Shown: in pieces, positions 1-64,000 of the stretch | Numbering within the stretch: position 1 is the first letter of the stretch | How the letters are laid out: the number at the start of each line of letters is the position of its first letter | Virus record (IMG/VR): IMGVR_UViG_3300032315_000486 | Source of the DNA: a virus | Taxonomy: Duplodnaviria; Heunggongvirae; Uroviricota; Caudoviricetes | Reading direction: 5' to 3' (one strand) | DNA: 64,000 nt | Notes under the pieces: generated by a model | Told to the model about the DNA's origin: nothing | The model's input: only the letters and a program-made list of their open reading frames with translations | The model's database searches: none | Made by a program: the position numbers and the translations under genes

Positions 1-127
1 GAACGTCGTTATGCTCTAGGCTACAAAACTTGCCTAGAGCACTCAGAACCTATGAAACAGTTTACAGTAGCTCCTGCGTATAACAAAGGAGCATATCAAC
101 TTATTACTAGAACATCGGTGGCAGACA

Positions 128-646
128 TTGGGCGATAAACAACTTTATGAGCAGCTAGCCGGGTCTTGGGCTAGCCAGTGCGAAGACGTAATTAGGACCT
201 GGACTGGCTATCAAAACTTCTTACTTAGTAAACGTGAGTTAGATTGGTCTACCCGTAGACGTAGTAGCCGAGGTGGCGTATATAAAGAAGGTCCAGGTAT
301 TAGCATTGCTATGAGCTTAGCGTGTATGCCCCGTACTAATCCTTATAGAATGTATGAATATAAGAGTTTTGATGCTGATCCGCTAATTGGAGGGTTCTAT
401 GCAACAGAAGAAAATCTCTCGCTTGGACTGCATGTATGCCATGAAATGGCACATGCGGCTCAATTCTACTCTCACTTTAATCTAGGCATACTGTCAGATA
501 GACCACACGGAAATCTTTTTAAAGATTCTTATAGAAAACTAAGGGTGGCGGTATTAAATCGACACATTCCTGTAAATCAAAAACAATTAAAAGAACAATA
601 CGAAGAAATGTTACTCAGTTTTGTTCGCGGAGGCAATTTACGTTGA
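128..646 (+). CDS. HExxH (HEMAH) motif protein, SprT-like zinc metallopeptidase domain candidate
   Basis: 172-aa ORF; motif LHVCHEMAHAAQF followed by HG..F resembles SprT/WLM zincin core. Confidence 0.4.
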   Translation: MGDKQLYEQLAGSWASQCEDVIRTWTGYQNFLLSKRELDWSTRRRSSRGGVYKEGPGISIAMSLACMPRTNPYRMYEYKSFDADPLIGGFYATEENLSLGLHVCHEMAHAAQFYSHFNLGILSDRPHGNLFKDSYRKLRVAVLNRHIPVNQKQLKEQYEEMLLSFVRGGNLR

Positions 647-855
647 ATGCAATAGGCTTTTTAGGTGCTGCTCTAGTGGTGTTAGGTATTTTGGGATATG
701 TGGGCGTTTTAGTATCCCTATTGGGCGGACTTATAGTTGCAATATCAACATATTCAATGTATAAATTCCATCAAGATATTTCAATATTAGCTTTCTCAAT
801 TAGTTATCAGACTGCTATGATGATGGAAGACGAGGAAGAACACGAGGAAGAATAA
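643..855 (+). CDS. small membrane protein with acidic C-tail
   Basis: 70 aa, two hydrophobic helices, EDEEEHEEE tail; ATGA overlap with upstream and downstream genes. Confidence 0.4.
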   Translation: MNAIGFLGAALVVLGILGYVGVLVSLLGGLIVAISTYSMYKFHQDISILAFSISYQTAMMMEDEEEHEEE

Positions 856-2558
856 TGGATTATCAGTCTTTAAAGAAAATCGTATTATATCACGACAAAC
901 TATATTACGATCTTGGCAAGCCTGTATTAGAAGATTCAGAATATGATGGTTTGTTTGACCAATTGGTTGAAATAGAGAAGCTACAGAATTGGAAAGATTC
1001 TGATAGTCCAACTGTGCGTATCACAGCGTCGACAGGTAAAGTAAAGCATCCTCACCGTCTGTACTCACTCAAAAAAGTGTATGAGCGTACAGATGTAGAT
1101 GCTGCTTTCTCCATTGAGCTACCCAAACTAGACGGTGTTAATCTTAGCATTACTTATGTTAAAGGTAATCTTAATACGATGCTTACTCGTGGCGATGGCG
1201 AGTATGGTGAAAGTGTTATGCACTTGAGCCGTGTGATTAAGGGTGTTCCTATTTCAGTTAACGATGACTTCACATATGTTGGAGAAGCGGTTACAGACAA
1301 TCACGATGTAGAGAACTTCCGCAACTATGTTGCGGGAGCTCTTGGTCTTAAGAGTGCTAAAGAGGCTGAAAGTAGAAACTTACGGTTTATTGTTCATGAC
1401 ATTCTTGGGTGTGAACTATCTTACCTAGGTAGAATGGCCCTAGCCCGCGCTAACGGCTTTGACACTGTAGATGTTGGCGACTATTCTGCTTACCCACAGG
1501 ACGGAATTGTATTCCGCACTGATTCTTATGATGCTGAGCAAGAACTAGGTTATACTGCAAAGTACCCTAGATTTGCTGTAGCTCTAAAAAAGAAAGAACA
1601 TTTCAGTGCCGTTACTTATCTTAAAGATATTCAATGGGCTGTAGGCCGTAGCGGTGTAGTAACTCCTGTAGGTATTGTCGAACCTGTCGTTCTAGATAGC
1701 GCCACAGTTAGTCGCGTAATTCTTCACAATATTGATTTTGTAGAACAAAATGGTTTGCGCCGTGGCGATATGGTTCTTATTGAACGCCGTATCACTCCTC
1801 AGTTCGTAAAAGTAGTTGAGCATTCAAACTATGAACTGTTTACTATTGCAGATGCTAAAGCATCACTAAATATGGATGTATACCGTAAAGGCCCAAAACT
1901 ATACGTAGACGAAGACAATGGTTATCGTCTAGTAGAATACTTTGTAAAGACTCTAGGCATAAAAGGTTTGGGTGAGGCTAGTATTAAGAAACTAGACATT
2001 CAGCACCCCAGTGAGTTGTTTGGTCGTTCTGATTGGGATATTCTAGGTAAGAACGGACAAAAGATTCAAGAAGAGCTAAACCGCCCAAAGGATTACGCTA
2101 GCGTACTAGGTTCTCTAGGTATTCCTAATGTCGGCAAAAATACGGCTAGGCTTATTGTAGATAACATTCCAAAATTTGAAGATCTCAGAAATATCGCTAA
2201 TATCAGTATTAAGGGTATTGGGCCAACTACAGTTGAGAGTATTCTAGCGTGGATTGATGTTAACGAAGACTGGGTACTAGAGCTGCCATACGAGCTAGAA
2301 GATACAAAAGAAAAACAAAACTCTTTTTCAGATACAAAGAAGATAGCTATCAGTGGTAAGTTAGATATGACTAAGAAGGAATTAGCATCTCATCTAGCTA
2401 GACACGGTTTTGTACTGAGTGACACAGTAACTAAAGATTGTCACGCACTTATCTCTTCTGGAGAAGAGTCTACTAAAACTAAACAAGCAGCTCGATTTGG
2501 TATTCCTGTATATAATTACTGGAATAACAGAGCCTCAATCTTAAAAGGATTAATTTAA
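855..2558 (+). CDS. ligA: NAD-dependent DNA ligase
   Basis: 567 aa; adenylation motif KLDGVNL (KxDG), OB/HhH-like and C-terminal BRCT-like region (GKLDMTKKEL...GIPV) typical of LigA. Confidence 0.88.
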   Translation: MDYQSLKKIVLYHDKLYYDLGKPVLEDSEYDGLFDQLVEIEKLQNWKDSDSPTVRITASTGKVKHPHRLYSLKKVYERTDVDAAFSIELPKLDGVNLSITYVKGNLNTMLTRGDGEYGESVMHLSRVIKGVPISVNDDFTYVGEAVTDNHDVENFRNYVAGALGLKSAKEAESRNLRFIVHDILGCELSYLGRMALARANGFDTVDVGDYSAYPQDGIVFRTDSYDAEQELGYTAKYPRFAVALKKKEHFSAVTYLKDIQWAVGRSGVVTPVGIVEPVVLDSATVSRVILHNIDFVEQNGLRRGDMVLIERRITPQFVKVVEHSNYELFTIADAKASLNMDVYRKGPKLYVDEDNGYRLVEYFVKTLGIKGLGEASIKKLDIQHPSELFGRSDWDILGKNGQKIQEELNRPKDYASVLGSLGIPNVGKNTARLIVDNIPKFEDLRNIANISIKGIGPTTVESILAWIDVNEDWVLELPYELEDTKEKQNSFSDTKKIAISGKLDMTKKELASHLARHGFVLSDTVTKDCHALISSGEESTKTKQAARFGIPVYNYWNNRASILKGLI

Positions 2559-2825
2559 TTGAATACTGATAATGTGGTCTATCTCAGTGCTTTTGCTAGG
2601 CACAAGCCTGAACAAAATGTTGTAAACGATCTGTTAAGCTCTGTAGTACAAGATTACAAAGATAAACTTGCTTTTTATAACATAAACGTAGAAGACCCTA
2701 CTATTGCTTTTGATGTGGCTACTATTCAGTATTTACTTCACGGTATGGCTCATCGTAGCCAAGGAGAGACGCATCCTAGTCAAACTATCTTGAATACTCT
2801 AAGAGGTAATATGCTAGGATTCTAA
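2559..2825 (+). CDS. hypothetical protein
   Basis: 88-aa ORF directly abutting ligA stop. Confidence 0.35.
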   Translation: MNTDNVVYLSAFARHKPEQNVVNDLLSSVVQDYKDKLAFYNINVEDPTIAFDVATIQYLLHGMAHRSQGETHPSQTILNTLRGNMLGF

Positions 2826-2984
2826 CTCTCCAAAGGAGAGCTTAAATGGATTCATTAGATCTACTTTATACTTCTACTGCTATGCAGGCAAAGAATAAAG
2901 GTATATTAAATTTCAAAGGAGACCGTGATAAATGGAAACAAAAAAAGAGAAATATACGAAGAACAGATCGGATGAATTTAAAAA

Positions 2985-3233
2985 ATGCAAGTAAAAATAA
3001 CGTGCCACACGTCACAACTTGAATCTTACATAGAATACTATGAAGCTTCTGGTTTCTCTCTTTTAGGAAAAAGTATAGAGGGTGAGGACGCAATCTTAAC
3101 TTTTCAAGGCCAAAGTACTGCACACGCAGCTGAGGCATCATATTGGGATTCCAGTGCTCAAGCATTTATCGAGTTTCAGGATGGAACTACTAGTCCGCTG
3201 TACGTGAGGCGTTCACGCTGGATGGAGGACTAG
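2985..3233 (+). CDS. hypothetical protein
   Basis: 82-aa ORF, no motif recognised. Confidence 0.3.
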   Translation: MQVKITCHTSQLESYIEYYEASGFSLLGKSIEGEDAILTFQGQSTAHAAEASYWDSSAQAFIEFQDGTTSPLYVRRSRWMED

Positions 3234-3280
3234 ACCATCTTTAAATAAATTTTTTGTTGCATCTGGCTCTCGAATCACGT
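3231..3280 (+). promoter_or_regulatory. sigma70-like promoter TTGCAT-N17-TAATGT with CGAATC spacer motif
   Basis: ttgttgcatctggctctcgaatcacgtaatgtatatac; same CGAATC-in-spacer architecture as promoters of the GC-rich cassette array at 59-63.5 kb. Confidence 0.45.
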
Positions 3281-3321
3281 AATGTATATACATACACAAA
3301 AACTTATGGGGTTTTAAAACA

Positions 3322-3642
3322 GTGTCAGAAACTCAACAAAACTACACAACTGAACAAACAAAGCAACTACTATCTCTCTATGAAGAGCTCGGAACAGACG
3401 GCATTGACGATATTGCAGAGCTTATGAAAAAGCCTGTAAGATCAATTAGATCTAAACTAGTTAAAGAGGGCGTATATGTACCCTCTCAAAAACAAGATAA
3501 CAAGAAAAATGGCCCTAGTAAGAAAGAACTTCTTAACACGCTAGAAAGCCTGGTAGGTTTTGACACTACTGGATTTAGTGGCTCAACCAAACAAGTATTG
3601 GCTGATTTAATTGTATATCTAGACAAAAATCACACTAAGTAA
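3322..3642 (+). CDS. small conserved protein, paralog family A (AT-rich copy)
   Basis: 106 aa, GTG start; shares NYT.E..QML.MYAELG.DGI..IAE.LGKPVRS.RSKLV.EGVYV...KKELLN.LESLVGFD with ORFs 60647-60973(-) and 63661->64000(-). Confidence 0.55.
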   Translation: MSETQQNYTTEQTKQLLSLYEELGTDGIDDIAELMKKPVRSIRSKLVKEGVYVPSQKQDNKKNGPSKKELLNTLESLVGFDTTGFSGSTKQVLADLIVYLDKNHTK

Positions 3643-3720
3643 TTAGAGTGACAGGTTAGGCTCTTAGTAAGAAGAATATCATATTAGTCTGCAATGTCAG
3701 AAGACTGTGATGAGCCATTA

Positions 3721-3748
3721 AGAAGAGCGGCGGCGGGGCTGCTTCTTA
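3721..3748 (+). repeat. GC-rich dyad aagaagagcggcggcggggctgcttctt downstream of paralog gene
   Basis: perfect 9-bp arms around GGCGGCGGGG core; resembles the GGGGCGCC core of the cassette-boundary elements at 58-63.6 kb. Confidence 0.4.
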
Positions 3749-3926
3749 AACAAATTCCCTATCAGAAGACGATAGTCTGGCGTCGGGGAGCCTGTTGTGA
3801 GTGGTACAGGTTAACAAAAAAACTCTCTGAGGGCTTGTGAATTTAACCTCAGCACACAACCAAATTTACCGATATAGAGCCGATCGTATATAAGTCCTAG
3901 TGTGCATTAGGCATGGCTTTGTTTAA

Positions 3927-3968
3927 GGCGTGTGGTAGTTAAGTGTCACACGCCTTAAATTTTATCTT
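3927..3968 (+). terminator. rho-independent terminator
   Basis: ggcgtgtg-N12-cacacgcc hairpin followed by ttaaattttatctt. Confidence 0.55.
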
Positions 3969-4007
3969 GCGTCTAAGTTATTTTTATCGTATATTATATT
4001 TATTGAA

Positions 4008-4265
4008 ATGATGGAGATAAATATGTACACAGTTCGCAAACTATTCACTGACGTATATGAAGTAGCTAACTTCGGTGATCGTAAAGATGCAGATGCAGTA
4101 TACACGGTTCGCAAAGCTAAGTGCAGCTGTCCCGCTGCTTGGGGTAAGCGATCATGCAAGCACGTAGGTCTAGTAAATCGTTTTAAAACTCTACGAGAAG
4201 GTGCTTGGTGGTTTGAGATCGTTGACAACGAAGTCATCTCCCACCGGCTACAAGCTTTCGAATGA
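4008..4265 (+). CDS. SWIM-type zinc-finger protein
   Basis: CSCPAAWGKRSCKHV fits CxCxnCxH SWIM signature. Confidence 0.5.
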   Translation: MMEINMYTVRKLFTDVYEVANFGDRKDADAVYTVRKAKCSCPAAWGKRSCKHVGLVNRFKTLREGAWWFEIVDNEVISHRLQAFE

Positions 4266-4315
4266 AATTCGATATTGACTGTAGGTTAAAAATAACTTAT
4301 AGTTAATATAACAAA

Positions 4316-4392
<77 letters not shown>

Positions 4393-4708
4393 ATATATTA
4401 CACGAGGTCTCAGTGACAGAAGAAAAACAAAAGAAGAAGTGGCCTAAAGATTATTATGCTACTGCTTATGAATGCTCCTTGGAGCATCTAAAACACACTA
4501 CTCCAAGTAGAGCACGTAAAGCTGGTATTTTAGGCTGGCGTAATTGGGATGATAAAGCCAACGTACTAGACGCAGTGAAACCTCAGGCTTAGTATGAGGC
4601 TAGATAGCTAGTAGACCTACCCTGAGGGTGTAGACGGGCAATCAAATAAAAATAGTTGTTGACACTCAGTTAACAGCATGCTATATTACTTGTAACAATA
4701 CAGAATAT

Positions 4709-4785
4709 ACTCCGGTAGCTCAATTGGTCAGAGCTGAGTGCTCATAACGCTTAGGTTGGGGGTTCGAGTCCCTCTCGGAGTACCA
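4709..4785 (+). tRNA. tRNA-Met/Ile2 (anticodon CAT), copy 1
   Basis: acceptor actccgg/tcggagt, anticodon loop ctcataa, T-arm gggggttcgagtccctc, CCA. Confidence 0.75.
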
Positions 4786-4801
4786 AAATTATAAACAATA
4801 T

Positions 4802-4878
4802 CCGAGTGTAGCGCAGTCTGGTAGCGCAATTGCTTTGGGAGCAATGGGTCGATGGTTCAAATCCTTCCACTCGGACCA
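4802..4878 (+). tRNA. tRNA-Pro (anticodon TGG)
   Basis: acceptor ccgagtg/cactcgg, anticodon stem attgc/gcaat loop tttggga, T-loop ttcaaat, CCA. Confidence 0.75.
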
Positions 4879-5058
4879 AGTTTTTCATCCCGGAACTGCG
4901 GGTGATAGAATATAGTTTTTGAAGCACTATAACTATATTTGACTATGAATTAACATAGTATTGTAAGTGCTGCAACGGGTATGCTGTCCGTCGGCATACA
5001 CAGAGATAATACTGAGTGCTATGCAGAGGTATAGGGCGGACCAAATAAAAACAATACT

Positions 5059-5141
5059 GCCCCCTTGGTGAAATGGTAGCCGCGCGAGACTTAAAATTTC
5101 GTTCCTACGGAGTGCCGGTTCGAGTCCGGCAGGGGGCACCA
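5059..5141 (+). tRNA. tRNA-Leu (anticodon TAA), type II
   Basis: acceptor gccccct/agggggc, anticodon loop cttaaaa, long variable arm, T-arm ccggttcgagtccgg, CCA. Confidence 0.75.
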
Positions 5142-5159
5142 ACCTAATAGGGTAATCGA

Positions 5160-5366
5160 ATGTCCACCACAGATAAAACTAAATATGTAAGCGGAGGAAC
5201 AGGATTTCTTGGTTTACTAACTATACTATTCATACATCATAAGCTCGTAGGTACTATTGCTTGGAGTTGGTGGTGGGTATTATCGCCTATCTGGATTCCA
5301 GTAGCTATTGCCTTAGTAGCACTCATAATTGCAGCCGCTATCGGCTTTTATTTAAGTAAACGATAA
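5160..5366 (+). CDS. small membrane protein
   Basis: 68 aa, two hydrophobic segments (WSWWWVLSPIWIPVAIALVALIIAAAIGF); sits between tRNA genes. Confidence 0.35.
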   Translation: MSTTDKTKYVSGGTGFLGLLTILFIHHKLVGTIAWSWWWVLSPIWIPVAIALVALIIAAAIGFYLSKR

Positions 5367-5450
5367 GGAAAGATCGTGAAACTGTCAAATCTGACTAACG
5401 GGTGGTTACGTAATAAACTCACGAGACGTCACGGTTAACGTCTCAACATT

Positions 5451-5526
<76 letters not shown>

Positions 5527-5825
5527 TCTATAAGTACCTGTTTGACACTTCGCCGGTCTGGCCGGAAGCAAGAGGCAGGATAAGGGTGCAAGCTCGGGGC
5601 TTACATCGCTGTCACCAGACATATACCGTCTTGTCAACGGATAATGGGCAGGTATTTTTACATGGAATACACAATCACAGATTACAACTATATAGCCAGC
5701 GCCATAGGTAATGGTATATTTAGCGGCCTAAGTCTAGAACAGATTTGGTCGTGCATTGCAATGTGTGAAACGAGAGAACAACTCGATGCTGCTATCTTAG
5801 CGGCCATCCGGTTACAAGAGTTATC

Positions 5826-5899
5826 TAGGGGTTAAGTGTTACGGTAGCACATCAGTCTCCAAAACTGAGAGCCAGGGTTCGACTCCCTGTTCCCCTGCC
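5826..5899 (+). tRNA. tRNA-Trp (anticodon CCA)
   Basis: anticodon stem tcagt/actga perfect, loop ctccaaa; T-arm cagggttcgactccctg; acceptor has two U-U mismatches. Confidence 0.6.
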
Positions 5900-5906
5900 A
5901 TATAAC

Positions 5907-5982
5907 GGGGTATTAGTGATAAAAGGTAGCACATCACACTTGCAATGTGAAAGAAACGGGGCGGTACCGTTATACTCCACCA
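5907..5982 (+). tRNA. tRNA-Ala-like (anticodon TGC) with G3:U70 but non-canonical T-loop
   Basis: acceptor ggggtat/atactcc gives G3:U70; anticodon stem tcaca/tgtga loop cttgcaa; T-stem aacgg/ccgtt but T-loop GGCGGTA; CCA encoded; only Ala decoder in the set. Confidence 0.45.
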
Positions 5983-6135
5983 AAATTCAACAATAAGGCA
6001 GATGCCGTGTGGAAAGATACGCCGTTCAGCATGTACTCGTGCAACTAGAACAACTAGCAGCACAGCTAGAGGCAGAAAATCGCCCGTCCAGGGCTTTGAG
6101 AACTGCCATAATGATAATTGCAAGGGAGATTAAGA

Positions 6136-6504
6136 ATGGTTCTTGAACATAAACACCTTATAGTACGCGCAGAAGTTAACCGCCCACCTACAAGTGAAGA
6201 GTGGGCTGTTGAGTGGGTACGAGATCTAATATCAAAAATAGGCATGAAGGCTCTAGTTGGACCTTTTGCTAAATATCTAGATGTTCCAGGAAATCGCGGA
6301 CTTACTGTGGCCTGCATCATAGAAACATCGCACATAGCGATGCACGTATGGGATGAGCCTAGTCCAGCACTCGTTCAGTTGGACGTATACACTTGTGGTT
6401 CTCTCGATATTAACATTATTTTTGATGAGTTAAAACAGTTTGAGCCTGAAAAGGTAGAATACAAATATCTTGACAGAGAGCATGGATTGAACTTTGTTCA
6501 ATAA
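6136..6504 (+). CDS. S-adenosylmethionine decarboxylase-like pyruvoyl enzyme (SpeH/AdoMetDC class I-like)
   Basis: ETSHIAMHVWDE matches the proenzyme self-cleavage/pyruvoyl signature (E-S, HxxHTWPE) of small AdoMetDC; start uncertain (ORF opens at 6118). Confidence 0.5.
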   Translation: MVLEHKHLIVRAEVNRPPTSEEWAVEWVRDLISKIGMKALVGPFAKYLDVPGNRGLTVACIIETSHIAMHVWDEPSPALVQLDVYTCGSLDINIIFDELKQFEPEKVEYKYLDREHGLNFVQ

Positions 6505-6510
6505 ATGTAT

Positions 6511-6586
6511 TGGGGGATAGTTCAGTTGGCAGAACGCGGGTTTTTGGTACCCGATGTCGGGGGTTCGAGCCCTCCTCCCCCAGCCA
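6511..6586 (+). tRNA. tRNA-Gln (anticodon TTG)
   Basis: acceptor tggggga/tccccca perfect, D gttcagttggcagaac, anticodon stem cgggt/acccg loop ttttggt, T-arm gggggttcgagccctcc, CCA. Confidence 0.8.
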
Positions 6587-6614
6587 TACAAACACTAGCA
6601 TAAGCTAATCCAAG

Positions 6615-7475
6615 GTGTTTGTAGTGAGACTATATTTGACACTAACTAAACAACACGTAGAACAAATGCTGCACGGCAATCCAGACATAGACGAGTGGTT
6701 CTCGGCTATGTCTTTATTATTTCCAAAGTATGGAATAAATGCGCCTGCACGAATAGCTGGATTTGTAGCCCAATGCGGGCACGAATCCCAAAACTTCAAA
6801 ACCTTAGAAGAAAATCTTAACTACTCAGCCGAAGGCCTAAATAAGATATTTCCTAAGTACTTCATAAAAGCTGGAAGAGACGCTCAAGCGTATCACAGAC
6901 AACCAGAAAAGATTGCAAACGTAGTGTACGCTAGCCGTATGGGTAATGGCGACACTGCAAGCGGCGAAGGCTGGAAGTTTAGAGGTCGTGGAGTTATCCA
7001 GCTAACTGGAAAAGATAATTACTCTAGATTTGCTAAGCACATAGGTAAATCACTAGACGAAACCATCGAGTATCTAAAAACAAAACAAGGCGCACTAGAA
7101 AGTGCTTGCTGGTTCTGGGAAACTAACGGGCTAAATGCAATAGCGGATAGTGGTGACATTGTTGCTATGACAAAGCGCATCAATGGTGGAACTATAGGTC
7201 TAGAGGATAGACAAAAGCACTACACACACGCACTAGCAGTTTTAGGCGGAAAAGCTCACGCAGTTAACGATCAGATAACTGATTCAGTAACTCAAACCTT
7301 GAAAAAAGGCGCCAATGGCTCTGCCGTAGCTAAAATGCAAAAAGCTTTAGGAATAAAAGCAGACGGTGACTTTGGTCCTGGCACTGAAACAGCACTTAAA
7401 AAATGGCAAACTGCTAATGGATTAACTGCTGATGGCGTAGCTGGCCCAAAAACTCTTGCTAAGTTGTTAGGATAA
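6615..7475 (+). CDS. endolysin: GH19 (chitinase-like) catalytic domain + C-terminal peptidoglycan-binding domain
   Basis: FVAQCGHESQNF...NLNYS and GRGVIQLTGKDNY typical of GH19 lysozymes; C-terminus KMQKALGIKADGDFGPGTETALKKWQTANGLTADGVAGPKT is a PG_binding_1 repeat. Confidence 0.75.
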   Translation: MFVVRLYLTLTKQHVEQMLHGNPDIDEWFSAMSLLFPKYGINAPARIAGFVAQCGHESQNFKTLEENLNYSAEGLNKIFPKYFIKAGRDAQAYHRQPEKIANVVYASRMGNGDTASGEGWKFRGRGVIQLTGKDNYSRFAKHIGKSLDETIEYLKTKQGALESACWFWETNGLNAIADSGDIVAMTKRINGGTIGLEDRQKHYTHALAVLGGKAHAVNDQITDSVTQTLKKGANGSAVAKMQKALGIKADGDFGPGTETALKKWQTANGLTADGVAGPKTLAKLLG

Positions 7476-7480
7476 CTGTA

Positions 7481-7708
7481 ATGGCCTATAAAACTTACAA
7501 AAGAGAAATCGCTGCCAGTGCATTGATCATACTGTACAGTTTTATAGGCTATACACTTTATACTCTAGCTGATTTAGGACAGACAGATGCTATGGTAGAT
7601 TTAGTTGGTATTCTGGTAATTCCTACCTTTGCTACTGTAGCTGCTGCTTTTGGCATTGACAGCTATTTTAAACAAAATAAACGAGACAAACTAGACGAAC
7701 CAAAGTAA
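7481..7708 (+). CDS. holin-like small membrane protein (2 TM)
   Basis: 75 aa, two TM helices, charged C-tail, immediately downstream of endolysin. Confidence 0.4.
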   Translation: MAYKTYKREIAASALIILYSFIGYTLYTLADLGQTDAMVDLVGILVIPTFATVAAAFGIDSYFKQNKRDKLDEPK

Positions 7709-7757
7709 TATGTTATTTGAACACTCCTGATTTATATGTTATTATTATTTATAAATC

Positions 7758-8327
7758 ATGGAGAATAGCATGGCTACTGCCCATACAGTTATCAATAACT
7801 TTACTCGCAAAGGATTCAAGATGCTTGGACACGGTTGTTATGCAGCTGTGTTTGAAAGCAACACAGATCCAAATCTGGTCTACAAAGTAGGTGCTAGGGT
7901 TACTGATCCGTTCTTGGCATACATCCAAGAACCATCGCTAATTAACAACCCTCACTTTCCTCGTATCTACGAAATCTTTACAGATGAAACTTGGTATTTG
8001 GTAAAGATGGAGAGGCTAGAGCCGACACCGTCACACAAAGTAGAAATGAGTTCAGAACTCAGTTCTGTAGTGCGCGGAGAGTCAAACACTTTACAACACC
8101 TTAAGCCTAGTCACGAGCTGTATAGTATTGCCCATCAAATTAGAGAACTATCAGAGCGTCTTGATGTAAAACTGGATTTACATCCAGGCAATATAATGAT
8201 GCGAGGCACTACTCCCGTTATTACTGATCCTCTATGCGATCACAATATTTATAGTGAATGGGCTTTGGAGAATTGGTTTGGTAAACAGAGGAACAAGGAA
8301 CAGAGAAACACGAGTTGGAGTTATTAA
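7758..8327 (+). CDS. putative protein kinase-like protein
   Basis: LGHGCYAAVFES (Gly-rich loop), VYKV (VAIK-like), LDLHPGNIMM (catalytic-loop-like). Confidence 0.4.
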   Translation: MENSMATAHTVINNFTRKGFKMLGHGCYAAVFESNTDPNLVYKVGARVTDPFLAYIQEPSLINNPHFPRIYEIFTDETWYLVKMERLEPTPSHKVEMSSELSSVVRGESNTLQHLKPSHELYSIAHQIRELSERLDVKLDLHPGNIMMRGTTPVITDPLCDHNIYSEWALENWFGKQRNKEQRNTSWSY

Positions 8328-8481
8328 AACCCCTTGCGTTTTGCTGTGCAAACTCGAAGAGGACACTTGCACAGGCTGTGGACGGTCAGTAGACCAGATA
8401 CGATATTGGAGCACTTATAGTGACGAACAACGAGAACGAATCATCAGAGAAATATTTACCGCTAAATCCGGTAACATCTAG
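8254..8481 (+). CDS. DUF1289-like Cys-rich protein
   Basis: PCVLLCKLEEDTCTGCGRSVDQIRYWSTYSDEQRERI matches C.G.C..DE..C.GCGR....I..W...S..ER pattern; start uncertain (overlaps upstream ORF). Confidence 0.4.
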   Translation: MNGLWRIGLVNRGTRNRETRVGVIKTPCVLLCKLEEDTCTGCGRSVDQIRYWSTYSDEQRERIIREIFTAKSGNI

Positions 8482-8634
8482 ATTTGTTATCAATTACAAA
8501 CGACAGTTAGTTGAGGCAATACAAATGAAAAATTCAGCGCGGGTTCGAGTAGTTCTGAGCGTGTTGGCTGCACTAAACCCCGTTGAGTATAAAGAATATC
8601 TAAATAAAAGAAAGAAGAATGTAGAGAAGTAATC

Positions 8635-9171
8635 ATGGACACTCTAGTACTAAACGCTGATGGTCTACCAGTAAGTCTTCTGCCTGTCAGTGCAGTAAGC
8701 TGGAAAGAAGCCATTCTATATATGTATCACGACAAATGTGATGTGCTAGAGTGGTATGATAATTGGGTAGTTCACAGCGCCAACTGGGAAACTCATGTTC
8801 CAGCAGTAATTATGCTTAAAAGCTACCTACGTAGAAATACAGATGTGCGTTTCAGCAAGGCAAATGTATTTCTTAGAGATAGCTATCGCTGCATGTACTG
8901 TAGTGTGGGTGTAAACAATAATACAGCTACTATGGACCACGTTCTTCCTCTTAGTAAAGGCGGTAAGACTACGTGGGAGAATATCGCTACTGCATGTTCT
9001 CCATGTAATACACGAAAAGAAGATAAGCTGCACATGAAACCACAGTATCAACCATACAAGCCAGGATACTATGAGCTTGTACGTAAACGTAAACAACTAC
9101 CATTCCAACTTCGTCATGATAGCTGGGCTAGGTGGCTAGGATTGGAGGATGAAATTGGGAAAGAGAAGTGA
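8635..9171 (+). CDS. HNH endonuclease
   Basis: CMYCSVGV...DHVLPLSKGGKTTWENIATACSPCNTRK = C..C...DH..P...GG....N....C..CN..K. Confidence 0.75.
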   Translation: MDTLVLNADGLPVSLLPVSAVSWKEAILYMYHDKCDVLEWYDNWVVHSANWETHVPAVIMLKSYLRRNTDVRFSKANVFLRDSYRCMYCSVGVNNNTATMDHVLPLSKGGKTTWENIATACSPCNTRKEDKLHMKPQYQPYKPGYYELVRKRKQLPFQLRHDSWARWLGLEDEIGKEK

Positions 9172-9715
9172 TTATGAGCGTAAACCAAGGGATTTCTACC
9201 CAACCCCGTTGGCAGCAGTTAAACCACTGATCCCGCATCTTCCTGAAAGTTTTACTTTTTGTGAGCCGTGTGCGGGTGATGCTAGATTGATTTATCACAT
9301 TGAAACCCTACATGCAGATGCTAGTTGTATTACGGCATACGATATTGAGCCTCAAGCTGACGACGTTGAAGAGCTAGATGCGCTAGATTTAGATGAAACT
9401 CATGTTGAGCATTGTGATTTTATTATAACAAATCCACCATGGGAGCGCTCGAAAAAGAGCGGATACCTACTTCATGCCATGATTGAGCGGTTCAGTGATC
9501 TTAGACCTACCTGGTTACTTTTTGATGCTGACTGGATGCACACTGAGCAAAGTGCTGATCTTGTTAAGGATCGACTTGTTAAGATTGTTAGTATAGGTCG
9601 TGTGAAATGGATTGAAGATAGCGCTGGAACCGGTAAAGATAACTGCTGCTGGTACCTGTTCGACAAGCCAAATCAGAGTGGAACGGAGTTCCACGGGCGT
9701 TCAAAACAAAAATGA
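9149..9715 (+). CDS. putative N6-adenine (DNA or RNA) methyltransferase
   Basis: DFYPTP..., FCEPCAGDA (motif I-like), IITNPPWE (NPPW motif IV). Confidence 0.55.
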   Translation: MKLGKRSDYERKPRDFYPTPLAAVKPLIPHLPESFTFCEPCAGDARLIYHIETLHADASCITAYDIEPQADDVEELDALDLDETHVEHCDFIITNPPWERSKKSGYLLHAMIERFSDLRPTWLLFDADWMHTEQSADLVKDRLVKIVSIGRVKWIEDSAGTGKDNCCWYLFDKPNQSGTEFHGRSKQK

Positions 9716-9729
9716 TCTTGCGTCTCTCG

Positions 9730-9756
9730 TTGTTTCGTGTTATTGTTATATGTAAC
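9730..9756 (+). promoter_or_regulatory. conserved promoter-like motif TTGTTTCRTGTTATTGTnTATRTAAC (copy 1)
   Basis: ttgtttcgtgttattgttatatgtaac upstream of ORF 9765; near-identical copy at 24704-24729. Confidence 0.35.
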
Positions 9757-9764
9757 AAGGAGAG

Positions 9765-10067
9765 ATGAGCATGACCAAAAATCTTAATGATAACTTCCAA
9801 GGCCGTCTGGTAAGCCCAATGAAACTCGCAGAGGTTTACAGCGCAAACGAGTGGTTCCGAAATGGATACTTGAATGCTTTTAAAGAACAGCCGTATGAGT
9901 ATGATATTCCTTTGCAGTCTGCTGCAACGGCATATGAACGCGGTCGTGCTTTTGCTATCTGGTGTAAGGCTAACAAGATGCCTCGCGCTGTGTGGCGTAA
10001 CGGAGTTACTGCTAAGACTGTACGTGAACGCCTTGTATTAGCTATCTGCCAACGAGCAGTTATTTAA
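9765..10067 (+). CDS. hypothetical protein
   Basis: 100 aa; RBS aaggagag 8 nt upstream of ATG. Confidence 0.45.
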   Translation: MSMTKNLNDNFQGRLVSPMKLAEVYSANEWFRNGYLNAFKEQPYEYDIPLQSAATAYERGRAFAIWCKANKMPRAVWRNGVTAKTVRERLVLAICQRAVI

Positions 10068-10074
10068 AATTTCT

Positions 10075-10115
10075 TCTTGCTCTGCGCTTGAGAATCACTT
10101 ATAGTATAAGAATAG
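10075..10115 (+). promoter_or_regulatory. sigma70-like promoter with A/T UP-element (tttaaaatt-N-cttgctc-N17-tatagt)
   Basis: TTGCTC/17 nt/TATAGT; UP-like tttaaaatttcttc shared with promoters at 17130 and 21735. Confidence 0.5.
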
Positions 10116-10118
10116 AAA

Positions 10119-10280
10119 ATGGCACTCCTAGTTAAAGAACGAAAAGCTCTAGAACAGTTAGAACAAGCATTTGTTCGATACTATGAGCAAATTCTTCATT
10201 TAGATCTAGCGGTTGACCAATCAAAAACTGTAGAAGAACGGCTGTTATTTTTAGCAGTCGAACTAAATACAGTACAATGA
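10119..10280 (+). CDS. hypothetical small protein (53 aa)
   Basis: ORF below the 60-aa track threshold, directly downstream of the promoter; 3' end overlaps tRNA. Confidence 0.3.
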   Translation: MALLVKERKALEQLEQAFVRYYEQILHLDLAVDQSKTVEERLLFLAVELNTVQ

Positions 10281-10350
10281 TTATTGCGGGGTAGAGAAGC
10301 GGCATCTCGTTTGGCTCATAACCAAAAGATCGTGGGTTCGAGTCCCACCC
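10275..10350 (+). tRNA. tRNA-Met (anticodon CAT)-like, copy 2, irregular acceptor
   Basis: anticodon stem tttgg/ccaaa loop ctcataa; D gaga/tctc; T-arm gtgggttcgagtcccac perfect; acceptor pairing imperfect or 8-bp. Confidence 0.55.
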
Positions 10351-10433
10351 AACGCAACCAAAGTTAGGTGCTGCTACTTGAAATGCAGCTAAGTCACCTG
10401 AATACGAAGGTAGAGCCTAAATTAACTTTTCAC

Positions 10434-10462
10434 TTGCTAACAGCTTAGAAAAGAATTATAGT
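10434..10462 (+). promoter_or_regulatory. strong sigma70-like promoter P_A (TTGCTA-N17-TATAGT)
   Basis: cacTTGCTAacagcttagaaaagaatTATAGT; consensus-like, 17-nt spacer. Confidence 0.6.
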
Positions 10463-10479
10463 TAAGTATAAGTTGGATG

Positions 10480-10491
10480 AGTTCAGCAACT
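10480..10491 (+). promoter_or_regulatory. leader dyad AGTTcagcAACT (copy 1)
   Basis: palindromic motif ~18 nt after -10 of P_A; recurs at 10596, 12183, 25903, 27206. Confidence 0.35.
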
Positions 10492-10553
10492 TTCAAAAAA
10501 TTTCTTACCATGAATCAAGAAACTTTCAAGTTCATCCAGATTTAATTTTACAC

Positions 10554-10582
10554 TTGCTAAACGGTTATTTATAAGATACTAT
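10554..10582 (+). promoter_or_regulatory. strong sigma70-like promoter P_B (TTGCTA-N17-TACTAT)
   Basis: cacTTGCTAaacggttatttataagaTACTAT; tandem duplicate of P_A 120 bp downstream. Confidence 0.6.
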
Positions 10583-10589
10583 TAATTAT

Positions 10590-11234
10590 AGGATAAGTTC
10601 AGCAACTTACAGCTCGGTATAGCAACAAGTTTATCCTGAATATTTAAAGCCTGAAAACTACCGTGCGCGGAGTGAGTAGGCATCAGCTTCGGAGTGTGAT
10701 TACCGATATTAGTTTCGGTAATAGGCGGTGTGCCGTGAGGGGAAAACACTCTAACTAATTTCTCCGTCATCTAAGATGGTAAGACGTAGGATTCAGTTTT
10801 TACGAATGGGTGGTTACAGTCCACCCCGGAGATTTGTCCCTTCTCTCCTAGGATTAGGGAACCGCTTGTAGAGTCTACACGTGTACGGCAACACGTTATA
10901 GTTGTTTTTAGTTTAGTCAGCCGATTGATCATCGGCGTTCATATAAACCCTGAAAATGAACCTTGTGACAAACTTTTTCGAGTGACCTGGGATGAACTCC
11001 AGTCAACTACCAGAGTTATGGTGATAGTAACTTTCTGGATATAGGTAGCCTGCATACCTTAAAATAGGGCAGTATATCACCGTTCAGTTCAGAATCTGAC
11101 ACGACGAAACAGTGTCGCCGGATTAGTAACCGGCTCTCAATTTAAACCGTAAACAGGACACTTCAAGCTGTTTTACGTCTCAGACAAGGCAGGCACAATC
11201 ATCCAGAGCCTGTTTACGCTTTAAGTTGAGTATC
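10590..11234 (+). ncRNA. candidate ~650-nt structured non-coding transcript / long tRNA-precursor leader
   Basis: no ORF above ~30 aa on the plus strand; driven by tandem consensus promoters; several perfect hairpins (gggtggttacagtccaccc, gccgattgatcatcggc, gacacgacgaaacagtgtc); ends at tRNA-Gly pair. Confidence 0.35.
10596..10607 (+). promoter_or_regulatory. leader dyad AGTTcagcAACT (copy 2)
   Basis: same motif, same position relative to P_B. Confidence 0.35.
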
Positions 11235-11308
11235 GCGGGTATGGTGTAGTGGCTGCGCCTCAGCCTTCCAAGCTGATGAGACGAGTTCGATCCTCGTTAC
11301 CCGCTCCA
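11235..11308 (+). tRNA. tRNA-Gly (anticodon TCC)
   Basis: acceptor gcgggta/tacccgc perfect, anticodon stem tcagc/gctga loop cttccaa, T-arm acgagttcgatcctcgt, CCA. Confidence 0.8.
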
Positions 11309-11315
11309 AACTAGT

Positions 11316-11390
11316 GCGGATGTAGCTCAGTGGTAGAGCTTCTGCTTGCCAAGCAGAAGGTCGTGGGTTCGAACCCCATCGTCCGCTCCA
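11316..11390 (+). tRNA. tRNA-Gly (anticodon GCC)
   Basis: acceptor gcggatg/cgtccgc, D gctcagtggtagagc, anticodon stem tctgc/gcaga loop ttgccaa, T-arm gtgggttcgaaccccat, CCA. Confidence 0.8.
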
Positions 11391-11394
11391 AGAA

Positions 11395-11815
11395 TAGGAT
11401 AGATTAGAGTGATTGCCTAATGTATCGCTATCGTCATAGCCTTTACGACGTAAATGCGAAGGTCGCTTGTGCAGTGCGAGAATCCTGCATCCCACCAAGG
11501 GAGTGGAAATCCTTCGGCAGGTAGTTGGTAGGTTGGCCTGTTGCGACAACTACACATATGACTTATGTTAAAGTCTCGGAGCACACAAGAGTTCTAGAAT
11601 GATTGTCTAATCAGCAATCTCTTGTATTAGTCAGCTACCTGTTGCAGGTCGATTAAATGCTGGCATGAGAGTACAATACGTGCGGCTCTCATTCTAATTC
11701 CACCTAAACATTAGTGTTTAGCTGCAATTAGGATGGCTACAGCAATAAATCAAGCATTTATTTTTGGTATGAACAAGCAACAAACCCATCCTGTAATATT
11801 GACGGAGGAGACACA
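11395..11815 (+). ncRNA. second ORF-free structured segment (~400 nt) downstream of the tRNA-Gly pair
   Basis: no ORF; hairpins gtagttgg...caactac and tgagag...ctctca; function unknown. Confidence 0.25.
11731..11752 (+). repeat. direct repeat taggatggctacagcaataaat (left copy)
   Basis: 19/22 identical to 12045-12066; the two copies bracket ORF 11819-12046. Confidence 0.4.
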
Positions 11816-11818
11816 CAC

Positions 11819-12046
11819 ATGACAAAAAACGCCTTTGAGATCCGTTCAGATATTCTAGCACTAGCCAAGGATTACATGGACAAGCAGGCCCAGATTAACG
11901 TAGAGTTTACTAAAGCGCTAATCACCGCAGGCACTGCTAATATGCAGGAAATAGCAAAAGCAGTTCAGACCAGTTATTCAATGGACGAACTTCTTAAAAC
12001 AGCCGATAAAATGTATACATTTGTATCGAAGCGAGATAAAGAATAA
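11819..12046 (+). CDS. hypothetical protein (75 aa)
   Basis: ORF with ggaggag RBS; bracketed by 22-bp direct repeats. Confidence 0.4.
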   Translation: MTKNAFEIRSDILALAKDYMDKQAQINVEFTKALITAGTANMQEIAKAVQTSYSMDELLKTADKMYTFVSKRDKE

Positions 12047-12066
12047 TAGCTAATAGGTTGGCTACA
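12045..12066 (+). repeat. direct repeat taggttggctacagcaaaaagt (right copy)
   Basis: partner of 11731-11752. Confidence 0.4.
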
Positions 12067-12125
12067 GCAAAAAGTACATACTTTGTACGTTGCAGGTTCG
12101 AGCCCTGTTCCACGCTCTTTGCGTA
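12050..12125 (+). pseudogene. degenerate tRNA-like remnant (T-arm only recognisable)
   Basis: gcaggttcgagccctgt T-arm as in tRNA-Asn at 12497 but no acceptor pairing, no D-arm, no CCA. Confidence 0.35.
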
Positions 12126-12182
12126 GATAGATCAATTGGATAGATCAACAAACTAAAACCCAACCTGAATACCTATAGAATC

Positions 12183-12192
12183 AGTTCAGCAA
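12183..12192 (+). promoter_or_regulatory. leader dyad AGTTCAGCAA (copy 3, partial)
   Basis: cagttcagcaaaaaat immediately upstream of the degenerate tRNA at 12196. Confidence 0.25.
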
Positions 12193-12195
12193 AAA

Positions 12196-12270
12196 ATTTG
12201 TAAGCTCGCTGGTAGAGCATTTGACTTCTAATCAAACTGAGCCGTTCGATTCGGCACAAAACCCCTGATT
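12196..12270 (+). pseudogene. degenerate tRNA-Arg(TCT)-like element
   Basis: D-arm agctcgctggtagagca, anticodon stem tttga/tcaaa loop cttctaa, T-arm gccgttcgattcggc (4 bp), but acceptor stem does not pair and CCA absent. Confidence 0.35.
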
Positions 12271-12405
12271 CTGAAAAAATATAACTAACTGCATAGTGTT
12301 CAACAGCTCCTCACGCTTGTATCTCGTTATACAAGGTTTTAGGGGGTGAGACCTCGCTAAATAGCAGTCAGACCAGCAAAAGCGTGAGGTTGGTCAATAA
12401 TATAT

Positions 12406-12488
12406 GCGGGTGTGGCGTAATTGGTAGCCGCACTAGATTTAGGTTCTAGCGAGTAATCGTGGGGGTTCGAGTCCCTTCACCCGCACCA
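12406..12488 (+). tRNA. tRNA-Leu (anticodon TAG), type II
   Basis: acceptor gcgggtg/cacccgc perfect, anticodon stem ctaga/tctag loop tttaggt, long variable arm, T-loop ttcgagt, CCA. Confidence 0.8.
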
Positions 12489-12496
12489 AATATTGT

Positions 12497-12572
12497 TTCT
12501 AGTTAGCTCAGTTGGTAGAGCAGCTGACTGTTAATCAGCGGGTCGCAGGTTCGAGCCCTGCACTAGGAGCCA
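12497..12572 (+). tRNA. tRNA-Asn (anticodon GTT)
   Basis: acceptor ttctagt/actagga, D gctcagttggtagagc, anticodon stem gctga/tcagc loop ctgttaa, T-arm gcaggttcgagccctgc, CCA. Confidence 0.8.
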
Positions 12573-12731
12573 AATCTCTAATCTGTGAATTGTCTTGTGT
12601 CTTATTAGAAATAGAACCTACTCCGCGAACAGGTTCGATAAGGTATAGTGAGCGGCACGGCGCTGCATTCATTGCTTTTTCTAATGCGTGACGTACCCTA
12701 AGGAGTAATCCAATACTGCAGGGCCCAAAAT

Positions 12732-12989
12732 ATGCAGAAAATGAAGATGATGTTGTGGCATCTTGACAAGACAATTCTCACATTAGAGGTAATGATGAAT
12801 ATACGACAACAAGCTGATTATGTAATATGGTCTACTCTACAGGGGGACGATTATGCGGTCGCTCTACGGTTTGTAGATCACTGTCAAAAAATGTCAGCAA
12901 TGTATGGAACTCCTATTGAAGAACTTATGCAAATTGTAAATACAAAACTAGCTGCAAATGTTTCAAGAGGTCAATCAGTTGACACTTAA
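12732..12989 (+). CDS. hypothetical protein
   Basis: 85-aa ORF. Confidence 0.3.
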   Translation: MQKMKMMLWHLDKTILTLEVMMNIRQQADYVIWSTLQGDDYAVALRFVDHCQKMSAMYGTPIEELMQIVNTKLAANVSRGQSVDT

Positions 12990-13251
12990 TATTACTGTAG
13001 ATCAGCTAGTTGATTTAGCTAAGCAGGCAGAATATAAAAACCCTATAGATTGGGGCGAACTTCCAGTAGAGGAAGATACTATCTATACTGCTTTTGCTCA
13101 TGCAATGTATAACGCATATATTAGAACTGATCCGGCTACTCGTGACCTAGTATTGCTAGCCAGCCTAATTAAACTTCAAACAGAGAACTTTGCACTGGGT
13201 CAACACCAAAAAATATTGCTCAACTCTATTGCAGCACTACAAGATAAATAA
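12958..13251 (+). CDS. hypothetical protein
   Basis: 97-aa ORF, overlaps previous by 32 nt. Confidence 0.35.
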   Translation: MFQEVNQLTLNITVDQLVDLAKQAEYKNPIDWGELPVEEDTIYTAFAHAMYNAYIRTDPATRDLVLLASLIKLQTENFALGQHQKILLNSIAALQDK

Positions 13252-13252
13252 G

Positions 13253-13341
13253 GATAGGTGGCAGAGTCTGGCTTATTGCACCGGTCTTGAAAACCGACGT
13301 ACCGACAGGTACCGTGAGTTCAAATCTCACCCTATCCGCCA
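13253..13341 (+). tRNA. tRNA-Ser (anticodon TGA), type II
   Basis: acceptor ggatagg/cctatcc perfect, anticodon loop cttgaaa, long variable arm, T-loop ttcaaat, CCA. Confidence 0.75.
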
Positions 13342-13359
13342 ATATGCAAAGGATAATAT

Positions 13360-13920
13360 ATGTCAGAATTAAAAATGCTAATAAATACCCCTTCAGATAT
13401 AAATGAACATCTAGAGGTAATGCACTCCTACGCTAAGAAGTGCGATCATATTACTGAGATGGGTGTACGAGATATAATATCTGCCTGGGCATGGATAGAA
13501 GCACACCCTAGTAAATTAGCGATGTATGATTTTGCTGATCCTCCATCTGATAGGTTAGCTCAAATACAAAATTATGCTGCTGAACACGGCATTGAATTAA
13601 CCTTTACAAAAGCAGATGTTCTAGAAGTAGAAATAGAAGAAACAGATCTATTATTTATTGATACTGCGCATTACTACGATCAACTCAAAAAAGAATTTGA
13701 GCTTCATGCTCCTAAGACTAGAAAATATATTATACTTCACGACACCGAATTTTTTAAGTATTTTGGAGAAGACTCTAAAGGAAACAAATACGATAGCGCA
13801 GGTACTAGGTATCGCGGTCTAGGAGCTGCAGTAGATGAGTTTCTTAGTGAAAATACTAATTGGACTTTAAAAGAACATCGCCCCAATAATTGGGGGCTTT
13901 CTGTTCTAGAAAGAAAATAA
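13360..13920 (+). CDS. class I SAM-dependent methyltransferase-like (CmcI/O-MTase-like) protein
   Basis: ITEMGVRDIIS (motif I-like) and LLFIDTAHYYDQ...YIILHD resembling the ID..H....L...Y..V..G.Y..V.D pattern of CmcI-family MTases. Confidence 0.35.
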   Translation: MSELKMLINTPSDINEHLEVMHSYAKKCDHITEMGVRDIISAWAWIEAHPSKLAMYDFADPPSDRLAQIQNYAAEHGIELTFTKADVLEVEIEETDLLFIDTAHYYDQLKKEFELHAPKTRKYIILHDTEFFKYFGEDSKGNKYDSAGTRYRGLGAAVDEFLSENTNWTLKEHRPNNWGLSVLERK

Positions 13921-14111
13921 CTTATTGCCTAAATCTCCGGTATTTGGTCTAGGACGTAATTGGAAGCACCGCCCTCGTGGTAGTTCTTACGCTCCATCGG
14001 CTGCTAACGTAAATCTGCGAGGCAAGAAATATCGACGCATGGGTTGCGGATGTTGTTTCTGTCTAGATTTTAGAGAAGACGCTGCTCGTAAAGAGCACGT
14101 AAAAGAAATAC

Positions 14112-14202
14112 GGAGCGTTGGCCGAGAGGCTTAAGGCAGCGGTTTGCTAAACCGTCGTACCTGAATAGGGTACCACTGGTTCGAATCCAGTACGCTCCGC
14201 CA
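14112..14202 (+). tRNA. tRNA-Ser (anticodon GCT), type II
   Basis: acceptor ggagcgt/acgctcc perfect, anticodon stem gcggt/accgt loop ttgctaa, long variable arm, T-arm actggttcgaatccagt, CCA. Confidence 0.8.
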
Positions 14203-14210
14203 ATGAAATT

Positions 14211-14286
14211 GGCTTGTTAGTCGAGCGGTCAAGACGCCTGCCTGTCACGCAGGAAATCACGGGTTCGATCCCCGTACAAGTCGCCA
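14211..14286 (+). tRNA. tRNA-Asp (anticodon GTC)
   Basis: acceptor ggcttgt/acaagtc, anticodon stem cctgc/gcagg loop ctgtcac, T-arm cgggttcgatccccg, CCA. Confidence 0.8.
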
Positions 14287-14302
14287 TAAAAGGAAAACAC
14301 AC

Positions 14303-14581
14303 ATGTCACACATTGTATACTTCGGACAAGAAGAAGATAAAACCGACAGTTCATTAGACCGCTGGAATCAGTTGATCTATGATTTGCAAGGTACTTGCAT
14401 CGAGTTAAATTCTTTTCTTGAACGACATAATGCAGAAGACCTAATCGACCATATACCTTTTCTAGAGTATCTAGATAATCACATTTTTCTATGTGACAGT
14501 TGTGGTTGGTGGTGTGAGCTGTCAGAAATGTCTGATGAAGGCGTGTGCAGTGATTGCTGCTATAATGAATACGAAGAATAA
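14303..14581 (+). CDS. zinc-ribbon protein (Cys-rich C-terminus)
   Basis: CDSCGWWCELSEMSDEGVCSDCC; aaggaaaacacacATG RBS. Confidence 0.45.
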   Translation: MSHIVYFGQEEDKTDSSLDRWNQLIYDLQGTCIELNSFLERHNAEDLIDHIPFLEYLDNHIFLCDSCGWWCELSEMSDEGVCSDCCYNEYEE

Positions 14582-14582
14582 T

Positions 14583-14658
14583 GGTTCTATAGCACTACGG
14601 TAGTGCAGCCGTGCCCTAACACGGTCGGAAGCAGGTTCAATTCCTGTTAGGACCACCA
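14583..14658 (+). tRNA. tRNA with non-canonical anticodon arm (8-nt or 6-nt loop; candidate anticodon CCT or CTA)
   Basis: acceptor ggttcta/taggacc, D gcac-tacggta-gtgc, T-arm gcaggttcaattcctgt, CCA; anticodon region gccgtgccctaacacggt folds only as 5-bp stem + 8-nt loop or 6-bp stem + 6-nt loop. Confidence 0.55.
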
Positions 14659-14841
14659 TAATCACCCACCTCTCGGCGATGTGGCGCCAGAGCTAGGCAA
14701 GGGGACGGATATAGGCATAGATAAAACCGCTCCACCAAATAAACTATAACATCAGGAGATACACTTTGTAGATTACTAAACCACCTTAGCCTTGATTAAT
14801 GCTTAAAGATAACGTATTTTAACATAATCAAGGAGATAAAA

Positions 14842-15309
14842 ATGTCTGTAGAACTAAAAATTAAATCTAAACATCTTAGCGTAGAAGCTCAAATCATTCG
14901 TTTTGAAGAACAAAAGCTACTCAAACAGTATCAGTGGTCCCTAGACAAATACACTAAAGCAGGAAACAACGATATGTATCCTCGTTGGAAAGATACCGCT
15001 TTTATGAGTTATTGCTCACTGAACAATCACCGTCGTTGGGACGTTCGTAATGAAAACCGTGCAACATTTCTAGCACGAGCTTACATTTCTGGTGTGCCGT
15101 ACAATTCAGTTGAGAAAAAACGCAAACCAGAAAACGAGCTTAAGTTTAAAACTTATATCTTTCCTCGTGTAGTAGCAATGGCTGCTAAGTATGGTAAAAT
15201 AAAAGTACCGTTAAAGATTTATGACAGAACAAAAGGTGGTTACGTAGATAATCCTGCACTTGCTAGGATTGCTAAAGACGTAACTCAATGGATTGAGACT
15301 ACTGCGTAA
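14842..15309 (+). CDS. hypothetical protein (155 aa)
   Basis: ORF with aaggagataaaaATG RBS. Confidence 0.5.
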   Translation: MSVELKIKSKHLSVEAQIIRFEEQKLLKQYQWSLDKYTKAGNNDMYPRWKDTAFMSYCSLNNHRRWDVRNENRATFLARAYISGVPYNSVEKKRKPENELKFKTYIFPRVVAMAAKYGKIKVPLKIYDRTKGGYVDNPALARIAKDVTQWIETTA

Positions 15310-15735
15310 GCAGTAGCAATCAAAGCCCAGTAGAGCCAGCGTAGCAAATCTACTTAGGATGGATACTGCAACTAATAACGTGTAGCAATACACATTATCA
15401 TGAATGGGTTGGATAGTATCGTTGAGGTCCACAGACCATCCAGTAACTAAATTGTGGATAGTATGCGATATGAATCCAATCACTGCTTACGGTAGTTAGC
15501 TCTGGTAAACTAAGCGTAAGCATTTCGCTCTAGATACCTATGTATAGCAGTCGCAAGACGGGTCACTCAATTCTAGATGTTAGACTCAAAGTGTGAGAGT
15601 CATTTATTATAAACGGCATTTATATCTTTCAAGATGCGGTTGCTAGTTCCGTGCCATAACTAGCCTAACACTCTATACCCAAGCGCGTTTTAGCGCCAAA
15701 ATAGCGGTCTTAAAATAGAGTGTTCCAGATAGATT

Positions 15736-15810
15736 GCGGAATTAGCTCAGTGGTAGAGCGCCTCGTTTACACCGAGGATGTCGGGAGTTCGACCCTCTCA
15801 TTCCGCACCA
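15736..15810 (+). tRNA. tRNA-Val (anticodon TAC)
   Basis: acceptor gcggaat/attccgc perfect, D gctcagtggtagagc, anticodon stem cctcg/cgagg loop tttacac, T-loop ttcgacc, CCA. Confidence 0.8.
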
Positions 15811-15830
15811 AATAAATTAGGAGAAGTACA

Positions 15831-16016
15831 TTGGAATCCCACAAAAGATCAATCGTCAAGTCTATAACTTGGCGAGTCATTGCCACGCTAATTGCAGCCT
15901 GGTGGGTGGGATTTCAGGTAGCTATTATAATGAATATAGTCCAGACTGTAGCGTACTACATACACGAACGTGTGTGGGTGCGTATCAATTGGGGCATGAA
16001 TAAGGGCACTCAGTAA
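15831..16016 (+). CDS. small membrane protein
   Basis: 61 aa, hydrophobic (ITWRVIATLIAAWWVGFQVAIIMNIV). Confidence 0.35.
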   Translation: MESHKRSIVKSITWRVIATLIAAWWVGFQVAIIMNIVQTVAYYIHERVWVRINWGMNKGTQ

Positions 16017-16189
16017 AGAGTCAAGATTGACAGCGCCACAAATCACATAGTGTGCGGTGATAATAAAGACGTTAGTCTGCGGAGTGTGAATCTCCAAGTG
16101 TCTACCAATTATGTCGGTACTCTTCGCGCGAAGATTGAGCTAAGTTAATGTGATAATCTGAAGCCGACAGCAACTAATAGAATCATTAC

Positions 16190-16236
16190 AGCAACTAATA
16201 AAAATGACTGGTTCGATTCCAGTACTCCCCACCACT
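16190..16236 (+). pseudogene. tRNA 3'-half remnant (T-arm + acceptor strand + CCA only)
   Basis: actggttcgattccagt-actcccc-a-cca; no complementary 5' acceptor (ggggagt), D- or anticodon arm upstream. Confidence 0.35.
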
Positions 16237-16535
16237 GGTACATTGGCTGAGGTGCGTAGCTCTTCGGAGTAGAAATCAGCATAACAGTGTATCTTTGACG
16301 GGAAGTATGGCAAGGTGCCGCTAAGAGCAATCTTAGCTTCCCCAATGATTCTGACAATTTTGAGGTAGGGAAAGCGTGCTATGCTAGCTAGATAGTACGG
16401 CAGAGTAATTAACTGCAAACGGAGCATGGGCACCTAAGAGGGTTATTCCTCTTGGCAGATACCGCACCGGCCTCAACTTAATTAATCTTGCTTGATAGTG
16501 TTTGATCTGTTATCTTGTATAAAAGGAGATAAATC

Positions 16536-17135
16536 GTGATCCACGTTCAAGGCAAAATTCCTCGCACAGTGTATGTAGCGTTCAGCGGCGGAGTTGACAG
16601 TGTTGCTGTTGTAGATTTTCTACGCCGCAACCACACCGTAGTTCTAGCGCACATCAACCACGGAAATGAAATTTCCTCGGCGGAGCAGGCTTTTGTAGAG
16701 CAGTTTGCTGAGAATCGTCAACTCCCTTTGCTACTCAAGCAAGGCAACGCTGATAAGCCGGCCGATGAATCTTGGGAAGAACACTGGCGTAATGAGCGTT
16801 ACCGTTTCCTGCATACTATTAACGGCACAGTAATCACTTGCCATCACCTCGACGATTGTGTTGAGACTTGGTTGTGGAATATGTGTAACGGGCGTGACCA
16901 GACTATCGCCTATCGTAATGTTAATGTAATTCGTCCATTCCGTACCACAAGAAAATCTGAATTTGTTGACTGGTATCAACGCAAGCAGCTCGCGTGGTAT
17001 GAAGATCCTACCAATGCTAACCCACAATTCGCTGTTCGCAACTACATCCGTCACGTGATGGTTCCTGCTGCAATGAAGGTTAACCCCGGCATTCACACTA
17101 CAATTCGCAATAAGCTGTTGCAAGAAAAAATTTAA
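16536..17135 (+). CDS. tilS: tRNA(Ile)-lysidine synthetase-like PP-loop ATPase (short TilS-like)
   Basis: GTG start with aaaggagataaatc RBS; PP-loop VAFSGGVDSVAV; CHHLDDCVETWLWNMCNG....IRPF matches the TilS motif HLDDQAET..LRLLRG....IRPLL. Confidence 0.65.
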   Translation: MIHVQGKIPRTVYVAFSGGVDSVAVVDFLRRNHTVVLAHINHGNEISSAEQAFVEQFAENRQLPLLLKQGNADKPADESWEEHWRNERYRFLHTINGTVITCHHLDDCVETWLWNMCNGRDQTIAYRNVNVIRPFRTTRKSEFVDWYQRKQLAWYEDPTNANPQFAVRNYIRHVMVPAAMKVNPGIHTTIRNKLLQEKI

Positions 17136-17170
17136 AATTGTTCTTGCCTATCCGCTGAAAATAACCTATA
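17130..17170 (+). promoter_or_regulatory. sigma70-like promoter with UP element (tttaaaattgttcTTGCCT-N17-TATATT)
   Basis: same tttaaaattgttcttgcc module as at 21735. Confidence 0.5.
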
Positions 17171-17171
17171 T

Positions 17172-17350
17172 TATATTTAACAAGGCAAAAGCCTTTTGGA
17201 GAGAAAAACAATGAACACCTGCATGATTAAGACCGAGCGTTTTTATCACAGCTCCAGTGGAGGGGCAAACTCGTGAAATGATAATTTCACCTGTTTGTTA
17301 GTGTTTGTTTACACCCCCTAGAATCTGAATGGTTTTAGGGGGTTTTTTAT
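17172..17350 (+). ncRNA. candidate small RNA (~180 nt) bounded by promoter and intrinsic terminator
   Basis: only a 20-aa ORF inside; hairpin aaggcaaaagcctt near 5' end; terminator acacccccta-N-tagggggttttttatt at 17323-17350. Confidence 0.35.
17323..17350 (+). terminator. rho-independent terminator
   Basis: cccccta...tagggggtttttta. Confidence 0.5.
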
Positions 17351-17351
17351 T

Positions 17352-17427
17352 GGTCGGGTGCTAGAATTGGTTATAGCGCGGATTGCAAATCCGTTGTATG
17401 TGGGTTCGAGTCCCATCCCTACCTCCA
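17352..17427 (+). tRNA. tRNA-Cys (anticodon GCA)
   Basis: acceptor ggtcggg/ccctacc (one mismatch), anticodon stem gcgga/tccgt loop ttgcaaa, T-arm gtgggttcgagtcccat, CCA. Confidence 0.65.
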
Positions 17428-17443
17428 AATTTAGGAGACTGTT

Positions 17444-17614
17444 ATGATAGCTTGGATTTACACTTACGACCTGGACAAATACATGCACCTGATGCGTGAT
17501 GAAGGATGTGACCCATCGGTAATTTCTCAGACTGACGATAAAAGTCATGTCGAAATGACCCTCAACGTAGCTTCCGAATGGAATATGTTGGGTCTCTGGT
17601 ACGAAATGGGCTAA
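17444..17614 (+). CDS. hypothetical small protein (56 aa)
   Basis: ttaggagactgttATG strong RBS, between two tRNAs. Confidence 0.45.
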   Translation: MIAWIYTYDLDKYMHLMRDEGCDPSVISQTDDKSHVEMTLNVASEWNMLGLWYEMG

Positions 17615-17622
17615 ATAATACG

Positions 17623-17697
17623 GTGTTGTAGCTCAGCTGGTAGAGCAGTAGACTCATATTCTATTGGTCGTAGGTTCAAGTCCTACCAACACCACCA
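17623..17697 (+). tRNA. tRNA-Met/Ile2 (anticodon CAT), copy 3
   Basis: acceptor ggtgttg/caacacc perfect, D gctcagctggtagagc, anticodon stem gtaga/tctat loop ctcatat, T-loop ttcaagt, CCA. Confidence 0.75.
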
Positions 17698-17930
17698 ATT
17701 AACTGTAATAATACGGAACTAACCAATGAAAAACCTGCCTAAAGAAGAAATCCTAGTAGATCTAAAGTTTATGCTAGAACAAAGCTACCTTGTGGCGGTA
17801 AGGGGGAATCATTGAAAGCATCATCGAAGCTGAACTGACAGACGTCTCTCCTGTGGTCTACGTGCTGTAAGAAACTGTTTGCTTGACAGGTTAGTTTCAG
17901 TTATATTGTTTATATGAGATAAAAAAAAAT

Positions 17931-18014
17931 GGGTTGGACGCCGCAAGGTGCGGCAGCGGACTGTAACTCCGTCGCTGAGAAGCACGCTAGGTTCGATTCC
18001 TAGTCAACCCACCA
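17931..18014 (+). tRNA. tRNA-Tyr (anticodon GTA), type II
   Basis: acceptor gggttgg/tcaaccc, anticodon stem gcgga/tccgt loop ctgtaac, long variable arm, T-arm ctaggttcgattcctag, CCA. Confidence 0.75.
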
Positions 18015-18031
18015 TACAACAAGGATTTTAA

Positions 18032-18313
18032 ATGTACTATCTTTACATTGTAAACTCTGTCAGTGATGTGTGCGATGAAGTCCCATATGAGAAACGTGAA
18101 TGGTGGTTATTAGAGCAAAAATCTGCTGACAAGCAGTATCTAATAAATATAGCCTCAGAACGTAAGTCTCCGTATTGGAGACACAAACTCGTATATGCTG
18201 AATACACTCTTAGCGACTTCTTTTACCCGCGTGCAGAAATTAAACGTAGAACAAACGCATCAAAAATGCTTAAAGCCACAGGATATGGAAATGAAACAAA
18301 AACAAGCACCTAA
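18032..18313 (+). CDS. hypothetical protein
   Basis: 93-aa ORF. Confidence 0.4.
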   Translation: MYYLYIVNSVSDVCDEVPYEKREWWLLEQKSADKQYLINIASERKSPYWRHKLVYAEYTLSDFFYPRAEIKRRTNASKMLKATGYGNETKTST

Positions 18314-18473
18314 GCCACGAAATCCTTTCGTGCAACATCTGGTGAAGCGCAAAAGTGGCGCCCACCAAAAACCTTACAAAACTGTTCGCAGAGATGCTAA
18401 GGTGGAAATGAAAAAAGACTACTCCGAAAAACACGACGATGTTTCTCCGAGTAGTCTTTGGATCGGTAGCTGA
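18285..18473 (+). CDS. small basic protein, weak ArfA-like (ribosome-rescue factor) resemblance
   Basis: MEMKQKQAPKPRNPFVQHLVKRKSGAHQKPYKTVRR resembles ArfA core (..NP.FRQRVVK.KKGKGSY.RK); larger ORF opens at 18195. Confidence 0.25.
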   Translation: MEMKQKQAPKPRNPFVQHLVKRKSGAHQKPYKTVRRDAKVEMKKDYSEKHDDVSPSSLWIGS

Positions 18474-18536
18474 GTTGGTTTAGCGATGGACTTTTAATCC
18501 GTGTCAACGTGGGTTCGAACCCCACCCGATTCACCA
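18460..18536 (+). tRNA. tRNA-Lys (anticodon TTT)
   Basis: acceptor ggatcgg/ccgattc, anticodon stem atgga/tccgt loop cttttaa, T-arm gtgggttcgaaccccac, CCA. Confidence 0.75.
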
Positions 18537-18709
18537 TTATTTTGACGTGTCTAGTAGCTGTGGTCAGTTTCTCTCTAATCGAGGTCAAACGTCCTTAATT
18601 CAGCTCTCGACGGCATCGGGATTGATCACCCACCGCCAAGATACGCTAGCAGTGAGATCCTGTAGTTCTAGAGCCTTACAGGAGTTCATACTAGACACTT
18701 CTAAATAAT

Positions 18710-18785
18710 GCCTATGTAGCTCAGTTGGTAGAGCAGTGCGCTGAAGACGCACGTGTCAGCGGTTCAATTCCGTTCATAGGCACCA
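18710..18785 (+). tRNA. tRNA-Phe (anticodon GAA)
   Basis: acceptor gcctatg/cataggc perfect, D gctcagttggtagagc, anticodon stem gtgcg/cgcac loop ctgaaga, T-loop ttcaatt, CCA. Confidence 0.8.
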
Positions 18786-19082
18786 TTACTTTAAATTATG
18801 CGTAAGACGCTCTTCAATAACAGCTATGTTTTGACGATTAACGGCAATAGCTTCTTTGTTTTGTTCGATTAGATAAACTAAATCTTGACGTAGTTTTTCT
18901 CTTGCAAGTTCAGCACCAGTATTAACTGCTTGTTTGTTATCATCTGTTACTACCAAACTAACTTTGGATCGTAACTCTTGAATTTCGCCTTGCATAGTGC
19001 CTATCACTGTTACCACATATATAACACCCGATGACAGTATAGGTAGTAAGGCTAGCAGCCCGTTTTTAAGAAAATCGTTCAT
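18786..19082 (-). CDS. N-terminal TM + coiled-coil protein (i-spanin-like topology)
   Basis: 98 aa; TM LLALLPILSSGVIYVVTVIG then heptad-rich periplasmic segment. Confidence 0.35.
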   Translation of the reverse strand: MNDFLKNGLLALLPILSSGVIYVVTVIGTMQGEIQELRSKVSLVVTDDNKQAVNTGAELAREKLRQDLVYLIEQNKEAIAVNRQNIAVIEERLTHNLK

Positions 19083-19094
19083 AAATAATTCCTT

Positions 19095-19409
19095 TTATAT
19101 TTTAGTGGTGTCCTCAACAGTAGCTGTTTCTTCTTCTTTTTTTCTAGATGCCGATCTAGAACTGGTCAACATAATACCTGACAGTGTTCCTGTTAAGAAT
19201 GTTGCAATAGGTTGGATTAGTTCAAAGAACTTCTGGTCATTAGGCGCTGAAGCATTCATTGGCTGAGTAACGTGTATTAGTGAATACAGCACAGCAAATA
19301 TTATTCCTGTTAGCGTAAATGATAGGCAGATTCCTACTATAAATTTAAGCTTGGCTTCAAGTAAATCTATATAATCTTCTTTTCTTATTTTACTCATTAG
19401 GTGTCTCAC
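19095..19409 (-). CDS. membrane protein
   Basis: 104 aa, two TM segments. Confidence 0.4.
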   Translation of the reverse strand: MRHLMSKIRKEDYIDLLEAKLKFIVGICLSFTLTGIIFAVLYSLIHVTQPMNASAPNDQKFFELIQPIATFLTGTLSGIMLTSSRSASRKKEEETATVEDTTKI

Positions 19410-19677
19410 TCGTGGCCGTTAGGTCACTACTAAATTCTAGAGTCGGAGAAACAGATTCACTGTACACCGATTCTGGTATATCTATAAGATATTTTGTGCA
19501 TAGACCCATTGCTTCACAAGCTGGCGGTTGACATTCTTCAGTCTGCCAGTTAGCAGGGTCCATACATGGATAGCGATACACGTCTTCACCAAATATTATA
19601 AAGTAAAAACATGTCAGTATTAGTATTACAGGTAAAGCTATATACATGATTAGTGATTTCATTTCCTTTCTCCGCAC
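19390..19677 (-). CDS. membrane-anchored/secreted Cys-rich protein
   Basis: N-terminal hydrophobic segment then CMDPANWQTEECQPPACEAMGLC. Confidence 0.4.
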   Translation of the reverse strand: MRRKEMKSLIMYIALPVILILTCFYFIIFGEDVYRYPCMDPANWQTEECQPPACEAMGLCTKYLIDIPESVYSESVSPTLEFSSDLTATSETPNE

Positions 19678-19821
19678 TATTATATTAGCACGATTTTACT
19701 GTAAAGACAACAGAATAGTTTTTAATAACCAAAAATGGTATACTGTTTTTTTGGTTTTGCTCATGAAATGAGCCGTGCCCCTGGGGTTGGGCATGTCAAA
19801 GCAATCATCCCACTGAATTTC

Positions 19822-19907
19822 TGTCGTATACTTCAGTTGGTAGAAGGCTGAGCTGATAACTCAGATGTCACTGGTTCGATCCCAGTTGCGACAACCAATG
19901 ATAACTT
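19822..19907 (+). tRNA. tRNA-Ile (anticodon GAT)
   Basis: acceptor tgtcgta/tgcgaca, D cttcagttggtagaagg, anticodon stem ctgag/ctcag loop ctgataa, T-arm actggttcgatcccagt, CCA. Confidence 0.75.
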
Positions 19908-19944
19908 GCTCTCTTGCTTTAGATGAGCTATTATATATTATAAC

Positions 19945-20021
19945 GTCCCCATAGATTACGATGGCTAGATCATCGCCCTTTCAAGGCGAAGAAACGGGTT
20001 CGACACCCGTTGGGGATACCA
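19945..20021 (+). tRNA. tRNA-Glu (anticodon TTC)
   Basis: acceptor gtcccca/tggggat, anticodon stem tcgcc/ggcga loop ctttcaa, T-arm acgggttcgacacccgt, CCA. Confidence 0.75.
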
Positions 20022-20035
20022 ATAGAAAGCCGACT

Positions 20036-20305
20036 ATGCCTTTAGTTTTAAACGCTCGTAAAAGCGGTATGTTAGTTGACAACAGTGTGTATGTAGGTAG
20101 ACCTTCTGAGTTTGGCAATCCTTTTAAAGTAGGAGTTGACGGTAACAAAGTAGAGGTCATCGAAAAATACGAACAACATGTTCGTTCAAATGCAGAACTG
20201 CTAGCACTAGTCAAGGCAGAGTTGAGAGGGAAGCATCTAATTTGTTGGTGTGCCCCCGATTTTTGCCACGCGGACGTATTGCTTAAAATTGCTAATGAGG
20301 AATAA
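20036..20305 (+). CDS. DUF4326-family protein
   Basis: C-terminal KHLICWCAPDFCHADVLL motif typical of DUF4326; the 19961 start in the ORF track overlaps tRNA-Glu, so the ATG at 20036 is preferred. Confidence 0.5.
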   Translation: MPLVLNARKSGMLVDNSVYVGRPSEFGNPFKVGVDGNKVEVIEKYEQHVRSNAELLALVKAELRGKHLICWCAPDFCHADVLLKIANEE

Positions 20306-20306
20306 A

Positions 20307-20843
20307 ATGGATTATAACAAATATATACTCCCTGTTAAATATCTAGTATTCCTTGATATTGATGGGGTTTTTACTTCGGCCCGTGTGCAGTACGCAAGTG
20401 CTAATCCACACGACTTATGGAATAAGTTCGACCCTATTGCTATTGAGTTTATGAATAGGATTCATGATCGAGTTGACGGTGTTTACTTCATGCTGATCTC
20501 TACCTGGAAAGACCACCTAGTTACGGATGATGTAATGCTAGAGTATTGGATTACGTCCAGTTTTAGAAATGCAGGTTTCCGTGGAGAATTTAATCGTCCT
20601 TGGAAGACTAACCATCAGAACATCTATAATAACAGAGAAACTCGTGCTCACGAGATTAGAGACTTCATCAAGGGCAGAGATTTAAAAGACTATATCATCT
20701 TTGACGATTCTGACTATGAGTTTGATAAAATTCTAGGTAAGCGTCGCCACATTAAAACTGACAGTGAGAATGGCTTACTGTTTAAACACATGAGAAATGC
20801 TATGAGCATCATCGGAGAATGGGAGCCAAAAAATGGAACCTGA
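20307..20843 (+). CDS. HAD-superfamily hydrolase-like protein
   Basis: motif I LVFLDIDGVF (DxDG) near N-terminus; later STWKD and FDDSDYEF acidic motif. Confidence 0.45.
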   Translation: MDYNKYILPVKYLVFLDIDGVFTSARVQYASANPHDLWNKFDPIAIEFMNRIHDRVDGVYFMLISTWKDHLVTDDVMLEYWITSSFRNAGFRGEFNRPWKTNHQNIYNNRETRAHEIRDFIKGRDLKDYIIFDDSDYEFDKILGKRRHIKTDSENGLLFKHMRNAMSIIGEWEPKNGT

Positions 20844-21486
20844 AACAGTATGGAATAAATCAGATCACAATAGTTGGATGCGAAGCGCACTTATAGATGC
20901 TATGCGCTCTGGAAAACCTCTACCAAGCCGCGATATTGTAGGCTCTCGCTTTAAAGATGGAGACTTTGTACGTCTTAAGAATGGTACTTCTCCTATGAGA
21001 GTGGTTGAGGCTAAAGGCTATGCAATTCGTTGTGAGTATATGTCTAGCGGCAAGCAAATGGCATTTAGAAGCCAAGACGACTTTGTTATATACGAAGCCG
21101 ACACTGCAAAAGAATTAAATGAAATCACAGTAAAAAAGGAAACTGAAATGACTGTTAAACTATATAAAACCGTAGACGGCAATCGTTATGGCGAATACAA
21201 AGCTAACGATGGCGACAAAATCCTCCTGTTGATGCAGGACTCAAATACCTATGAAGCCTTCACCCCAGACGCAATCAAGCGTGTTATGGCTTTCACTTTC
21301 GACGTAATGTTCAATGGCCAAGATAAGGTTTACTCTTATCTAGGTACTGAAGGCGAAGTTGCTGTAGGCGACTTGCTGCTAACTGACGAAATGAGCATCG
21401 CTCGCGTTGTAGCTGTCGGTACCGAAAGCGAAACTGCTACCAAGCGTTTCAAAGGTGTTAAACTAGCCGCTGTGCGTCTAGGCTAA
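20833..21486 (+). CDS. hypothetical protein (217 aa)
   Basis: ORF overlapping upstream stop by 11 nt. Confidence 0.5.
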   Translation: MEPETVWNKSDHNSWMRSALIDAMRSGKPLPSRDIVGSRFKDGDFVRLKNGTSPMRVVEAKGYAIRCEYMSSGKQMAFRSQDDFVIYEADTAKELNEITVKKETEMTVKLYKTVDGNRYGEYKANDGDKILLLMQDSNTYEAFTPDAIKRVMAFTFDVMFNGQDKVYSYLGTEGEVAVGDLLLTDEMSIARVVAVGTESETATKRFKGVKLAAVRLG

Positions 21487-21493
21487 TACCGCT

Positions 21494-21568
21494 GCCCCAG
21501 TAGCTCAGCGACAGAGCAGCGCTTTAGTAAAGCGAAGGTCCGCGGTTTGATCCCGTGCTGGGGCACCA
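21494..21568 (+). tRNA. tRNA-Thr? (anticodon AGT, A34)
   Basis: acceptor gccccag/ctggggc perfect, D gctcagcgacagagc, anticodon stem gcgct/agcga (27:43 mismatch) loop ttagtaa, T-loop tttgatc, CCA. Confidence 0.6.
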
Positions 21569-21574
21569 TATAAC

Positions 21575-21649
21575 GTCTCTATAGCTCAATGGATAGAGCA
21601 CCGCGCTACGAACGCGATGATGTGGGTTCGACTCCTACTAGGGACTCCA
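21575..21649 (+). tRNA. tRNA-Arg (anticodon ACG)
   Basis: acceptor gtctcta/tagggac, D gctcaatggatagagc, anticodon stem ccgcg/cgcga loop ctacgaa, T-arm gtgggttcgactcctac, CCA. Confidence 0.75.
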
Positions 21650-21655
21650 ATATAT

Positions 21656-21731
21656 TCTGACATAGTGTTAGCGGACAGCACGTCTGATTGTGGATCAGAT
21701 AGGAGTGGTTCGAATCCACTTGTCAGGACCA
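21656..21731 (+). tRNA. tRNA-His (anticodon GTG)
   Basis: acceptor tctgaca/tgtcagg, D gtgt-tagcggaca-gcac, anticodon stem tctga/tcaga loop ttgtgga, T-arm agtggttcgaatccact, CCA; no encoded G-1. Confidence 0.7.
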
Positions 21732-21734
21732 AAT

Positions 21735-21775
21735 TTAAAATTGTTCTTGCCATCGCGTTTATCTTAGTGTATATT
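21735..21775 (+). promoter_or_regulatory. sigma70-like promoter with UP element (tttaaaattgttcTTGCCA-N17-TATATT)
   Basis: drives the Dps-like gene. Confidence 0.5.
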
Positions 21776-21809
21776 ATTATTAACGCTAGAGAGCGTAGGA
21801 GAAATAAAT

Positions 21810-22256
21810 ATGGAACAAGACAATGAAAATCTTATTGACCAACTGAAGGTAGCTCTTGCTACAGCTTTCACTTTTTACATGAAAGCACACAACTATCACA
21901 TCAACGTAGAGTGCAGAAACTTTTCTGAAGTTCATGAGTTTTTTGGTGAGATCTACGAAGAAGTTCACGGGTATACAGACAGTATCGCAGAGCTGATTCG
22001 CACGTTAGGCACCTACAGCCCATTCTCGTATTCTAGGTTCATAGAACTATCTAATATCTCAGAAGAGACTACAGTACCTACTGTAGATATTATGTTCCAG
22101 AATCTGTGTTCGGACAACGAAACACTACTTGCAACTCTATACAGCACTCGCAAAGCTGCTGAAGATGTTGGAAACTATGGCATAACTAATCATCTAGAAG
22201 AGCTGATTACTGCCACACAAAAAAGACACTGGATGCTAAAAGCACATAAAATGTGA
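21810..22256 (+). CDS. Dps-like ferritin-fold DNA-binding protein
   Basis: YMKAHNYHINVECRNFSEVHEFFGEIYEEVHGYTDSIAELIRTLG resembles the Dps ferroxidase-site region (H.W..G..F..LH..F.E.Y......D.IAERI..LG). Confidence 0.55.
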   Translation: MEQDNENLIDQLKVALATAFTFYMKAHNYHINVECRNFSEVHEFFGEIYEEVHGYTDSIAELIRTLGTYSPFSYSRFIELSNISEETTVPTVDIMFQNLCSDNETLLATLYSTRKAAEDVGNYGITNHLEELITATQKRHWMLKAHKM

Positions 22257-22356
22257 TAAGCGTCGGTTTGTTTCAGCATAAAATTTATCTATCACATTGA
22301 ACAAGCGGAAGACGGGAGTCTCCGCAACAAACCAGAAATCTTTGAAAGGAAACTAA

Positions 22357-23778
22357 ATGAACACTTTTGCTAACGCAGTCCTAAATGACAGCATCACTCC
22401 TCGTACCGCTAATGGTATGCGTGCACACGCTACCACTTCTAGTGCAGTACTCGATCTATTCGGTATGATCGGCTCGGCTCGTGGCAAAGATGTGTCACAG
22501 CATTTCATGGCTGCTATCGGCGAGAACGAAGAACTTGCCGTTCGCACTCTGCTTTGGGCTCGTGACATCCGTGGAGGTGCTGGTGAGCGCCAGACATTCC
22601 GTAATCTGCTAGCTGCCTTAGAGCGCGCTAATGCTTCTCTTGCTGGCCGTATCATGCACAAAGTTCCAGAGCTTGGTCGCTGGGACGACTTGTTCACTTA
22701 CGCTGAACACTTCAACCGTACTGCTGCTATGGAGATGATTCGTCAAGCCCTTGCGGACAATAATGGTCTGTGTGCAAAGTGGATGCCTCGTAAGGGTCCA
22801 GTTGCTGTTGAGTTGACTCGGTTCCTTGGCCTATCGCCTAAAGCTTATCGTAAGCTGATAGTTGGCCTGACTCAGGTTGTTGAAACTCAAATGTGTGCTA
22901 AGACTTGGACTGAGATTAATTTCTCACACGTTCCTAGCGTTGCTAGCGCTCGCTACCAGAAGGCATTTGGTCGTAACGCCTCCGAAGCGTATACTCGTTA
23001 TATTCAGGAGCTTCAGAAGCCGCAGGCTGAGCGTGATCCTAAGGTCAAAATCAACGCAAGTGCAGTTTACCCACATGACGTTGTAAAAAGCGTCGCTAAT
23101 GGTAATGCTGCTGTAGCCAACGAACAGTGGAATGCTCTTCCAAACTACGTTGGCGATGCAATGGTATTCCCCATGGTTGACGTTTCTGGTTCGATGGGTA
23201 GCCTAGCATACTCTCGTCCTGGCCACGTTCAGCCAATCGAAGTTGCCGTTGCTCTGGGTCTATACCTTAGTGCCAAGAACTCCGGTCCTTTCAAAGACCT
23301 GTTCCAGACTTTCTCTGGTCGTCCGACTATGGTAAAGCTGACTGGTTCTTTGAGTGATCGTATTCGTACCATGAGCACTGCTCATTGGGAAATGAATACT
23401 AATCTGCACGCTGCTTTTGATCAGATTCTGCAAGTTGCTGTAAACGGTAACGCAGATCCTGCAGATATGCCTCAGATTCTTCTGATCCTTAGCGATATGC
23501 AGTTTGACCGTTGCACTCGCTATGACGACAGTGCGCTGCAGATGATTGCTCGCAAGTACGAGCAGGCTGGATATGCGATGCCAAAGATCGTGTTCTGGAA
23601 TCTGAACTCTGGCTACGGTAACGTACCTGTTCAGTTCGATAGTCGCGGTACTGCACACGTCTCTGGTTTTAGCCCAGCAATCATGAATAGCGTTCTGGCA
23701 AACGATCTTGAAGACTTCACGCCTTACAATGTAATGCTGAAGACTCTGATGGACGATCGCTATGCTTTCGCTGCATGA
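22357..23778 (+). CDS. Ro60/Rsr-like TROVE + vWA (MIDAS) domain protein (DUF2828-like)
   Basis: N-terminal LDLFGMIGSARGKD and LLWARDIRGGAGERQTFRNLL resemble TROVE motifs (FLCFGSEGG.., LLYARDERG.G.G.R..FR); MIDAS DVSGSMG plus downstream LILSDMQFD. Confidence 0.5.
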   Translation: MNTFANAVLNDSITPRTANGMRAHATTSSAVLDLFGMIGSARGKDVSQHFMAAIGENEELAVRTLLWARDIRGGAGERQTFRNLLAALERANASLAGRIMHKVPELGRWDDLFTYAEHFNRTAAMEMIRQALADNNGLCAKWMPRKGPVAVELTRFLGLSPKAYRKLIVGLTQVVETQMCAKTWTEINFSHVPSVASARYQKAFGRNASEAYTRYIQELQKPQAERDPKVKINASAVYPHDVVKSVANGNAAVANEQWNALPNYVGDAMVFPMVDVSGSMGSLAYSRPGHVQPIEVAVALGLYLSAKNSGPFKDLFQTFSGRPTMVKLTGSLSDRIRTMSTAHWEMNTNLHAAFDQILQVAVNGNADPADMPQILLILSDMQFDRCTRYDDSALQMIARKYEQAGYAMPKIVFWNLNSGYGNVPVQFDSRGTAHVSGFSPAIMNSVLANDLEDFTPYNVMLKTLMDDRYAFAA

Positions 23779-23905
23779 GAGGTTCGGCCACTGGCTGCAA
23801 CAACGATTAATGTCTACGCCCCGACAAGGGCGTAGACGACCCCAACCAAACAAAGATTTAATCTTAACTCGCATCCTTCTTAAAATTTTAGCCCAGGAGT
23901 AATAG

Positions 23906-24181
23906 ATGGCAAAAGGTAAAAAATCGTCCGGTAAGAACTACACATCGTCAGGTCTTCACCGCAATGTAGCTCGCAAGATGACCAATGCTCTACGTAGTGA
24001 GTATCTGGCTTCTGGTGATCGGCTAGCTAACCAGCTTAATGCTTTTCGGTCAGGTAAGCGTGTAGTGCTAACTATCGAGAACCCAAACAAGGAAGAACGC
24101 AATAAGCCGTTCATCCGTGTAGAAGCCTCTACGGTATGGAAGAACCGTTCTGCTGATGGTTTCGTTATTAAAGGAGCATAA
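23906..24181 (+). CDS. small basic hypothetical protein
   Basis: 91 aa, Lys/Arg-rich N-terminus; aggagtaatagATG RBS. Confidence 0.45.
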   Translation: MAKGKKSSGKNYTSSGLHRNVARKMTNALRSEYLASGDRLANQLNAFRSGKRVVLTIENPNKEERNKPFIRVEASTVWKNRSADGFVIKGA

Positions 24182-24690
24182 TGTTAAGAGTATGTAAAAT
24201 ACACCCATCAGCCTACCTACCTAAGTTGGCTACTGCAGGTTCAGCCTGCTTCGATGTACACGCATCGCTAATACCCGGCACTACCGTTAAGTGTTATTGC
24301 TATGGAGAAACTGCCCCTAGCGATCTTGTAGTAAACGCTTTTAGTTCTATCACTATTCCCGCAGGGGCTCGTACACTCGTCCCTCTAAACCTTGTTCTGG
24401 ATATTCCTCTAGGCTACAGTGTGCGATTTCACCCACGTAGTGGGATTAGCCTTAAGCAAGGTCTAACACTGTTCAACTGTGAGGGTGTTATTGATAGTGA
24501 TTACGTAGATCCGTGCTTCGTGACGCTCTACAATATTTCAGGTGTTGATCAGATTGTGTGCGACGGAGATCGCATTGCCCAAGGGGAATTGGTTGTGACA
24601 CTCGAATACACCATTGAAGAGACAGATACCGCTCCCGTTCAGAAAACTGATCGAGCTGGTGGTTTTGGGTCTACTGGCGTTAAATCGTAA
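24181..24690 (+). CDS. dut: dUTP diphosphatase
   Basis: ATAGSACFDVHA (motif I AGSAG.DL), PRSG (motif II), NCEGVIDSDYVD (motif III G.IDSDYRG), RIAQ (motif IV). Confidence 0.85.
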   Translation: MLRVCKIHPSAYLPKLATAGSACFDVHASLIPGTTVKCYCYGETAPSDLVVNAFSSITIPAGARTLVPLNLVLDIPLGYSVRFHPRSGISLKQGLTLFNCEGVIDSDYVDPCFVTLYNISGVDQIVCDGDRIAQGELVVTLEYTIEETDTAPVQKTDRAGGFGSTGVKS

Positions 24691-24703
24691 CTTGCTCAAC
24701 AGC

Positions 24704-24729
24704 TTGTTTCATGTTATTGTGTATATAAC
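24704..24729 (+). promoter_or_regulatory. conserved promoter-like motif TTGTTTCRTGTTATTGTnTATRTAAC (copy 2)
   Basis: ttgtttcatgttattgtgtatataac; near-identical to 9730-9756. Confidence 0.35.
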
Positions 24730-25116
24730 ATGAAAGGGATGAACATGATTATTATTGCAGACGATAAAACTCTGTATGACCTGGCTGCGTTCGCCGCAGT
24801 CAGGCTTCATCTTATTGACGAGGACCTAGAGGTCGATATTGAGATTAAACCTGGTCTAGCAGATCTGATGCACGGGTATATGATTGGTGACGAGGATGTG
24901 TACCTGGTACGAGTAGCTTCAGTAGACCCCGTCACTGTTTTTCACGAAATGGTACACATTGACCAGTATGTTACTGGCCGCCTTGTGCGCGCTCATGGTA
25001 AAGCTTACTGGCGTGGTCAGGAGATCTCTGATGATGTTCCGTACTTGGAGCGTCCTTGGGAGATTGAAGCTGAGCAAATGGCTCTTGAAATGGCTGAATG
25101 GTGGGATATACAATGA
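24730..25116 (+). CDS. HExxH (HEMVH) motif protein, SprT-like metallopeptidase domain candidate
   Basis: VFHEMVHIDQY...HG..W; second HExxH protein in the window. Confidence 0.35.
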   Translation: MKGMNMIIIADDKTLYDLAAFAAVRLHLIDEDLEVDIEIKPGLADLMHGYMIGDEDVYLVRVASVDPVTVFHEMVHIDQYVTGRLVRAHGKAYWRGQEISDDVPYLERPWEIEAEQMALEMAEWWDIQ

Positions 25117-25493
25117 GAGTATTAGTTTGTGGGGGTCGAGATTATGGGAAGAACCCAGACGGCTCGATCAACGACATAGAAATGGATTTTCTATTCAACT
25201 TTCTTACTGAATTACTACTAAAACACCCCGATATGTTAGTGATTCAAGGAGAGGCACGAGGTGCCGATAGATTGGCCAAGAACTGGGCAGAATTTATAAA
25301 TGTTCCAGTAGTTTCTTTTCCAGCGGATTGGGTTCGTTACGGACGTAACGCAGGGCCAGTAAGAAACCTGCAAATGGTTCAAGAAGGTAAGCCAGACCTA
25401 GTAGTTGCTTTTAGGGGTGGAGCTGGCACTAGAGATATGATTAAACAAGCAATGCAACATAATATAGAGGTACAAACACCATGTTTAAAGTAG
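25113..25493 (+). CDS. DUF2493 / SLOG-family (DprA/LOG-like Rossmann) protein
   Basis: MRVLVCGGRDYG....IQGEARGADRLAKNWA....AGPVRN....DLVVAFRGGAGT matches DUF2493 signature. Confidence 0.5.
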   Translation: MRVLVCGGRDYGKNPDGSINDIEMDFLFNFLTELLLKHPDMLVIQGEARGADRLAKNWAEFINVPVVSFPADWVRYGRNAGPVRNLQMVQEGKPDLVVAFRGGAGTRDMIKQAMQHNIEVQTPCLK

Positions 25494-25849
25494 GCGACAA
25501 ATTTTACACAGTAAGAGAAGAACTGACAGGCCTTGGCCGTAAGAAGATTTCTATGACAGACGAGAACGGTATTGAGTGGTATCGGCACGACAAGCCTGTT
25601 CGTATTTATATTATCGAAGAATGGTCTATTGTAGGTAGAGGCGAGTTCAGCCTTGAGGGAGAGCAAGTGCCGTGTGAGTGGTTTACTACTGGGCCAGTAC
25701 TGTACTGCTCAGGCCCAGAAGCAGAAACTGATGTATTTCCAGAAGAAGATTTTCAACAGTGGATTGATTCTGGAAAGTACTATTTCGCAACAGCAGAAGC
25801 TGCACAAGCCCACATTGACGCAACTATGCTAGAAGAGAAAGGTGTTTAA
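25481..25849 (+). CDS. hypothetical protein (122 aa)
   Basis: ORF, no motif. Confidence 0.45.
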   Translation: MFKVGDKFYTVREELTGLGRKKISMTDENGIEWYRHDKPVRIYIIEEWSIVGRGEFSLEGEQVPCEWFTTGPVLYCSGPEAETDVFPEEDFQQWIDSGKYYFATAEAAQAHIDATMLEEKGV

Positions 25850-25877
25850 ATTAATTAACTTTTAGCTTGCCAGCCTG

Positions 25878-25905
25878 CTTGTTAGGTGCTATATTATATG
25901 TATAG
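25878..25905 (+). promoter_or_regulatory. sigma70-like promoter TTGTTA-N16-TATAGT upstream of natV
   Basis: cttgttaggtgctatattatatgtatagt. Confidence 0.45.
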
Positions 25906-25919
25906 TTCAGAGAGAACTA
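25903..25919 (+). promoter_or_regulatory. leader dyad TAGTTCagagagGAACTA (copy 4)
   Basis: perfect 6-bp inverted repeat at predicted TSS of natV. Confidence 0.4.
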
Positions 25920-25946
25920 TATTAACTGTAAAAGGAGTTTTTACAA

Positions 25947-27020
25947 ATGCGTGATGCACTAGTATTTATCGGTCGGTTCCAGCCGTTTCACAATGGACAC
26001 AAAGCAGTTATTGATGCTGCACTTGAGCAAGCTAAAGAGGTAGTTGTAGTAGTCGGCTCTAGCTTTGCTGCTCGAAATATACGAAATCCATTTACGTTCC
26101 AAGAACGCAAGGCTATGATTGAAGTCTGTTTCAACAAACCACAGCACTTTGCTTATGAGGGTGCTCAAGGTCGAGTGAAGACGTCTCGCGTAAAAGTTGT
26201 TCCAGTCTCTGACTTCCCGTATGACGACAATAAATGGGTCAATGCAATTCAACGTATTGTTGATGTGACTGTTCCTGATGCACAAGATGTTGGTCTGATT
26301 GGTCACTCAAAAGACAGCACTAGTTACTACCTGAACATCTTCCCTCGCTGGAAGAACCATATTGAAGTTGATGATGTTGGTGGTATTAATGCTACTGACA
26401 TTCGTAAGCTGATGTTTGAAGGTAACGACGCTGGTACAAGCTCGCACTTTATTTCTACAATGATGCCTAAAGAAGCTCACGGAAAGATGTGTGACGTTAT
26501 CAATCAGAATGCCAAGATCGGCGGTGCATGGGACACTATTTGCAAAGAATACCAAATGGTACGAAAATACAAAGAAGCGTGGAAGGCCGCTCCGTTCCCT
26601 CCTACTTTCATGACTGTTGACGCTGTTGTTATTCAAAGCGGTCATATTCTTCTTGTAAAGCGTGGCGACATGCCTGGCAAAGGTCAATGGGCACTGCCAG
26701 GTGGTTTCTTGAACCAAGACGAAACTATGCTTGACGGGGCTATTCGTGAACTGAAAGAAGAAACCAAGATCAAAGTTCCTGCTCCGGTTTTGAAAGGTTC
26801 TATCAAAGCTTCCAAGACTTTTGACGCTCCTAACCGTTCTACTCGTGGCCGTACTATCACTCAAGCATTCTTGATTGACCTTGGTGTTGGCGAGCTTCCA
26901 AAGGTTAAAGGTTCTGATGATGCTGAAAAAGCATTCTGGGTTCCTTTCAAGGATGTGAAGCAAGAGAAGATGTTTGAAGACCACTTCCACATCATCGACA
27001 ACTTTATCAACATTGGATAA
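25947..27020 (+). CDS. natV: bifunctional NMN adenylyltransferase / Nudix ADP-ribose pyrophosphatase (NatV-type)
   Basis: N-terminal FIGRFQPFHNGH (nucleotidyltransferase HxGH); C-terminal Nudix box GGFLNQDETMLDGAIRELKEETKI. Confidence 0.8.
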   Translation: MRDALVFIGRFQPFHNGHKAVIDAALEQAKEVVVVVGSSFAARNIRNPFTFQERKAMIEVCFNKPQHFAYEGAQGRVKTSRVKVVPVSDFPYDDNKWVNAIQRIVDVTVPDAQDVGLIGHSKDSTSYYLNIFPRWKNHIEVDDVGGINATDIRKLMFEGNDAGTSSHFISTMMPKEAHGKMCDVINQNAKIGGAWDTICKEYQMVRKYKEAWKAAPFPPTFMTVDAVVIQSGHILLVKRGDMPGKGQWALPGGFLNQDETMLDGAIRELKEETKIKVPAPVLKGSIKASKTFDAPNRSTRGRTITQAFLIDLGVGELPKVKGSDDAEKAFWVPFKDVKQEKMFEDHFHIIDNFINIG

Positions 27021-27023
27021 CAG

Positions 27024-27200
27024 ATGGTTAAAGTAATTTCAGTGGGTGCTTTACAGGTTACCTGTCACAAGTGTAAATCTGTATTAGAGTACACTCACAG
27101 TGATATAAAAGAGTACCATGACTATGACTATGGTGGAGGTCATGATATTTACCGTGGGTTTAACTGCCCAATTTGTAATACGCTACTAACGCCAAAATAA
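27024..27200 (+). CDS. zinc-ribbon small protein (58 aa)
   Basis: CHKC...CPIC pairs; below track threshold. Confidence 0.35.
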   Translation: MVKVISVGALQVTCHKCKSVLEYTHSDIKEYHDYDYGGGHDIYRGFNCPICNTLLTPK

Positions 27201-27205
27201 AAGTC

Positions 27206-27222
27206 CAGTTCAGAGAGAACTG
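27206..27222 (+). promoter_or_regulatory. leader dyad CAGTTCagagagGAACTG (copy 5)
   Basis: perfect 6-bp inverted repeat 25 nt upstream of nadV ATG. Confidence 0.4.
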
Positions 27223-27247
27223 GCATTAACTTTAGAGGAGTTCTAAA

Positions 27248-28678
27248 ATGAAAACAGTACTACATCTTATCTCAGCTATCCTTCGTACCGATAGCTACAA
27301 ATTTTCTCAGTGGGTTCAGTATCCAGCAGGTACTACTCACATTTCTTCGTACATTGAAAGCCGCGGTGGCGAAGATGAGAGTGTGTTCTTTGGTCTGCAA
27401 GCGTTTATGAAAGACTATATGACCACGCCTATCACAATGGCGGACGTAGATCGTGCAGAACGTATTGTTCTAGCACACGGTCTACCTTTCAACCGCGAAG
27501 GTTGGGAAATTATCGTAAACGAATATAACGGTATGTTGCCAGTGCTGGTAGAAGCAGTACCAGAAGGTACGGTTATGCCAACCCATAACGTACAGGTTCA
27601 GGTAGTTAATACAGACCCGCGCCTGTGGTGGTTGACTTCGTACTTGGAAACAGCTATGCTTCGTGGTGTGTGGTATCCTTCTACTGTGGCGACGAAGTCG
27701 CGCAAGATGAAGAAAATCATCAAGCGTGCTCTTGAAGAAACATCTGACGTTTCAGTAGAAGCTCAGATCAATTTCAAGCTCCATGACTTTGGTGCTCGTG
27801 GCGCATCGTCTAGTGAAACTGCGATGCTCGGCGGCATGGCTCACCTAGTAAACTTTATGGGTACTGATACTGCCGAAGCTCTTGTAGGTGTTATGGAATA
27901 CTACAACACTGATGAGGTTGTTGGGTTTAGCATCCCAGCTAGTGAACATAGCACTATCACTTCTTGGGGTCGTGCACATGAAACTGATGCTTATGACAAC
28001 ATGATCGACCAGTTCGCAGGTGAAGGCAAGCTGTATGCTTGCGTATCTGATAGCTTCGACATCTATCACGCAGCTGGCCATCTATGGGGTGAAGTTCTTC
28101 GTGAGAAGATAATCAATTCAGGCGGCACCTTGGTGGTACGTCCTGATAGTGGTGATCCCGAAACTGTACCTGTAGAGATTGTCAAAATCCTTGCTAGCAA
28201 GTTTGGAACTACTACAAACTCGAAAGGGTTTAAGGTTCTGCACCCAAGCGTTAGAGTTATTCAAGGCGATGGTATCAACGAACACTCGCTACCTAAGATT
28301 CTAGAAAATCTGAAAACGGCAGGGTTCTCGGCAGAAAACATCACATTCGGTATGGGCGGCGGGTTGCTACAAGCTTGGAACCGTGATACTCTCAAGTATG
28401 CAATGAAGGCATCAGCTATTCGTGTTAATGAGAGTGATTGGGTTGGATTCTCAAAAGACCCAGTAACTGATCACGGTAAGCGTTCTAAAGAAGGCCGTAT
28501 TGCTCTAGTCAAAGAAGCTGGATTTGGTATTGCTCCATACATCCGCACCGTTCCAGCAGACTATTTCTGGGAGCGTCCAAGCGCAGAAAACCTGTTGCAG
28601 CCCGTGTTCATGAACGGCGTTATACTCGTTGAAGATACGTTTGAAAACATTCGTGAACGTGCAAAGGAAGGTGTGTGA
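27248..28678 (+). CDS. nadV: nicotinamide phosphoribosyltransferase (NadV-type NAMPT)
   Basis: 476 aa; TDSYKFSQW, HDFGARG, GTD....EHST blocks characteristic of NAMPT/NadV. Confidence 0.85.
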   Translation: MKTVLHLISAILRTDSYKFSQWVQYPAGTTHISSYIESRGGEDESVFFGLQAFMKDYMTTPITMADVDRAERIVLAHGLPFNREGWEIIVNEYNGMLPVLVEAVPEGTVMPTHNVQVQVVNTDPRLWWLTSYLETAMLRGVWYPSTVATKSRKMKKIIKRALEETSDVSVEAQINFKLHDFGARGASSSETAMLGGMAHLVNFMGTDTAEALVGVMEYYNTDEVVGFSIPASEHSTITSWGRAHETDAYDNMIDQFAGEGKLYACVSDSFDIYHAAGHLWGEVLREKIINSGGTLVVRPDSGDPETVPVEIVKILASKFGTTTNSKGFKVLHPSVRVIQGDGINEHSLPKILENLKTAGFSAENITFGMGGGLLQAWNRDTLKYAMKASAIRVNESDWVGFSKDPVTDHGKRSKEGRIALVKEAGFGIAPYIRTVPADYFWERPSAENLLQPVFMNGVILVEDTFENIRERAKEGV

Positions 28679-28814
28679 TGAATCGTAGTGATGAAGCACG
28701 TCTAATGGCAGAAGCATGGCGCCTAAACGACGAGCGCAACAAGCGACGAGCAGCAGAAGCAGCTGAGGCAAAGAAGTGCTACACACCAATCGACGACCCA
28801 AATCAAGAGTAAAT

Positions 28815-28848
28815 GAACAGGCGGTGGAAACACTGCCTGTTTTCTTTT
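28815..28848 (+). terminator. rho-independent terminator
   Basis: acaggcggtg-gaaa-cactgcctgt hairpin then tttcttttg. Confidence 0.55.
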
Positions 28849-28899
28849 GCTCAGTTCCTTTTCTTTGTGTTATAAATAATTATAAAGAAGGAGAGAGAG

Positions 28900-29721
28900 A
28901 TGAGCGACTGGAACAGCTTTGTTGATTCACTGACAGACGATACCACGCCTATCCCTCTGAAGGCGTCGGCAGAAAAGCGTTATCCGTGCGGCCAGTGTGC
29001 TGGCACGGGCTTGTACAGTGGTGTGCGTGTGCATCAGGACAAGCGTGAGTGCTTTGCTTGCCGCGGTAAAGGTTATTTCAAAACCGACCCTCGCAAGCTG
29101 GAGAAGGCTCGTCAACAGCGCGCTAAGAAAAAGCAAGATGCCGTCGAAGCTGCACAGCAGTTGAACCGCGAGACTGCTATCTATGCTCAAGTGTTTGCTA
29201 TGGTCGGTTGGAATGATCTGGCTCGGTCCTTGGCTGAGCAGCACAACGCAGGTAAGGCTTGGAGCGAAAAACAGGTAGCTGCTATTCAGGCTATGCTGGT
29301 TCGCATGGAAGAGCGTCGCGCCCAACGTGAAGCCGAGGCTAAAGAGGTCAATCTTCAGTCGATCATTGATATGTTTGATTATGCTCGGGAGAAAGGCTAC
29401 AAGCGTCCTGTGTACCGTGCTGAAGGCTTGAAGATTTCTCTGGCTCCGGCTACTGGTAATAATGCAGGTGCTCTGTATGTCAAGACTGAGAATGACGAGT
29501 ACATCGGTAAGGTTGCAGACGGTCGTTTCTTTGGTACTCGCGAAGCTACTGACGAACATAAGACGGCTCTCAGTGTGATTGCAGAGAACCCGCGTGAAGC
29601 AGCTGTTCGTTATGGTCGTCGTACTGGTTCGTGTGCTTGCTGTGGTCGTGTACTTTCTAATAAACAAAGCATTGATCTTGGGATTGGCCCAATCTGTGCA
29701 GAAAAATGGGGATTTATATAA
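28900..29721 (+). CDS. Cys-cluster protein (N-terminal C4 zinc ribbon, coiled-coil, C-terminal GSCACCGR...GIGPICAEKWG)
   Basis: CGQCAGTG...CFACRGKG; long Ala/Glu/Arg-rich helix; terminal Cys cluster. Confidence 0.5.
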   Translation: MSDWNSFVDSLTDDTTPIPLKASAEKRYPCGQCAGTGLYSGVRVHQDKRECFACRGKGYFKTDPRKLEKARQQRAKKKQDAVEAAQQLNRETAIYAQVFAMVGWNDLARSLAEQHNAGKAWSEKQVAAIQAMLVRMEERRAQREAEAKEVNLQSIIDMFDYAREKGYKRPVYRAEGLKISLAPATGNNAGALYVKTENDEYIGKVADGRFFGTREATDEHKTALSVIAENPREAAVRYGRRTGSCACCGRVLSNKQSIDLGIGPICAEKWGFI

Positions 29722-30275
29722 AAATGTCAGGAAATATTTGGCTAGTAAGCGACACACACTTTAACCATTCTAACATTCTCAAGTTTACCGACTCTGAGTC
29801 TGGTGAGCTTATTCGTCCGGGGTTTTCGTGCGTAGAAGAAATGAACGAGGTTATGATTCATCGTTGGAATACGATGATTAAGCCGGGAGACAAGGTTTAT
29901 CACCTTGGCGACGTAGTTATGGGCAACGACCAAGAAGATTGGATGAAGCGCCATTGGCCCCGTCTAATGGGTCAAAAGCGTCTCGTTGTGGGAAACCACG
30001 ATAATATCAAGATGCTTGCCAGCGGTGGCTGGTTTGCTAAAGTTGAAATGTGGCGGGTATTTAGCGAGTTTGGTATTATCCTAAGCCACGTTCCACTGCA
30101 TGAGAGTAGCCTGTATCGTGGTGGGGGCGAAGGCAAGCAGATGCTTAACGTGCATGGGCATATTCACCAGAACCTAAGTCCGAAAGGACCATACCACTGC
30201 GTTTGTGTTGAGCAAACTGATTACTACCCTGTCAATATCGAAGATCTAGCTGCAATCGCAAGGAAAATGCAATGA
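29706..30275 (+). CDS. calcineurin-like metallophosphoesterase
   Basis: LVSDTHFNH (D.H), YHLGDVV (GD), VVGNHDN (GNHD), HGHIH. Confidence 0.75.
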   Translation: MGIYIKMSGNIWLVSDTHFNHSNILKFTDSESGELIRPGFSCVEEMNEVMIHRWNTMIKPGDKVYHLGDVVMGNDQEDWMKRHWPRLMGQKRLVVGNHDNIKMLASGGWFAKVEMWRVFSEFGIILSHVPLHESSLYRGGGEGKQMLNVHGHIHQNLSPKGPYHCVCVEQTDYYPVNIEDLAAIARKMQ

Positions 30276-30418
30276 GACTAATCTATGCACTAACTACAGT
30301 AGTGTTTGCTGTAGCAAGTTATCAAGTATTTACTGACGGTTTTAGTCAGCCTTGGGTATCCGCCGCTCTAGGTTGGGGTCTTTCATGGTTTGCAATATCT
30401 GCTATTAAAGGAGACTGA
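30272..30418 (+). CDS. small membrane protein (48 aa)
   Basis: hydrophobic ORF filling the gap; below track threshold. Confidence 0.3.
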   Translation: MRLIYALTTVVFAVASYQVFTDGFSQPWVSAALGWGLSWFAISAIKGD

Positions 30419-30419
30419 C

Positions 30420-30797
30420 ATGTCTTGGAATAATGTAATTCCTAACGATGTACTGCATGAATGGATGGCTAAGAATCCCATCCCTGAGCGCAAACCGATT
30501 GAAAATCCACGCGTGGACATCCCAGAACATCTAGTTACTGACTGCTTGATTCGTTACGACTTTGAAGGTCATTACGGAGTTACCGCAGCGCACGAGGACC
30601 ACCCAGCTTTTGCAGAAGTGCGTCGACTACTTAAATCACGTGGGTACATTGAAATTCCGCCTTACGCTTGTTGGAATGGTGATCGAGTTCTAAAACGCTT
30701 TCGATTTAACGGATTTCAGCTAGAACCTGGAGATACGTTTTATTGTGCTGCTGCTTGGGCTAATAAAATTTCTTTTGAGAAGAGAAAATCGCTATGA
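30420..30797 (+). CDS. hypothetical protein
   Basis: aaaggagactgacATG RBS; track ORF opens at 30390. Confidence 0.45.
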   Translation: MSWNNVIPNDVLHEWMAKNPIPERKPIENPRVDIPEHLVTDCLIRYDFEGHYGVTAAHEDHPAFAEVRRLLKSRGYIEIPPYACWNGDRVLKRFRFNGFQLEPGDTFYCAAAWANKISFEKRKSL

Positions 30798-31159
30798 TAG
30801 AGCTATATGAGTTTGTAGTTGCAGATTATTTTGCAACAGGAGAAGGACGTACTGTATGTATGCTAGTTACTCGCGCCTATCCTAAAAGTAGCGATTATGT
30901 AAAAGAGAGTCACTTTGACGAATACGGAAAATGGCACTACGAACCAGAGACTAGGAACACACCTGCTGAACGAGCGCGGCGAGAGTTCGAAGATCTATTC
31001 GGAGCATACATGACTACAGGTGCAGAGGTAGTAGATCGTAAAACATTCTTGTCTCGTTTTGACAATATGATACCGCCTGCACTAAAACATATGTTGGCTC
31101 ATGCTGATCAACCTGGTAATATGAGTTTCTCGCAAGAATTTCATGTTAATTTTTCATAA
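30794..31159 (+). CDS. hypothetical protein (121 aa)
   Basis: ATGA overlap with upstream gene. Confidence 0.45.
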   Translation: MIELYEFVVADYFATGEGRTVCMLVTRAYPKSSDYVKESHFDEYGKWHYEPETRNTPAERARREFEDLFGAYMTTGAEVVDRKTFLSRFDNMIPPALKHMLAHADQPGNMSFSQEFHVNFS

Positions 31160-31170
31160 GGCACGATTAA

Positions 31171-31326
31171 ATGACAGTACTACTAATTTTAGCAGTTGTA
31201 GTATATGCTGTATACTGGTTCGCTCGTAGAGCGGCAGGCGGTACAGCAAGCTACACATACGAACAATATGTCGATGAACACGGCAACACAATTGAACAAG
31301 TAAAAGAAAACGAAGGAAATAACTAA
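31171..31326 (+). CDS. small membrane protein (51 aa)
   Basis: MTVLLILAVVVYAVYWFARR...; below track threshold. Confidence 0.35.
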   Translation: MTVLLILAVVVYAVYWFARRAAGGTASYTYEQYVDEHGNTIEQVKENEGNN

Positions 31327-31327
31327 C

Positions 31328-32701
31328 ATGAACGAACAAGAATTTATCTCTATGCTTAAAAAGATTGCTAAGCGCACAGCCCTAGGTGTAGCAGGCCTAT
31401 TCGTAGCAACGTCCACTTGGTTCACTACCAGTGAAGGCTATATCTACTACGTACAGAATAAGCTGACTGGTAATACCGAAGTGTATTCCGAGCCGGGCCT
31501 ACACTTGAAGATGCCGATGTTTACTAACATCTATGAGTACAAGCGAGTAGCTACAATTGATATGTCGGCTGATGCTGCAACTGAGTTTACTCGTGATCTA
31601 GATGCGATCGGTGTTACTTTTGCTGATACGTATGGCGCAGATGTTCCGATGACATTCCGCTTCCGTCTTCCAATTGACGAGAACAACTTCCGCAAGTTGC
31701 ACCAAGAATTTCGTAGCTTTGAGAACCTAGTTGATGCGCTTCTTGTAAGCAATGCTCGTAACGTCGCTGTAGTTACCGCAACTCAGTATACTGGCGAAGA
31801 GTTTATTCAAGGCGGTGTTAACTCTTACAAGGCTCAGATGGAAGATCAGCTTCGTAATGGTTTGTATGTTACTAAGCGTGAACAGGTAGAAGTCAAAGAT
31901 AGCGGTTATGCACCGGTAAGCTCTACCAACTCTGATTCCCGCAAGGTAGAAGAGACTACTCGTCTGGTTATGAAGAACGTAATTCAGATTGATAGCGCAT
32001 CTGGACTACCTAAACGTCTTGAGAACCCAATGGAGCAGTATGGTATTGAGGTTAGCCAGGTTAGTGTTGCCGCCGATCCAATTCCTGATGAACAACTTAA
32101 TGTGCTGTTGCAAGAAAAGCGTAAGCTGGTTGGTAAGAAAATCTCTGCTCAACAACAGATCGAAACCGCTCAGGCCGAAGCCGAGGCTGCAAAGCAAGAG
32201 CGCGAGATCCAGAAGCAGCGTGACATCCAGGATGCACAGAAGCAGAAAGAACTTGCTATCATCGGCGAGCAGCAGCAGACTGAAGTCGAACGTCAGCGCG
32301 CACAAAAAGAAACTGTGCAGCGTGAGAAAGAGAAGGCTCTAGCTGTTATCGACAAGCAGCGTGAACTCGAGATCGCTCAGGCGAACCGCGGGATTCAGGA
32401 AGCTGCTGCAGAAGCTGCTCGATTCGAAGCGGATGCTATTCGGGCCAAAGGTCTTGCAGAAGCAGAAGTTGAACGTGCAAAGCTGAACGCAAAGCAATCT
32501 GCTGCCGACATCTACATGGCAGAGATTCAGCGTGACATTGCTCAGGTCATGTATCCTGCTCTTAAGGATGTAAAAATCGACATGCCCGACTTCTACTCAG
32601 GAGCAACTGCAAGTGGGGCGGCCCCAACCAGTCTAGACGTATATACTACTCTAGGCGCGTTGAAAGAGCTTAAGGACCGTCAGGAACAGCCTGTAAAATA
32701 A
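31328..32701 (+). CDS. SPFH/band-7 (stomatin/flotillin/HflC-like) membrane protein with long coiled coil
   Basis: N-terminal TM, SPFH-like core (PMFTNIYEYKRVATIDMSAD...), then ~150-aa QAEAEAAKQEREIQKQRD... coiled coil. Confidence 0.55.
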   Translation: MNEQEFISMLKKIAKRTALGVAGLFVATSTWFTTSEGYIYYVQNKLTGNTEVYSEPGLHLKMPMFTNIYEYKRVATIDMSADAATEFTRDLDAIGVTFADTYGADVPMTFRFRLPIDENNFRKLHQEFRSFENLVDALLVSNARNVAVVTATQYTGEEFIQGGVNSYKAQMEDQLRNGLYVTKREQVEVKDSGYAPVSSTNSDSRKVEETTRLVMKNVIQIDSASGLPKRLENPMEQYGIEVSQVSVAADPIPDEQLNVLLQEKRKLVGKKISAQQQIETAQAEAEAAKQEREIQKQRDIQDAQKQKELAIIGEQQQTEVERQRAQKETVQREKEKALAVIDKQRELEIAQANRGIQEAAAEAARFEADAIRAKGLAEAEVERAKLNAKQSAADIYMAEIQRDIAQVMYPALKDVKIDMPDFYSGATASGAAPTSLDVYTTLGALKELKDRQEQPVK

Positions 32702-32788
32702 TTAGTAGGGCAGGGAGCAATCTCTGCCCTTTTTCATTTGCACGCCTGCTTTAATTTTGTTATATTGGTTTATAAGAGGAGAATCAAT

Positions 32789-32941
32789 ATGCGAACTGTT
32801 GAAGAAATTAAACGCGACATTCAAGCACTTCGTCAAGAGATTAAGTATGCTCAGGTTGATGGGCAAGAACTAGAAGTTGAACTTCTGATGGTAGACCTAG
32901 ATGAACTCCAAGAGGAATTGTGGGCTTCACAAAGTGCATAA
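32789..32941 (+). CDS. small coiled-coil protein (50 aa)
   Basis: aagaggagaatcaatATG RBS. Confidence 0.35.
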   Translation: MRTVEEIKRDIQALRQEIKYAQVDGQELEVELLMVDLDELQEELWASQSA

Positions 32942-33229
32942 ACTAGGGCGTATCATAACTGTAGAAATCTCCCTAGGAGGAAGGTATAACTCAGAACTTG
33001 GTCTGCTGTTAACTATGGGAGCAGGCCAACATAATGGTCAACTAGACAGTAGTTGGACAGTGACATCTTTTGATAGTGTACCTCACCATTTCATGAGTAA
33101 AGACGAAGGTAATGTGGCTTTTCTAGTTAGTTTTTTAGCACATCTGATGAATAAAGCAGACGTTACCAAGATAAGTGATCTGGTAAATAAGCCAGTGCTC
33201 TGTGAGTTTAAAGAAGGCGAGTTAATATC

Positions 33230-33772
33230 ATGGAACTTGTGGGACCAGACAGTATAGCCGTGCATCTGCATGGGCGGTATTTTAGTATGAATCTACACCG
33301 TGCTTGGCTGGGTGAAGATACTGCTATCGTTCCTCTATGGAATCTTAGTGGGCAGCTAGTTGGGTATCAACAGTATAGACCTAACGCTTCAAAAGAAGCT
33401 AAAAACGATCCTCGTGAGGGTAGATACTTTACTCGCTTAGCCAGAGACCGAGTAGGCGTTTGGGGATTAGAGAGCTGGCAGTTCAGCGACACGCTATTCC
33501 TGTGTGAAGGTGTGTTTGATGCTTGTAAGGTTACTTGGCTAGGTTACAGCGCACTAGCAGTTTTCAGCACTGAGGTTAATGATACTACAGCTAATTGGCT
33601 TAGTGTTTTGAGAAGCCATAGACGAGTTGTAGCACTTTGTGACGGAGATCACGTAGGGCTACGTCTAGCTAAATATGCTCATGACCACATTCAGATCTCG
33701 CCTTGGCATGATGTAGGTGATGCGCCACTTGGCTATGTTAACGACCTTTGCCAGCGGTTCAACGAAGATTGA
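33230..33772 (+). CDS. TOPRIM-domain protein
   Basis: LCEGVFDACKV...VALCDGDHVG fits Toprim E....D.D acidic signature. Confidence 0.4.
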   Translation: MELVGPDSIAVHLHGRYFSMNLHRAWLGEDTAIVPLWNLSGQLVGYQQYRPNASKEAKNDPREGRYFTRLARDRVGVWGLESWQFSDTLFLCEGVFDACKVTWLGYSALAVFSTEVNDTTANWLSVLRSHRRVVALCDGDHVGLRLAKYAHDHIQISPWHDVGDAPLGYVNDLCQRFNED

Positions 33773-33824
33773 ACTTGCTGGCAGGTTTGTTTATTGCTAT
33801 ATTTATTTATAAGAGGAAATTTAT

Positions 33825-34025
33825 ATGTTATTCACTGTTGACCAAATTAATAAGATCCACACACTACTACAAGAATACCCTACCGCTACTCACGTTTCTA
33901 TTATTGACAAGGCCAATGAATCAGGAATTGGTCCCAATACAGAAGCAAAGTTTTTGGTCTGGAAGTTCCCTAAAAAATCTGAAATACTTGGAACCGTTAA
34001 CATAACTGATGTAGGAACATGGTAA
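33825..34025 (+). CDS. hypothetical protein
   Basis: aagaggaaatttatATG RBS. Confidence 0.4.
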   Translation: MLFTVDQINKIHTLLQEYPTATHVSIIDKANESGIGPNTEAKFLVWKFPKKSEILGTVNITDVGTW

Positions 34026-34228
34026 TGAACACTTGGGCTGAACGTATTCGTCAACACGCAACCTGTCATTATACCGAAGATGGCTGGGATATTCTAGTAG
34101 AGTGCTGGACTGATGAGTACATCAACGAAATCATCGGCGACTGTAAAACCTACGAGGATGCAGTCGTTCAGTGCTCGGAAGTATTGAGTGTTATGGACGA
34201 CTTTCGAAGAGAGATTCAACTTGCATAA
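34019..34228 (+). CDS. hypothetical protein
   Basis: ORF overlapping previous stop. Confidence 0.4.
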   Translation: MVMNTWAERIRQHATCHYTEDGWDILVECWTDEYINEIIGDCKTYEDAVVQCSEVLSVMDDFRREIQLA

Positions 34229-34273
34229 TTGCTTGGTTATACGCTATATTAGTGTGTAAGCAAGGAGAAAACT

Positions 34274-34585
34274 GTGTCTAAGCAAAGATTTGACATGACT
34301 GCTATTATTTATGATAAGCGTGGTCGTGTTCTTAGCATCGGTAAGAATAGTTATGTAAAAACCCATCCGCTTCAGCATCATCATGCGTGCAAAGTGGGTC
34401 TGCCTGATAAACAGTTTCTTCACGCAGAGATTCATGCAATTGCACGTTGTCGTCAGCTTGATCGAGCGCATCGTATTGTAGTTACTAGATTTGGCTCTCA
34501 TGGAGAGCCTAAAAACGCTAAACCCTGTCCTGTATGTGAGAGTGCTATTCGAGCAGCAGGTATTAAATATGTAGAACATACTTGA
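34274..34585 (+). CDS. small cytidine/deoxycytidylate-type zinc deaminase-fold protein (103 aa)
   Basis: HAEIHAI (H[AC]E zinc ligand/proton shuttle) and PCPVCESAI (PCxxC); GTG start with caaggagaaaact RBS. Confidence 0.55.
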   Translation: MSKQRFDMTAIIYDKRGRVLSIGKNSYVKTHPLQHHHACKVGLPDKQFLHAEIHAIARCRQLDRAHRIVVTRFGSHGEPKNAKPCPVCESAIRAAGIKYVEHT

Positions 34586-34593
34586 GGATATAA

Positions 34594-34824
34594 ATGAATC
34601 GTCTACTGGACCTACTCAAAACTGAACGAGTTATCGTTACCTTTACTAAGAAGGATGGTTCTCGTCGTGAAATGCTATGCACTCAGCGTAGCGATTTGAT
34701 TGATTCACTAACATATAGCCGCTCACAAGGACCAGAAGGCATTGCTTGTGTGTGGGATTTGGAGAAAGAAGCGTGGCGCAGTTTCAAGCACGATAGCGTC
34801 ATTGACTATAGGAAAGCAGAATGA
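34594..34824 (+). CDS. hypothetical protein
   Basis: 76-aa ORF. Confidence 0.45.
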   Translation: MNRLLDLLKTERVIVTFTKKDGSRREMLCTQRSDLIDSLTYSRSQGPEGIACVWDLEKEAWRSFKHDSVIDYRKAE

Positions 34825-34991
34825 CAGAATATGTATATAAAGTACTGACTGAAGACGAAGAAGTTTATTGGGTTAATGACCCTCATGAGATTACCCAGTC
34901 GTTTGGTACAGTTGCAGAAGTAGTTAAGTATAGAGTAGTCGACCCAGAAGATATTACTGATCCTATCAATGGAGAATACTACTATGACTAA
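34821..34991 (+). CDS. hypothetical small acidic protein (56 aa)
   Basis: ATGA-coupled ORF below track threshold. Confidence 0.3.
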   Translation: MTEYVYKVLTEDEEVYWVNDPHEITQSFGTVAEVVKYRVVDPEDITDPINGEYYYD

Positions 34992-35640
34992 ACAACTAAC
35001 TCGTCTAGTCGGAGACATTCATGGTCTGTTCAACGACTATAAGGCTTATGCAGTTGACAAGTTTGAAGGTCCGCACATTCAAGTAGGTGATTTTGGTGTA
35101 GGCTTTGGTCAAAGCGATTATTGGCATGAAAGCGTAGACGGTTATATGTGTGCTAGTAATGGACGTTTCATTCGTGGAAATCATGACAATCCTGCTGTGT
35201 GTAAAACATTCCAGAGCTGGATTCCAGACGGTCGTGTAGAGAATGATGTGATGTTCGTTGGTGGGGCCTGGTCTATTGACAACCCACAGGCTCCTCCTGG
35301 CTGGTATAAACGTCAGAAGAACGTAGACTGGTGGGAAGATGAAGAGTGCTCAGACGATCAGTTTGCACAGATGTTGGACACCTATAGCACCGTCAAACCC
35401 CGTGTAATGATTACTCACGACTGCCCCCATAATATTGCAGATGAGATGTTTTGGAAAACAGGGCTTCTAAAAGGTCCGCGATATAATACTCGTACTGGCG
35501 ACTTCCTACAACGCCTATTTGAGATCCATCAACCAGAAGAATGGTATTTTGGACACTGGCATCACACCGTGCACCACAAGTACGGACGCACTATGTTTCG
35601 GTGTATTGGAATTTTAGAATATGTGGATGTAGAGCTATAA
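34984..35640 (+). CDS. calcineurin-like metallophosphoesterase (second copy)
   Basis: VGDIHG, QVGDFGVG, RGNHDNP, ITHDCP, GHWHH. Confidence 0.6.
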   Translation: MTKQLTRLVGDIHGLFNDYKAYAVDKFEGPHIQVGDFGVGFGQSDYWHESVDGYMCASNGRFIRGNHDNPAVCKTFQSWIPDGRVENDVMFVGGAWSIDNPQAPPGWYKRQKNVDWWEDEECSDDQFAQMLDTYSTVKPRVMITHDCPHNIADEMFWKTGLLKGPRYNTRTGDFLQRLFEIHQPEEWYFGHWHHTVHHKYGRTMFRCIGILEYVDVEL

Positions 35641-35641
35641 C

Positions 35642-35920
35642 ATGACAGAAACTTTTGCAGAATCATATGCTCGCGCTCGCAGGCATGTAGCTTGGGAGCG
35701 CGAGAACCTTAAGCCTAAAACGAAGTTTTATTGGCCTTGGACCGAAGCTTCAGCACAATGGTGTAAGGATCAAGACAACTTTAAAAGCCATTTTGCTTTT
35801 TGGGATGAATGGACTGGTGGTCGATACGAACGGGTAGAAAACCCTGACCAATCTAAAGTCAAGGATCGTTTTAGCGTGTGCAGGACAAATGCAGTAACTG
35901 GAGAATGGGAAGCGCTATGA
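35642..35920 (+). CDS. hypothetical protein
   Basis: 92-aa ORF. Confidence 0.45.
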   Translation: MTETFAESYARARRHVAWERENLKPKTKFYWPWTEASAQWCKDQDNFKSHFAFWDEWTGGRYERVENPDQSKVKDRFSVCRTNAVTGEWEAL

Positions 35921-36201
35921 CAAAACGTTATGCTACTTTTACTACTGTATCTGTGTTCAAACACCGATACGTAGTTGAAATGAAAGAAGGCGATACTCTA
36001 GAGAACCTAGCAGATCTAGTCACATGCGATGATCTGGAAGAGTTTTCACAGAAACATGTAGACGAACTTATTGTTGATTCTTATATCGTCTCTGAAGAAG
36101 AAATGCTCAAACTGTTTAGGCAAGATAACGCCTACTTGAATAGTTGGAGCGATGAATATGTACTGAAGTGGGTTAAACGGTTAGAGGAAAAATATAAATG
36201 A
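35917..36201 (+). CDS. hypothetical protein
   Basis: ATGA overlap start preferred over 35878. Confidence 0.45.
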   Translation: MTKRYATFTTVSVFKHRYVVEMKEGDTLENLADLVTCDDLEEFSQKHVDELIVDSYIVSEEEMLKLFRQDNAYLNSWSDEYVLKWVKRLEEKYK

Positions 36202-36773
36202 CTTGTATTGTAGGTCTAGCACACGGAGGCGACGTATACATTGGATCAGATTCGCTAGGCTCTGGTAATGGTGTAAAGCAAGTATATTGCACGCCGAAAC
36301 TACTCGTACTAGACGTTTTTGAAAAGAAAGAACTTAGCCTAACTAAAATTAGCATGGGTATTGGATATACTACATCTTATAGGATGGGCGATATTCTTAG
36401 ATATAACTTTACTCCGCCGCCAATCGAATCTGATGAAGACGAAAATGAGTATCTGGTTAAAGATTTTATTCCAGAGCTTATAAAGTGTTTTGATGAACAT
36501 TCTTTTGCAAAGACAAAAGAAGGTAACAAGAGCGGAGGAAACTTTCTAGTGGGCTTGCGTGGTAGACTATTCCACGTGCAAGAGGATTTCTCAGTGCTTG
36601 AGCCTAGTTGCGATTATACTGCTGTAGGTAGTGGACAGGAATTTGCTATGGGGGCTATGTTTGCATACGCTAATAGCGCTTCAAAGCCAGAAACCTGTGT
36701 AATAGGTTCCATCAGGGCTGCAATCAAGTTCTCTACTACTGTAGGTGGATCTCCAGACTGCATTAAGATTTGA
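36198..36773 (+). CDS. Ntn-hydrolase (proteasome beta / HslV-like) peptidase candidate
   Basis: N-terminal MTCIVGLAHGGDVYIGSDS: Thr1 after Met and GSD motif typical of HslV/20S beta subunits. Confidence 0.45.
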   Translation: MTCIVGLAHGGDVYIGSDSLGSGNGVKQVYCTPKLLVLDVFEKKELSLTKISMGIGYTTSYRMGDILRYNFTPPPIESDEDENEYLVKDFIPELIKCFDEHSFAKTKEGNKSGGNFLVGLRGRLFHVQEDFSVLEPSCDYTAVGSGQEFAMGAMFAYANSASKPETCVIGSIRAAIKFSTTVGGSPDCIKI

Positions 36774-36899
36774 TTTGACAACGGGCTGAATTATGAGTAT
36801 AATAGTATCTGTAATAGCGGGATTAGTTATTTTGGCAATCTTCGCTGGATTTTATTTGACTGTGGTCTACATAGTCTACGCAATTATAACAGGTGGAAA

Positions 36900-37634
36900 A
36901 TGAAAGTATATATCGGCCCTTATCGCCAATGGTTTGGTCCTTATCAACTAGCTGAAAAGCTAATGTTCTGGGTTCCCAAAGAAAAGGATGAGTACGGATT
37001 TCCCCGTACTGCGGACCGAGTACACAAGTTTGGAGAGTGGTTGGCTCACGGAAGCATTGCCCCCGATCCTGAAGTTGGGGAGATATACGATATGATGGAT
37101 TATCGTCCAAACACTATAATCTATCGCTTTCTGCTTTGGCTTGACAAGTTCAAAGAGCGTAAGATTAAGGTACGTATTGACCGTTGGGACACCTGGTCAA
37201 TGGACAACACTCTCTCATACATTGCGCTGCCTATGCTCAAACAACTTAAAGAGAATAAGCACGGAGCACCTAGTGTTGATGATGAAGATGTACCAGAACA
37301 TCTTCGTAGTACTGCTGCTCGCGCTCTTACTTCTGAAGAAAAGAACATGCACGCACCAGATGAGCACCACTTCGCTCGTTGGGATTGGGTTCTAGACGAA
37401 ATGATTCACGCCTTTGAAACTAAGGCAGGAACGCTACAAGATTGGGAAGATCAGTTTAGAAGCGGTAGCTCTCGTTTTCGATTTAAAAAGATTAGCGAAG
37501 ATGGAACCAGTGAAATGGTTAGAGATGAAGAAGACACTTACAAAATCGACTGGGATGGGCAAAAGGCTTATGCCGCTCGTATCCAAAACGGATTTCGACT
37601 ATTTGGAAAATACTATCAGGGGCTTTGGGATTAA
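36900..37634 (+). CDS. hypothetical protein (244 aa)
   Basis: ORF with ggtggaaaATG RBS. Confidence 0.5.
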   Translation: MKVYIGPYRQWFGPYQLAEKLMFWVPKEKDEYGFPRTADRVHKFGEWLAHGSIAPDPEVGEIYDMMDYRPNTIIYRFLLWLDKFKERKIKVRIDRWDTWSMDNTLSYIALPMLKQLKENKHGAPSVDDEDVPEHLRSTAARALTSEEKNMHAPDEHHFARWDWVLDEMIHAFETKAGTLQDWEDQFRSGSSRFRFKKISEDGTSEMVRDEEDTYKIDWDGQKAYAARIQNGFRLFGKYYQGLWD

Positions 37635-37636
37635 CG

Positions 37637-37948
37637 ATGCGTGAAACTACTAGTAATCTACTAGCTATCATATCTGAGCTAGGGCAGGATATGCAAAAAG
37701 AACAAGACTCTTATGAAGCCGAGAATGACGCTTGGTGGAATGGGCTTACTCTGCAAGAACGTGAAGATGCGTTTTACGCTGTAGTAAAGCGTATCTATAA
37801 AGGTGAAATCATAGACAAAGGAACTTACCGATACATTCTATATGATGTATTTGGTTTTGATGGGTCTATGTATATGCGTGGTATGGACTGCGGTTATATG
37901 ACTCTGCATAATGCTATAGTTAATGCAGATACAGGAGAACAAGTTTGA
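37637..37948 (+). CDS. hypothetical protein
   Basis: ORF (track start 37625 is TTG). Confidence 0.4.
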   Translation: MRETTSNLLAIISELGQDMQKEQDSYEAENDAWWNGLTLQEREDAFYAVVKRIYKGEIIDKGTYRYILYDVFGFDGSMYMRGMDCGYMTLHNAIVNADTGEQV

Positions 37949-38154
37949 GCAGATATGCAATTCGTCGTAATGGTGAGCTAGTGCGTCATGTAGTTTTTGA
38001 GGCTAGCAACGATAACTATGCAAACTCTAGTGTGGTGATGGTAGCTTACGATTCTATTAAGAGTGCCCAAGAACTACTTCAGATTTGGCCAGATGCACAG
38101 ATTTTTGATTTAAAAAATAATTTGCATGTTGTGTACGAATCGGGTATAGTATAA
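37945..38154 (+). CDS. hypothetical protein
   Basis: ORF overlapping previous stop. Confidence 0.4.
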   Translation: MSRYAIRRNGELVRHVVFEASNDNYANSSVVMVAYDSIKSAQELLQIWPDAQIFDLKNNLHVVYESGIV

Positions 38155-38310
38155 TGTATCGAGTAACGTTAATTAACACACAAACTAACCAACCGCATGA
38201 GGTTGGTGGTACTCCTGTTATAGTACCTACCGAAAATCCAGATTTTACCTCTGAGCAGCTTCTCAGAAATAGAGATACAAAACTATTCAGAGTTCATATA
38301 GAAAAAGAGT

Positions 38311-38508
38311 GTGAAGATGACTCGTAAAGAATGGCTAAGCAAAAAGCACCGCGAATTGGACTATCAGGTAAGTCAATTAGAAGCTGAACGAAACTTGAAT
38401 CGTGACGTAGTACATAAATCACTTCTGGTAGACTTAAAAAAGCAAAGACTAGCTGTGAGAACTGAAATTCTATCTTTAGAGGCTAATGAACAATCTAGCG
38501 TCAACTAA
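38311..38508 (+). CDS. small coiled-coil protein
   Basis: 65-aa ORF. Confidence 0.4.
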   Translation: MKMTRKEWLSKKHRELDYQVSQLEAERNLNRDVVHKSLLVDLKKQRLAVRTEILSLEANEQSSVN

Positions 38509-38810
38509 GTTGTTCATGAAATGAACTAGGGCTTGTAGGTTTGACGACCTACTAAAATACGCCAGACTGATACTCTGGAGATTTGGGCATAGCTCGACCA
38601 ACTTGGGGTCTCCCATGTAGTATAAGGGTTCCGCCTAGTGTGGAAACGAAAAAGGGTTTATATTAGTAGGCACAACCCAGAAACCCTAAAATACCTATTA
38701 AGATCGTCTGTTAGATGCCTAACCACACAAATATAATCTATACTGTAGGCGAAAAGAGCGACGGCTCCTGATAATGCCTCCACATTATCTAGCCTTTTCT
38801 TGGAGGAGAA

Positions 38811-39437
38811 ATGACTTATGAAGAATACATACTATCTAATGTAATAGATAAAAAAGTAGATAATTATGAGCTTCTGATAGAGGCTATGCTACAAACATCT
38901 GTGGCACCTAGTACTTACCTAGAAAATAAATTAACTAAACAAAAAGTTAGTGTTGGACTCACGAAAATCTTCGGAGAGAAGGCACACAAAGACAAGAATA
39001 CATCTTTTAATTTTTATTTTCTAAAACAGTACAGGGAAGAAATTTTAGGAATAGAAGAAGACACAATAAAGACATGCTCTGCTTGCAACAGAGAGTTACC
39101 AATAACGGAGTTTTACTCTAATGGGTATCAACCTAGTGGTAAGAAAAAGTATAAATCAAAATGCAAAAACTGCCAAATAGTGCAAAACGATTCTAGAAAA
39201 GAAGATATAATATTAAAAGTAGTCGGGTCTTACTCATGTAATATATGTGGGTATAGTAAATGTAAACAGGCTCTAGAGTTTCACCATGTGGACCCGCAGA
39301 TTAAAGAATACAAAATATCTGATCTAAGTACGCATAAAGAAGATATTATAGTACTAGAGTTAGAAAAGTGTATTTTAGTATGTGCCAACTGCCATAGAGA
39401 AATACACTATGGATTGCATCCAGAATATATAATTTAA
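38811..39437 (+). CDS. HNH homing-type endonuclease (very AT-rich, free-standing)
   Basis: CSAC..(n)..CKNC zinc ribbon, then CNICGYSK....EFHHVDPQIK.....LVCANCHREIH (HNH core); ~300-nt ORF-free flanks on both sides. Confidence 0.7.
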   Translation: MTYEEYILSNVIDKKVDNYELLIEAMLQTSVAPSTYLENKLTKQKVSVGLTKIFGEKAHKDKNTSFNFYFLKQYREEILGIEEDTIKTCSACNRELPITEFYSNGYQPSGKKKYKSKCKNCQIVQNDSRKEDIILKVVGSYSCNICGYSKCKQALEFHHVDPQIKEYKISDLSTHKEDIIVLELEKCILVCANCHREIHYGLHPEYII

Positions 39438-39760
39438 GTGCTCCGTTTGTAGCAAGTTGTGAAGATGGAATGGACACGGCTCTCGGATGCCGTTACCTCC
39501 ACCAACCATATTAATTATGGGGGTAAAAGGGATCGACATACGTTGTAGCAATGCGTGAGGAGCCAGTGAGCAAGCGACTGTAACCGCAAGAAAATCAATA
39601 AGTGCAAATGAAAATTCAGCACCTGTTAAATTAGCTCTAGTAGCTTAATTTAAGTGGGTATGGGTTCCACCTAGAAACAGAACGGGCCCACCTTATAAAC
39701 TTATCAGACAAAGTAATATTAATATTGCTTAGATCGGATAGTGTATGCTATATTAAGGAT

Positions 39761-39934
39761 ATGATGATTACAAGAACATATAGTGTGGATGATATATTTC
39801 AAGACATTGAGGACGATGAAGACCTCTGCCTTATGGTAATTCCACAAGAAGTATTAGACGTCACTGGTTGGGTTCCCGGCGATACTCTATCCGTCTCAGT
39901 AGAGAATCATTCTATTGTGATTACGAAAGTGTAA
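39761..39934 (+). CDS. SpoVT/AbrB (MazE-like) swapped-hairpin DNA-binding domain protein
   Basis: LMVIPQEVLDVTGWVPGDTLSVSVENHSIVITK matches the AbrB/MazE fold consensus; track ORF opens at 39725. Confidence 0.45.
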   Translation: MMITRTYSVDDIFQDIEDDEDLCLMVIPQEVLDVTGWVPGDTLSVSVENHSIVITKV

Positions 39935-39970
39935 TGCTAAAAACCCGAACTAAAACAATTGGAGTAAATA

Positions 39971-40327
39971 ATGAATAAACTACTAATCGCAGCTACCGCA
40001 GTACTAGCCATCAGCGCAGGCTCAGCAATGGCTGCAGATCTAACTGATAAACTAGCTTGGAACACCGAGCTTACCACTACTTATGACGTATCAAATGAAT
40101 TATTCGGCACTGATTTTGAAACTGGACTAGCCTTCCAAGCTACCGCAGATCTATCGGCTTACGGCACGCTGTATGCAGATGTTAAAGCCGGTGAGTTTAC
40201 TGGTTCTGAGTTTGGCGTAGTGTACGCACCATCGCAGCTCAAGTATCTAACTGCTACTACTTACATGACTCTAGACAACAACTTTGAAAAAGAACAGGCT
40301 TTTGTTGAACTGTCTGTAAAGTTCTAA
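39971..40327 (+). CDS. secreted/periplasmic protein with cleavable signal peptide
   Basis: MNKLLIAATAVLAISAGSAMA|AD (AxA site); beta-rich mature part; followed by terminator. Confidence 0.55.
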   Translation: MNKLLIAATAVLAISAGSAMAADLTDKLAWNTELTTTYDVSNELFGTDFETGLAFQATADLSAYGTLYADVKAGEFTGSEFGVVYAPSQLKYLTATTYMTLDNNFEKEQAFVELSVKF

Positions 40328-40333
40328 TTTATA

Positions 40334-40361
40334 GGGGCTGCCTTCGGGCAGCTCCTTTTTA
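40334..40361 (+). terminator. rho-independent terminator
   Basis: ggggctgcc-ttcg-ggcagctcc + ttttt. Confidence 0.65.
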
Positions 40362-41009
40362 GTGAGAAGGTTACTGGAAGATTTTGATTCGTGGGAGCTA
40401 TACCCGCAACACAGAAAGTGGTTTGATAAACTACACCTGTCTATGTTTTTAGGATACTGTTGTGGTCCTAGCGGAGTAGCACCAAAAGCGTCAGCTAAAT
40501 ATATAGTGAGACCCACATATAACCTAGCAGGAATGAGTGTAGGAGCTAAGATTGTTTACATACAGTCTGGAGATTATACTAAAGTTCCTCCAGGATATTT
40601 CTGGTGCGAATTATTTACAGGCGATCATGTGAGTGTAAACTACACTCTTGATAATGGAGTACATAACCCCGTAGTCTCTTGGTTAGGTGAAAAATCGGAA
40701 GATGGTATAAGATTTTCAAGATGGTCTCGCACTGACAAACTAATTGAGCTACCAGAACCGTTTAGAAGTATGTCAGACGTTGCAGATATAAACGCAGAAT
40801 TTATAGACGGAAAGCTAATAGAGGTTCATTTTAGAGAATCTCCCGACCCAGATTATGATGAGTTCATACCAGTCTGGGAAGATAATGAAGAAATTGTATA
40901 CAGATACATACAGCAAGGCTACACATTCATAGAGAATGAAGACGATGCCAATGGATTTTTGGACGTAAAGAGAAAAGGATTTTTAATAAATGACCAAAAT
41001 CGTATATAA
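40362..41009 (+). CDS. hypothetical protein (215 aa)
   Basis: ORF, no motif recognised. Confidence 0.45.
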   Translation: MRRLLEDFDSWELYPQHRKWFDKLHLSMFLGYCCGPSGVAPKASAKYIVRPTYNLAGMSVGAKIVYIQSGDYTKVPPGYFWCELFTGDHVSVNYTLDNGVHNPVVSWLGEKSEDGIRFSRWSRTDKLIELPEPFRSMSDVADINAEFIDGKLIEVHFRESPDPDYDEFIPVWEDNEEIVYRYIQQGYTFIENEDDANGFLDVKRKGFLINDQNRI

Positions 41010-41089
41010 CAATATGCCACTATTTCACTGCCTAGCCCAATGGTTATCGGACGGTCGGCTACTATCCATAATCAGTAGACTCTATACCT

Positions 41090-41512
41090 ATGTCTGACAC
41101 TGTAGGATTTACTTGCTCTACTTTTGACTTGTTACATGCTGGCCATATAGCAATGTTGAGAGAAGCAAAGAGTCAATGTGATTGGCTTATAGCAGGGTTG
41201 CAAGTAGACCCTTCTGTAGACCGAAATAATAAAAATAAACCTGTTCAGACACTGGTCGAACGGTATATTCAGCTTTCAGCAGTTAAGTATGTAGACGAGA
41301 TCATAGTATATCACACAGAGCAAGATCTAGAAGATATACTCAGTCTCTTTCCAATAAACGTTCGAGTACTAGGAGAAGAGTATAAGGATAAAGATTTTAC
41401 TGGAAAAGACATATGCAAGAAGCGTGACATAAGTCTCTACTTCAACACTAGAGACCATAGATTTAGTTCTAGCGGATTACGCGCTAGAGTATCGGAAATG
41501 GAAACAAAATGA
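41090..41512 (+). CDS. cytidylyltransferase-like nucleotidyltransferase (TagD/RfaE-domain-II-like)
   Basis: CSTFDLLHAGHIAML = G.FD..H.GH signature of CTP_transf_like family. Confidence 0.6.
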   Translation: MSDTVGFTCSTFDLLHAGHIAMLREAKSQCDWLIAGLQVDPSVDRNNKNKPVQTLVERYIQLSAVKYVDEIIVYHTEQDLEDILSLFPINVRVLGEEYKDKDFTGKDICKKRDISLYFNTRDHRFSSSGLRARVSEMETK

Positions 41513-42315
41513 AAATAGCTATTGTAGGCGTTGGATTTGTTGGCAATGCAGTTGCAGCAGCATTCCAAACTAATAAACTTTTACTAGTTGACCCAAAGCT
41601 GGGAGTAGACATATCTGCTGTAGTAGATTTTGAGCCTAATGTTAGTTTTGTGTGTACTCCTACTCCATCATCAGAAGATGGTCAGGCAAGTACTAAAATA
41701 ACTCTAGAGGCAATTCAATACCTACTTCAGAATACATACGGTCTTGTAGTAGTAAAAAGTACTGTTCCTCCCAGCTTTGCAGCGCAATTTGCTAAGAGCG
41801 AACGCGTAGTGTTCAATCCTGAGTTCTTAACTGAGCGTAACGCTGTAGCCGACATGATCGGAGCCAGTACCGTTATTTTAGGCGGTACTGAGTATGCCAC
41901 TGATTTAATAGAGGAATACTATCGTAAGTACTCTATATGCTTTGCATATCGGTATCAGCATGTTAGTGGTGAAGAAGCCTGCTGGGTTAAATATATTACC
42001 AACACAATGCTTGCAATGAAAGTTGCATACCTAAACGAACTGTATAACTATTTTGATGATAAGCAAAGCTGGCATCATGTAGTCAACTCACTACAAACTG
42101 ATGCTCGTCTTGGAACAAGCCATTGGTTAGTGCCAGGACTAGATGGTAAAAGAGGATTTGGCGGAGCCTGCTTCCCAAAAGATTCAAAAGCCCTCTTGCA
42201 TGAAGCTCCTGATTTGTCTATACTTAAAACTGTGATAGAAAGTAATAATTACCTTAGATCACTTTATGAACCTGAATCTCGTGAACTCGAACAAAACATC
42301 AAATTTAAGGAATAA
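41509..42315 (+). CDS. nucleotide-sugar dehydrogenase (UDP-glucose/GDP-mannose 6-dehydrogenase family), short form
   Basis: MKIAIVGVGFVGNAVA (Rossmann), FNPEFLTERNAVAD (NPEFL.EG.A), catalytic Cys block GGACFPKD. Confidence 0.6.
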   Translation: MKIAIVGVGFVGNAVAAAFQTNKLLLVDPKLGVDISAVVDFEPNVSFVCTPTPSSEDGQASTKITLEAIQYLLQNTYGLVVVKSTVPPSFAAQFAKSERVVFNPEFLTERNAVADMIGASTVILGGTEYATDLIEEYYRKYSICFAYRYQHVSGEEACWVKYITNTMLAMKVAYLNELYNYFDDKQSWHHVVNSLQTDARLGTSHWLVPGLDGKRGFGGACFPKDSKALLHEAPDLSILKTVIESNNYLRSLYEPESRELEQNIKFKE

Positions 42316-42320
42316 TACAC

Positions 42321-42590
42321 TTGTTTAACGTAAATCTGTATCGTGAACCTCATGGCCTACAAGACACTATCGAGGTAGAAGTGCTGAAACAAGAAGATGA
42401 GCGCTTCCTCAAGCGCAACCGTATCCAGGTGGATATGATTGATAAAATCTTTGGAATCGTACTTCTAGCCCGTCTAGAAGATGGTCGTGAAGTTAATATG
42501 CAGAAAGGCACTATGAGCGTTCGTGATGCCTTCTCCGCTCTCGTTGCATCTTGCCGGGAGCTGGTAAATAAACCAGCATTGGTACACTAA
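42321..42590 (+). CDS. hypothetical protein
   Basis: 89-aa ORF (non-ATG start in track). Confidence 0.35.
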   Translation: MFNVNLYREPHGLQDTIEVEVLKQEDERFLKRNRIQVDMIDKIFGIVLLARLEDGREVNMQKGTMSVRDAFSALVASCRELVNKPALVH

Positions 42591-42591
42591 T

Positions 42592-42894
42592 ATGCTTAAA
42601 TACCTTGCAGCCTTCCTGCTAGTAATGCCTACAATCGGCTATGCTCTTACAACAGAAGAAGGTTGCAAGGTACTAGCTGAACATGCAGAAATCATCGCAG
42701 TAGCCAAAGAGTTTGGACTAGAGCATGATAATGCTATTGATTGGGTCGCTGATCTACCCTATGTAGAACCGTGGTCCGGTATGCTGGCCTCTACTGTAGA
42801 GTACATGTATACAGAAGCAGATGGACTACCCCCAGAACAATTAGGCGTTAGCACTTTCATAGCTTGCGTCGGAGCAATAGGATCACTACAATGA
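42592..42894 (+). CDS. small secreted protein
   Basis: signal-like MLKYLAAFLLVMPTIGYALT. Confidence 0.4.
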   Translation: MLKYLAAFLLVMPTIGYALTTEEGCKVLAEHAEIIAVAKEFGLEHDNAIDWVADLPYVEPWSGMLASTVEYMYTEADGLPPEQLGVSTFIACVGAIGSLQ

Positions 42895-43076
42895 AAAATA
42901 TTGAAGAAGTTACCATCGGTTTTTATGATAATGGGTTTGTGCTAAGCTTCTCATATCGGGATGATCGTGATGATTATCAAACAAAACGTATGGTATTTAT
43001 GAATATCGCAGAAGTGCATAATTATCTAGACCAATTAGTAGCAGCACATAATAAGCATGGCAATACTAGCATTTGA
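42891..43076 (+). CDS. hypothetical protein
   Basis: ATGA-coupled ORF. Confidence 0.35.
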   Translation: MKNIEEVTIGFYDNGFVLSFSYRDDRDDYQTKRMVFMNIAEVHNYLDQLVAAHNKHGNTSI

Positions 43077-43761
43077 CGTTGACGGAACCATAACAAACGC
43101 TAGACGACCAATCGACCCTCTTATGCTAGATCTGATGCTAGACATATGTGCTAAAGAAGCAGTCTGGTTAATTACTGGAAGCGACGAACCAAAGTGTCGT
43201 GAGCAAGTAGGTAAGCTATTTAATGCTGCAGATCGTGTATATTGCTGTGCAGGAGCAGAGCTGTGGTTTGGTCCTGTGCGGTTTAAAGCTGACCAATGGA
43301 ATCCTCCAGTACAACTAATTCTTGATCTACACTCTGCACTTCAGCGCAGCGGGTACCCGGAACAAACAGGAAACCACGTAGAGATAAGAACTGGTATGGT
43401 AAATCTGTCTATCCCTGGCAGAAATGCTACTCAAGCACAACGAGAGAGTTTCACTGCTTGGGATGAGAAAACAGGCGTTCGTCGCCGTATCGCAGACGAA
43501 ATAAACCGTAAATACCCACTAGCACACGCAACACTAGGTGGAAAAACTGGTATTGATGTTACAGAGCGTGGTAAGGGTAAGCACGTGGTTCTAGCAGACA
43601 GAGATGATGATGTGTGGTTTTGGGGCGACGAATGTCGCGCAGGCGGTAACGATTACACTCTAGCACAAGAACTTTCACTTCGGCCCAAAGATCGTGTGTT
43701 TCACACTACCGGGTGGCAGGATACTTATCATCAATTAAAAGAGATATTGGATATTAAATGA
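43057..43761 (+). CDS. HAD-IIB phosphatase/phosphomutase, eukaryotic-type phosphomannomutase-like
   Basis: FDVDGTIT (motif I), GGKTGIDVTERGKGK, WFWGDECRAGGNDY (FGD..GGNDYE). Confidence 0.5.
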   Translation: MAILAFDVDGTITNARRPIDPLMLDLMLDICAKEAVWLITGSDEPKCREQVGKLFNAADRVYCCAGAELWFGPVRFKADQWNPPVQLILDLHSALQRSGYPEQTGNHVEIRTGMVNLSIPGRNATQAQRESFTAWDEKTGVRRRIADEINRKYPLAHATLGGKTGIDVTERGKGKHVVLADRDDDVWFWGDECRAGGNDYTLAQELSLRPKDRVFHTTGWQDTYHQLKEILDIK

Positions 43762-44333
43762 TTAACGAGAAACTAATTCTCACTGACTGCGACGGAGTTT
43801 TGCTACATTGGGAGTGGTCGTTTGATCGCTGGATGTCAAATCACGGATATGTGAAACATTCTGAAGGCGCATACGACATTGACAAGTGCTATAACATTAA
43901 CCGTACAAAAGCCGAAGAACTCGTCAAGATGTTTAACGAAACTGTGTTTGTGACTAACCTACCTCCGTATCGTGATGCTATCAAATATGTTCGCAAGCTG
44001 CACGAAGAGCACGGTTATGTATTTCATGTAATTACTAGCATCGGTGATGAACCAGAAATCGTAGAAGGGCGTGTAAGGAACTTACATAACGTGTTTGGTG
44101 TAAGCCCTTTCTACCGTATCACTTGTCTAGACCCTTCTGTATCTAAAGCATCTGTACTCAAACAGTATGCAGGCAGTGGTTGTGTTTGGATAGAAGATCA
44201 TCTAAGCAACTTCCATCTTGGCAATGATCTAGGTCTTAACAGTATTCTAGTAGATCAGCACTACAATCGGACATTCGATACAGACTCTCGTGTACGCACT
44301 TGGCGAGAGATATACAAAGAAATTACTAGCTAA
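43758..44333 (+). CDS. HAD-like hydrolase (nucleotidase-like)
   Basis: LTDCDGVLL motif I; WIEDH late motif. Confidence 0.45.
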   Translation: MINEKLILTDCDGVLLHWEWSFDRWMSNHGYVKHSEGAYDIDKCYNINRTKAEELVKMFNETVFVTNLPPYRDAIKYVRKLHEEHGYVFHVITSIGDEPEIVEGRVRNLHNVFGVSPFYRITCLDPSVSKASVLKQYAGSGCVWIEDHLSNFHLGNDLGLNSILVDQHYNRTFDTDSRVRTWREIYKEITS

Positions 44334-44661
44334 GATTGCCAGCCTTGAGCTGGCAATTCTCATATGGAGCGCACAGATGGATTGGGATATGGTTATGAGT
44401 GGTACAGAAGAATATAGTTGTGAGACACTAACAGCTGATGGGTATAAACGAACGCTACAAAATCCTGAAACCGTGTATCGTGCAATGCAGTTAGGATCAA
44501 TAGCTAAACCAGGTATAGTTGACATTATCAAGCTGTATCCAGAGCATTTCGGCAAACTAACACGCTTTGCAGAGCGTCAAAGCATACCCCTAGAAGAACT
44601 CTTCGATTGGGTTAGCGACTATATCACTTGGTCTGAATCAGAAGATTTTATAGACCGATAA
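44290..44661 (+). CDS. hypothetical protein
   Basis: 123-aa ORF overlapping upstream gene by 44 nt. Confidence 0.35.
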   Translation: MYALGERYTKKLLAKIASLELAILIWSAQMDWDMVMSGTEEYSCETLTADGYKRTLQNPETVYRAMQLGSIAKPGIVDIIKLYPEHFGKLTRFAERQSIPLEELFDWVSDYITWSESEDFIDR

Positions 44662-44683
44662 AACTAAGACAGTATAGGTACGA

Positions 44684-44861
44684 ATGACAATAACTATTGG
44701 ATTATGGGCCATACCCGCTGCAATAACTGTTATTATATGGCTGTGGGCTTACTTACAAGATAGAAAAGACCCAGTGCTAGGACAGCTTTGGGCATTTGCA
44801 GCGGCAGGAGCTACTGTCGCTAGTTGGATTTTTTATGCGCTATTGTGGATAGTGCTTTAAG
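44684..44861 (+). CDS. small membrane protein (59 aa)
   Basis: two hydrophobic helices; below track threshold. Confidence 0.35.
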
Positions 44862-44923
44862 TGTGTGCTTGCTTGTCAGGCACACATTTTGTATTATAGG
44901 TAATACAAACAAAGGAATAACCA

Positions 44924-45301
44924 ATGCTAGAAATGGCCATCGTAACTTGCCTAGCCCTTAATATTTATCACGAAGCTCGTGGTGAAAGCATTGATGCACA
45001 AATGTTAGTAGCAGAAGTAACGCTCAATCGTGCTCAAGAAGAGCATAAAACTGTGTGCGAGGTAGTGTGGGAAGACGATCAATTCAGTTGGACCAACGAC
45101 GGAAAGAGTGATCGCCCAAAAGATCTAGACGCATATGCACAGTCTGTTATCCTAGCTAATCAAGCTCTTACTGATCCACACTCGCTACTCGGTAGCGGAG
45201 CTAATCACTATCACAAAGCTTCCATTCACCCATCATGGGCAAAGCATATGACCCGTCTCGGTCAATATGGTAAACACATTTTTTACACGGATAAACTATG
45301 A
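44924..45301 (+). CDS. SleB-like cell-wall hydrolase domain protein
   Basis: NIYHEARGES.....VAEVTLNR matches Hydrolase_2 (SleB) core. Confidence 0.5.
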   Translation: MLEMAIVTCLALNIYHEARGESIDAQMLVAEVTLNRAQEEHKTVCEVVWEDDQFSWTNDGKSDRPKDLDAYAQSVILANQALTDPHSLLGSGANHYHKASIHPSWAKHMTRLGQYGKHIFYTDKL

Positions 45302-45774
45302 CAAGAATTTATTTAGACTGTGACGGAGTTCTAGCTGACTTTGACGATGGGTTTCGTCAGCAATTTGGTATGGACCCTAGAAAATATGAAGAAAAGTATG
45401 GCAGTAATACTTTCTGGCATAACATCCGTACTTCTGGTAATTTCTACCAAAACCTTCCGCTCATGCCTGACGCTCGTGAATTGTTTGAGGCGGTCGAACA
45501 TCTACGCCCAATCATTCTAACAGGGTGCCCGTTTGGCGGCTGGGCTGAACTTCAGAAGATGCGCTGGAGGGACAAACACTTTCCAGGTATTCCAATGGTC
45601 ACTTGCATGAGCAAGAACAAGCGTGACTACTGCAAGCCTGGGGACTTCCTCATTGACGACTATCTAAAATATCGTGACCTGTGGACAGAGGCTAAAGGTA
45701 ATTTCATACACCACACTAGCGCAGCTGACTCTATTCGTCAACTAAAAGATTGGGGAATCTTATATGACCATTGA
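45298..45774 (+). CDS. 5'(3')-deoxyribonucleotidase (NT5C family, HAD)
   Basis: YLDCDGVLADFD = DMDGVLADF signature of NT5C; ILTGCP; LIDDY. Confidence 0.65.
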   Translation: MTRIYLDCDGVLADFDDGFRQQFGMDPRKYEEKYGSNTFWHNIRTSGNFYQNLPLMPDARELFEAVEHLRPIILTGCPFGGWAELQKMRWRDKHFPGIPMVTCMSKNKRDYCKPGDFLIDDYLKYRDLWTEAKGNFIHHTSAADSIRQLKDWGILYDH

Positions 45775-45952
45775 TGAAGTAGCACAAATCTACGAACGAC
45801 AGTTCGGCGGGCGGTTTCCGTGTGAAAACGATGAAACTGAAGATACATTTACTGTTATGACAGCAAACGATCTATATCAGTTTGCACACGCTGTAGTAAG
45901 AGAGCATCTAGCTAAGCAATTGGAGAAGGCCTATGGACCCACTAACACCTAA
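45764..45952 (+). CDS. hypothetical protein
   Basis: 62-aa ORF. Confidence 0.4.
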   Translation: MTIDEVAQIYERQFGGRFPCENDETEDTFTVMTANDLYQFAHAVVREHLAKQLEKAYGPTNT

Positions 45953-46151
45953 ATTTACTGGTCGCCGCAGGCACCGTGTGCAAAAATTAGGTTGGTTTCG
46001 GCCTAAATATGTGTTAGTATTACAATATGAACTCGAAGGTTTTGTTCCAGAGTTCTATGGCGGACAAGTAGACGGGTCAATTAAACGTTGGTGGGTAGAT
46101 GCCCGCCCAGAGTGGGAAATGCAACATGACGAAGGTGAATCAGCTTCTTGA
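45933..46151 (+). CDS. hypothetical protein
   Basis: 72-aa ORF. Confidence 0.4.
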   Translation: MDPLTPKFTGRRRHRVQKLGWFRPKYVLVLQYELEGFVPEFYGGQVDGSIKRWWVDARPEWEMQHDEGESAS

Positions 46152-46500
46152 GAAAGCTCTCTCCACTCAAAGTGAAGAGGAAGCAATCTCATGTTTGCGC
46201 TTGGCTCGTAAACGACATACAGGCGAGGCAGTAGATGTAAAACCTACGGCAGCACAGCAAAGTAAAGAACTTTACTGGCGTGAAGTGGCTGAAAAGTATC
46301 TTCGTATGGCTCAGGGTTATGACAATCAAGCTGCGATACACAGGCGTCTGGCCTCTGAGTATCTGGACAAATATCTCGACGAATCCAAACGCAGCCAGAA
46401 GCTCCAAAGTGAGAATAGCGGACTAAGAATTAATGTAGCTCTCTGGAGAGTGTTGTCCGCAGTCCTCTTTGGATTAATGATAGTAGCAGTGCTCATATGA
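46099..46500 (+). CDS. membrane-anchored protein (C-terminal TM)
   Basis: 133 aa; C-terminal LSAVLFGLMIVAVLI. Confidence 0.4.
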   Translation: MPAQSGKCNMTKVNQLLEKALSTQSEEEAISCLRLARKRHTGEAVDVKPTAAQQSKELYWREVAEKYLRMAQGYDNQAAIHRRLASEYLDKYLDESKRSQKLQSENSGLRINVALWRVLSAVLFGLMIVAVLI

Positions 46501-46859
46501 CATACACTCTTTTCTTAGACGACATCAGATTTCCAGAAGATGTCAAGTACCCCTATGGACACTACTCTAACGTAATTGTATGTCGTAGTTTTGATGATGC
46601 AGTTTGGACAGTAAAACATCATGGCGCTCCCCGCTTTATTAGCTTTGATCATGATCTGGCAGATGTACACTATATTATTGGTGACGGAGAAAAGACTGGC
46701 TACACTTTTGCTAAGTGGTTTTGTGATTGGGTTATTGATAATGACGTTGATCTTGGGTCTCGTTTCAATTTTCATGTTCATAGTATGAACCCTGTAGGTG
46801 CTGAAAACATCCGGTCGTACATGAGAAACTTCCTAGATAGGTATAAATATGTTTCGTAA
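46497..46859 (+). CDS. hypothetical protein (120 aa)
   Basis: ORF; LFLDDIRFPED N-terminus. Confidence 0.45.
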   Translation: MTYTLFLDDIRFPEDVKYPYGHYSNVIVCRSFDDAVWTVKHHGAPRFISFDHDLADVHYIIGDGEKTGYTFAKWFCDWVIDNDVDLGSRFNFHVHSMNPVGAENIRSYMRNFLDRYKYVS

Positions 46860-47181
46860 AATCGTATGCGCTCTAGGCTTTCATCGTTGGTACACTGTAG
46901 ACGCGACGAACTGCTTTGCAACCACCTACAACGATATGCCGCGTTGGGAGCCTCGTCATCACATGGTGTGGTATCAGCAATGTTCATGCTGTGGAAAACG
47001 TCGAGCGAAAGATACAGTTAAACAAGATTCCATAAGCGGTCATGAGCGTCACAACGGAGTTGAATTGGCGAGAGTCAATTGGGTAGAGAACGGTGTTATG
47101 TATTTAGGATCTAAAGGCTCATTCAAAGTACCTCCAGTACGGCGTAAACCACGACTAACAGTAATTAAAGGAAAAGAATAA
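46849..47181 (+). CDS. Cys-containing hypothetical protein
   Basis: 110 aa; CSCCGKRR. Confidence 0.45.
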   Translation: MFRKIVCALGFHRWYTVDATNCFATTYNDMPRWEPRHHMVWYQQCSCCGKRRAKDTVKQDSISGHERHNGVELARVNWVENGVMYLGSKGSFKVPPVRRKPRLTVIKGKE

Positions 47182-47669
47182 TGGCAACAGTAATTAAAGC
47201 TCCAGAACCACACGAATTAGACGATCGTGTAACCGTGTTCCTAGGTGGTTCTATTGACATGGGGGCTGCAGAACTCTGGCAAGACCGACTAGTTAAAGAT
47301 CTAGAAGACTATGACAATCTAGTTCTACTAAATCCTCGTCGTGATGATTGGGATTCATCTTGGACGCAAGACCCAACTCCAGGCACTCAGTTCTATGAGC
47401 AAGTAGACTGGGAACTACGTTGGCAAGACCAAGCTGATCTAATCGTTTACTACTTCGCTGCAGATTCTAAAGCGCCAATCACTCTTCTAGAAATGGGCCT
47501 ATTTTCAGGCGATCATGTTCTAGTCTGCTGCCCTCCGTCATTCTATCGCTATGGTAATGTGAAGATGGTGTGTAGGCGTTATGGAATTGACATGGTAGAG
47601 AGCTACGAGGATATGGTTTCTCATCTTCGTGCAGCCATAGATGCGGAGCCTGACAATGCAGACATTTAA
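47181..47669 (+). CDS. nucleoside 2-deoxyribosyltransferase-like (NDT/Rcl fold) protein, AT-rich copy
   Basis: VFLGGSIDMG...WQDRLV...NPRRDDW...QVDWELRWQDQADLIVYYF....TLLEMGL matches the NDT-like flavodoxin-fold pattern. Confidence 0.5.
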   Translation: MATVIKAPEPHELDDRVTVFLGGSIDMGAAELWQDRLVKDLEDYDNLVLLNPRRDDWDSSWTQDPTPGTQFYEQVDWELRWQDQADLIVYYFAADSKAPITLLEMGLFSGDHVLVCCPPSFYRYGNVKMVCRRYGIDMVESYEDMVSHLRAAIDAEPDNADI

Positions 47670-48057
47670 GATTAATCGCAACTCTTGGCACTATCGACTA
47701 AACCGTTCTTGCTGGAATGAGAACGAGCACTATATGGAACCTTGGGAACGTAAACACTCTAACTTTTGCGCCTACTGGCGTGCTACTGTATTTCGCATGA
47801 TAGGCGTTGCACTTGTGAGCCTGTTTCTAATTAGTCTAGGTGCTATGCTTGCTGCCGCCGTTGTGTCAAACCCTGCCGCAGCTGGATACACTATTGTAGG
47901 TGTTGTAGGATTCTTTGCAACAATCATTGGCCTTGCTATAGGTCACGAATACCTGCAAGGTTACAAGGAAAAGAACCCTGAACCAAAAACTCTAGTCGGT
48001 AAGCAGTATACAGCATATAAGAGCAAAATCTGCCCGACAGTGGAGTTTGGCCAGTGA
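47656..48057 (+). CDS. membrane protein
   Basis: 133 aa with two TM helices. Confidence 0.45.
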   Translation: MQTFKINRNSWHYRLNRSCWNENEHYMEPWERKHSNFCAYWRATVFRMIGVALVSLFLISLGAMLAAAVVSNPAAAGYTIVGVVGFFATIIGLAIGHEYLQGYKEKNPEPKTLVGKQYTAYKSKICPTVEFGQ

Positions 48058-48239
48058 AATATCTAATTGTATCTCCAGATGGCTCACTACGAATTACAGA
48101 AGACCCTGTTGGGGATTTTGAACAAGGCAAGCTGAGCAAAAACGATAAGATTCATACTGTCGGACCAGAACAACGAATTAAGATCGGTCTAGACAGCTAT
48201 AAGGTTACAAGGAGTATCAACCCTCATGACGACCGATAA
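48054..48239 (+). CDS. hypothetical protein
   Basis: 61-aa ORF. Confidence 0.4.
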   Translation: MKYLIVSPDGSLRITEDPVGDFEQGKLSKNDKIHTVGPEQRIKIGLDSYKVTRSINPHDDR

Positions 48240-48540
48240 TTTTGAACGGTGGTTCAACGAGCTAGAAGGATACTCAACTCGCTCTGAACGTTTCTGGGAA
48301 GACCTAGAGTGTAGTGACCCGCAACGAGTTAAGGATTGGCTTCGTGCTGCGTATAATCAAGGCGCTAGGGACGCTCAACAGATTAATGTGTTTGAGCAAC
48401 TATTTCCTAGCCCAACTAAAGCTCCTGTGTTTGTTCAGCCTAAACGCACCTGCTCTCGTTGTGGAATAAGCCTAGAAGGTGTAATGGGTTATGTGTGTAG
48501 CGATAGCCATTGCCCAACTTTCATAAAACCTACTTGTTAA
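48226..48540 (+). CDS. hypothetical protein with C-terminal Cys cluster
   Basis: CSRCG...CSDSHC. Confidence 0.4.
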   Translation: MTTDNFERWFNELEGYSTRSERFWEDLECSDPQRVKDWLRAAYNQGARDAQQINVFEQLFPSPTKAPVFVQPKRTCSRCGISLEGVMGYVCSDSHCPTFIKPTC

Positions 48541-48551
48541 GGAGTGAATAA

Positions 48552-48725
48552 ATGACTAAGAATGTTCGCGTTGAGAACGCAGATACCTCTAGCTATGTTG
48601 TCGTTGTAGAAGTTTGGGATGTTGCAACACAGAAATGTGTAGAGACACGTAGACTTCCAAATCCGGCAGATCTAGGAACATTTTCTATTTGGAAAGGTCG
48701 ATACCTAGTAGTTAAGGAAGAGTAG
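48552..48725 (+). CDS. hypothetical small protein (57 aa)
   Basis: ggagtgaataaATG RBS. Confidence 0.35.
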   Translation: MTKNVRVENADTSSYVVVVEVWDVATQKCVETRRLPNPADLGTFSIWKGRYLVVKEE

Positions 48726-48775
48726 CGCTTGCTGCTCTTCTTTTCATATGCTATTATCTTATAAAGGAGATAATA

Positions 48776-49009
48776 ATGAAAAACTATACAGACGAAGTTG
48801 TTGCGGCTTGTATTTCCAATCTACTAGCCAGACTGGATGAAGTATATGGCGAAGGTATGCACTGGTACGGTCAAACACCGGATTGGTATGTGTGTGCAGC
48901 TATGGTATCGTGCGACATTGAAGATACAAACGGTGAAGCCTCCCGATATATTTTAAAAGAAGCAGAAGAGCGTAAAGAAAATGATTCTAGTGATTCTACA
49001 CACAGCTGA
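48776..49009 (+). CDS. hypothetical protein
   Basis: aaaggagataataATG RBS. Confidence 0.45.
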   Translation: MKNYTDEVVAACISNLLARLDEVYGEGMHWYGQTPDWYVCAAMVSCDIEDTNGEASRYILKEAEERKENDSSDSTHS

Positions 49010-49178
49010 ACGTACTGAGTATGATTACAACGGTCGCATTATTGAAGAGAAGGGTACTGTATTAGTGTCACACGGCATTGACTGCGAAACTGGTAAAACA
49101 GTCATTCTACCTTGTGAACGTTGGAGCAATTTCAGGCACCACTGTGTGCAATATGAAGGGGAGTGGTATTTACGATGA
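48981..49178 (+). CDS. hypothetical protein
   Basis: 65-aa ORF. Confidence 0.35.
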   Translation: MILVILHTAERTEYDYNGRIIEEKGTVLVSHGIDCETGKTVILPCERWSNFRHHCVQYEGEWYLR

Positions 49179-49329
49179 GGTATCATATAGCAGTAGCGTA
49201 TTCTTCAAATGAACTCGTCATTCTAGTTAACGACTATATTAAAAATGGTTGGCGGCCTTATGGTGGAGTAGCTTTCACAGCAGAGGGTGGGCGAGAAAAG
49301 TGGGCACAAACGATGGTGAAAGATGATTA
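49165..49329 (+). CDS. hypothetical small protein (54 aa)
   Basis: ORF filling gap. Confidence 0.3.
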
Positions 49330-49523
49330 AGGTAACAGTAGCGACTATTCCAGATTTCGACTTTGAGGTTATAGATGTAGTAATTCGCATCGAAGATGAT
49401 CGTGGTACTAGTAACTGCTGGTCTCGCGGTTTTGATGATGATGAGTGGGAAGCAGCAGAACAATATGCTCGTGATCTGGCTAAAGCATTAGGTTGTGAGT
49501 ATGTAGGCGAGGTTGAAGAATGA
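49323..49523 (+). CDS. hypothetical protein
   Basis: 66-aa ORF. Confidence 0.4.
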   Translation: MIKVTVATIPDFDFEVIDVVIRIEDDRGTSNCWSRGFDDDEWEAAEQYARDLAKALGCEYVGEVEE

Positions 49524-49672
49524 CTGTAGCACAACTAATTGAGTTACTAAAAAAGATGCCTCAAGATGCCGTTGTATTTCGTGATGGCGGAGATTATGCT
49601 GATGATTGGCGACGCATCCACTCAGTAAACAATCTAAACTCCTGGGGAACACAAGGAGTACTAATAGAATGA
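49520..49672 (+). CDS. hypothetical small protein (50 aa)
   Basis: ATGA-coupled. Confidence 0.3.
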   Translation: MTVAQLIELLKKMPQDAVVFRDGGDYADDWRRIHSVNNLNSWGTQGVLIE

Positions 49673-49980
49673 AGATTGATCCTGATTGGAAAAAGTACTC
49701 TAAGATAGTTCCTTGCATGACATGTAAAGGTACTGGGGTTGTTGAGCGGTCCGAGTGTACATCTTACCACAAAGCAGACTATGATTACTGGAATGAGCTA
49801 TGTGCTAGATGTGATGGTGATGGTAGGCTTGTTCAGGTAGAGTATTCATTTCGTGTAGAGTTCACTACTCCAGACAGTAAATACCAGTTTGCTGATGCGC
49901 ACCAAGATTACATGCACACAGCCGTAGAAAAGCTAGATGGTCGTAAGACTTCAGACGTTTACGAGATAGGCAGACGATGA
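49669..49980 (+). CDS. DnaJ-type CxxCxGxG zinc-finger protein
   Basis: CMTCKGTGVV and CARCDGDGRL repeats. Confidence 0.45.
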   Translation: MKIDPDWKKYSKIVPCMTCKGTGVVERSECTSYHKADYDYWNELCARCDGDGRLVQVEYSFRVEFTTPDSKYQFADAHQDYMHTAVEKLDGRKTSDVYEIGRR

Positions 49981-50195
49981 TTAATTTTTATCAGGCTTGG
50001 AAAGAAGATAAAGAGAGCAATCCTAAGATCCGTCGAGGCAAGGTCGGCACGGAGTGCCGCATTTGCGGAAAGTATGTAGGCGGCTTGAAAAGCCACGTAG
50101 AAGACGCACACGGTCGTGGAATGTGGTCTCGGTACTTAGCAGCAGAAGAACGTGAACGTCAGCTAGTCAAGCAAAGGTTTTTGGAGCTGTTATGA
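49977..50195 (+). CDS. small zinc-finger protein
   Basis: CRICGKYVGGLKSHVEDAHG (C2H2-like). Confidence 0.4.
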   Translation: MINFYQAWKEDKESNPKIRRGKVGTECRICGKYVGGLKSHVEDAHGRGMWSRYLAAEERERQLVKQRFLELL

Positions 50196-50377
50196 TGGAT
50201 GATAAAGACTACGACACCCTAAACGGCAAGTACATCGGCTCTGAGTATGGCGATATGCGCCGAGAGCGTAAACAGCTGATGGAACGCATGATTTTTAGAA
50301 ATGATGCTACAGTTAAGCCTCGTATTCGTGAATTAACCTTACAAATGCTGGAGTACATGCGATGCCGTGCCACGTAA
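50192..50377 (+). CDS. hypothetical protein
   Basis: 61-aa ORF. Confidence 0.4.
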   Translation: MMDDKDYDTLNGKYIGSEYGDMRRERKQLMERMIFRNDATVKPRIRELTLQMLEYMRCRAT

Positions 50378-50616
50378 CATTTGACTTCTTATCAGACCAT
50401 AACGGCGAGTACTGGTACAAGTGTGATACTTGCGGAGCTCGTGATTGGTTTGGTAGATCAGCAAGCCCTCGCAGCGATAATCCTCTAGAAGGTTGTCAAG
50501 CTAAAGACCTGCAAGACATGACACGAGAGCAGTTGATGGGTCAGGTGATGCGATATCGCAGACGTCTAGACCGGATTGAAGATTGGCTAGAAACGTTTCC
50601 AGGAAAGAAGCCATAA
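50362..50616 (+). CDS. hypothetical protein
   Basis: 84-aa ORF; CDTCGARD. Confidence 0.45.
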   Translation: MPCHVTFDFLSDHNGEYWYKCDTCGARDWFGRSASPRSDNPLEGCQAKDLQDMTREQLMGQVMRYRRRLDRIEDWLETFPGKKP

Positions 50617-50850
50617 ATGAAGCTACACTTTAAAGATACAGAAATCTCTTTCACTCCTATGATGCGCCAAGAGATTGACTACTGGCTGAGTCGAGGATAC
50701 AAGATTTTTACTCACCGAGGAATTAACTGGATGCGAGTTCTTCATGCTGACGGCCATCGCATAATGATTATGGCTCCAGATGAAGAACTAGAACGTATCG
50801 ACACTCGTAGATTTGAACGTGTCGGTATGGTAACGAGGATGAAACAATGA
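50617..50850 (+). CDS. hypothetical protein
   Basis: 77-aa ORF. Confidence 0.45.
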   Translation: MKLHFKDTEISFTPMMRQEIDYWLSRGYKIFTHRGINWMRVLHADGHRIMIMAPDEELERIDTRRFERVGMVTRMKQ

Positions 50851-51251
50851 AGTTTTTTACATGGGCAAAAGATGGAGGTCCAGAATCTCCAGTAGATGCC
50901 TTCTTCCTATTTGAGATTAAGAGTGTGTGCAGCGTAGCCTTTCTACGTTTTAATCCTGGAAGCCGTGAAGCGTCTCACACTCATGCGTTCAACGCTTGGA
51001 CTTGGTTTATTAGCGGAGAGCTGCTAGAAGAACATCTAGACGATGATGGCTGGATTAAGTACAAGTTTTACAAGCGTTCACTACTTCCCAAGGTCACACG
51101 CCGCAGTAGAAACCATAGAGTGCTAGCAGATCGCACATCTTGGTGTTTTACTGTTCGTGGGCCTTGGGCTAAAACTTGGACAGAAGATACAGACACCCAT
51201 CGTATTACGCTAACGCACGGGCGTAAGATTGTAGAGAGAGTTGAGAAATGA
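50847..51251 (+). CDS. hypothetical protein (134 aa)
   Basis: ORF. Confidence 0.45.
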   Translation: MKFFTWAKDGGPESPVDAFFLFEIKSVCSVAFLRFNPGSREASHTHAFNAWTWFISGELLEEHLDDDGWIKYKFYKRSLLPKVTRRSRNHRVLADRTSWCFTVRGPWAKTWTEDTDTHRITLTHGRKIVERVEK

Positions 51252-51610
51252 AACTATACATCGCAATTCTTGACGAATTTCCAGACTACATGACGCCAAC
51301 TCTTGTAGCTCATGCTATGTTAGGAGCACATCTAAACTTCATGGCTGACATTGAAATACTAAATATTTTCGATGAAGAGCAAACTGAAAACTTAAAAAAC
51401 TACGAACGGTGGATTTCTCAGTCGTTCAAGAAGTGTGTAGTGCGAGTCAACCAACGAGAGTTTGACAAGATTGCAGCTCTACCTAACGTATATCTAGCGC
51501 ATGAAAGCACAGTTCTTGAAGGCCGTAAATCGTGTGCAGTTGTTTGCCCACGCGAAGAACTGCCTAACGTACTCAAATTCGCAAAACTATGGAAACCAAA
51601 GCATGAGTGA
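51248..51610 (+). CDS. hypothetical protein (120 aa)
   Basis: ORF. Confidence 0.45.
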   Translation: MKLYIAILDEFPDYMTPTLVAHAMLGAHLNFMADIEILNIFDEEQTENLKNYERWISQSFKKCVVRVNQREFDKIAALPNVYLAHESTVLEGRKSCAVVCPREELPNVLKFAKLWKPKHE

Positions 51611-51833
51611 ACCAGCCCTTGAAGCAATTCGACTAGCCTTAAAGACTTGCGAGACAGGTGATGTACCTGATCTCGCTCAAGGCATACTTGCCGTTCTGCG
51701 GATGGAAGGATTTGATGTAATCAAACAGGCTCCTAAAGGATGGAGACAGAGCATCTACCAAACTATGGCTGAATGCGACTGTCCTCGTATGGACCTTTGT
51801 GAAGCTGTGGGACAGTGTTGGTTAGATGATTAG
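51603..51833 (+). CDS. hypothetical protein
   Basis: ATGA-coupled start preferred over 51501. Confidence 0.4.
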   Translation: MSEPALEAIRLALKTCETGDVPDLAQGILAVLRMEGFDVIKQAPKGWRQSIYQTMAECDCPRMDLCEAVGQCWLDD

Positions 51834-52005
51834 GTGGTATGATTGGGCAGTAGCTGTATTTGTAGCTGATTGGATTGTAGCTTCAGCAATTGCATCTGTA
51901 ACAGCAGCAGTGTGGTGGCAATCAGCGCTGAGTGTAGCTTGTGTGTATATGCTTTTTGTGTTATGGGATGATTGGTGTCAATGGAGACTGGAACGTGAAC
52001 GATAA
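51829..52005 (+). CDS. small Trp-rich membrane protein (58 aa)
   Basis: MIRWYDWAVAVFVADWIVASAIASVTAAVWWQSAL...; below track threshold. Confidence 0.3.
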   Translation: MRWYDWAVAVFVADWIVASAIASVTAAVWWQSALSVACVYMLFVLWDDWCQWRLERER

Positions 52006-52231
52006 AGATAAAGAATTTGTAGACGAGGTTAATGATGTGGCATATGCACACATCAATCATGTTCTCAAGCGTGTCGCGAACAACAAGATGAGCACCGCCG
52101 AGTTTGTTGGTAAGGCTTATGCATACATGGTAGCTGCGGAAGCCTTAGGATACCCACTACGTTCAATGTATCGCAAGTCTCGTCGAGTAGGAACTGAGTT
52201 GAGAGATCGGAGTGAAAAAGATGACGTCTAA
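51991..52231 (+). CDS. hypothetical protein
   Basis: GTG start downstream of membrane ORF; track ORF opens at 51941. Confidence 0.3.
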
Positions 52232-52385
52232 CATTGGGCTTTATGATGTGACGATGGTCGCGTTGGGAGCAGTAGCGCTCTGGGCAGTTACTGGTTACAT
52301 CTTTACTAGTATCATTCTGTCCGCCTGCTTTTACTTTGCGGGCATGGTCTTAGGCGAGTGGATTGTAGATAGGATTACACGATGA
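52220..52385 (+). CDS. small membrane protein (54 aa)
   Basis: hydrophobic ORF; below track threshold. Confidence 0.35.
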
Positions 52386-52630
52386 GCGAATCTCGCGACG
52401 AAGTCGCACGGGTGGTAACGCAGGTAGCTGAAGGAGGACTGCCACATCCCCGCAATCTAGATGCTGCATTGGATGCGATATTTGAGAGCATCAATAACGA
52501 ACAACTTCGACACTTTAGAGATATTAAATCAGCGCTCATAGACCTACTCGGAGCACTAGACGACGAAGATAATGAGAGAGTAGCCTGGGCTATGCAAGAA
52601 GCCCTAAATAGTCTAGGAGATATTGAATGA
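52382..52630 (+). CDS. hypothetical protein
   Basis: 82-aa ORF. Confidence 0.45.
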   Translation: MSESRDEVARVVTQVAEGGLPHPRNLDAALDAIFESINNEQLRHFRDIKSALIDLLGALDDEDNERVAWAMQEALNSLGDIE

Positions 52631-52887
52631 TTGAAGAAGAGATGATCGGATGGTTGGTCCGTAAAATCAACGCACTAGGTCCAACGTTTGTAGTTCAATT
52701 CGTTGACAGCTCTCGTGACAGCCTAGTGAAATATCACGACAGCCTAGGACGTATGATTCGTAACGAGTTCAAGATGTGGGACAACGATTGGAAGCCTCTC
52801 ATTGTCAACGGAGTTGACCACAGTCCAGAACATCCAGATCAGCGATCACAACGAGTTATCGAACAAACATGGGAACGCCTACAATGA
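52627..52887 (+). CDS. hypothetical protein
   Basis: 86-aa ORF. Confidence 0.45.
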   Translation: MIEEEMIGWLVRKINALGPTFVVQFVDSSRDSLVKYHDSLGRMIRNEFKMWDNDWKPLIVNGVDHSPEHPDQRSQRVIEQTWERLQ

Positions 52888-53426
52888 TTATAGCCTTCGC
52901 AGGGTTTAAAGGAAGCGGAAAGAGCGAAGCCGTCGCAACACTTGAACAGTTAGGTTTCGTAGATGTGAAGATGGCAGCACCGCTAAAACAGATGCTGAGA
53001 ATTATGTATCAGTATTGCGGTCTAACACACGACGAAGTGGAACGTCGTCTAGAAGGGGATCTAAAAGAGCAGCCAGATGAATGGTTGATCGGTCAAACAC
53101 CGCGCCATGCAATGCAACAGCTGGGTACTGAGTGGCGAAACTCGATCCATCCAAACCTCTGGATACCAATGTGGCAGCGTCGAGTGAGAATGCTCAAACC
53201 AAACTCGGTCTGCTGTAGTGATGTGCGCTTTCCTCACGAAGTGGACGCACTTCGTGCGGTAGGGGGCCGGCTCATCTGGATTGACCGTCCTGGAACTAAG
53301 AGTGATGGACACGCTAGCGAGCAAGATATTCGGCATCTAGCTGATAGCGTCATCACTAATGATCACGACCTAAACACATTAAGAAGCGCGGTACGCCGCA
53401 TAGCCTTGGAGCCTCAACTTGATTGA
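52884..53426 (+). CDS. deoxynucleoside monophosphate kinase (T4 gp1-like)
   Basis: P-loop AFAGFKGSGKSEAV; AAPLKQML; C-terminal RLIWIDRPG...DGHASEQDI....DSVITNDHDLNTL resembles T4 gene 1 (TVIHVVRPG..DTHITE...DLVITNDGSLEEL). Confidence 0.55.
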   Translation: MIIAFAGFKGSGKSEAVATLEQLGFVDVKMAAPLKQMLRIMYQYCGLTHDEVERRLEGDLKEQPDEWLIGQTPRHAMQQLGTEWRNSIHPNLWIPMWQRRVRMLKPNSVCCSDVRFPHEVDALRAVGGRLIWIDRPGTKSDGHASEQDIRHLADSVITNDHDLNTLRSAVRRIALEPQLD

Positions 53427-53952
53427 AATCGTAGCCTTACTTATCATTGCCATTCTAGGAATTGCATCAGTTGAATGGGACAACTCGTTTGGAGCTTTTG
53501 TAACATTTGTTGGAACTCTAGCTGTTGTTCAGTGGTGGTTTGCACTTCCAGTGTGGGCAACGTTAGTTGCAAACCCGCTGCTCATTGTGGCAGCCTTAGT
53601 CCTCTATGTGATCATTGGACTCTCATACTCAACTCTCATTCGCTTTCCTCGTTGGATTAATGCGTGCGGCCCTCAAATCTCTAGCCTGTGGGACGACTAT
53701 GTGAAGGCAAATCCAACCGACTATTCCCACGAAGAGTTTCGTCAGTCGTATCGTTTCCGGGAGTATACAGCCTCATGGAACGGTGACCGAATTGCTAGCT
53801 GGGCCATCATGTGGCCGTGGGGTCTAGCATGGGATCTGATTAATCGTCCTATCCGCGCTGTATATCGTCACATCTACCGAGCGTTTGAAGGTATCCTAGC
53901 ACGAGTAGAACGTCGTGCAATTGAACAAGCATCTACCAAAAAGGGCCCGTAA
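53419..53952 (+). CDS. polytopic membrane protein
   Basis: 177 aa, 3-4 TM helices. Confidence 0.5.
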   Translation: MIEIVALLIIAILGIASVEWDNSFGAFVTFVGTLAVVQWWFALPVWATLVANPLLIVAALVLYVIIGLSYSTLIRFPRWINACGPQISSLWDDYVKANPTDYSHEEFRQSYRFREYTASWNGDRIASWAIMWPWGLAWDLINRPIRAVYRHIYRAFEGILARVERRAIEQASTKKGP

Positions 53953-53970
53953 TGGGCCCTTTTTTATTTA
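53936..53970. terminator. bidirectional rho-independent terminator
   Basis: aaaaa-gggccc-gtaat-gggccc-ttttttattt between convergent gene sets. Confidence 0.8.
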
Positions 53971-54974
53971 GCTGGTATGAGTATGCGAGAGAACTGTTCA
54001 TAACACGATTTCCATGTCCAACGCGTAGAACTATCATAAGCATCCTGCCTGCTCAGTTTCATTGCTTCAACCACAGCTTCATGTAGATCATCACTTAAGT
54101 ACCCATTAACTCCTTGAGTTAATATGTCTATAGGCCCAGTAACAGGATATGCAGCTACAGGAGTTCCACAAGCCAGCGCCTCAATGTTTACAACTCCAAA
54201 TGTATCAGATCGAGAAGGAAATACGAACACTGATGCTCGTCTATACCAGTCACCAAGCTCGTGCCCTGTTCGCTTTCCAGCAAAAAGAACATCTGGATAC
54301 CGAGCCTTCAAAGCCTCCAGATATGGTCCATCACCTACTAGCACCTTTTGAGTGCCTGGAATGTCAAGACTGCAAAAGTCGTCCAGACCTTTTTCATGGC
54401 TCACACGGCTCACGCACAACACAATCTTAGTAGACCCAGCCTCTCCCGTGTATGGATAGAACGTGGCAGTATCAACTCCGCGTGTCCATGAGTGAACTGG
54501 CTGAGTGAATCCGTGACCGCGCAGCTCTCGAACCATTGATTCAGTTGTGGTTAAAACCGCAGTAGCATCACGATAAGCCCAACGCATCAGCCGCCAACCC
54601 CGCTCAACACTGATCCAAGGCCAACGAGCATTGACAAACTCAGGAAATTTGGTATGGCATGATGCTGAGAACGGGATGCGCAGTCTGCGACAAGTTCTAG
54701 CAAATGCAATTCCAAGTGGGCCTTCTAGAGTTGCAATGTGAATGTGATCCCAGCGTTGACGCTTGAGCAGTCTACGAATGTGCAGAGGATTTGGGATTCC
54801 TACCGTAACCTCAGGATACTGAGGAAGCGAGAACCGGACAGTACAGCGTCCAGGATGATAAACGTGTACCACATCTCCATGGTTTCTAGCTTCACGAACG
54901 AGGTTCGTTAGGGTTGTGACCACTCCATTAGTTTGCGGATGCCAAGCATCAGTTATCAGAAGTATTCGTGCCAT
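53964..54974 (-). CDS. glycosyltransferase family 4 (GT-B fold)
   Basis: MARILLITDAWHPQTNGV N-terminus; EX7E motif region FVFPSRSDTFGVVNIEALACGTPVAAYPV. Confidence 0.7.
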   Translation of the reverse strand: MARILLITDAWHPQTNGVVTTLTNLVREARNHGDVVHVYHPGRCTVRFSLPQYPEVTVGIPNPLHIRRLLKRQRWDHIHIATLEGPLGIAFARTCRRLRIPFSASCHTKFPEFVNARWPWISVERGWRLMRWAYRDATAVLTTTESMVRELRGHGFTQPVHSWTRGVDTATFYPYTGEAGSTKIVLCVSRVSHEKGLDDFCSLDIPGTQKVLVGDGPYLEALKARYPDVLFAGKRTGHELGDWYRRASVFVFPSRSDTFGVVNIEALACGTPVAAYPVTGPIDILTQGVNGYLSDDLHEAVVEAMKLSRQDAYDSSTRWTWKSCYEQFSRILIPAK

Positions 54975-55707
54975 CTAACCTAAACTCTATGATTTCAAAC
55001 CGACCGTCTGAGTGTTCTACAAGGGCAGTTGCGCTTTCAACCCAATCACCGCAATTCATGTATGCAACCCCATCAATCTGCTTGATCACAGCTGTGTGAA
55101 TGTGTCCGCAGATGATCCCGTCATAGCCTTCACGTTTGCAATATGCAGAAACGTGAGTTTCAAAGTGTGTGATGAATGATACAGCTTGTTTTGTAGTCTG
55201 TTTGAGCCAGTTGCTCAAACTCCAGTATTCTAGACCAAACCAACCTCTCACTCGGTTAAATTGAATGTTCGCGACGATGGCCGCGTTGTATGCCACATCA
55301 CCGATGTGCATCAGCCAACGTTTGTCAACCATCAGCGAGTCAAAGAAGTCTCCATGAATCACCAGCAGCCGCTGTCCGCTCACAGAGTGATAGTCACAAC
55401 GATCTACCAGACGGATGTTGCCAACTTCAATGTCGAATTGAGTGAACTTGCGAAACACCTCATCGTGGTTTCCGGTCGTGTATGTGACCTCAGTTCCTCT
55501 TTTCGCTGCGGTAAGGATACGACGTATCACATTCGCATGGCTTTGAGGAAACCACCACCGACGGCTAAGTTGCCAGCCGTCGACAATGTCTCCAACCAGA
55601 AACAGTCGATCGCATGTGTGCTGCTTTAGAAACGCACACAGCGCGTCTGCTTGACAACCGCGAGCTCCTAGGTGAATGTCCGATATGAAAATGCTGGTGT
55701 AATGCAT
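54949..55707 (-). CDS. LpxH-like calcineurin-type metallophosphoesterase
   Basis: FISDIHLG, LVGDIVDGW, TGNHDE; overall layout as UDP-2,3-diacylglucosamine hydrolase family. Confidence 0.65.
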   Translation of the reverse strand: MHYTSIFISDIHLGARGCQADALCAFLKQHTCDRLFLVGDIVDGWQLSRRWWFPQSHANVIRRILTAAKRGTEVTYTTGNHDEVFRKFTQFDIEVGNIRLVDRCDYHSVSGQRLLVIHGDFFDSLMVDKRWLMHIGDVAYNAAIVANIQFNRVRGWFGLEYWSLSNWLKQTTKQAVSFITHFETHVSAYCKREGYDGIICGHIHTAVIKQIDGVAYMNCGDWVESATALVEHSDGRFEIIEFRLDGTNTSDN

Positions 55708-56510
55708 TATGCGCTAAACACGACCCCAACATAATTTGCAGAGGCCTGGGAGGCTCCACCCCAGAAATATGTGGTGACCGGTTCACTAGCTTGGAACGCT
55801 GAGATACCATATCCACCAGTGGTAAGAGCAGGTCCTGGAGTGTCGCCGTCAAGACGAGCTCCCGGCTGGATTCCCCAAACTCCGTCATCACGAGAGAAGA
55901 ATGAGGTTGTATGATAACCGTTGGCAGTAGGATCTTGAGCCGATGAAAACTGAAATCCACTAGTTTCATTGCTGCCATCTAGGATGATGTCTCCAGTGTT
56001 AGATATGATGATCGGACGATATTGACGGAACAGTCCATCACCAGTTTGAGGTGAGAACATGGTGGCTGGTGTGGTAACAGGTCGAGCAGAAGGAACGACA
56101 GTTCCCCCAGAGTCTATCGTAGCGCCTGTCCAAGCCCAAACTAGGATCCCACGGAATTGAGTTCCATCCCAGAATGCCATAGCGCTCCAAGGTAATCCGC
56201 TAGCAGCAGCCGTCCCAGTTAGAGTTCCCAGATCACGAACCCCGAGAGGACCGCTAGCACGGTAACGGAAGTTACCTGCGCCAGGAATGGTCTGAACTCC
56301 TGTCATTGACTCACTCATGAGTGTGGGGACGGGAACTGCCCACGCTGAATATCCACGTAGCTCTACAGCTGTGACAGCCGCAGCCACGGCAGTGGCGTTG
56401 GCAGTGACCGAGGAGAGCGTTCTAGCCAGCGAACGTAGTTCGCCCAAAACTGTCCCACCTCCTCCAGGCACCCAAGAGTTAACTCCGAAGGTGTCGAAAG
56501 GTGATATCAT
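55707..56510 (-). CDS. Gly/Thr/Ala-rich protein (possible fibre/surface protein)
   Basis: 267 aa, low complexity. Confidence 0.45.
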   Translation of the reverse strand: MISPFDTFGVNSWVPGGGGTVLGELRSLARTLSSVTANATAVAAAVTAVELRGYSAWAVPVPTLMSESMTGVQTIPGAGNFRYRASGPLGVRDLGTLTGTAAASGLPWSAMAFWDGTQFRGILVWAWTGATIDSGGTVVPSARPVTTPATMFSPQTGDGLFRQYRPIIISNTGDIILDGSNETSGFQFSSAQDPTANGYHTTSFFSRDDGVWGIQPGARLDGDTPGPALTTGGYGISAFQASEPVTTYFWGGASQASANYVGVVFSA

Positions 56511-56749
56511 CCTAGAGTAACCTCACTTGGGAAGCTGGAACGAACCCAAACCACATTTCCACTAGCAGTTGGGAATATGTCAGTTAAAGCTCCGCGGTCT
56601 CCTTGGTTAGCCTCATAGACAAATCCGGCCGCAGGTGATACGTTAGTTCCTAGTCCTACGAAAACTGCACCCGATCCAGTGATCTGAAAAGCTACAGTTG
56701 AGTTGGCTGAGGCTACACGCCAGTCAGCATTTGTTGTAATTGTATACAT
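56507..56749 (-). CDS. small Gly/Ala/Val-rich beta-type protein
   Basis: 80 aa, aaaggagaaaatcgaATG RBS; first gene of minus operon. Confidence 0.45.
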   Translation of the reverse strand: MYTITTNADWRVASANSTVAFQITGSGAVFVGLGTNVSPAAGFVYEANQGDRGALTDIFPTASGNVVWVRSSFPSEVTLG

Positions 56750-56769
56750 TCGATTTTCTCCTTTGATTT

Positions 56770-56798
56770 AGAATACCACGGTCACCAGCTGAGGTCAA
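56770..56798 (-). promoter_or_regulatory. sigma70-like promoter of minus operon (TTGACC-N17-TATTCT)
   Basis: reverse complement of ggtcaa(56793-98)/agaata(56770-75). Confidence 0.5.
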
Positions 56799-56820
56799 GC
56801 ATAATCGTCTAAAAAGTGCA

Positions 56821-56833
56821 GCAACGGAGTTGC
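56821..56833. promoter_or_regulatory. operator-like palindrome GCAAC-gga-GTTGC (site O1)
   Basis: just upstream of the -35 of the minus-operon promoter; same family as O2-O5. Confidence 0.4.
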
Positions 56834-57247
56834 GCTGGGGGCAGGGCATTAAAGAATATTTTTAAAATGGTCGTCAACCATTGTTTTTGACAACTTTGCT
56901 ACTAGACTTTTTATTCATTTAGGTGTACGATTGAGAGGTAGACAAAAGAGCAGGGAGAACGAGATAGGCAATGGAATTGCCGTGCGTACTAAGATCACGC
57001 AGTGAAACGGCGGGGCCAGCAGCAGGCTACGAGCGTTAGCGAGCGCTGCTGACAGCATCACGAAGTGAATTAGTGGTGATCGAAGCGGATATTTGAGTCG
57101 TACTTACGTTTAAATCACTGTGTTAGATTGTTTAAACGTATTTTAACCTGTTTACGTCGTATTCTAGTTTATAGTATTATTATTCAGGCACATTCAGGCC
57201 TGCCAAGAATTGGCACAGGCGGCAAGTGATACTATCCCAGCCTGCGT

Positions 57248-57262
57248 TGCAACGTAGTTGCA
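57248..57262. promoter_or_regulatory. operator-like palindrome TGCAAC-gta-GTTGCA (O2)
   Basis: perfect 6-bp inverted repeat. Confidence 0.45.
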
Positions 57263-57306
57263 TTGGGTTGTACTGGCCTGCCATGAAATGGCTCGGGGTT
57301 GATTCC

Positions 57307-57332
57307 GTTGCATTGGTTGCAACGAAGTTGCA
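57307..57332. promoter_or_regulatory. overlapping palindromes CGTTGCA-ttggt-TGCAACG and TGCAAC-gaa-GTTGCA (O3)
   Basis: two dyads sharing the TGCAAC arm. Confidence 0.45.
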
Positions 57333-57368
57333 CTGGTGGTCCATGAAATGGCTCGGGGCCCTTACATC

Positions 57369-57385
57369 GTGCAAAGTATTTGCAC
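57369..57385. promoter_or_regulatory. operator-like palindrome GTGCAAA-gta-TTTGCAC (O4)
   Basis: perfect 7-bp inverted repeat. Confidence 0.45.
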
Positions 57386-57694
57386 TGGTGGGCCATGAAA
57401 TGGCTCGGGGTTTTTAGGTTTTCCTACTAGGATTCCGTCTATTTTTTAGACTCTCTTCGGATCCAGGACTCTGTCTAGTGATTATTTTTCAAATAAGAGA
57501 GATTTTAGTCTAGTAACGTATACTATCGGTAGCCGACCGCGCCAGAAATTCATAAAAACAGGTTGGTACCAGTGGTCTTGCCAAATAATCATTTAAAAAG
57601 TAGGATTCCTCAAAAATATTTCAAAAAACAACCGTTAATTGCTTGACCCCTGCCCGTCAGACCCGTGAAACTACGTTTCATACCGAATATGGCG

Positions 57695-57709
57695 TTGCAC
57701 GAAGTGCAA
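57695..57709. promoter_or_regulatory. operator-like palindrome TTGCAC-gaa-GTGCAA (O5)
   Basis: perfect 6-bp inverted repeat adjacent to terminator. Confidence 0.45.
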
Positions 57710-57745
57710 AAGGCCCCTAGGAGTGATCCTAGGGGCCTTTTTAGT
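57707..57745. terminator. bidirectional rho-independent terminator
   Basis: aaaa-ggcccctagga-gtga-tcctaggggcc-ttttt, 11-bp perfect stem. Confidence 0.75.
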
Positions 57746-57826
57746 ATGATTCGGTAGCCTGTGGCGTACCCAGGACCTTGTTTCAATCATTCACTAGTCA
57801 AAATCCTACCACACGCATCAAAATTC

Positions 57827-58158
57827 TACTTGCCGTTTGCCTACTGGTGCTTCGCACCCACCCACATCACGAAGTGATGCACCGTTGCAGGACTTTGAAA
57901 CGTAGTTTCGAATCGCACGAACCCCGCCACGCGCTTTGATTTTGTACTTGCCATTTGCCTACTGGTGCACGCACACACTTGCAATTAAACAGCAGCTGGA
58001 CCGAATCCCGCGTTTAAAATTTACTTTGTACTTGCCAAATGCCTACTGGCGCAGGGCCGCGCACACAGACTGACCGTCAACACGGACCTAATCGAAATTG
58101 CACTCGACGGCCGCATGGTCGAAAGTCTACTTTCTACTTGGCGCAAGCTGCGCTTGCC
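57827..58158 (+). repeat. iteron-like direct repeats TACTTGCCnTTTGCCTACTGGyGC (3 good copies + 1 degenerate)
   Basis: copies at 57827-57850, 57945-57968, 58029-58052, degenerate 58134-58158; spacing 118/84/105 bp. Confidence 0.55.
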
Positions 58159-58212
58159 AGCTATGCCTGCGGTTGCGGCGAAATCGCGTGGTGGTTGTGG
58201 TGGAAAAGATGA

Positions 58213-58270
58213 ATGAAATCAATTGCTTGGGAGGCCGGGCGCCCCGACTGTTAACCTGTTGAAATCCAAT
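58213..58270. repeat. cassette-boundary dyad element R1 (degenerate)
   Basis: aatcaattgcttgg...ggccgggcgccccg...ctgttaacctgttgaaatcc. Confidence 0.4.
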
Positions 58271-58509
58271 GGTTATTTTTCATTTGCATCAGTGCTGAGA
58301 ATCATGTATAACGTATGAGTAGGCAGTAAAGAGAAGCCTAGCCGATGCCGCGATAGACTGCACCGCTTACACTGTTCATGACAGGCGGCTTGCACGGATG
58401 ATACGGGTTGGTCAGATGAAGCGGGGTAGAGATGCGCATCCCCTGCCAATCGAATAGGCTTCTCCTTAGTGCCTACCAATAAACTCTTTGATTTCAGTAA
58501 CTTGGAATC

Positions 58510-58555
58510 AGAGGCGCCCCGCCCTGTATGTCCTTGAACATACAGGGTTTTTTAG
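58510..58555 (+). terminator. rho-independent terminator oriented for plus-strand transcription (R0)
   Basis: ggcgccccg then ccctgtatgt-ccttga-acatacaggg hairpin + tttttt. Confidence 0.7.
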
Positions 58556-58773
58556 TGCGCCTCGAATTGTGGGACTAAAGCCCATTCAACATTAGACAGC
58601 TCAGTCAACTCGCCATCTTCAATGCCGAGCATTTTCCAATTGCTGTAAGCGTCCCAGTCCTTTTTATCAATGGCCCCGCCTTCCCAGAGTTTACGGAATT
58701 CAGCATTGATTTGCGGAAGTGTGCCTTGTATAAAACAAGGCACTTCATCCTCCGTATAGATCAGCACATACAT
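58552..58773 (-). CDS. hypothetical acidic protein (73 aa)
   Basis: last gene of a tricistronic minus unit. Confidence 0.45.
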   Translation of the reverse strand: MYVLIYTEDEVPCFIQGTLPQINAEFRKLWEGGAIDKKDWDAYSNWKMLGIEDGELTELSNVEWALVPQFEAH

Positions 58774-58784
58774 TTTATTTCCTT

Positions 58785-59015
58785 TCAGAAAACAGATTGA
58801 GGATGGCCGAACAACACAACCAGAAGGTCATAGCCGTCGAGCAGATCAGCCAGAGCGGCAACGCGGTCAACCTCGTCCCATTCAGCGTATTCGACTTCGC
58901 CAGCGAGTGACACCCAAGCGGCACTGGTCATGAGATTGGGATCAACATCGGTTTCAACTTCGGTGAGCATATAATGGTCACCGCCATCACGCCAGACTAC
59001 AGTGTAGTTTTTCAT
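58785..59015 (-). CDS. hypothetical acidic protein (76 aa)
   Basis: ORF. Confidence 0.45.
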   Translation of the reverse strand: MKNYTVVWRDGGDHYMLTEVETDVDPNLMTSAAWVSLAGEVEYAEWDEVDRVAALADLLDGYDLLVVLFGHPQSVF

Positions 59016-59026
59016 GTCTTTTCCTT

Positions 59027-59149
59027 TCAGAGGATTGTGAGTGATTCGACAGTGGATTCATCTTCTGCCAAATGGTAACCAAAGTCAAGCAGAATTTGCA
59101 TAGTCAAATGATTCAGGTAGTCGATGTATTCTTCGTAGGTCAGGTCCAT
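59027..59149 (-). CDS. hypothetical small protein (40 aa)
   Basis: ATG 8 nt after ggaaaaacaaa RBS-like and correctly spaced from promoter Pm1. Confidence 0.3.
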   Translation of the reverse strand: MDLTYEEYIDYLNHLTMQILLDFGYHLAEDESTVESLTIL

Positions 59150-59172
59150 TTTGTTTTTCCTTTCGATGATTA

Positions 59173-59201
59173 TGTATAGGCTGATTCGTTACGCGTTGCA
59201 A
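59173..59201 (-). promoter_or_regulatory. cassette promoter Pm1 (TTGCAA-N17-TATACA, CGAATC in spacer)
   Basis: minus strand ttgcaacgcgtaacgaatcagcctataca. Confidence 0.55.
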
Positions 59202-59221
59202 GCCCTAAATTACTGCGTAAT

Positions 59222-59270
59222 ATCAATGAGTTACGACCCGGGGCGCCGGGGTGGTTAACCCCTTGTTATT
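59222..59270. repeat. cassette-boundary dyad element R2
   Basis: caatgagttacgacccggggcgccggggtggttaaccccttgttatt. Confidence 0.6.
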
Positions 59271-59466
59271 ATTCAGTTTCTTCCTCTGGGATGTCTTCAA
59301 CCTCGATTAGTTTCGCATCTAAATTATGCGAATCAAAGGTTTGCTCTTCCGAATCTTCCCAATCACCATTGCGGACCATAGCCCTAGCCTCTTCTTCTGA
59401 TTCGGCTTCAAGCCAGACTGTTTGCCGCCCGCTGAACGGCATTGAAAAGGTGTAAAGTTTGCTCAT
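59269..59466 (-). CDS. hypothetical acidic protein (65 aa)
   Basis: start MSKLYTF after gggagatcaaagc RBS; track ORF opens at 59505. Confidence 0.45.
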   Translation of the reverse strand: MSKLYTFSMPFSGRQTVWLEAESEEEARAMVRNGDWEDSEEQTFDSHNLDAKLIEVEDIPEEETE

Positions 59467-59546
59467 GCTTTGATCTCCCTGATCAGTTGTTTCAGGCGCG
59501 CCCAACGGCTACGCTTGGGCTTGCTCAGTCGAACTTTAATCCTCAT
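59463..59546 (-). CDS. 27-aa basic peptide (MRIKVRLSKPKRSRWARLKQLIREIKA), translationally coupled on both sides
   Basis: TAAAATG overlap with upstream stop and ATGA overlap with downstream start. Confidence 0.25.
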   Translation of the reverse strand: MRIKVRLSKPKRSRWARLKQLIREIKA

Positions 59547-59547
59547 T

Positions 59548-59775
59548 TTAGCAGCTCCCGATTTCAAGAATGTCAGAGTTAAATTGCGGTTGCAGAGTAT
59601 TTACCACATCTTCCCAAGTGGTAAATGATCCTCCAGCAGGATCACCATCACACCAAACACTATCATCAGATTCATCATCGCAGACAACGCTGAAATTAGA
59701 ATCCTCTTCCAAAGTGCCATAGCACTCCACGTCCCGACCTTGGTAGTGGACGATGTATACATGATTTGCTTCCAT
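59548..59775 (-). CDS. hypothetical Cys/Asp-rich protein (75 aa)
   Basis: aaaaggagaaacaaagATG RBS. Confidence 0.5.
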   Translation of the reverse strand: MEANHVYIVHYQGRDVECYGTLEEDSNFSVVCDDESDDSVWCDGDPAGGSFTTWEDVVNTLQPQFNSDILEIGSC

Positions 59776-59799
59776 CTTTGTTTCTCCTTTTGATGATTA

Positions 59800-59829
59800 A
59801 CTATAGCCCGAATCATGAGGACAGTGCAA
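59800..59829 (-). promoter_or_regulatory. cassette promoter Pm2 (TTGCAC-N18-TATAGT, GATTCG in spacer)
   Basis: minus strand ttgcactgtcctcatgattcgggctatagt. Confidence 0.5.
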
Positions 59830-59848
59830 GCACAAAGTTTCTGTGTGT

Positions 59849-59900
59849 TCTCAACGGGTTATGCTGCGGGGCGCCGGGGTGGTTAACCCCTTGTTATTAT
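59849..59900. repeat. cassette-boundary dyad element R3
   Basis: caacgggttatgctgcggggcgccggggtggttaaccccttgttatt. Confidence 0.55.
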
Positions 59901-60319
59901 AATTCTTCAACAGGTAGATATTCCCATTTAAAAGACCTAGAACCAGAAATTTCTAGCAGAGGAGATTCTGTCTTTTTATTGTATTTCAGAAAAGACTTGA
60001 CCTCCTTGAGCACGTGTTTGGCTTGTAGGAAAGTAATTGCAAAAACCTCAGTTTGCCCGCTATTCATTTTAAACCCTTGGCCGGTCTTAGGGTCTTGAAA
60101 GTTACCTGATACAACCACCTCGTATGCTTTGCCGCCTTTCTTTTCTGCAAGCATATGTGCAAGCACTTCAGCATCGGAATCTTCAATCTCAATGCTAGCC
60201 ATGCGAATGCGATCAGACTTTAGAAACCCGATTTGTTTTGCTCGGGACGTAACACTTCCGCGAGTTACACCGATTTTGGTAATTCCAAAACCTTCGTAAG
60301 TGACAGCATAGAGTTTCAT
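59897..60319 (-). CDS. GIY-YIG/T5orf172-like domain protein candidate (140 aa)
   Basis: start MKLYAVTYEGFGITKIGVT (..LY....G..KIGvT); promoter-consistent ATG at 60319 rather than 60373. Confidence 0.4.
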   Translation of the reverse strand: MKLYAVTYEGFGITKIGVTRGSVTSRAKQIGFLKSDRIRMASIEIEDSDAEVLAHMLAEKKGGKAYEVVVSGNFQDPKTGQGFKMNSGQTEVFAITFLQAKHVLKEVKSFLKYNKKTESPLLEISGSRSFKWEYLPVEEL

Positions 60320-60344
60320 GGTTGCTTCCTTTTCTGTTACCTTG

Positions 60345-60373
60345 TTTATAGCTGCTAAACTATAAGTCGTCAA
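60345..60373 (-). promoter_or_regulatory. cassette promoter Pm3 (TTGACG-N17-TATAAA)
   Basis: minus strand ttgacgacttatagtttagcagctataaa. Confidence 0.5.
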
Positions 60374-60393
60374 TATCGTTTAAAGACGATAGA

Positions 60394-60446
60394 AATCAAT
60401 GAGTTAGCTGCCCGGCCGCCCCACCCGCTAACCTGTTGAAATCATT
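60394..60446. repeat. cassette-boundary dyad element R4
   Basis: aatcaatgagttagctgcccggccgccccacccgctaacctgttgaaatcatt. Confidence 0.6.
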
Positions 60447-60471
60447 ACACATTTTCCGTGTCTTTCGTGCA

Positions 60472-60504
60472 ACAAAAAAGCCCCCGCATTGCTGCGAGGG
60501 CTTT
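60472..60504 (-). terminator. rho-independent terminator (minus orientation)
   Basis: minus strand gccctcgcagcaatgcgggggc + ttttttgtt. Confidence 0.55.
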
Positions 60505-60646
60505 AAGCGTGCATACTGTCTAGCACGATCAACCGGCGGGTGACGCAACCGACACGGATTTGTTTTGACCATTTAACGTCGGGTCTGGAGTCTTATCTGA
60601 ACCGAGACGATAGTTGGGTGTGACATTTCTGCCACACCCGTTAGGC

Positions 60647-60973
60647 TCAGGCGGCTTTCACCGCCTGCGCCAGAGCGATCACAGAGGCGATTGCCTCTTT
60701 AGTCGCACCCAGCAAACCGTCAACGGGAAAATCGACCAGCGACTCCAGTTCGTTGAGCAGTTCCTTTTTGGTCGGGCCTTCGACCTTGGCAGCCTTCGGA
60801 GCCTTCGGCTCGGCCACATAGGCACCCTCGCGGACCAGCTTGGACCGGACGGACCGGACAGGCTTGCCCAAGGTTTCGGCAATCTTTTCGATGCCGTCAT
60901 TGCCCAACTCGGCATACATCTGCAACATTTGCTCGACCATCGACTCGGTGTAGTTCACTTTTGCTTCAGCCAT
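60647..60973 (-). CDS. small conserved protein, paralog family A (GC-rich copy 1)
   Basis: MAEAKVNYTESMVEQMLQMYAELGNDGIEKIAETLGKPVRSVRSKLVREGAYV...KKELLNELESLVDF; start chosen from ggagaaaatcATG. Confidence 0.55.
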   Translation of the reverse strand: MAEAKVNYTESMVEQMLQMYAELGNDGIEKIAETLGKPVRSVRSKLVREGAYVAEPKAPKAAKVEGPTKKELLNELESLVDFPVDGLLGATKEAIASVIALAQAVKAA

Positions 60974-61004
60974 GATTTTCTCCTCAGATGGGCTGTTTCG
61001 CTTT

Positions 61005-61033
61005 CCGTTCAATATATATAGACGATTCGCGGG
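61005..61033 (-). promoter_or_regulatory. cassette promoter Pm4 (TTGCTG-N17-TATATA, CGAATC in spacer)
   Basis: minus strand ttgctgcctgcccgcgaatcgtctatata. Confidence 0.5.
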
Positions 61034-61103
61034 CAGGCAGCAAGAGTAATTTTTCGCTTGACACGCACAAAATGGGGTCTTGAAGTGACTAAATTATGCA
61101 ATG

Positions 61104-61162
61104 AAATCAATGGGTTAGCCGCCGGGGCGCCGCCCCAGCTATCTCATTGAAATAGCTGGGTT
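61104..61162. repeat. cassette-boundary dyad element R5
   Basis: aatcaatgggttagccgccggggcgccgccccagctatctcattgaaatagctgggtttttt. Confidence 0.6.
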
Positions 61163-61167
61163 TTTTG

Positions 61168-61371
61168 TTACAGTTCGTCAACGAGAGTTTCGTCGTCACC
61201 CTCCCAAGCGGCGTTCATCAGACACGAGTCTGCGCCTTCTTCTGGAGTCATGCCGCACTCATAGGAGTCACGGCTAAGCCAGTCGGGCAGCATCATACTG
61301 TCAAGCCCGCCAGTCCGCTTGACGAGAATGCGATCAACCTGCGTCATCCATTCTTCATAGGTTATAGTCAT
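61168..61371 (-). CDS. hypothetical acidic protein (67 aa)
   Basis: ggagg RBS; ATGA overlap with upstream gene. Confidence 0.45.
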   Translation of the reverse strand: MTITYEEWMTQVDRILVKRTGGLDSMMLPDWLSRDSYECGMTPEEGADSCLMNAAWEGDDETLVDEL

Positions 61372-61559
61372 TCAAAGTGTCCTCCAAATCGAGTGTGGCC
61401 GATAGCTACAGGAATTTCGTGCGTGGGATATCCATCAGCTTTGAGTTGTGAAGCCAGGGTTTCATCAGAACGAGTCAAGCCTTTCGGCCATGTTTTGGGA
61501 AATCCATACCGCCAGCCGCTTGGCGGGTCATACCAGTCAGGGACGAAAACTTTAGTCAT
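61368..61559 (-). CDS. hypothetical protein (63 aa)
   Basis: start MTKVFVPDWYD after caggaggttgct RBS; track ORF opens at 61634. Confidence 0.45.
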   Translation of the reverse strand: MTKVFVPDWYDPPSGWRYGFPKTWPKGLTRSDETLASQLKADGYPTHEIPVAIGHTRFGGHFE

Positions 61560-61580
61560 AGCAACCTCCTGTGATGATCG

Positions 61581-61609
61581 TATATAACGTGATTCGTTAG
61601 TGCGGACAA
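61581..61609 (-). promoter_or_regulatory. cassette promoter Pm5 (TTGTCC-N17-TATATA, CGAATC in spacer)
   Basis: minus strand ttgtccgcactaacgaatcacgttatata. Confidence 0.5.
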
Positions 61610-61628
61610 TAGGCAAATTTGTGTGCGT

Positions 61629-61680
61629 TATCAATGAGTTAGAATCGGCAGCGCCCCGCCCGCTAAGTGCTTGATTTAGT
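61629..61680. repeat. cassette-boundary dyad element R6
   Basis: atcaatgagttagaatcggcagcgccccgcccgctaagtgcttgatttag. Confidence 0.55.
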
Positions 61681-61710
61681 TGAGAAAAATGAGGGGCCGA
61701 AGCCCCTCAC

Positions 61711-62433
61711 TTAGGCGTTGACAACCTGCGGCAACTGTGCCTTGCCGTCGATGCCGAGTCGGGTGTTGATTTTCTTCCACACCGCGCCAGCCAGTTCGGC
61801 AGGGGACTTGACAACAGGCATTCGTTTCTTGCGCGACAGCGTCCGCACCAGCAAATCCGATTCGATTTCCACGTCGGACCAAGCGATATGCCGCTCTACA
61901 AATTCCGCTTGACAAAATTCGTATTTGTAAGCGGACTCGGCAGAGGTCGAAACGAATCGGCCAGACGCGCTGGCAGCGGCGACCGTGCCATAATGACGCG
62001 GCACCGATTCGCCCCAGAAATCCCAAATGTCCATCAGTTCCACGCGCTTGTCAAGCCACCGCGTAACCGTGCCGCCCGTCAAGACAGAGACGGTTTCAGG
62101 CAAGTATTTGAAATCAAAGGCAGAATTGTAGGCCGCGCAGATCACTCGATGGCCTGCCACCTGAAATTCGCCAATTTGGCGGTTATACTCCGCGCGAACG
62201 TCCAGCACATCCGCAGGCTGAATCAGCTTGCCATATGCGTCGTCAAAGTAGTGGCCCAGCTTTTCAGCGAAGAAAGGCACATCATGGCGGAACGCCTCGC
62301 GAATCACATACGACCCGCGACCATATTCGCGGCCACGCTTGTCAATGGTTTTCCATGCCACATCAAACGCGATGCGTTTTTTCATGGTGGTTTCAATGTC
62401 AGTCACGACGAACAGGGTGGGCTTATGGGTCAT
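61711..62433 (-). CDS. DEDDh 3'-5' exonuclease (DnaQ-like fold)
   Basis: Exo I LFVVTDIETT (D.E), Exo II ICAAYNSAFDFKYL, Exo III HIAWSDVEIESDL (H....D); start at 62433 consistent with promoter/RBS. Confidence 0.6.
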   Translation of the reverse strand: MTHKPTLFVVTDIETTMKKRIAFDVAWKTIDKRGREYGRGSYVIREAFRHDVPFFAEKLGHYFDDAYGKLIQPADVLDVRAEYNRQIGEFQVAGHRVICAAYNSAFDFKYLPETVSVLTGGTVTRWLDKRVELMDIWDFWGESVPRHYGTVAAASASGRFVSTSAESAYKYEFCQAEFVERHIAWSDVEIESDLLVRTLSRKKRMPVVKSPAELAGAVWKKINTRLGIDGKAQLPQVVNA

Positions 62434-62470
62434 GGCAGGTTTCCTTCGTTGTCTGCGCTTCCTTATGATC

Positions 62471-62499
62471 TTTATACGGTGATTCGCAGGGGGATGCAA
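62471..62499 (-). promoter_or_regulatory. cassette promoter Pm6 (TTGCAT-N17-TATAAA, CGAATC in spacer)
   Basis: minus strand ttgcatccccctgcgaatcaccgtataaa. Confidence 0.5.
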
Positions 62500-62517
62500 C
62501 AACTAAAAAACGCAGCA

Positions 62518-62580
62518 AAATCAAGGGGTTAGCGGCGGGGGCGCCGGGGTGGTTAACCCCTTGTTATTCAATGATTTCTG
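62518..62580. repeat. cassette-boundary dyad element R7
   Basis: aatcaaggggttagcggcgggggcgccggggtggttaaccccttgttattcaatgatttc. Confidence 0.6.
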
Positions 62581-62749
62581 TCCACACCGAAATCTTCTGG
62601 CAAGCCTCATCATATAAGCTATTGTTCACGCCTTCGATATAGAGGTCGATAGCACCCGCCCCTTGGGCAATTACTTCCTCAGGAATTTCCTCGATCCATT
62701 CTGTATCAGTTCCGGCATATCCCATGCTATAACCCATTTTAATCTTCAT
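62564..62749 (-). CDS. hypothetical acidic protein (61 aa)
   Basis: last gene of tricistronic unit. Confidence 0.4.
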   Translation of the reverse strand: MKIKMGYSMGYAGTDTEWIEEIPEEVIAQGAGAIDLYIEGVNNSLYDEACQKISVWTEIIE

Positions 62750-63039
62750 TAGTATTCTCCACTCGGCAAGATGTTTTGATATACAGGACCATTTTCCGCG
62801 ATTTTAATATCCTCATACGGGCCGACGATAACGCGGTTCAGTTCCATTTTAGCGCATTCCAGAGCGCCAACCATTTCATTGACCACGGCGTATTTCAGCC
62901 CTTTAGTGCGGATATAATTGGCGATGAATGTGGAAACCACGAAGTTCAATTCACCCGCATTTTCAGGAATCCAATCAATTCCAACATCTTGCATATCAAG
63001 ATGAATATCTTCGCGCTGTTGTTCGGGGATATACGGCAT
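62749..63039 (-). CDS. hypothetical protein (96 aa)
   Basis: ORF coupled to upstream NDT-like gene. Confidence 0.45.
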   Translation of the reverse strand: MPYIPEQQREDIHLDMQDVGIDWIPENAGELNFVVSTFIANYIRTKGLKYAVVNEMVGALECAKMELNRVIVGPYEDIKIAENGPVYQNILPSGEY

Positions 63040-63040
63040 T

Positions 63041-63487
63041 TTAAGCGACCTTTCTCAGGGTTTCAACATTGCGACCACGGCGGCCAATTTCGGAGGCAAT
63101 GGCGTGATACGCGCCTTTCACCAGATTGTCAGTATCAAGCCAAGTCCAGAGGTGGTGATGCGTAAATGCCACATCCGAAATTGCATTCGGCTTGATAGAG
63201 CGGCAGCTACCGACAGCATACACCGGCTTGCCCATACCGTAGGCCATACCGATTTCAACCAGAGCGCCGCGCTGTTCTTCCGATTGATCCTCAGAGTAGA
63301 GCAGCACGAAGTCCGAGTCGCGCACATCTTCGTAGCACATTTGCCACAGTTGGTCTTTGTGATTGGTGACAATCGGATCATTCTGGTTCAAGTCGATCCA
63401 GCGAGCCTGAACAGGCAGACCCAGCGTGTCACGCAACATTTTGAATTTGTCAGCGTGCCAGATTTTGCCAGCGGTGTAGAATTTCAT
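63041..63487 (-). CDS. nucleoside 2-deoxyribosyltransferase-like (NDT/Rcl fold) protein, GC-rich copy
   Basis: MKFYTAGKIW....SDFVLLYSEDQSEEQRGALVEIGMAYGMGKPVYAV matches NDT-like pattern; aaaaggaacctgccATG RBS. Confidence 0.5.
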   Translation of the reverse strand: MKFYTAGKIWHADKFKMLRDTLGLPVQARWIDLNQNDPIVTNHKDQLWQMCYEDVRDSDFVLLYSEDQSEEQRGALVEIGMAYGMGKPVYAVGSCRSIKPNAISDVAFTHHHLWTWLDTDNLVKGAYHAIASEIGRRGRNVETLRKVA

Positions 63488-63519
63488 GGCAGGTTCCTTT
63501 TCTCTCTTGCCGATGATTA

Positions 63520-63548
63520 TGTATAGGCCGATTCGTTGGGCATTACAA
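63520..63548 (-). promoter_or_regulatory. cassette promoter Pm7 (TTGTAA-N17-TATACA, CGAATC in spacer)
   Basis: minus strand ttgtaatgcccaacgaatcggcctataca. Confidence 0.55.
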
Positions 63549-63565
63549 CAGAAAAGAATCGTTGT

Positions 63566-63620
63566 GAATCAATGGGTTAGCCGCGGGGGCGCCCCGCCCC
63601 GTAAGTTGTTGAAATCATTC
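63566..63620. repeat. cassette-boundary dyad element R8
   Basis: aatcaatgggttagccgcgggggcgccccgccccgtaagttgttgaaatcattc. Confidence 0.6.
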
Positions 63621-63660
63621 AGAAAAATGTGGGGGAACCTGTGCGGTTCCCCCTTGACGG

Positions 63661-64000
63661 TCAGGCCGATTCGGTTTCATCCTCATCGGCGGGCGCTTCG
63701 TCCTGCGACTCAGCCAGCGCGATAACGTGCGCGATGGCTTCCTTCGTGGCACCCATCAGTCCCGACACGTCGAAGCCAACCAGCGACTCGAGCTGATTCA
63801 GAAGTTCCTTCTTCGTCGGACCTTCTTCCTTCTTCGCCTTGGGCTTTTCAGCCGCGGCGACGTAAACGCCTTCGCGCACCAGCTTCGAGCGGACCGAACG
63901 GACGGGCTTGCCGAGAGTCTCAGCAATCGTATCCAGACCTTCGTTGCCGAGGTCCGCATACATTTGGAGCATGGTTTCCACCATAGCTTCCGTGTAGTTC
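63661..64000 (-). CDS. small conserved protein, paralog family A (GC-rich copy 2), 5' end beyond window
   Basis: ...NYTEAMVETMLQMYADLGNEGLDTIAETLGKPVRSVRSKLVREGVYV...KKELLNQLESLVGFD; alignment with 60647 copy shows N-terminus continues past 64000. Confidence 0.5.
   Translation of the reverse strand, partial: NYTEAMVETMLQMYADLGNEGLDTIAETLGKPVRSVRSKLVREGVYVAAAEKPKAKKEEGPTKKELLNQLESLVGFDVSGLMGATKEAIAHVIALAESQDEAPADEDETESA

Follow-up and report, generated by a model that had tools for sequence, protein, structure and literature searches.

A gap of 1.8 kb in the 64,000-nt stretch of viral DNA analysed here (the window) is a conserved, composite non-coding control region and not one single binding site. 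It sits among the early genes of a large uncultured phage, next to small unknown genes, a glycosyltransferase and a phosphoesterase. Its modules lie in one order: divergent sigma-70-like promoters are followed by a hairpin-rich tract, which combines an AT-rich core with tandem hairpin units in numbers that differ among relatives, then by a near-invariant block with a terminator, by direct repeats and by a cassette unit. Two rightward (+) units are delimited by host-type promoter and terminator signals, one leading from P(+)1 (56903–56931) to terminator T2 (57708–57746) and the other from a promoter at 58284–58312 through a 165-nt leader to terminator T3. The reading preferred here, on sequence grounds and with a probability of roughly 45%, is that non-coding transcripts would be made rightwards from the region early in infection and would bind a factor through their hairpin arrays.

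The gap was predicted to be ORF-free, and this was borne out by an ORF scan, in which no ORF of 56750–58551 exceeded 68 aa, and by six-frame tblastn against nine relatives, in which no frame of the gap showed protein-like conservation. In fact, all frames were alike, with amino-acid identities of 45–75% that did not exceed nucleotide identity, and most contained stops. A 134-aa ORF over the repeats, called in two relatives, was rejected as not gene-like, being Arg-rich and of low complexity, with 56–61% amino-acid identity where the DNA is ~80% identical. The gap and its module order are shared by at least 15 related metagenomic phage contigs and persist where the adjacent 80-aa protein is only 62–90% identical among relatives. 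The region is internal in a 165-kb contig (~35 kb from an end) and in a 72-kb contig, the contig ends of relatives are scattered, and no nucleotide similarity to any isolate phage was found. Against Rfam 15, the best match of the region had E = 0.25, with every match far under the gathering score, and a search of five relatives returned nothing at E <= 1. All features listed in the original prediction were found where it had placed them, far above chance; its label of control region stands in that promoter-like and terminator-like signals are conserved on both strands, but the multi-operator reading that it favoured is not supported. The features are as follows.

56758–56798, minus strand: promoter-like P(-), -35 TTGACC (56798–56793), 17-nt spacer, -10 TATTCT (56775–56770), from a consensus scan
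56763–56758, minus strand: ribosome-binding site AAGGAG of the P(-) operon
56821–56833, plus strand: hairpin GCAAC-GGA-GTTGC between the divergent promoters
56903–56938, plus strand: promoter-like P(+)1, -35 TAGACT (56903–56908), 17-nt spacer, -10 TACGAT (56926–56931)
56940–57095, plus strand: GC-rich structured tract, short variant
56967–56981, plus strand: hairpin GGCAAT-GGA-ATTGCC
57017–57051, plus strand: big-loop hairpin CAGCAGC...GCTGCTG, loop motif AGCGnnAGCGA
57056–57068, plus strand: partial hairpin CATCAC-GAA-GTGA
57095–57195, no strand assigned: AT-rich tract with conserved TATA(C/G)T box, 27.5% G+C at 57100–57179
57201–57416, plus strand: hairpin array, three tandem units 60 and 52 nt apart
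57201–57215, plus strand: TGCCAA-GAA-TTGGCA
57248–57262, plus strand: TGCAAC-GTA-GTTGCA
57280–57292, plus strand: GCCAT-GAA-ATGGC
57318–57332, plus strand: TGCAAC-GAA-GTTGCA
57341–57351, plus strand: CCAT-GAA-ATGG
57369–57385, plus strand: GTGCAAA-GTA-TTTGCAC
57392–57404, plus strand: GCCAT-GAA-ATGGC
57420–57660, plus strand: most conserved block, from alignments of 10–14 relatives
57429–57442 and 57465–57478, plus strand: two AGGAYTCYRTCTAK boxes
57437–57451, plus strand: hairpin GTCTA-N5-TAGAC
57520–57538, plus strand: invariant 19-mer TAGCCGACCGCGCCAGAAA
57666–57680, minus strand: hairpin TGAAAC-TAC-GTTTCA, with its G-N-A loop on the minus strand
57695–57709, plus strand: hairpin TTGCAC-GAA-GTGCAA abutting T2
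57708–57746, plus strand: intrinsic terminator T2, 15-bp stem (57708–57741) then T-run
57750–58230, plus strand: direct-repeat block of ~100-nt units (57802–57850, 57920–57968, 58004–58052; degenerate unit 58118–58146)
57846–57858, plus strand: GGTGC-TTC-GCACC
57865–57879, plus strand: CATCAC-GAA-GTGATG
57897–57909, plus strand: GAAAC-GTA-GTTTC
58143–58157, plus strand: GCAAGC-TGC-GCTTGC
58238–58262, plus strand: cassette-boundary motif GGCGCCCCG-N5-TAACYCRTTGA, the sole plus-strand copy with <=1 mismatch
58284–58312, plus strand: promoter-like TTGCAT-17-TATAAC, predicted start near 58317
58317–58481, plus strand: structured ~165-nt leader, closing stem 58319–58340 with 58460–58481
58513–58555, plus strand: degenerate cassette motif and intrinsic terminator T3, stem 58521–58548 then TTTTTT

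At the left end, a minus-strand promoter with an upstream GCAAC-gga-GTTGC dyad had been described, and these correspond to TTGACC-17-TATTCT (56798–56770) and the hairpin at 56821–56833. Both hexamers of P(-) are kept in 12 relatives around a variable spacer, and the place of the hairpin is taken in relatives by GCAAC-GCA-GTTGC, GGCAAC-GGA-GTTGCC or CACAC-GGA-GTGTG. The predicted start of P(+)1 lies near 56938 and is followed by the near-invariant initial sequence TTGAGAGGTAGACAAAAG. At least 15 relatives keep the P(+)1 boxes (-10 TACGAT, TACAAT or TACTAT) and the initial ~20 transcribed nt, though not the spacer, and the -10/start region is identical in five further contigs. The GC-rich tract (the second block) is ~150 nt longer in most relatives than in the window, and its big-loop hairpin combines one loop motif with four different stems in relatives, among them GAGCGC/GCGCTC, GGTCTCAC/GTGAGACC and GGTGTCGC/GCGACACC. 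The AT-rich tract is kept in position in all relatives, but not in sequence.

The conserved property of the palindromes is pairing, not sequence, and their loops are strand-specific. The region holds 16 perfect hairpins (stem >=5, loop 3), against 1.9 +/- 1.4 expected from 1000 dinucleotide shuffles of the region, and 11 of the 16 have a G-N-A loop on the + strand, against 0.115 expected (largest shuffle value 3), an excess of ~100-fold over chance. Five palindromes of one TTGCA type had been proposed; about 12 G-N-A hairpins were counted instead, with at least nine different stems in the window (GCAAC, GGCAAT, TGCCAA, TGCAAC, GCCAT, GTGCAAA, TTGCAC, CATCAC, GAAAC) and 39 distinct perfect G-N-A hairpins across relatives. 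The proposed consensus TTGCAmNNNkTGCAA showed no enrichment across the window (20 matches with <=2 mismatches, 13.2 +/- 3.8 expected). The loops in the region are GAA, GTA and GGA, with GCA in a partial hairpin, and the closing pair is C-G in 6/11 of the G-N-A hairpins and T-A in several. G-N-A and T-N-C loops stand at 11:4 in the region and 57:23 in relatives. Elsewhere in the window, where the same hairpin type is found inside genes, G-N-A hairpins number 24 against 4.7 expected (~5-fold over), and beyond the region they follow the gene sense strand, at 26:5 in the window and 32:16 in the flanks of relatives. GC skew is positive over 56780–57460, the sign being that of the sense strand of phage genes.

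Among orthologous hairpins, stem sequences are altered by compensatory double substitutions and the G-N-A loop is kept. G-T pairs make up 6/253 in the G-N-A hairpins, all at outer ends, so that the cores are exclusively Watson-Crick. G-U intermediates in the predicted helices of the most conserved block (block 3) and of the leader lie on the + strand; in the most conserved stretches, the relatives differ too little from one another to yield more than a limited covariation signal. No 5' motif is common to the flanks of the 11 hairpins, and all that these flanks have in common is a G-rich 3' tail. Since the stems covary, the G-N-A loop is strand-specific and the consensus is not enriched, the palindromes behave as single-strand hairpins and not as duplex operators; palindrome density by itself is no guide to operator density.

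In the array, each hairpin carries the G-rich 3' tail (YNGGKG), with a T-run after the last. The three tandem ~60-bp units of a palindrome plus CCATgaaATGG, noticed before, are confirmed at 57246–57412 with a spacing of 60 and 52 nt; copy number and period vary, with four 45-nt units in L005, 31-nt units in L015 and one to three units in other relatives. At the hairpin 57666–57680, three pairs show double-sided changes, in 6, 2 and 6 of 14 relatives respectively, giving stems TTGGAC, CACAC, TTTGAC and AAAAC without loss of the closing C-G pair or the loop type. A fifth palindrome beside an 11-bp bidirectional terminator had been reported next: the palindrome abuts T2 on the + strand, and the stem of T2 is 15 bp. 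This stem shows compensatory changes, with a + strand T-run in 14/14 relatives and a minus-side T-run that is weak in some. Furthermore, the + strand RNA of 56936–57748 folds better than 20/20 shuffles (z = -3.2).

The direct-repeat block is built on the 24-mer TACTTGCCnTTTGCCTACTGGyGC, found at 57827, 57945 and 58029 (0 expected in shuffles, absent elsewhere in the window). With a degenerate fourth copy at 58132, this matches the three or four copies first predicted, and the spacing is 118, 84 and 106 bp. Each unit consists of the 24-mer, with two CTACTKG sub-repeats, and flanking hairpins; unit positions are kept among relatives, which have 3–5 units. Two hairpins of this block (block 4) show both-side changes in 4/3/2 and 2/2/5 of 10 sequences. 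The + strand is C-rich here, with a GC skew of -0.2 to -0.44, opposite to the hairpin tract.

The segment 58238–58555 is an inverted copy of the promoter-leader-terminator unit of the neighbouring cassette array. Eight minus-strand copies of its boundary motif lie between small genes at 59.2–63.6 kb (0 expected by chance), and each of the nine good copies in all is followed by TTGCAn-17-TATAnn. The cassette promoter reads TTGCAT/TTGCAC-17-TATAAA/TATATA in relatives. Inside the closing stem of the leader lie a conserved core (GATGCCGCGAYAGACTGCACCGC ... GGCGGCYTGCACGGATGATAC) and a hairpin that varies; three sequence variants adopt one fold, with G-U pairs on the + strand. Immediately 3' of the leader, relatives have AGGAG and then the ATG of a 122-aa ORF (MPKYEV...), and T3 is kept 3' of this ORF, which is lost in the window only. 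T3 itself, at 58521–58555, is the plus-strand terminator predicted at 58510–58555. In L013 the cassette promoter stands directly before the homologous ORF without a leader, and the leader precedes another gene there; the cassette module is inverted in L005, and a ~100-nt insertion flanked by a duplicated boundary motif is found in L019, L018 and L005. The right-hand 330 bp is a gene cassette minus its ORF and no part of an origin or partition site. With its fully conserved core and its place before two unrelated genes in relatives, the 165-nt leader (58317–58481) is a candidate for a new cis-regulatory RNA.

According to the preferred reading of early non-coding transcripts, host RNA polymerase would transcribe 56.94–57.75 kb rightwards early in infection, yielding a structured non-coding RNA some 800 nt long. 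The repeated units of hairpin and G-rich tail in this RNA would form a multivalent platform or decoy for a phage- or host-encoded hairpin-binding factor, and the same factor would also meet the G-N-A hairpins over-represented on the sense strand of phage genes. P(-) would drive the operon of the 80-aa, 267-aa, phosphoesterase and glycosyltransferase genes, and the direct-repeat block, which separates T2 from the cassette promoter, would be either regulatory DNA or part of a read-through transcript. The gap and module order shared with relatives, the conserved promoter boxes and T2, the covarying hairpins, the strand bias with the positive GC skew, the cassette nature of 58238–58555, the + strand folding and the non-coding frames all argue for the RNA. 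Typical RNA helices, however, tolerate more G-U than the exclusively Watson-Crick cores of the G-N-A hairpins, C-GNA-G marks DNA mini-hairpins of extraordinary stability, and the direct-repeat block lies 3' of a strong terminator, no promoter of its own being found; there is also no Rfam match, and no candidate hairpin-binding protein was identified. A broader proposal is made more tentatively, namely that one short hairpin type (5–7 perfect pairs, G-N-A cap) is a genome-wide signal and the region its concentrated form, as a new multivalent non-coding RNA or as DNA mini-hairpins used en masse as initiation signals.

The main rival to the RNA reading, although an unlikely one, is that the hairpins act in DNA as an initiation zone, i.e. 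a transcription-activated replication origin. The hairpins would be extruded from supercoiled DNA, or formed on the displaced non-template strand during P(+)1 transcription, and serve as entry or priming signals for primase, helicase or polymerase, while the AT-rich tract would unwind and the 24-mer repeats would bind the initiator. C-GNA-G on a stem of 5–7 bp matches the DNA mini-hairpin motif exactly (PMC13037366; for the loop geometry of the N4 promoter, PMC4496689), and such hairpins are documented to function on single-stranded DNA in priming and in starting transcription (PMC13037366, PMC4496689). Like the N4 promoters, the G4 complementary-strand origin and RSF1010 ssiA, the region hairpins have a 5–7-bp stem, a 3-nt G-N-A loop, matching the purine-centred loop with a sheared G:A pair of N4, and mostly C-G closing; stem identity is free provided that pairing holds, as reported for non-conserved stem positions of N4 (PMC4496689, PMC13037366). 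The stems are perfectly Watson-Crick, essentially without G-T, and lie on the strand that P(+)1 transcription would displace; the AT-rich tract is fixed in position rather than sequence, and the direct repeats sit at conserved positions. However, the hairpins share neither a flanking motif like the N4 promoter consensus nor a conserved -17 to +1 sequence, they number a dozen within 1.1 kb, when the entire N4 genome has three promoters, and, unlike the N4, G4 and RSF1010 mini-hairpins, several close with T-A and others lie within genes, on the sense strand. Neither a giant virion RNA polymerase of N4 type nor a primase is found in the 64-kb window, the genome being at least 165 kb. Iteron origins (lambda ori, plasmid oriV) are resembled in the ~24-bp direct repeats, the AT-rich tract and the promoter reading in, but the repeats are 84–118 bp apart and ~600–650 bp from the AT-rich tract, unlike contiguous iterons, and no initiator gene is adjacent. 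Hairpin strand bias follows gene orientation and does not flip around the locus as a bidirectional origin predicts, and the GC skew turns at ~54 kb, the site of the gene-orientation switch. Since no DnaA box (TTWTNCACA or TGATCCACA) occurs in the region, the repeats are not close iterons and no replication or partition gene is nearby, the origin and partition sites offered as alternatives in the original prediction lack their defining features.

It is improbable that the region is mostly debris of cassette shuffling, in which remnants of promoters, terminators and lost genes lie together without collective function. The right-hand 330 bp is demonstrably an ORF-less cassette, relatives differ by insertions, by an inversion (L005) and by variable adjacent gene content, and the second block is ~150 nt shorter in the window. 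Nevertheless, stretches of 19–38 nt are invariant, module order is kept where the flanking protein is down to 62% identity, compensatory substitutions point to purifying selection on structure, and the hairpin excess is 100-fold over chance.

Very improbable, too, is a counterpart of the untranslated repeat regions in the T5 terminal repeat (the injection-stop-signal region), DNA that contains the pre-early promoters and acts in cis to pause or organise the entry of the genome (bioRxiv 10.1101/866236). Repeat Region 3 of T5 is a 1.2-kb ORF-free stretch containing palindromes and nested direct repeats, with variable small genes beside it; its architecture is better conserved than the adjacent small ORFs, and its conserved feature is eight paired DnaA boxes in inverted repeats (Davison, bioRxiv 10.1101/866236). 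Direct repeat C of T5 (AY587007) holds tandem AAATGA-GAA-TCATTT hairpins with GGTGC-GGA-GCACC nearby, the NAD-dependent ligase of the window is closest to T5-like phages (32% identity), and the context of tRNA, HNH and dUTPase resembles the T5 early region. The consensus DnaA box is absent, however, against eight in T5; homologues of A1, A2 and dmp are absent from the window and the loci of six relatives, and a tblastn search of the window and these six loci with 17 T5 terminal-repeat proteins gave nothing below E = 0.1. The internal position of the region and the scattered contig ends of relatives give no sign of a terminal-repeat location, and the dissimilarity to isolate phages noted above counts against this reading as well.

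Least probable are the duplex operators for one dimeric regulator that the original prediction favoured, or a centromere-like array for a partition protein: many dyads do share outer TGC...GCA bases and cluster around promoters, two paralogous small DNA-binding proteins (phrog_1725) are encoded nearby and plasmid F sopC has a similar layout of tandem 45–60-bp units each holding a palindrome, but stems differ in the window and its relatives (GCCAT, CATCAC, GAAAC, TCCGC, GTCAC and others) and covary so that complementarity is maintained, the central G-N-A triplet is strand-asymmetric, the consensus is not enriched, the same hairpin type lies inside genes across the window, and genes like those of ParA or ParB were not seen.

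In lytic phages, large conserved untranslated regions are, to our knowledge, rare and poorly understood, and that of T5 has been debated for decades. The present region is a second, independent case with a far cleaner signal, namely one hairpin type, strong covariation, strand specificity and natural variation in copy number. If the hairpins act in RNA, it would be a new early phage non-coding RNA, probably with a new RNA-protein interaction that also touches phage mRNAs. Should they instead work as DNA, the range of stable mini-hairpin signalling would widen from small replicons and N4 to include a phage of 165 kb or more, as the first mass use outside N4, G4 and RSF1010, in a large double-stranded DNA phage.

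CsrB/RsmZ-type RNAs and ToxI or phage pseudo-ToxI are non-coding, with repeated short units in variable copy number, whose valency sets protein titration. The proposed transcript would be alike in its repeated short units of varying copy number, but its loops are G-N-A, mostly GAA or GUA, whereas CsrA prefers A(N)GGA loops, and no toxin gene is adjacent. The closest look-alikes are the T5 untranslated repeat regions and the T4-type PeSL cassettes. Like T5 Repeat Regions 1–3, the region is a 1.2–1.9-kb ORF-free stretch among small variable early genes, with promoters of divergent operons, terminators, nested direct repeats and palindromes, and with an architecture that outlasts neighbouring ORFs; the tandem direct repeats of T5 each hold a G-A-A-looped palindrome as well, but the C-GNA-G hairpins here are far denser and covary, and there is no sequence similarity. 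As in PeSL cassettes (PMC2839356, PMC4122927), a GC-rich motif and an early-type promoter are repeated between small ORFs of a variable region, and copies of the cassette motif mark the end points of insertion, deletion and inversion among relatives. The sequence is unrelated, the phage is not T4-like and a 165-nt structured leader is added, so that the likeness to PeSL is one in kind and limited to 58238–58555, the right-hand fifth of the region.

The stretch between the GT4 operon and the array of small-gene cassettes was found to contain every feature placed there by the original prediction. It has no coding potential, the longest ORF in 56750-58551 reaching at most 68 aa. Perfect hairpins with stems of 5 bp or more and 3-nt loops number 16 in the region, against 1.9 ± 1.4 expected from 1000 dinucleotide-preserving shuffles, and 11 of the 16 carry a G-N-A loop on the plus strand, against 0.115 expected and a shuffle maximum of 3. 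The 24-mer repeat is present in three copies in the region, nowhere else in the window and in none of the shuffles. Dyads are indeed present, at about twelve rather than the five predicted, and they do not form a single family, since their stems read GCAAC, GGCAAT, TGCCAA, TGCAAC, GCCAT, GTGCAAA, TTGCAC, CATCAC and GAAAC. Outside the region (1-56749 and 58552-64000), G-N-A triloop hairpins are in about 5-fold excess (24 against 4.7 ± 2.1 expected); most of these lie within genes, and many have the core nnnAT-GAA-ATnnn.

Comparison of the region with 50,697 phage records at the nucleotide level, in near and distant modes, gave no matches, and the adjacent 267-aa protein had no match in the same records. 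Relatives were collected by three routes: a single viral contig with the 24-mer, the contigs of 14 homologues (62-90% identity) of the 80-aa protein encoded next to the region, and a search of metagenomes for an invariant 19-mer, in which 27 matches yielded 11 true relatives. The other 16 were chance matches, approximately the number expected at that pattern length; the other viral-contig match to the 24-mer (L003), which sits inside a gene, was also due to chance. The related metagenomic contigs reach 165 and 171 kb, the relatives in this size range being JACCDQ011957528.1 and JACCDP010620575.1. Upstream of the 80-aa gene, every relative contig extending far enough has a gap of 1-1.9 kb, with blocks in the same order as in the window and 66-84% nucleotide identity, and both the region and its modular structure are conserved, as follows:

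56750-56940, both strands: module 1, two divergent sigma-70-like promoters
within module 1, minus strand: promoter P(-), TTGACC-17-TATTCT, with AAGGAG and the start codon (ATG) of the 80-aa gene after it
within module 1, plus strand: promoter P(+)1, TAGACT-17-TACGAT
56940-57420: module 2, a GC-rich structured tract, then an AT-rich tract, then a hairpin-unit array
57420-57746: module 3, the best-conserved block of the region
57750-58230: module 4, units of about 100 nt at conserved positions
58238-58555, plus strand: module 5, comprising motif, promoter, leader and terminator T3
58238, plus strand: cassette motif GGCGCCCCG-N5-TAACYCRTTGA, at the start of module 5
between cassette motif and leader, plus strand: module 5 promoter, TTGCAT-17-TATAAC
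from the predicted transcription start, plus strand: structured leader of about 165 nt, with T3 after it

The hexamers of P(-) and P(+)1 are conserved in 12-17 relatives while their spacers vary; the -10 element of P(+)1 reads TACGAT, TACAAT or TACTAT in relatives, and the 20 or so nucleotides after it are nearly invariant. Module 2 is about 150 nt shorter in the window and in relatives L011 and L015 than in the others. Its GC-rich tract forms a hairpin with the loop motif AGCGnnAGCGA, which relatives retain on four different stems, and its AT-rich tract (27.5% G+C at 57100-57179) keeps its position across relatives while its sequence varies. The array of "hairpin plus G-rich tail" units consists of three tandem units of 60 and 52 nt in the window, four of 45 nt in L005 and 31-nt units in L015, with one to three in the rest. 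Module 3 holds two AGGAYTCYRTCTAK boxes, an invariant TAGCCGACCGCGCCAGAAA and, at 57666-80, a strongly covarying hairpin; the block is closed by the terminator T2, whose plus-strand T-run is present in 14 of 14 aligned sequences. A sigma-70-type search revealed no convincing or conserved promoter for the conserved block at 57420-57660.

Each module 4 unit contains the 24-mer, itself composed of two CTACTKG sub-repeats; relatives have three to five such units, with C-rich spacers and covarying hairpins between them. The 134/135-aa ORF called over these direct repeats in public gene calls (L019 4625-5029 and L021 2116-2523, both minus strand) is Arg-rich and of low complexity, its translation is conserved less than its DNA, and it was probably called as a gene in error. 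At 58195-58250 (plus strand) lies a short, conserved reading frame, GGTGGA-N4-ATGAATGAAATCAATTGCTTGG..., which spans 13-20 codons in relatives and overlaps the start of the cassette motif; it may be a micro-ORF or conserved non-coding sequence.

The hairpins covary. Orthologous stems differ in sequence among relatives while their complementarity stays perfect. Pairs of hairpin 57668-80 are altered on both sides in 6/14, 2/14 and 6/14 sequences; both-side changes occur in the two G-N-A hairpins of module 4 (4, 3 and 2 of 10, and 2, 2 and 5 of 10) and in hairpin 58141-57 (3/10 and 3/10), and two positions are changed in the T2 stem. Across relatives 39 distinct perfect G-N-A hairpins were found, and among 102 triloop hairpins in eight non-redundant sequences, 57 are G-N-A on the window's plus strand and 23 are T-N-C, the same loop type read on the opposite strand.

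The region is also asymmetric between its strands, with G-N-A loops favouring the plus strand by 11 to 4; outside it, G-N-A hairpins lie on the sense strand of genes at 26:5 in the window and 32:16 in the relatives' flanks. Plus-strand transcription of 56.94-57.75 kb and 58.32-58.56 kb is independently indicated by conserved promoter and terminator signals. Furthermore, G-U intermediates of the module 3 and leader helices are on the plus strand, the sign of the GC skew at 56780-57460 is the one typical of this phage's sense strands, and the fold of the plus-strand RNA of 56936-57748 is better than that of every shuffle (z = -3.2). The most economical reading, given a probability of about 45%, is that the hairpins would be RNA stem-loops in rightward non-coding transcripts; we infer the transcripts, the presumed action at the RNA level and any putative binding partner of the hairpins.

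An action of the hairpins at the DNA level, in initiation, appears unlikely, and several observations speak for it. The hairpin cores are purely Watson-Crick, with G-T accounting for 6 pairs among 253, each at an outer end, and C-GNA-G on a stem of 5-7 bp is characteristic of DNA mini-hairpins of extraordinary stability. The biological roles known for these are at RSF1010 ssiA, the complementary-strand origin of G4 and the virion-polymerase promoters of N4 (PMC13037366, PMC4496689). The strand that P(+)1 transcription would displace is exactly the hairpin-bearing strand. Module 4 is located behind a strong terminator, its GC skew is opposite in sign, and the sigma-70-type search gave no convincing or conserved promoter for its direct repeats on either strand. 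Counts of G-T against A-C mismatches in G-N-A hairpins draw on too few imperfect hairpins for a strand call. RNA stem-loops are preferred because loop polarity, promoters and terminators, the strand of the G-U intermediates, GC skew and folding agree.

The multi-operator site for a dimeric regulator, favoured from the sequence at first, is rejected because both arms change together and the central triplet has fixed polarity, on stems free in sequence; a reader of duplex half-sites would keep the sequence conserved, and neither paired arm changes nor a strand-polar triplet would be expected. Its consensus TTGCAmNNNkTGCAA is not enriched window-wide, with 20 matches at up to two mismatches against 13.2 ± 3.8 expected. 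The observation itself is thus confirmed and extended, and the interpretation stands as a control region but not as an operator array. The relatives' contig ends give no sign of a physical genome end at the region: they are scattered over 56.98-58.4 kb with no pile-up at one point, and probably mark places where assembly broke off in repeat-rich, variable sequence.

The right end of the region originates from a cassette. The motif GGCGCCCCG-N5-TAACYCRTTGA recurs in eight copies on the minus strand between the small genes (59223-63593; none expected by chance), every array copy being followed by a TTGCAn-17-TATAnn promoter-like site, and it serves as a repeated regulatory cassette boundary. In all relatives covering module 5, the leader passes directly into the AGGAG-ATG of a conserved 122-aa ORF (MPKYEV...), with T3 after the ORF. 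Because the motif is shared with the array and the ORF is missing in the window alone, module 5 is an inverted member of the cassette array that lost its gene. L005 carries the entire module in inverted orientation. In L013 the module's promoter stands directly before the ORF homologue, with no leader between, and the leader is found on the opposite strand ahead of another gene, which encodes a 97-aa membrane protein. A search of 185,579 bacterial and archaeal genomes for the leader core pattern gave no match, and among viral contigs the pattern occurs only in the one known relative. An insertion of about 100 nt in L019 (about 4450-4560), L018 and L005, at the place between window positions 58262 and 58263, is flanked by a duplicated cassette motif and holds two ATGCAAG-N8-CTTGCAT palindromes, which resemble genuine duplex operators more closely than anything found in the window's region does. 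Two paralogous small proteins (60647-61012 and 63661-63984, both minus strand) match the phrog_1725 "DNA binding protein" family (E = 8e-7) and are candidates for binding the region's repeats.

The source is a large uncultured tailed phage, for which no close isolate was found. Its genes are on the plus strand up to 53952 and on the minus strand from 53964 to the window end. A 17-kb tract at 4316-21731 (plus strand) carries 27 tRNA genes with small ORFs between, and also encodes:

8635-9171: HNH endonuclease
16536-17135: PP-loop ATPase
20250-20843: RNA-repair-type HAD domain protein

A tRNA-like gene called by ARAGORN at 14583-14658 has an abnormal 2-nt "anticodon". The permuted tmRNA gene at 39440-39648 (plus strand; Rfam tmRNA_permuted, 81.7 bits; alpha_tmRNA also matches, at 39404-39692) suggests that the host may be alphaproteobacterial or similar. 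NAD-dependent ligase, NAD-salvage enzymes, dUTPase and an endolysin-like protein are also encoded, as is a 473-aa protein with DUF2828 and DUF7788 domains (22357-23778, plus strand). The phosphoribosyltransferase is about 57% identical to that of roseophages of about 148 kb, and the ligase about 32% identical to that of T5-like phages. The genes for a GT4 glycosyltransferase and an LpxH-like metallophosphoesterase (53964-55707, minus strand), downstream of the 267-aa gene, are found only in the window, L013, L017 and one other relative; they are taken as an accessory insertion because L005, L010, L018 and L019 run the 267/269-aa gene straight into a convergent dNMP-kinase block.

Among known systems, a Rfam search for the region with the window and five relatives gave no match, and resemblances to sigma-54, Cas12a-repeat and CsrA sites were dropped after sequence inspection. 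By our comparison the closest look-alike is the untranslated repeat regions of the T5 terminal repeat. These ORF-free stretches of up to 1.2 kb carry pre-early promoters together with nested repeats and palindromes, and their layout is conserved better than the ORFs next to them (bioRxiv 10.1101/866236). Direct repeat C of T5 likewise has tandem hairpins, AAATGA-GAA-TCATTT. However, the DnaA boxes that define the T5 regions are absent, a scan of the region finding none, and no homologues of T5 pre-early proteins (A1, A2 and dmp among them) were found. A terminal-repeat location of the window's region would be hypothetical. Iteron origins differ in repeat spacing, AT-rich tract adjacency and gene context. 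N4-type promoters have the same hairpin geometry, whereas the region's hairpins have no common flanking motif; no N4-type polymerase was found within the 64-kb window. PeSL promoter/stem-loop cassettes mark sites of modular shuffling in T4-type phages (PMC2839356, PMC4122927), and module 5 with the shared array motif behaves alike.

Follow-up and report, generated by a model that had tools for sequence, protein, structure and literature searches.

Short, repeated and partly palindromic extragenic elements are known from bacteria, where RIP/BIME-1 of E. coli and the Correia elements of Neisseria lie between transcription units and contain GC-rich palindromic units together with an IHF site. In both families, GC-rich palindromes or terminal inverted repeats lie on either side of a single IHF site. 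Full IHF sites are found at lambda attP H' and at IHF-modulated promoters, and the A-tract of the lambda H' 35-mer lies 10 nt from TCAA. Canonical IHF elements comprise WATCAA, a TTR four bp away, and a tract of 4-6 A in the other half (PMC1874591; bioRxiv 10.1101/382655). In T4-like phages, the repeated intergenic composite motif PeSL (promoter-early stem-loop) joins a GC-rich G-run/C-run element to an AT-rich stretch and a sigma-70-like early promoter; its stem-loops vary in size and have been demonstrated to act as transcription terminators (Arbiol et al. 2010, PMC2839356; Comeau et al. 2014, PMC4122927). The pre-early (first-step-transfer) region of phage T5 contains A2, the dmp genes and non-coding repeats, which Davison described as inverted repeats containing DnaA boxes (bioRxiv 10.1101/866236).

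Here, we analysed a 64,000-nucleotide stretch of DNA from an uncultured virus of the Caudoviricetes (the window) and found nine copies of an element, R, between 58219 and 63612 (Table 1). The initial annotation had listed eight copies, R1 to R8, of about 55 bp each. Sequence reading and skeleton scoring recovered all eight in place and added a degenerate ninth. The nine copies fit the rigid skeleton TCAA-N4-TTAG-N7-GGCGCC-N7-CTAA-N4-TTGA, and the unit measures exactly 44 bp, or about 76 bp including its conserved A/T tracts, rather than about 55 bp. Scored over 20 positions (TCAA-N4-TTA-N8-GGCGCC-N8-TAA-N4-TTGA), they reach 17-20, and the remaining 57 kb of the window, with its + strand early and tRNA genes, has no R copy (top score 15/20). 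The sequence TCAAnGnGTTA occurs seven times in the window, each time inside the R block. The core was originally described as a perfect palindrome, which is true of the central GGCGCC and of nothing beyond it. A variant core reported for R2, R3 and R7 is indeed present (GGGGTGGTTAACCCC at 59248, 59876 and 62546), and the distal arm of these copies is off consensus (ACAA) and without an A-tract, which counts against an IHF site there.

Table 1. R elements, adjoining promoters, terminator-like features and A2-like genes in the window
Feature	Coordinates	Strand	Description
R1	58219..58262	+	Skeleton 19/20; sole copy with + strand promoter; arm AATCAATTGCTTG, exact WATCAANNNNTTR match
Ninth R copy, degenerate	58494..58537	-	Skeleton 17/20; end of minus-strand array
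R2	59223..59266	-	Variant promoter-distal half ACAAGGGGTTAACCACCCC
R3	59851..59894	-	Distal half variant as in R2
R4	60396..60439	-	Skeleton 19/20; proximal arm AATCAATGAGTTA, exact IHF core consensus
R5	61107..61150	-	Skeleton 19/20; proximal arm, exact IHF core consensus
R6	61631..61674	-	Both arms, exact IHF core consensus
R7	62521..62564	-	Variant distal half
R8	63569..63612	-	Perfect skeleton match, 20/20
R1 promoter	58284..58312	+	TTGCAT/17-nt spacer/TATAAC; 21 nt from R1; sequence reading
R2-unit promoter	59173..59201	-	TTGCAA/17-nt spacer/TATACA; -35 start 21 nt from R2
R3-unit promoter	59800..59829	-	TTGCAC/18-nt spacer/TATAGT; -35 start 21 nt from R3
R4-unit promoter	60345..60373	-	TTGACG/17-nt spacer/TATAAA; -35 start 22 nt from R4
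R5-unit promoter	61015..61043	-	TTGCTG/17-nt spacer/TATATA; -35 start 63 nt from R5; sequence reading
R6-unit promoter	61581..61609	-	TTGTCC/17-nt spacer/TATATA; -35 start 21 nt from R6
R7-unit promoter	62471..62499	-	TTGCAT/17-nt spacer/TATAAA; -35 start 21 nt from R7
R8-unit promoter	63520..63548	-	TTGTAA/17-nt spacer/TATACA; -35 start 20 nt from R8
Distal-half hairpin of 58494 copy, then T-run	hairpin 58521-58548	+	Terminator-like; terminator listing
Intrinsic terminator upstream of R4	60477..60504	-	Ends A2-like gene; 12-bp stem then TTTGTTG; separate, canonical
R5 local hairpin	61134..61166	+	CCCAGCTAT/ATAGCTGGG then T6; uses R5 distal arm; terminator-like only for + strand (antisense to genes)
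Intrinsic terminator upstream of R6	61684..61708	-	GAGGGGCTTCGGCCCCTC then ATTTTTCT; separate; sequence reading
Intrinsic terminator upstream of R8	63631..63653	-	Separate; terminator listing
A2-like gene, 108 aa	60647..60973	-	36% identity to T5 A2 (E = 3e-7); phrog_1725 match (DNA-binding protein family)
Second A2-like paralogue, 107 aa	63661..63984	-	Homology to A2 family

We found about 280 further R copies in uncultured viral contigs and none in 596 Gb of bacterial genomes. In 73 of 75 unique elements chosen on exact arms alone, the TTA-to-TAA gap is 22 nt, which corresponds to the 44-bp unit. Of these 73, 37 have GGCGCC as their centre, and nearly all the others are within one mismatch of it. 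The arms are identical across phage clades, and the GC centre is clade-specific. The R cassettes of the window encode A2 homologues, R-bearing relatives encode Dmp-like proteins, and next to the array lies about 2 kb of repeat-rich non-coding DNA, as in the T5 pre-early region. One relative, L038, carries 17 R elements in a 12-kb array with Dmp-like and A2-like genes. The best reading is that R modules belong to uncultured, distantly T5-like phages, in a "first-injected" (pre-early-like) gene block. Unlike R, the T5 repeats are not promoter-linked 44-bp modules (bioRxiv 10.1101/866236). The T5 terminal repeat contains no R element (best skeleton score 14/20), which indicates that T5-type biology does not, as a rule, need R.

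Each copy separates the stop codon of one unit from the next unit's -35, as first described; the genes are on the minus strand. R2 is 3 nt from the stop codon of its upstream ORF (59269-59505). In six copies (R2, R3, R4, R6, R7 and R8), the -35 starts 20-22 nt from the element; the + strand promoter of R1 is 20-21 nt away, and the R5 distance is 63 nt. The element-to--35 offset peaks at 20-21 nt (62 cases), 30 nt (9), 41 nt (7) and 63 nt (4) over a background of 0-2, suggesting helical phasing to the -35. The R-linked promoters have a weak, unusual -10, (T/G/C)ATA(A/C)A, whose last base is T in none of 75 copies; candidate early promoters have a T-ending -10 and no R. The R1 promoter unit is kept in the relatives L026 and L001 and may drive a candidate non-coding RNA.

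Together with its flank, each arm has the form of an IHF-type site: an A/T tract (A-tract), 10 nt, and (W)ATCAA-N4-TTAG, matching WATCAA-N4-TTR. In the flank logo, W and A precede TCAA, TT is invariant at positions 9-10, R follows at 11, and the A-tract occupies -15 to -10, at the same distance from TCAA as in lambda H'; these features are mirrored on the other side. Each R half has every sequence element of a full canonical site. The window contains the exact sequence WATCAANNNNTTR 13 times; 3.6 occurrences were expected, and none of 100 shuffles reached 13. Nine of the 13 matches lie within 58217-63579, and eight of these are promoter-proximal arms. The two arms are exactly 20 nt apart with a GC-only spacer, whose central six bases, GGCGCC in this clade, are themselves conserved. 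Unlike canonical IHF sites, R appears to place two sites head to head around a conserved GC core, and almost all promoters of one temporal class have a copy of it. It also differs from RIP/BIME-1 and Correia elements, since its GC core is flanked by two IHF-like sites, it is absent from the bacterial genomes searched, and it is distance-locked to a promoter.

The fixed position about 20 bp upstream of the promoter and the IHF-site-like arms make promoter architecture more likely than termination. We put about even confidence in R being a class-specific, promoter-upstream architectural module of the pre-early-like cassettes, with two inverted IHF-type sites as its arms. The initial annotation had proposed a recognition site for a dimeric protein; of its proposals, a protein site is the best supported, and the anatomy is that of two inverted IHF-type sites around a separate conserved centre, not that of one dimer. 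On DNA entry, host IHF or a protein of IHF-like specificity would bind the arms and bend the DNA sharply, in a fixed helical phase relative to RNA polymerase. The promoter-proximal site lies directly against the UP-element region and -35 hexamer of a sigma-70-type promoter, and bending would set the activity of every pre-early promoter alike and also insulate each one. A phage-encoded factor probably recognises the clade-specific centre and might switch the whole promoter class together, for example at pre-early shut-off. In many copies, the promoter-distal half has also been taken over as a short hairpin that, with the A-tract, would form an intrinsic terminator against the cassettes.

The resistance of Salmonella himA and himD mutants to a T5-like phage (PMC8744999) also favours IHF. 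On the other hand, about one third of the copies lack a recognisable promoter at any of the phased distances, and neither the window nor the related loci examined yielded a DNABII gene. IHF bound to the proximal arm would occupy roughly -36 to -70, the alpha-CTD/UP-element region, and could therefore repress rather than activate. Furthermore, IHF explains neither the conserved centre nor the G at position 12 and the C at position 33.

Alternatively, the arms, the centre or both could be operators for phage A2-like HTH proteins rather than for IHF, which we consider unlikely. The A2 paralogues of the first cassettes would then bind all R elements and either shut off or coordinate pre-early transcription, or mark the DNA for T5-type second-step transfer. 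The 108-aa A2-like product is a candidate trans-factor: its homologues belong to PF26822 (Phage_T5_A2), T5 A2 is annotated as a DNA-binding protein, and the structure model confidently predicts an N-terminal three-helix HTH. No other cassette gene is as widespread in R-bearing loci as the A2-like genes, which often come as 2-3 paralogues within 10 kb. A GGCGCC-type 44-bp element is present in 34 of 74 loci chosen only by A2 homology, and others have variants that retain these arms. RSVRSKLVREG, the predicted recognition helix, is as invariant as the arms, but it cannot account for centres that differ between clades. Moreover, the centres of TCAA and TTAG are separated by 8 bp and the two arms by 32 bp, unlike the target of a simple HTH dimer. 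An IHF site specifically predicts both the A-tract spacing of exactly 10 nt and the W/R degeneracies. There are also A2 paralogues in places that lack R (3322-3612 of the window; locus L098), and T5 has A2 and no R.

It is distinctly improbable that R elements are mainly homology patches of PeSL-like mobile regulatory cassettes, in which promoter-gene units are inserted, deleted or swapped by homologous recombination and concerted evolution keeps the sequence conserved. The architecture parallels PeSL from the G-run/C-run motif to the early promoter, including the small ORFan genes on either side and the indels between related phages next to the motif (PMC2839356; PMC4122927). Unlike PeSL, R is rigid at 44 bp, shows no pairing covariation, has conserved TCAA-N4-TTAG arms and a conserved central hexamer, and is restricted to the pre-early-like block of a T5-like, not T4-like, lineage. 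Recombination hot spots, as suggested initially, are plausible; indels and replacements of single cassettes against close relatives adjoin R. Relative to L026, the gene between R3 and R4 has been exchanged, the junctions being at 59898 and 60360; in L027 there are two additional cassettes, one junction falling within R8 and the other 18 nt away from an R element; and L036 shows whole-cassette indels in a conserved order. However, in a crude test, the ends of BLAST blocks of at least 200 nt showed no enrichment at R (9-16% observed, 6-21% expected). Homogenisation would also fix neighbouring spacer positions, yet spacers vary freely within a genome. Neither the strict length and -35 phasing nor the same arms around different centres across clades is explained by homology patches.

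Finally, it is highly doubtful that R elements act as transcription terminators or insulators at the RNA level, the bidirectional factor-independent terminators of the initial annotation having found no support in covariation, folding or a gene-strand U-run. Across the whole element, 63.6% of cells are paired against 63.4% in shuffles, and a within-contig permutation test of pairing gave z of about -1. The window copies fold with unremarkable z, mostly 0 to -3 (the 58494 copy reaches -6.3), and no U-run follows the elements on the gene strand. The dyad symmetry of R is not a selected hairpin. In addition, R4, R6 and R8 each have a separate canonical terminator adjoining them. The T-run noted in R5 is present, but it belongs to a local hairpin facing the strand opposite the genes. 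Such terminator-like hairpins occur only in the promoter-distal half, in R5 and the 58494 copy and weakly in R2, R3 and R7. Elsewhere, this half has a covarying 9-10 bp stem beside an A6/T6 tract in 23 of 101 copies (5 expected), facing against the cassette genes, and a second stem type of at least 4 bp in 31 of 98 (11 expected); the proximal side shows neither enrichment. Most copies lack the hairpin and still keep the arms and the centre. The distal-half hairpin of the 58494 copy (58521-58556) plausibly terminates convergent + strand RNA.

The R elements are real and richer than first described. All eight elements claimed by the initial annotation (R1-R8, intergenic repeats at 58.2-63.6 kb) were found in place, and we identified a ninth, degenerate copy at 58494-58537. 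The copies have an exact 44-bp register in common, TCAA-N4-TTAG-N7-GGCGCC-N7-CTAA-N4-TTGA, in which two inverted arms flank a GC centre. On a 20-position skeleton score the nine copies reach 17-20, and the best value elsewhere in the remaining 57 kb is 15. The variant core attributed to R2, R3 and R7 was borne out, since a 31-nt block is common to all three. The proposed placement of each copy between a stop codon and the next -35 box also agrees with the order of features on the gene strand: stop codon, (terminator), R, about 20 nt of A/T-rich DNA, -35, 17-nt spacer, -10, ribosome-binding site, ATG. At R4, R6 and R8, a separate canonical terminator lies between the stop codon and the element.

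We queried IMG/VR with an exact 26-mer of the variant core and then with the bare skeleton, and found some 25 contigs with about 150 unique copies. Loci added through the commonest cassette protein brought the total to 281 unique elements. Unrelated contigs (L008-L018) also came up in the first pattern search; their hairpins have 10-12-nt spacers and were set aside as different. The exception kept was L011, which has a distant homologue of the T5 pre-early protein A2 and two 36-bp variants. Neither 596 Gb of bacterial and archaeal genomes nor the T5 terminal repeat contained a match to the skeleton. The related locus L038, a 168.9-kb NCBI contig, has a 12-kb array on a single strand in which each transcription unit has one element, 17 in all, and the elements end at the strand switch. 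When elements were selected by exact arms only (n=75), the TTA-to-TAA gap was 22 nt in 73/75. The centre was GGCGCC in 37 of these 73 canonical elements, and nearly all others had at most one mismatch.

With a strict promoter definition, the -35 box starts 20-21 nt from one element end in 62 cases, and lesser offset peaks are seen at 30 nt (9), 41 nt (7) and 63 nt (4), where the background is 0-2 cases. The steps between these peaks are about 10.5 nt, indicating that promoter distance depends on helix face. The promoter at 20-21 nt is a sigma-70-like early promoter (TTGnnA, 17-nt spacer, nATAnA) with AT-rich upstream DNA, a T/A tract lying between it and the element. Its -10 box, (T/G/C)ATA(A/C)A, frequently has a TG two bases before it, and the last -10 position was never T in about 75 oriented copies from the window (58.2-64 kb) and related loci. 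The candidate promoters of the + strand early/tRNA region (4659, 17144, 21747, 25867 and 36775) have a -10 box that ends in T, and no R element. This difference suggests that R marks a distinct promoter class and that the window holds two such classes. We also observed two further conserved motifs: many R-linked promoters have CGAATC at the end of the spacer, immediately before the -10 (e.g. cgaatcagcc-TATACA), and (G/T)AATCATC comes after the -10. The latter is reminiscent of AGATTCAT, which follows the -10 of the T5 promoter PN25.

The promoter-oriented logo has W and A before TCAA, an invariant TT at positions 9-10; position 11 is a purine. Positions -15 to -10 form an A-tract (A frequency 0.59-0.73), and a T-tract at +55 to +60 mirrors it. 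The elements of an IHF site are WATCAA, TTR four bases on, and a tract of 4-6 A in the other half (PMC1874591; bioRxiv 10.1101/382655). All of these are present in the R arms and their flanks. The A-tract and TCAA are 10 nt apart in R, as they are in the lambda H' 35-mer. We found an exact match to the IHF core consensus WATCAANNNNTTR in one arm of 8/9 copies; for the seven of these on the minus strand, the matching arm is promoter-proximal, that is, nearer to the associated promoter. The whole window has 13 exact matches vs 3.6 expected; nine of them lie inside the 5.4-kb array, eight being promoter-proximal arms. Among relatives, 49/75 proximal arms and 37/75 distal arms match exactly. At the 20-nt spacing, IHF on the proximal arm would cover the UP-element zone, at about -36 to -70. 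In tblastn searches with E. coli IHF and HU and with SPO1 TF1, neither the window nor the related loci yielded a DNABII gene. In a published screen, Salmonella mutants in himA and himD were resistant to a T5-like phage (PMC8744999), and a role for IHF in such phages is thereby plausible.

In the best-supported reading of these sequence features, R is a putative promoter-upstream architectural element of the pre-early class, in which a conserved GC centre lies between two inverted IHF-type sites, with secondary roles as an antisense-facing terminator and a recombination patch. We compared this anatomy across loci chosen by the A2-like protein alone (n=74). The GGCGCC-type element was found in 34/74, and the other loci have identical arms with differing centres and lengths (see table). 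L011, L071, L095 and L049 are the more distant contigs that have A2 homologues and these arms; in two of them with 42-bp elements (L071, L049), the -35 lies at about 30 nt instead of 20. The universal arms would fit a conserved host factor, and the clade-specific centres would fit a co-evolving phage factor. Neutral drift with homogenisation could also have produced clade-specific centres, and our data are compatible with it.

Features of the window and of related viral loci, with their positions
Feature	Sequence	Position	Strand	Size	Remark
Element with centre GGCCCCGGCCC	L095/L097			44 bp	
Element with centre CCCCGGGGG	L071, L110			42 bp	
Element with GGGCCTGCCC-like centre	L049			42 bp	
Variants with TCAA-N4-TTAG arms	L011	3805-3840, 4983-5018		36 bp	GC centre differs
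Third A2-like paralogue	window	3322-3612	+		52% identity to the 108-aa protein; far from any R
Three minus-strand genes	window	53964-56510	-		adjoin the non-coding repeats
Metallophosphoesterase or SbcD-like protein	window	54949-55707	-	252 aa	one of those three genes
Non-coding DNA at strand switch	window	56510-58210		~1.7 kb	
Direct repeats	window	57197-57410		3-4 copies of ~41 nt	contain ...GGCCATGAAATGGCTCGGGG
Hairpin terminator	window	57708-57741			perfect 15-bp stem
Three repeats	window	57802-58052		49 nt each	TACTTGCCnTTTGCCTACTGGTGC
Candidate structured non-coding RNA	window	58284-58556	+	~240 nt	from R1-linked promoter to hairpin 58521-58548, then T6
A2-like gene	window	60647-60973		108 aa	
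A2-like gene	window	63661-63984		107 aa	

The initial annotation also proposed that R elements are factor-independent terminators, and this fails for the element as such. The dyad symmetry consists of conserved columns, not of pairing. In the 19-pair whole-element helix, 63.6% of the cells are paired vs 63.4 ± 0.8% after shuffling, and the covariation score is 0.150 vs 0.145. Within-contig permutation of the arms gave z of about -1 at the variable positions 5-8/37-40 and 12-19/26-33. The folding z-scores of the window copies are mostly 0 to -3, most copies folding no better than shuffles. No U-run follows the element on the gene strand, and the GC hairpin with U-run of an intrinsic terminator is present on the minus strand in 0/9 copies.

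The suggested use in either direction, for which the T-run of R5 was pointed out, holds for one strand and some copies: only R5 and the 58494 copy have a + strand hairpin with a U-run, the same pattern is weakly present in R2, R3 and R7, and the gene strand lacks it. The hairpins arise in the distal half of the element, farther from the promoter. There, the 10-nt linker pairs perfectly with TTAG and the first spacer bases in 23/101 oriented copies (about 5 expected), forming stems of 9-10 bp with compensatory changes, and among the same copies this stem was never seen on the proximal side. A shorter N4-spacer stem is likewise enriched distally (31/98 vs 11 expected). Together with the A-tract, the distal hairpin would make a canonical intrinsic terminator only for transcription against the cassette genes. 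At R5 and others, it may shield the array against convergent transcripts reading through from the neighbouring + strand region.

The terminator at 58521-58556 makes sense in this setting because a convergent + strand RNA from the R1 promoter would end there. The promoter of this candidate non-coding RNA is TTGCAT, 17-nt spacer, TATAAC, and the transcript would converge on the cassette array. The candidate is conserved in the related loci L026 and L001, with a consensus fold of -54.6 kcal/mol and 8/52 compensatory pairs from three sequences only. It has no match in Rfam, and an Rfam scan of 54-64 kb gave nothing relevant.

R elements had further been suggested as hot spots of cassette exchange. 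Differences between the window and its closest relatives concern whole cassettes. In L026, a replacement of the R3-R4 gene is bounded by junctions at 59898 and 60360; L027 has extra cassettes, with one junction within R8 and a second one at 18 nt from an R element; and L036 has cassette indels with conserved order. Individual junctions in these relatives abut R, as the suggestion has it, but a crude test of block ends revealed no statistical enrichment at R. These differences parallel the shuffling mediated by PeSL, the promoter-early stem-loop cassettes of T4-like phages, in which a sigma-70-like early promoter and AT-rich upstream DNA also lie within a repeated motif. In PeSL, a stable stem-loop adjacent to these parts terminates or attenuates upstream transcription. 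Unlike PeSL, R is not a stem-loop terminator, as its whole-element helix lacks covariation and its distal hairpins face the opposite strand. R would work like PeSL and like an IHF-dependent upstream region, IHF binding being predicted. Beside an R element in an extra cassette of L027 (~2430-2500), we observed a sequence resembling the T-arm and acceptor end of a tRNA (GGACTCGAACCGCA...), which may be a tRNA gene fragment.

Three other identities were rejected, on grounds of box order (attC), distribution (MITE/REP) and sequence (DnaA box). Integron attC sites lie near an integrase, and their R''(RYYYAAC)-L''...L'-R'(GTTRRRY) boxes base-pair when the single strand folds. In R, the box order is reversed (GTTAGC...GCTAAC) and pairing covariation is lacking, every unit carries a promoter of its own, and a scan of ORFs revealed no integrase. 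Mobile repeats of the MITE/REP type are dispersed over host or phage genomes in varied contexts and have target-site duplications. Such an identity is contradicted by the 0 copies in 596 Gb of bacterial genomes, confinement to one array, phase-locking to promoters, and flanks that are symmetric and not direct repeats.

The cassette proteins include homologues of T5 A2 (36% identity, E = 3e-7), with PF26822 in their relatives. The predicted structure of the A2-like protein has an N-terminal three-helix HTH, and the PDB sequence search and Foldseek gave generic three-helix HTH matches only, with E of at least 0.26. The third paralogue indicates that A2-type proteins are not confined to the cassette array. 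Genes like T5 Dmp (PF26880) were found within the array of L038, and none was identified in the window; the 148-aa cassette protein, considered as a Dmp relative, has no detectable relationship to it. Based on the A2 homologues and the Dmp-like genes in relatives, the array corresponds to the first-step-transfer block of T5, and the lineage that carries it has no cultured members. The SbcD-like protein may be the counterpart of T5 A1. The non-coding stretch at the strand switch, part of which is conserved in L026, resembles the repeat-rich injection-stop region of T5 in its position beside a pre-early-like block.

Decades of work on T5-like phages have, to our knowledge, left it unclear by what means the first-injected genes are coordinated and later silenced, and what the DNA-binding protein A2 of T5 recognises. 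A speculative and rather unlikely possibility is that R elements are the long-sought cis sites of T5-type pre-early proteins (A2, perhaps with A1). Every pre-early promoter would then bear a three-part complex, with host IHF bound to the two arms and a phage factor, differing between clades, bound to the GC centre. This complex would first boost promoters having a defective -10, and would then shut off the whole class together or mark the first-injected DNA for the second transfer step. At nearly every such promoter, this lineage has a cis-element that is clean, repeated and rigid in its geometry, and therefore the question of pre-early control is directly testable. It is also an unusually clear natural case of dual, phase-locked IHF-type sites as a standard promoter part, and it carries the idea of regulatory cassettes that are at the same time recombination modules beyond T4-like phages, to a T5-like lineage.

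The source phage is large, with 27 tRNA genes, an NAD-dependent ligase, a nicotinamide phosphoribosyltransferase and a Ro-like protein in the window, whose G+C is 44%. None of 50,697 deposited phage genomes proved to be a close relative by megablast of the region, and a tblastn search of the same records with the A2-like protein gave no match. The ligase and the Ro-like protein have distant matches only (32-49% identity). Genes run on the + strand until about 54 kb; a minus-strand block (54-56.5 kb) and about 2 kb of repeat-rich non-coding DNA follow, and from 58.5 kb to the window end lies the array of short minus-strand transcription units that houses the R elements. Within the 27-gene tRNA cluster, ARAGORN called a tRNA-like gene with an abnormal two-base anticodon at 14583-14658 (+).
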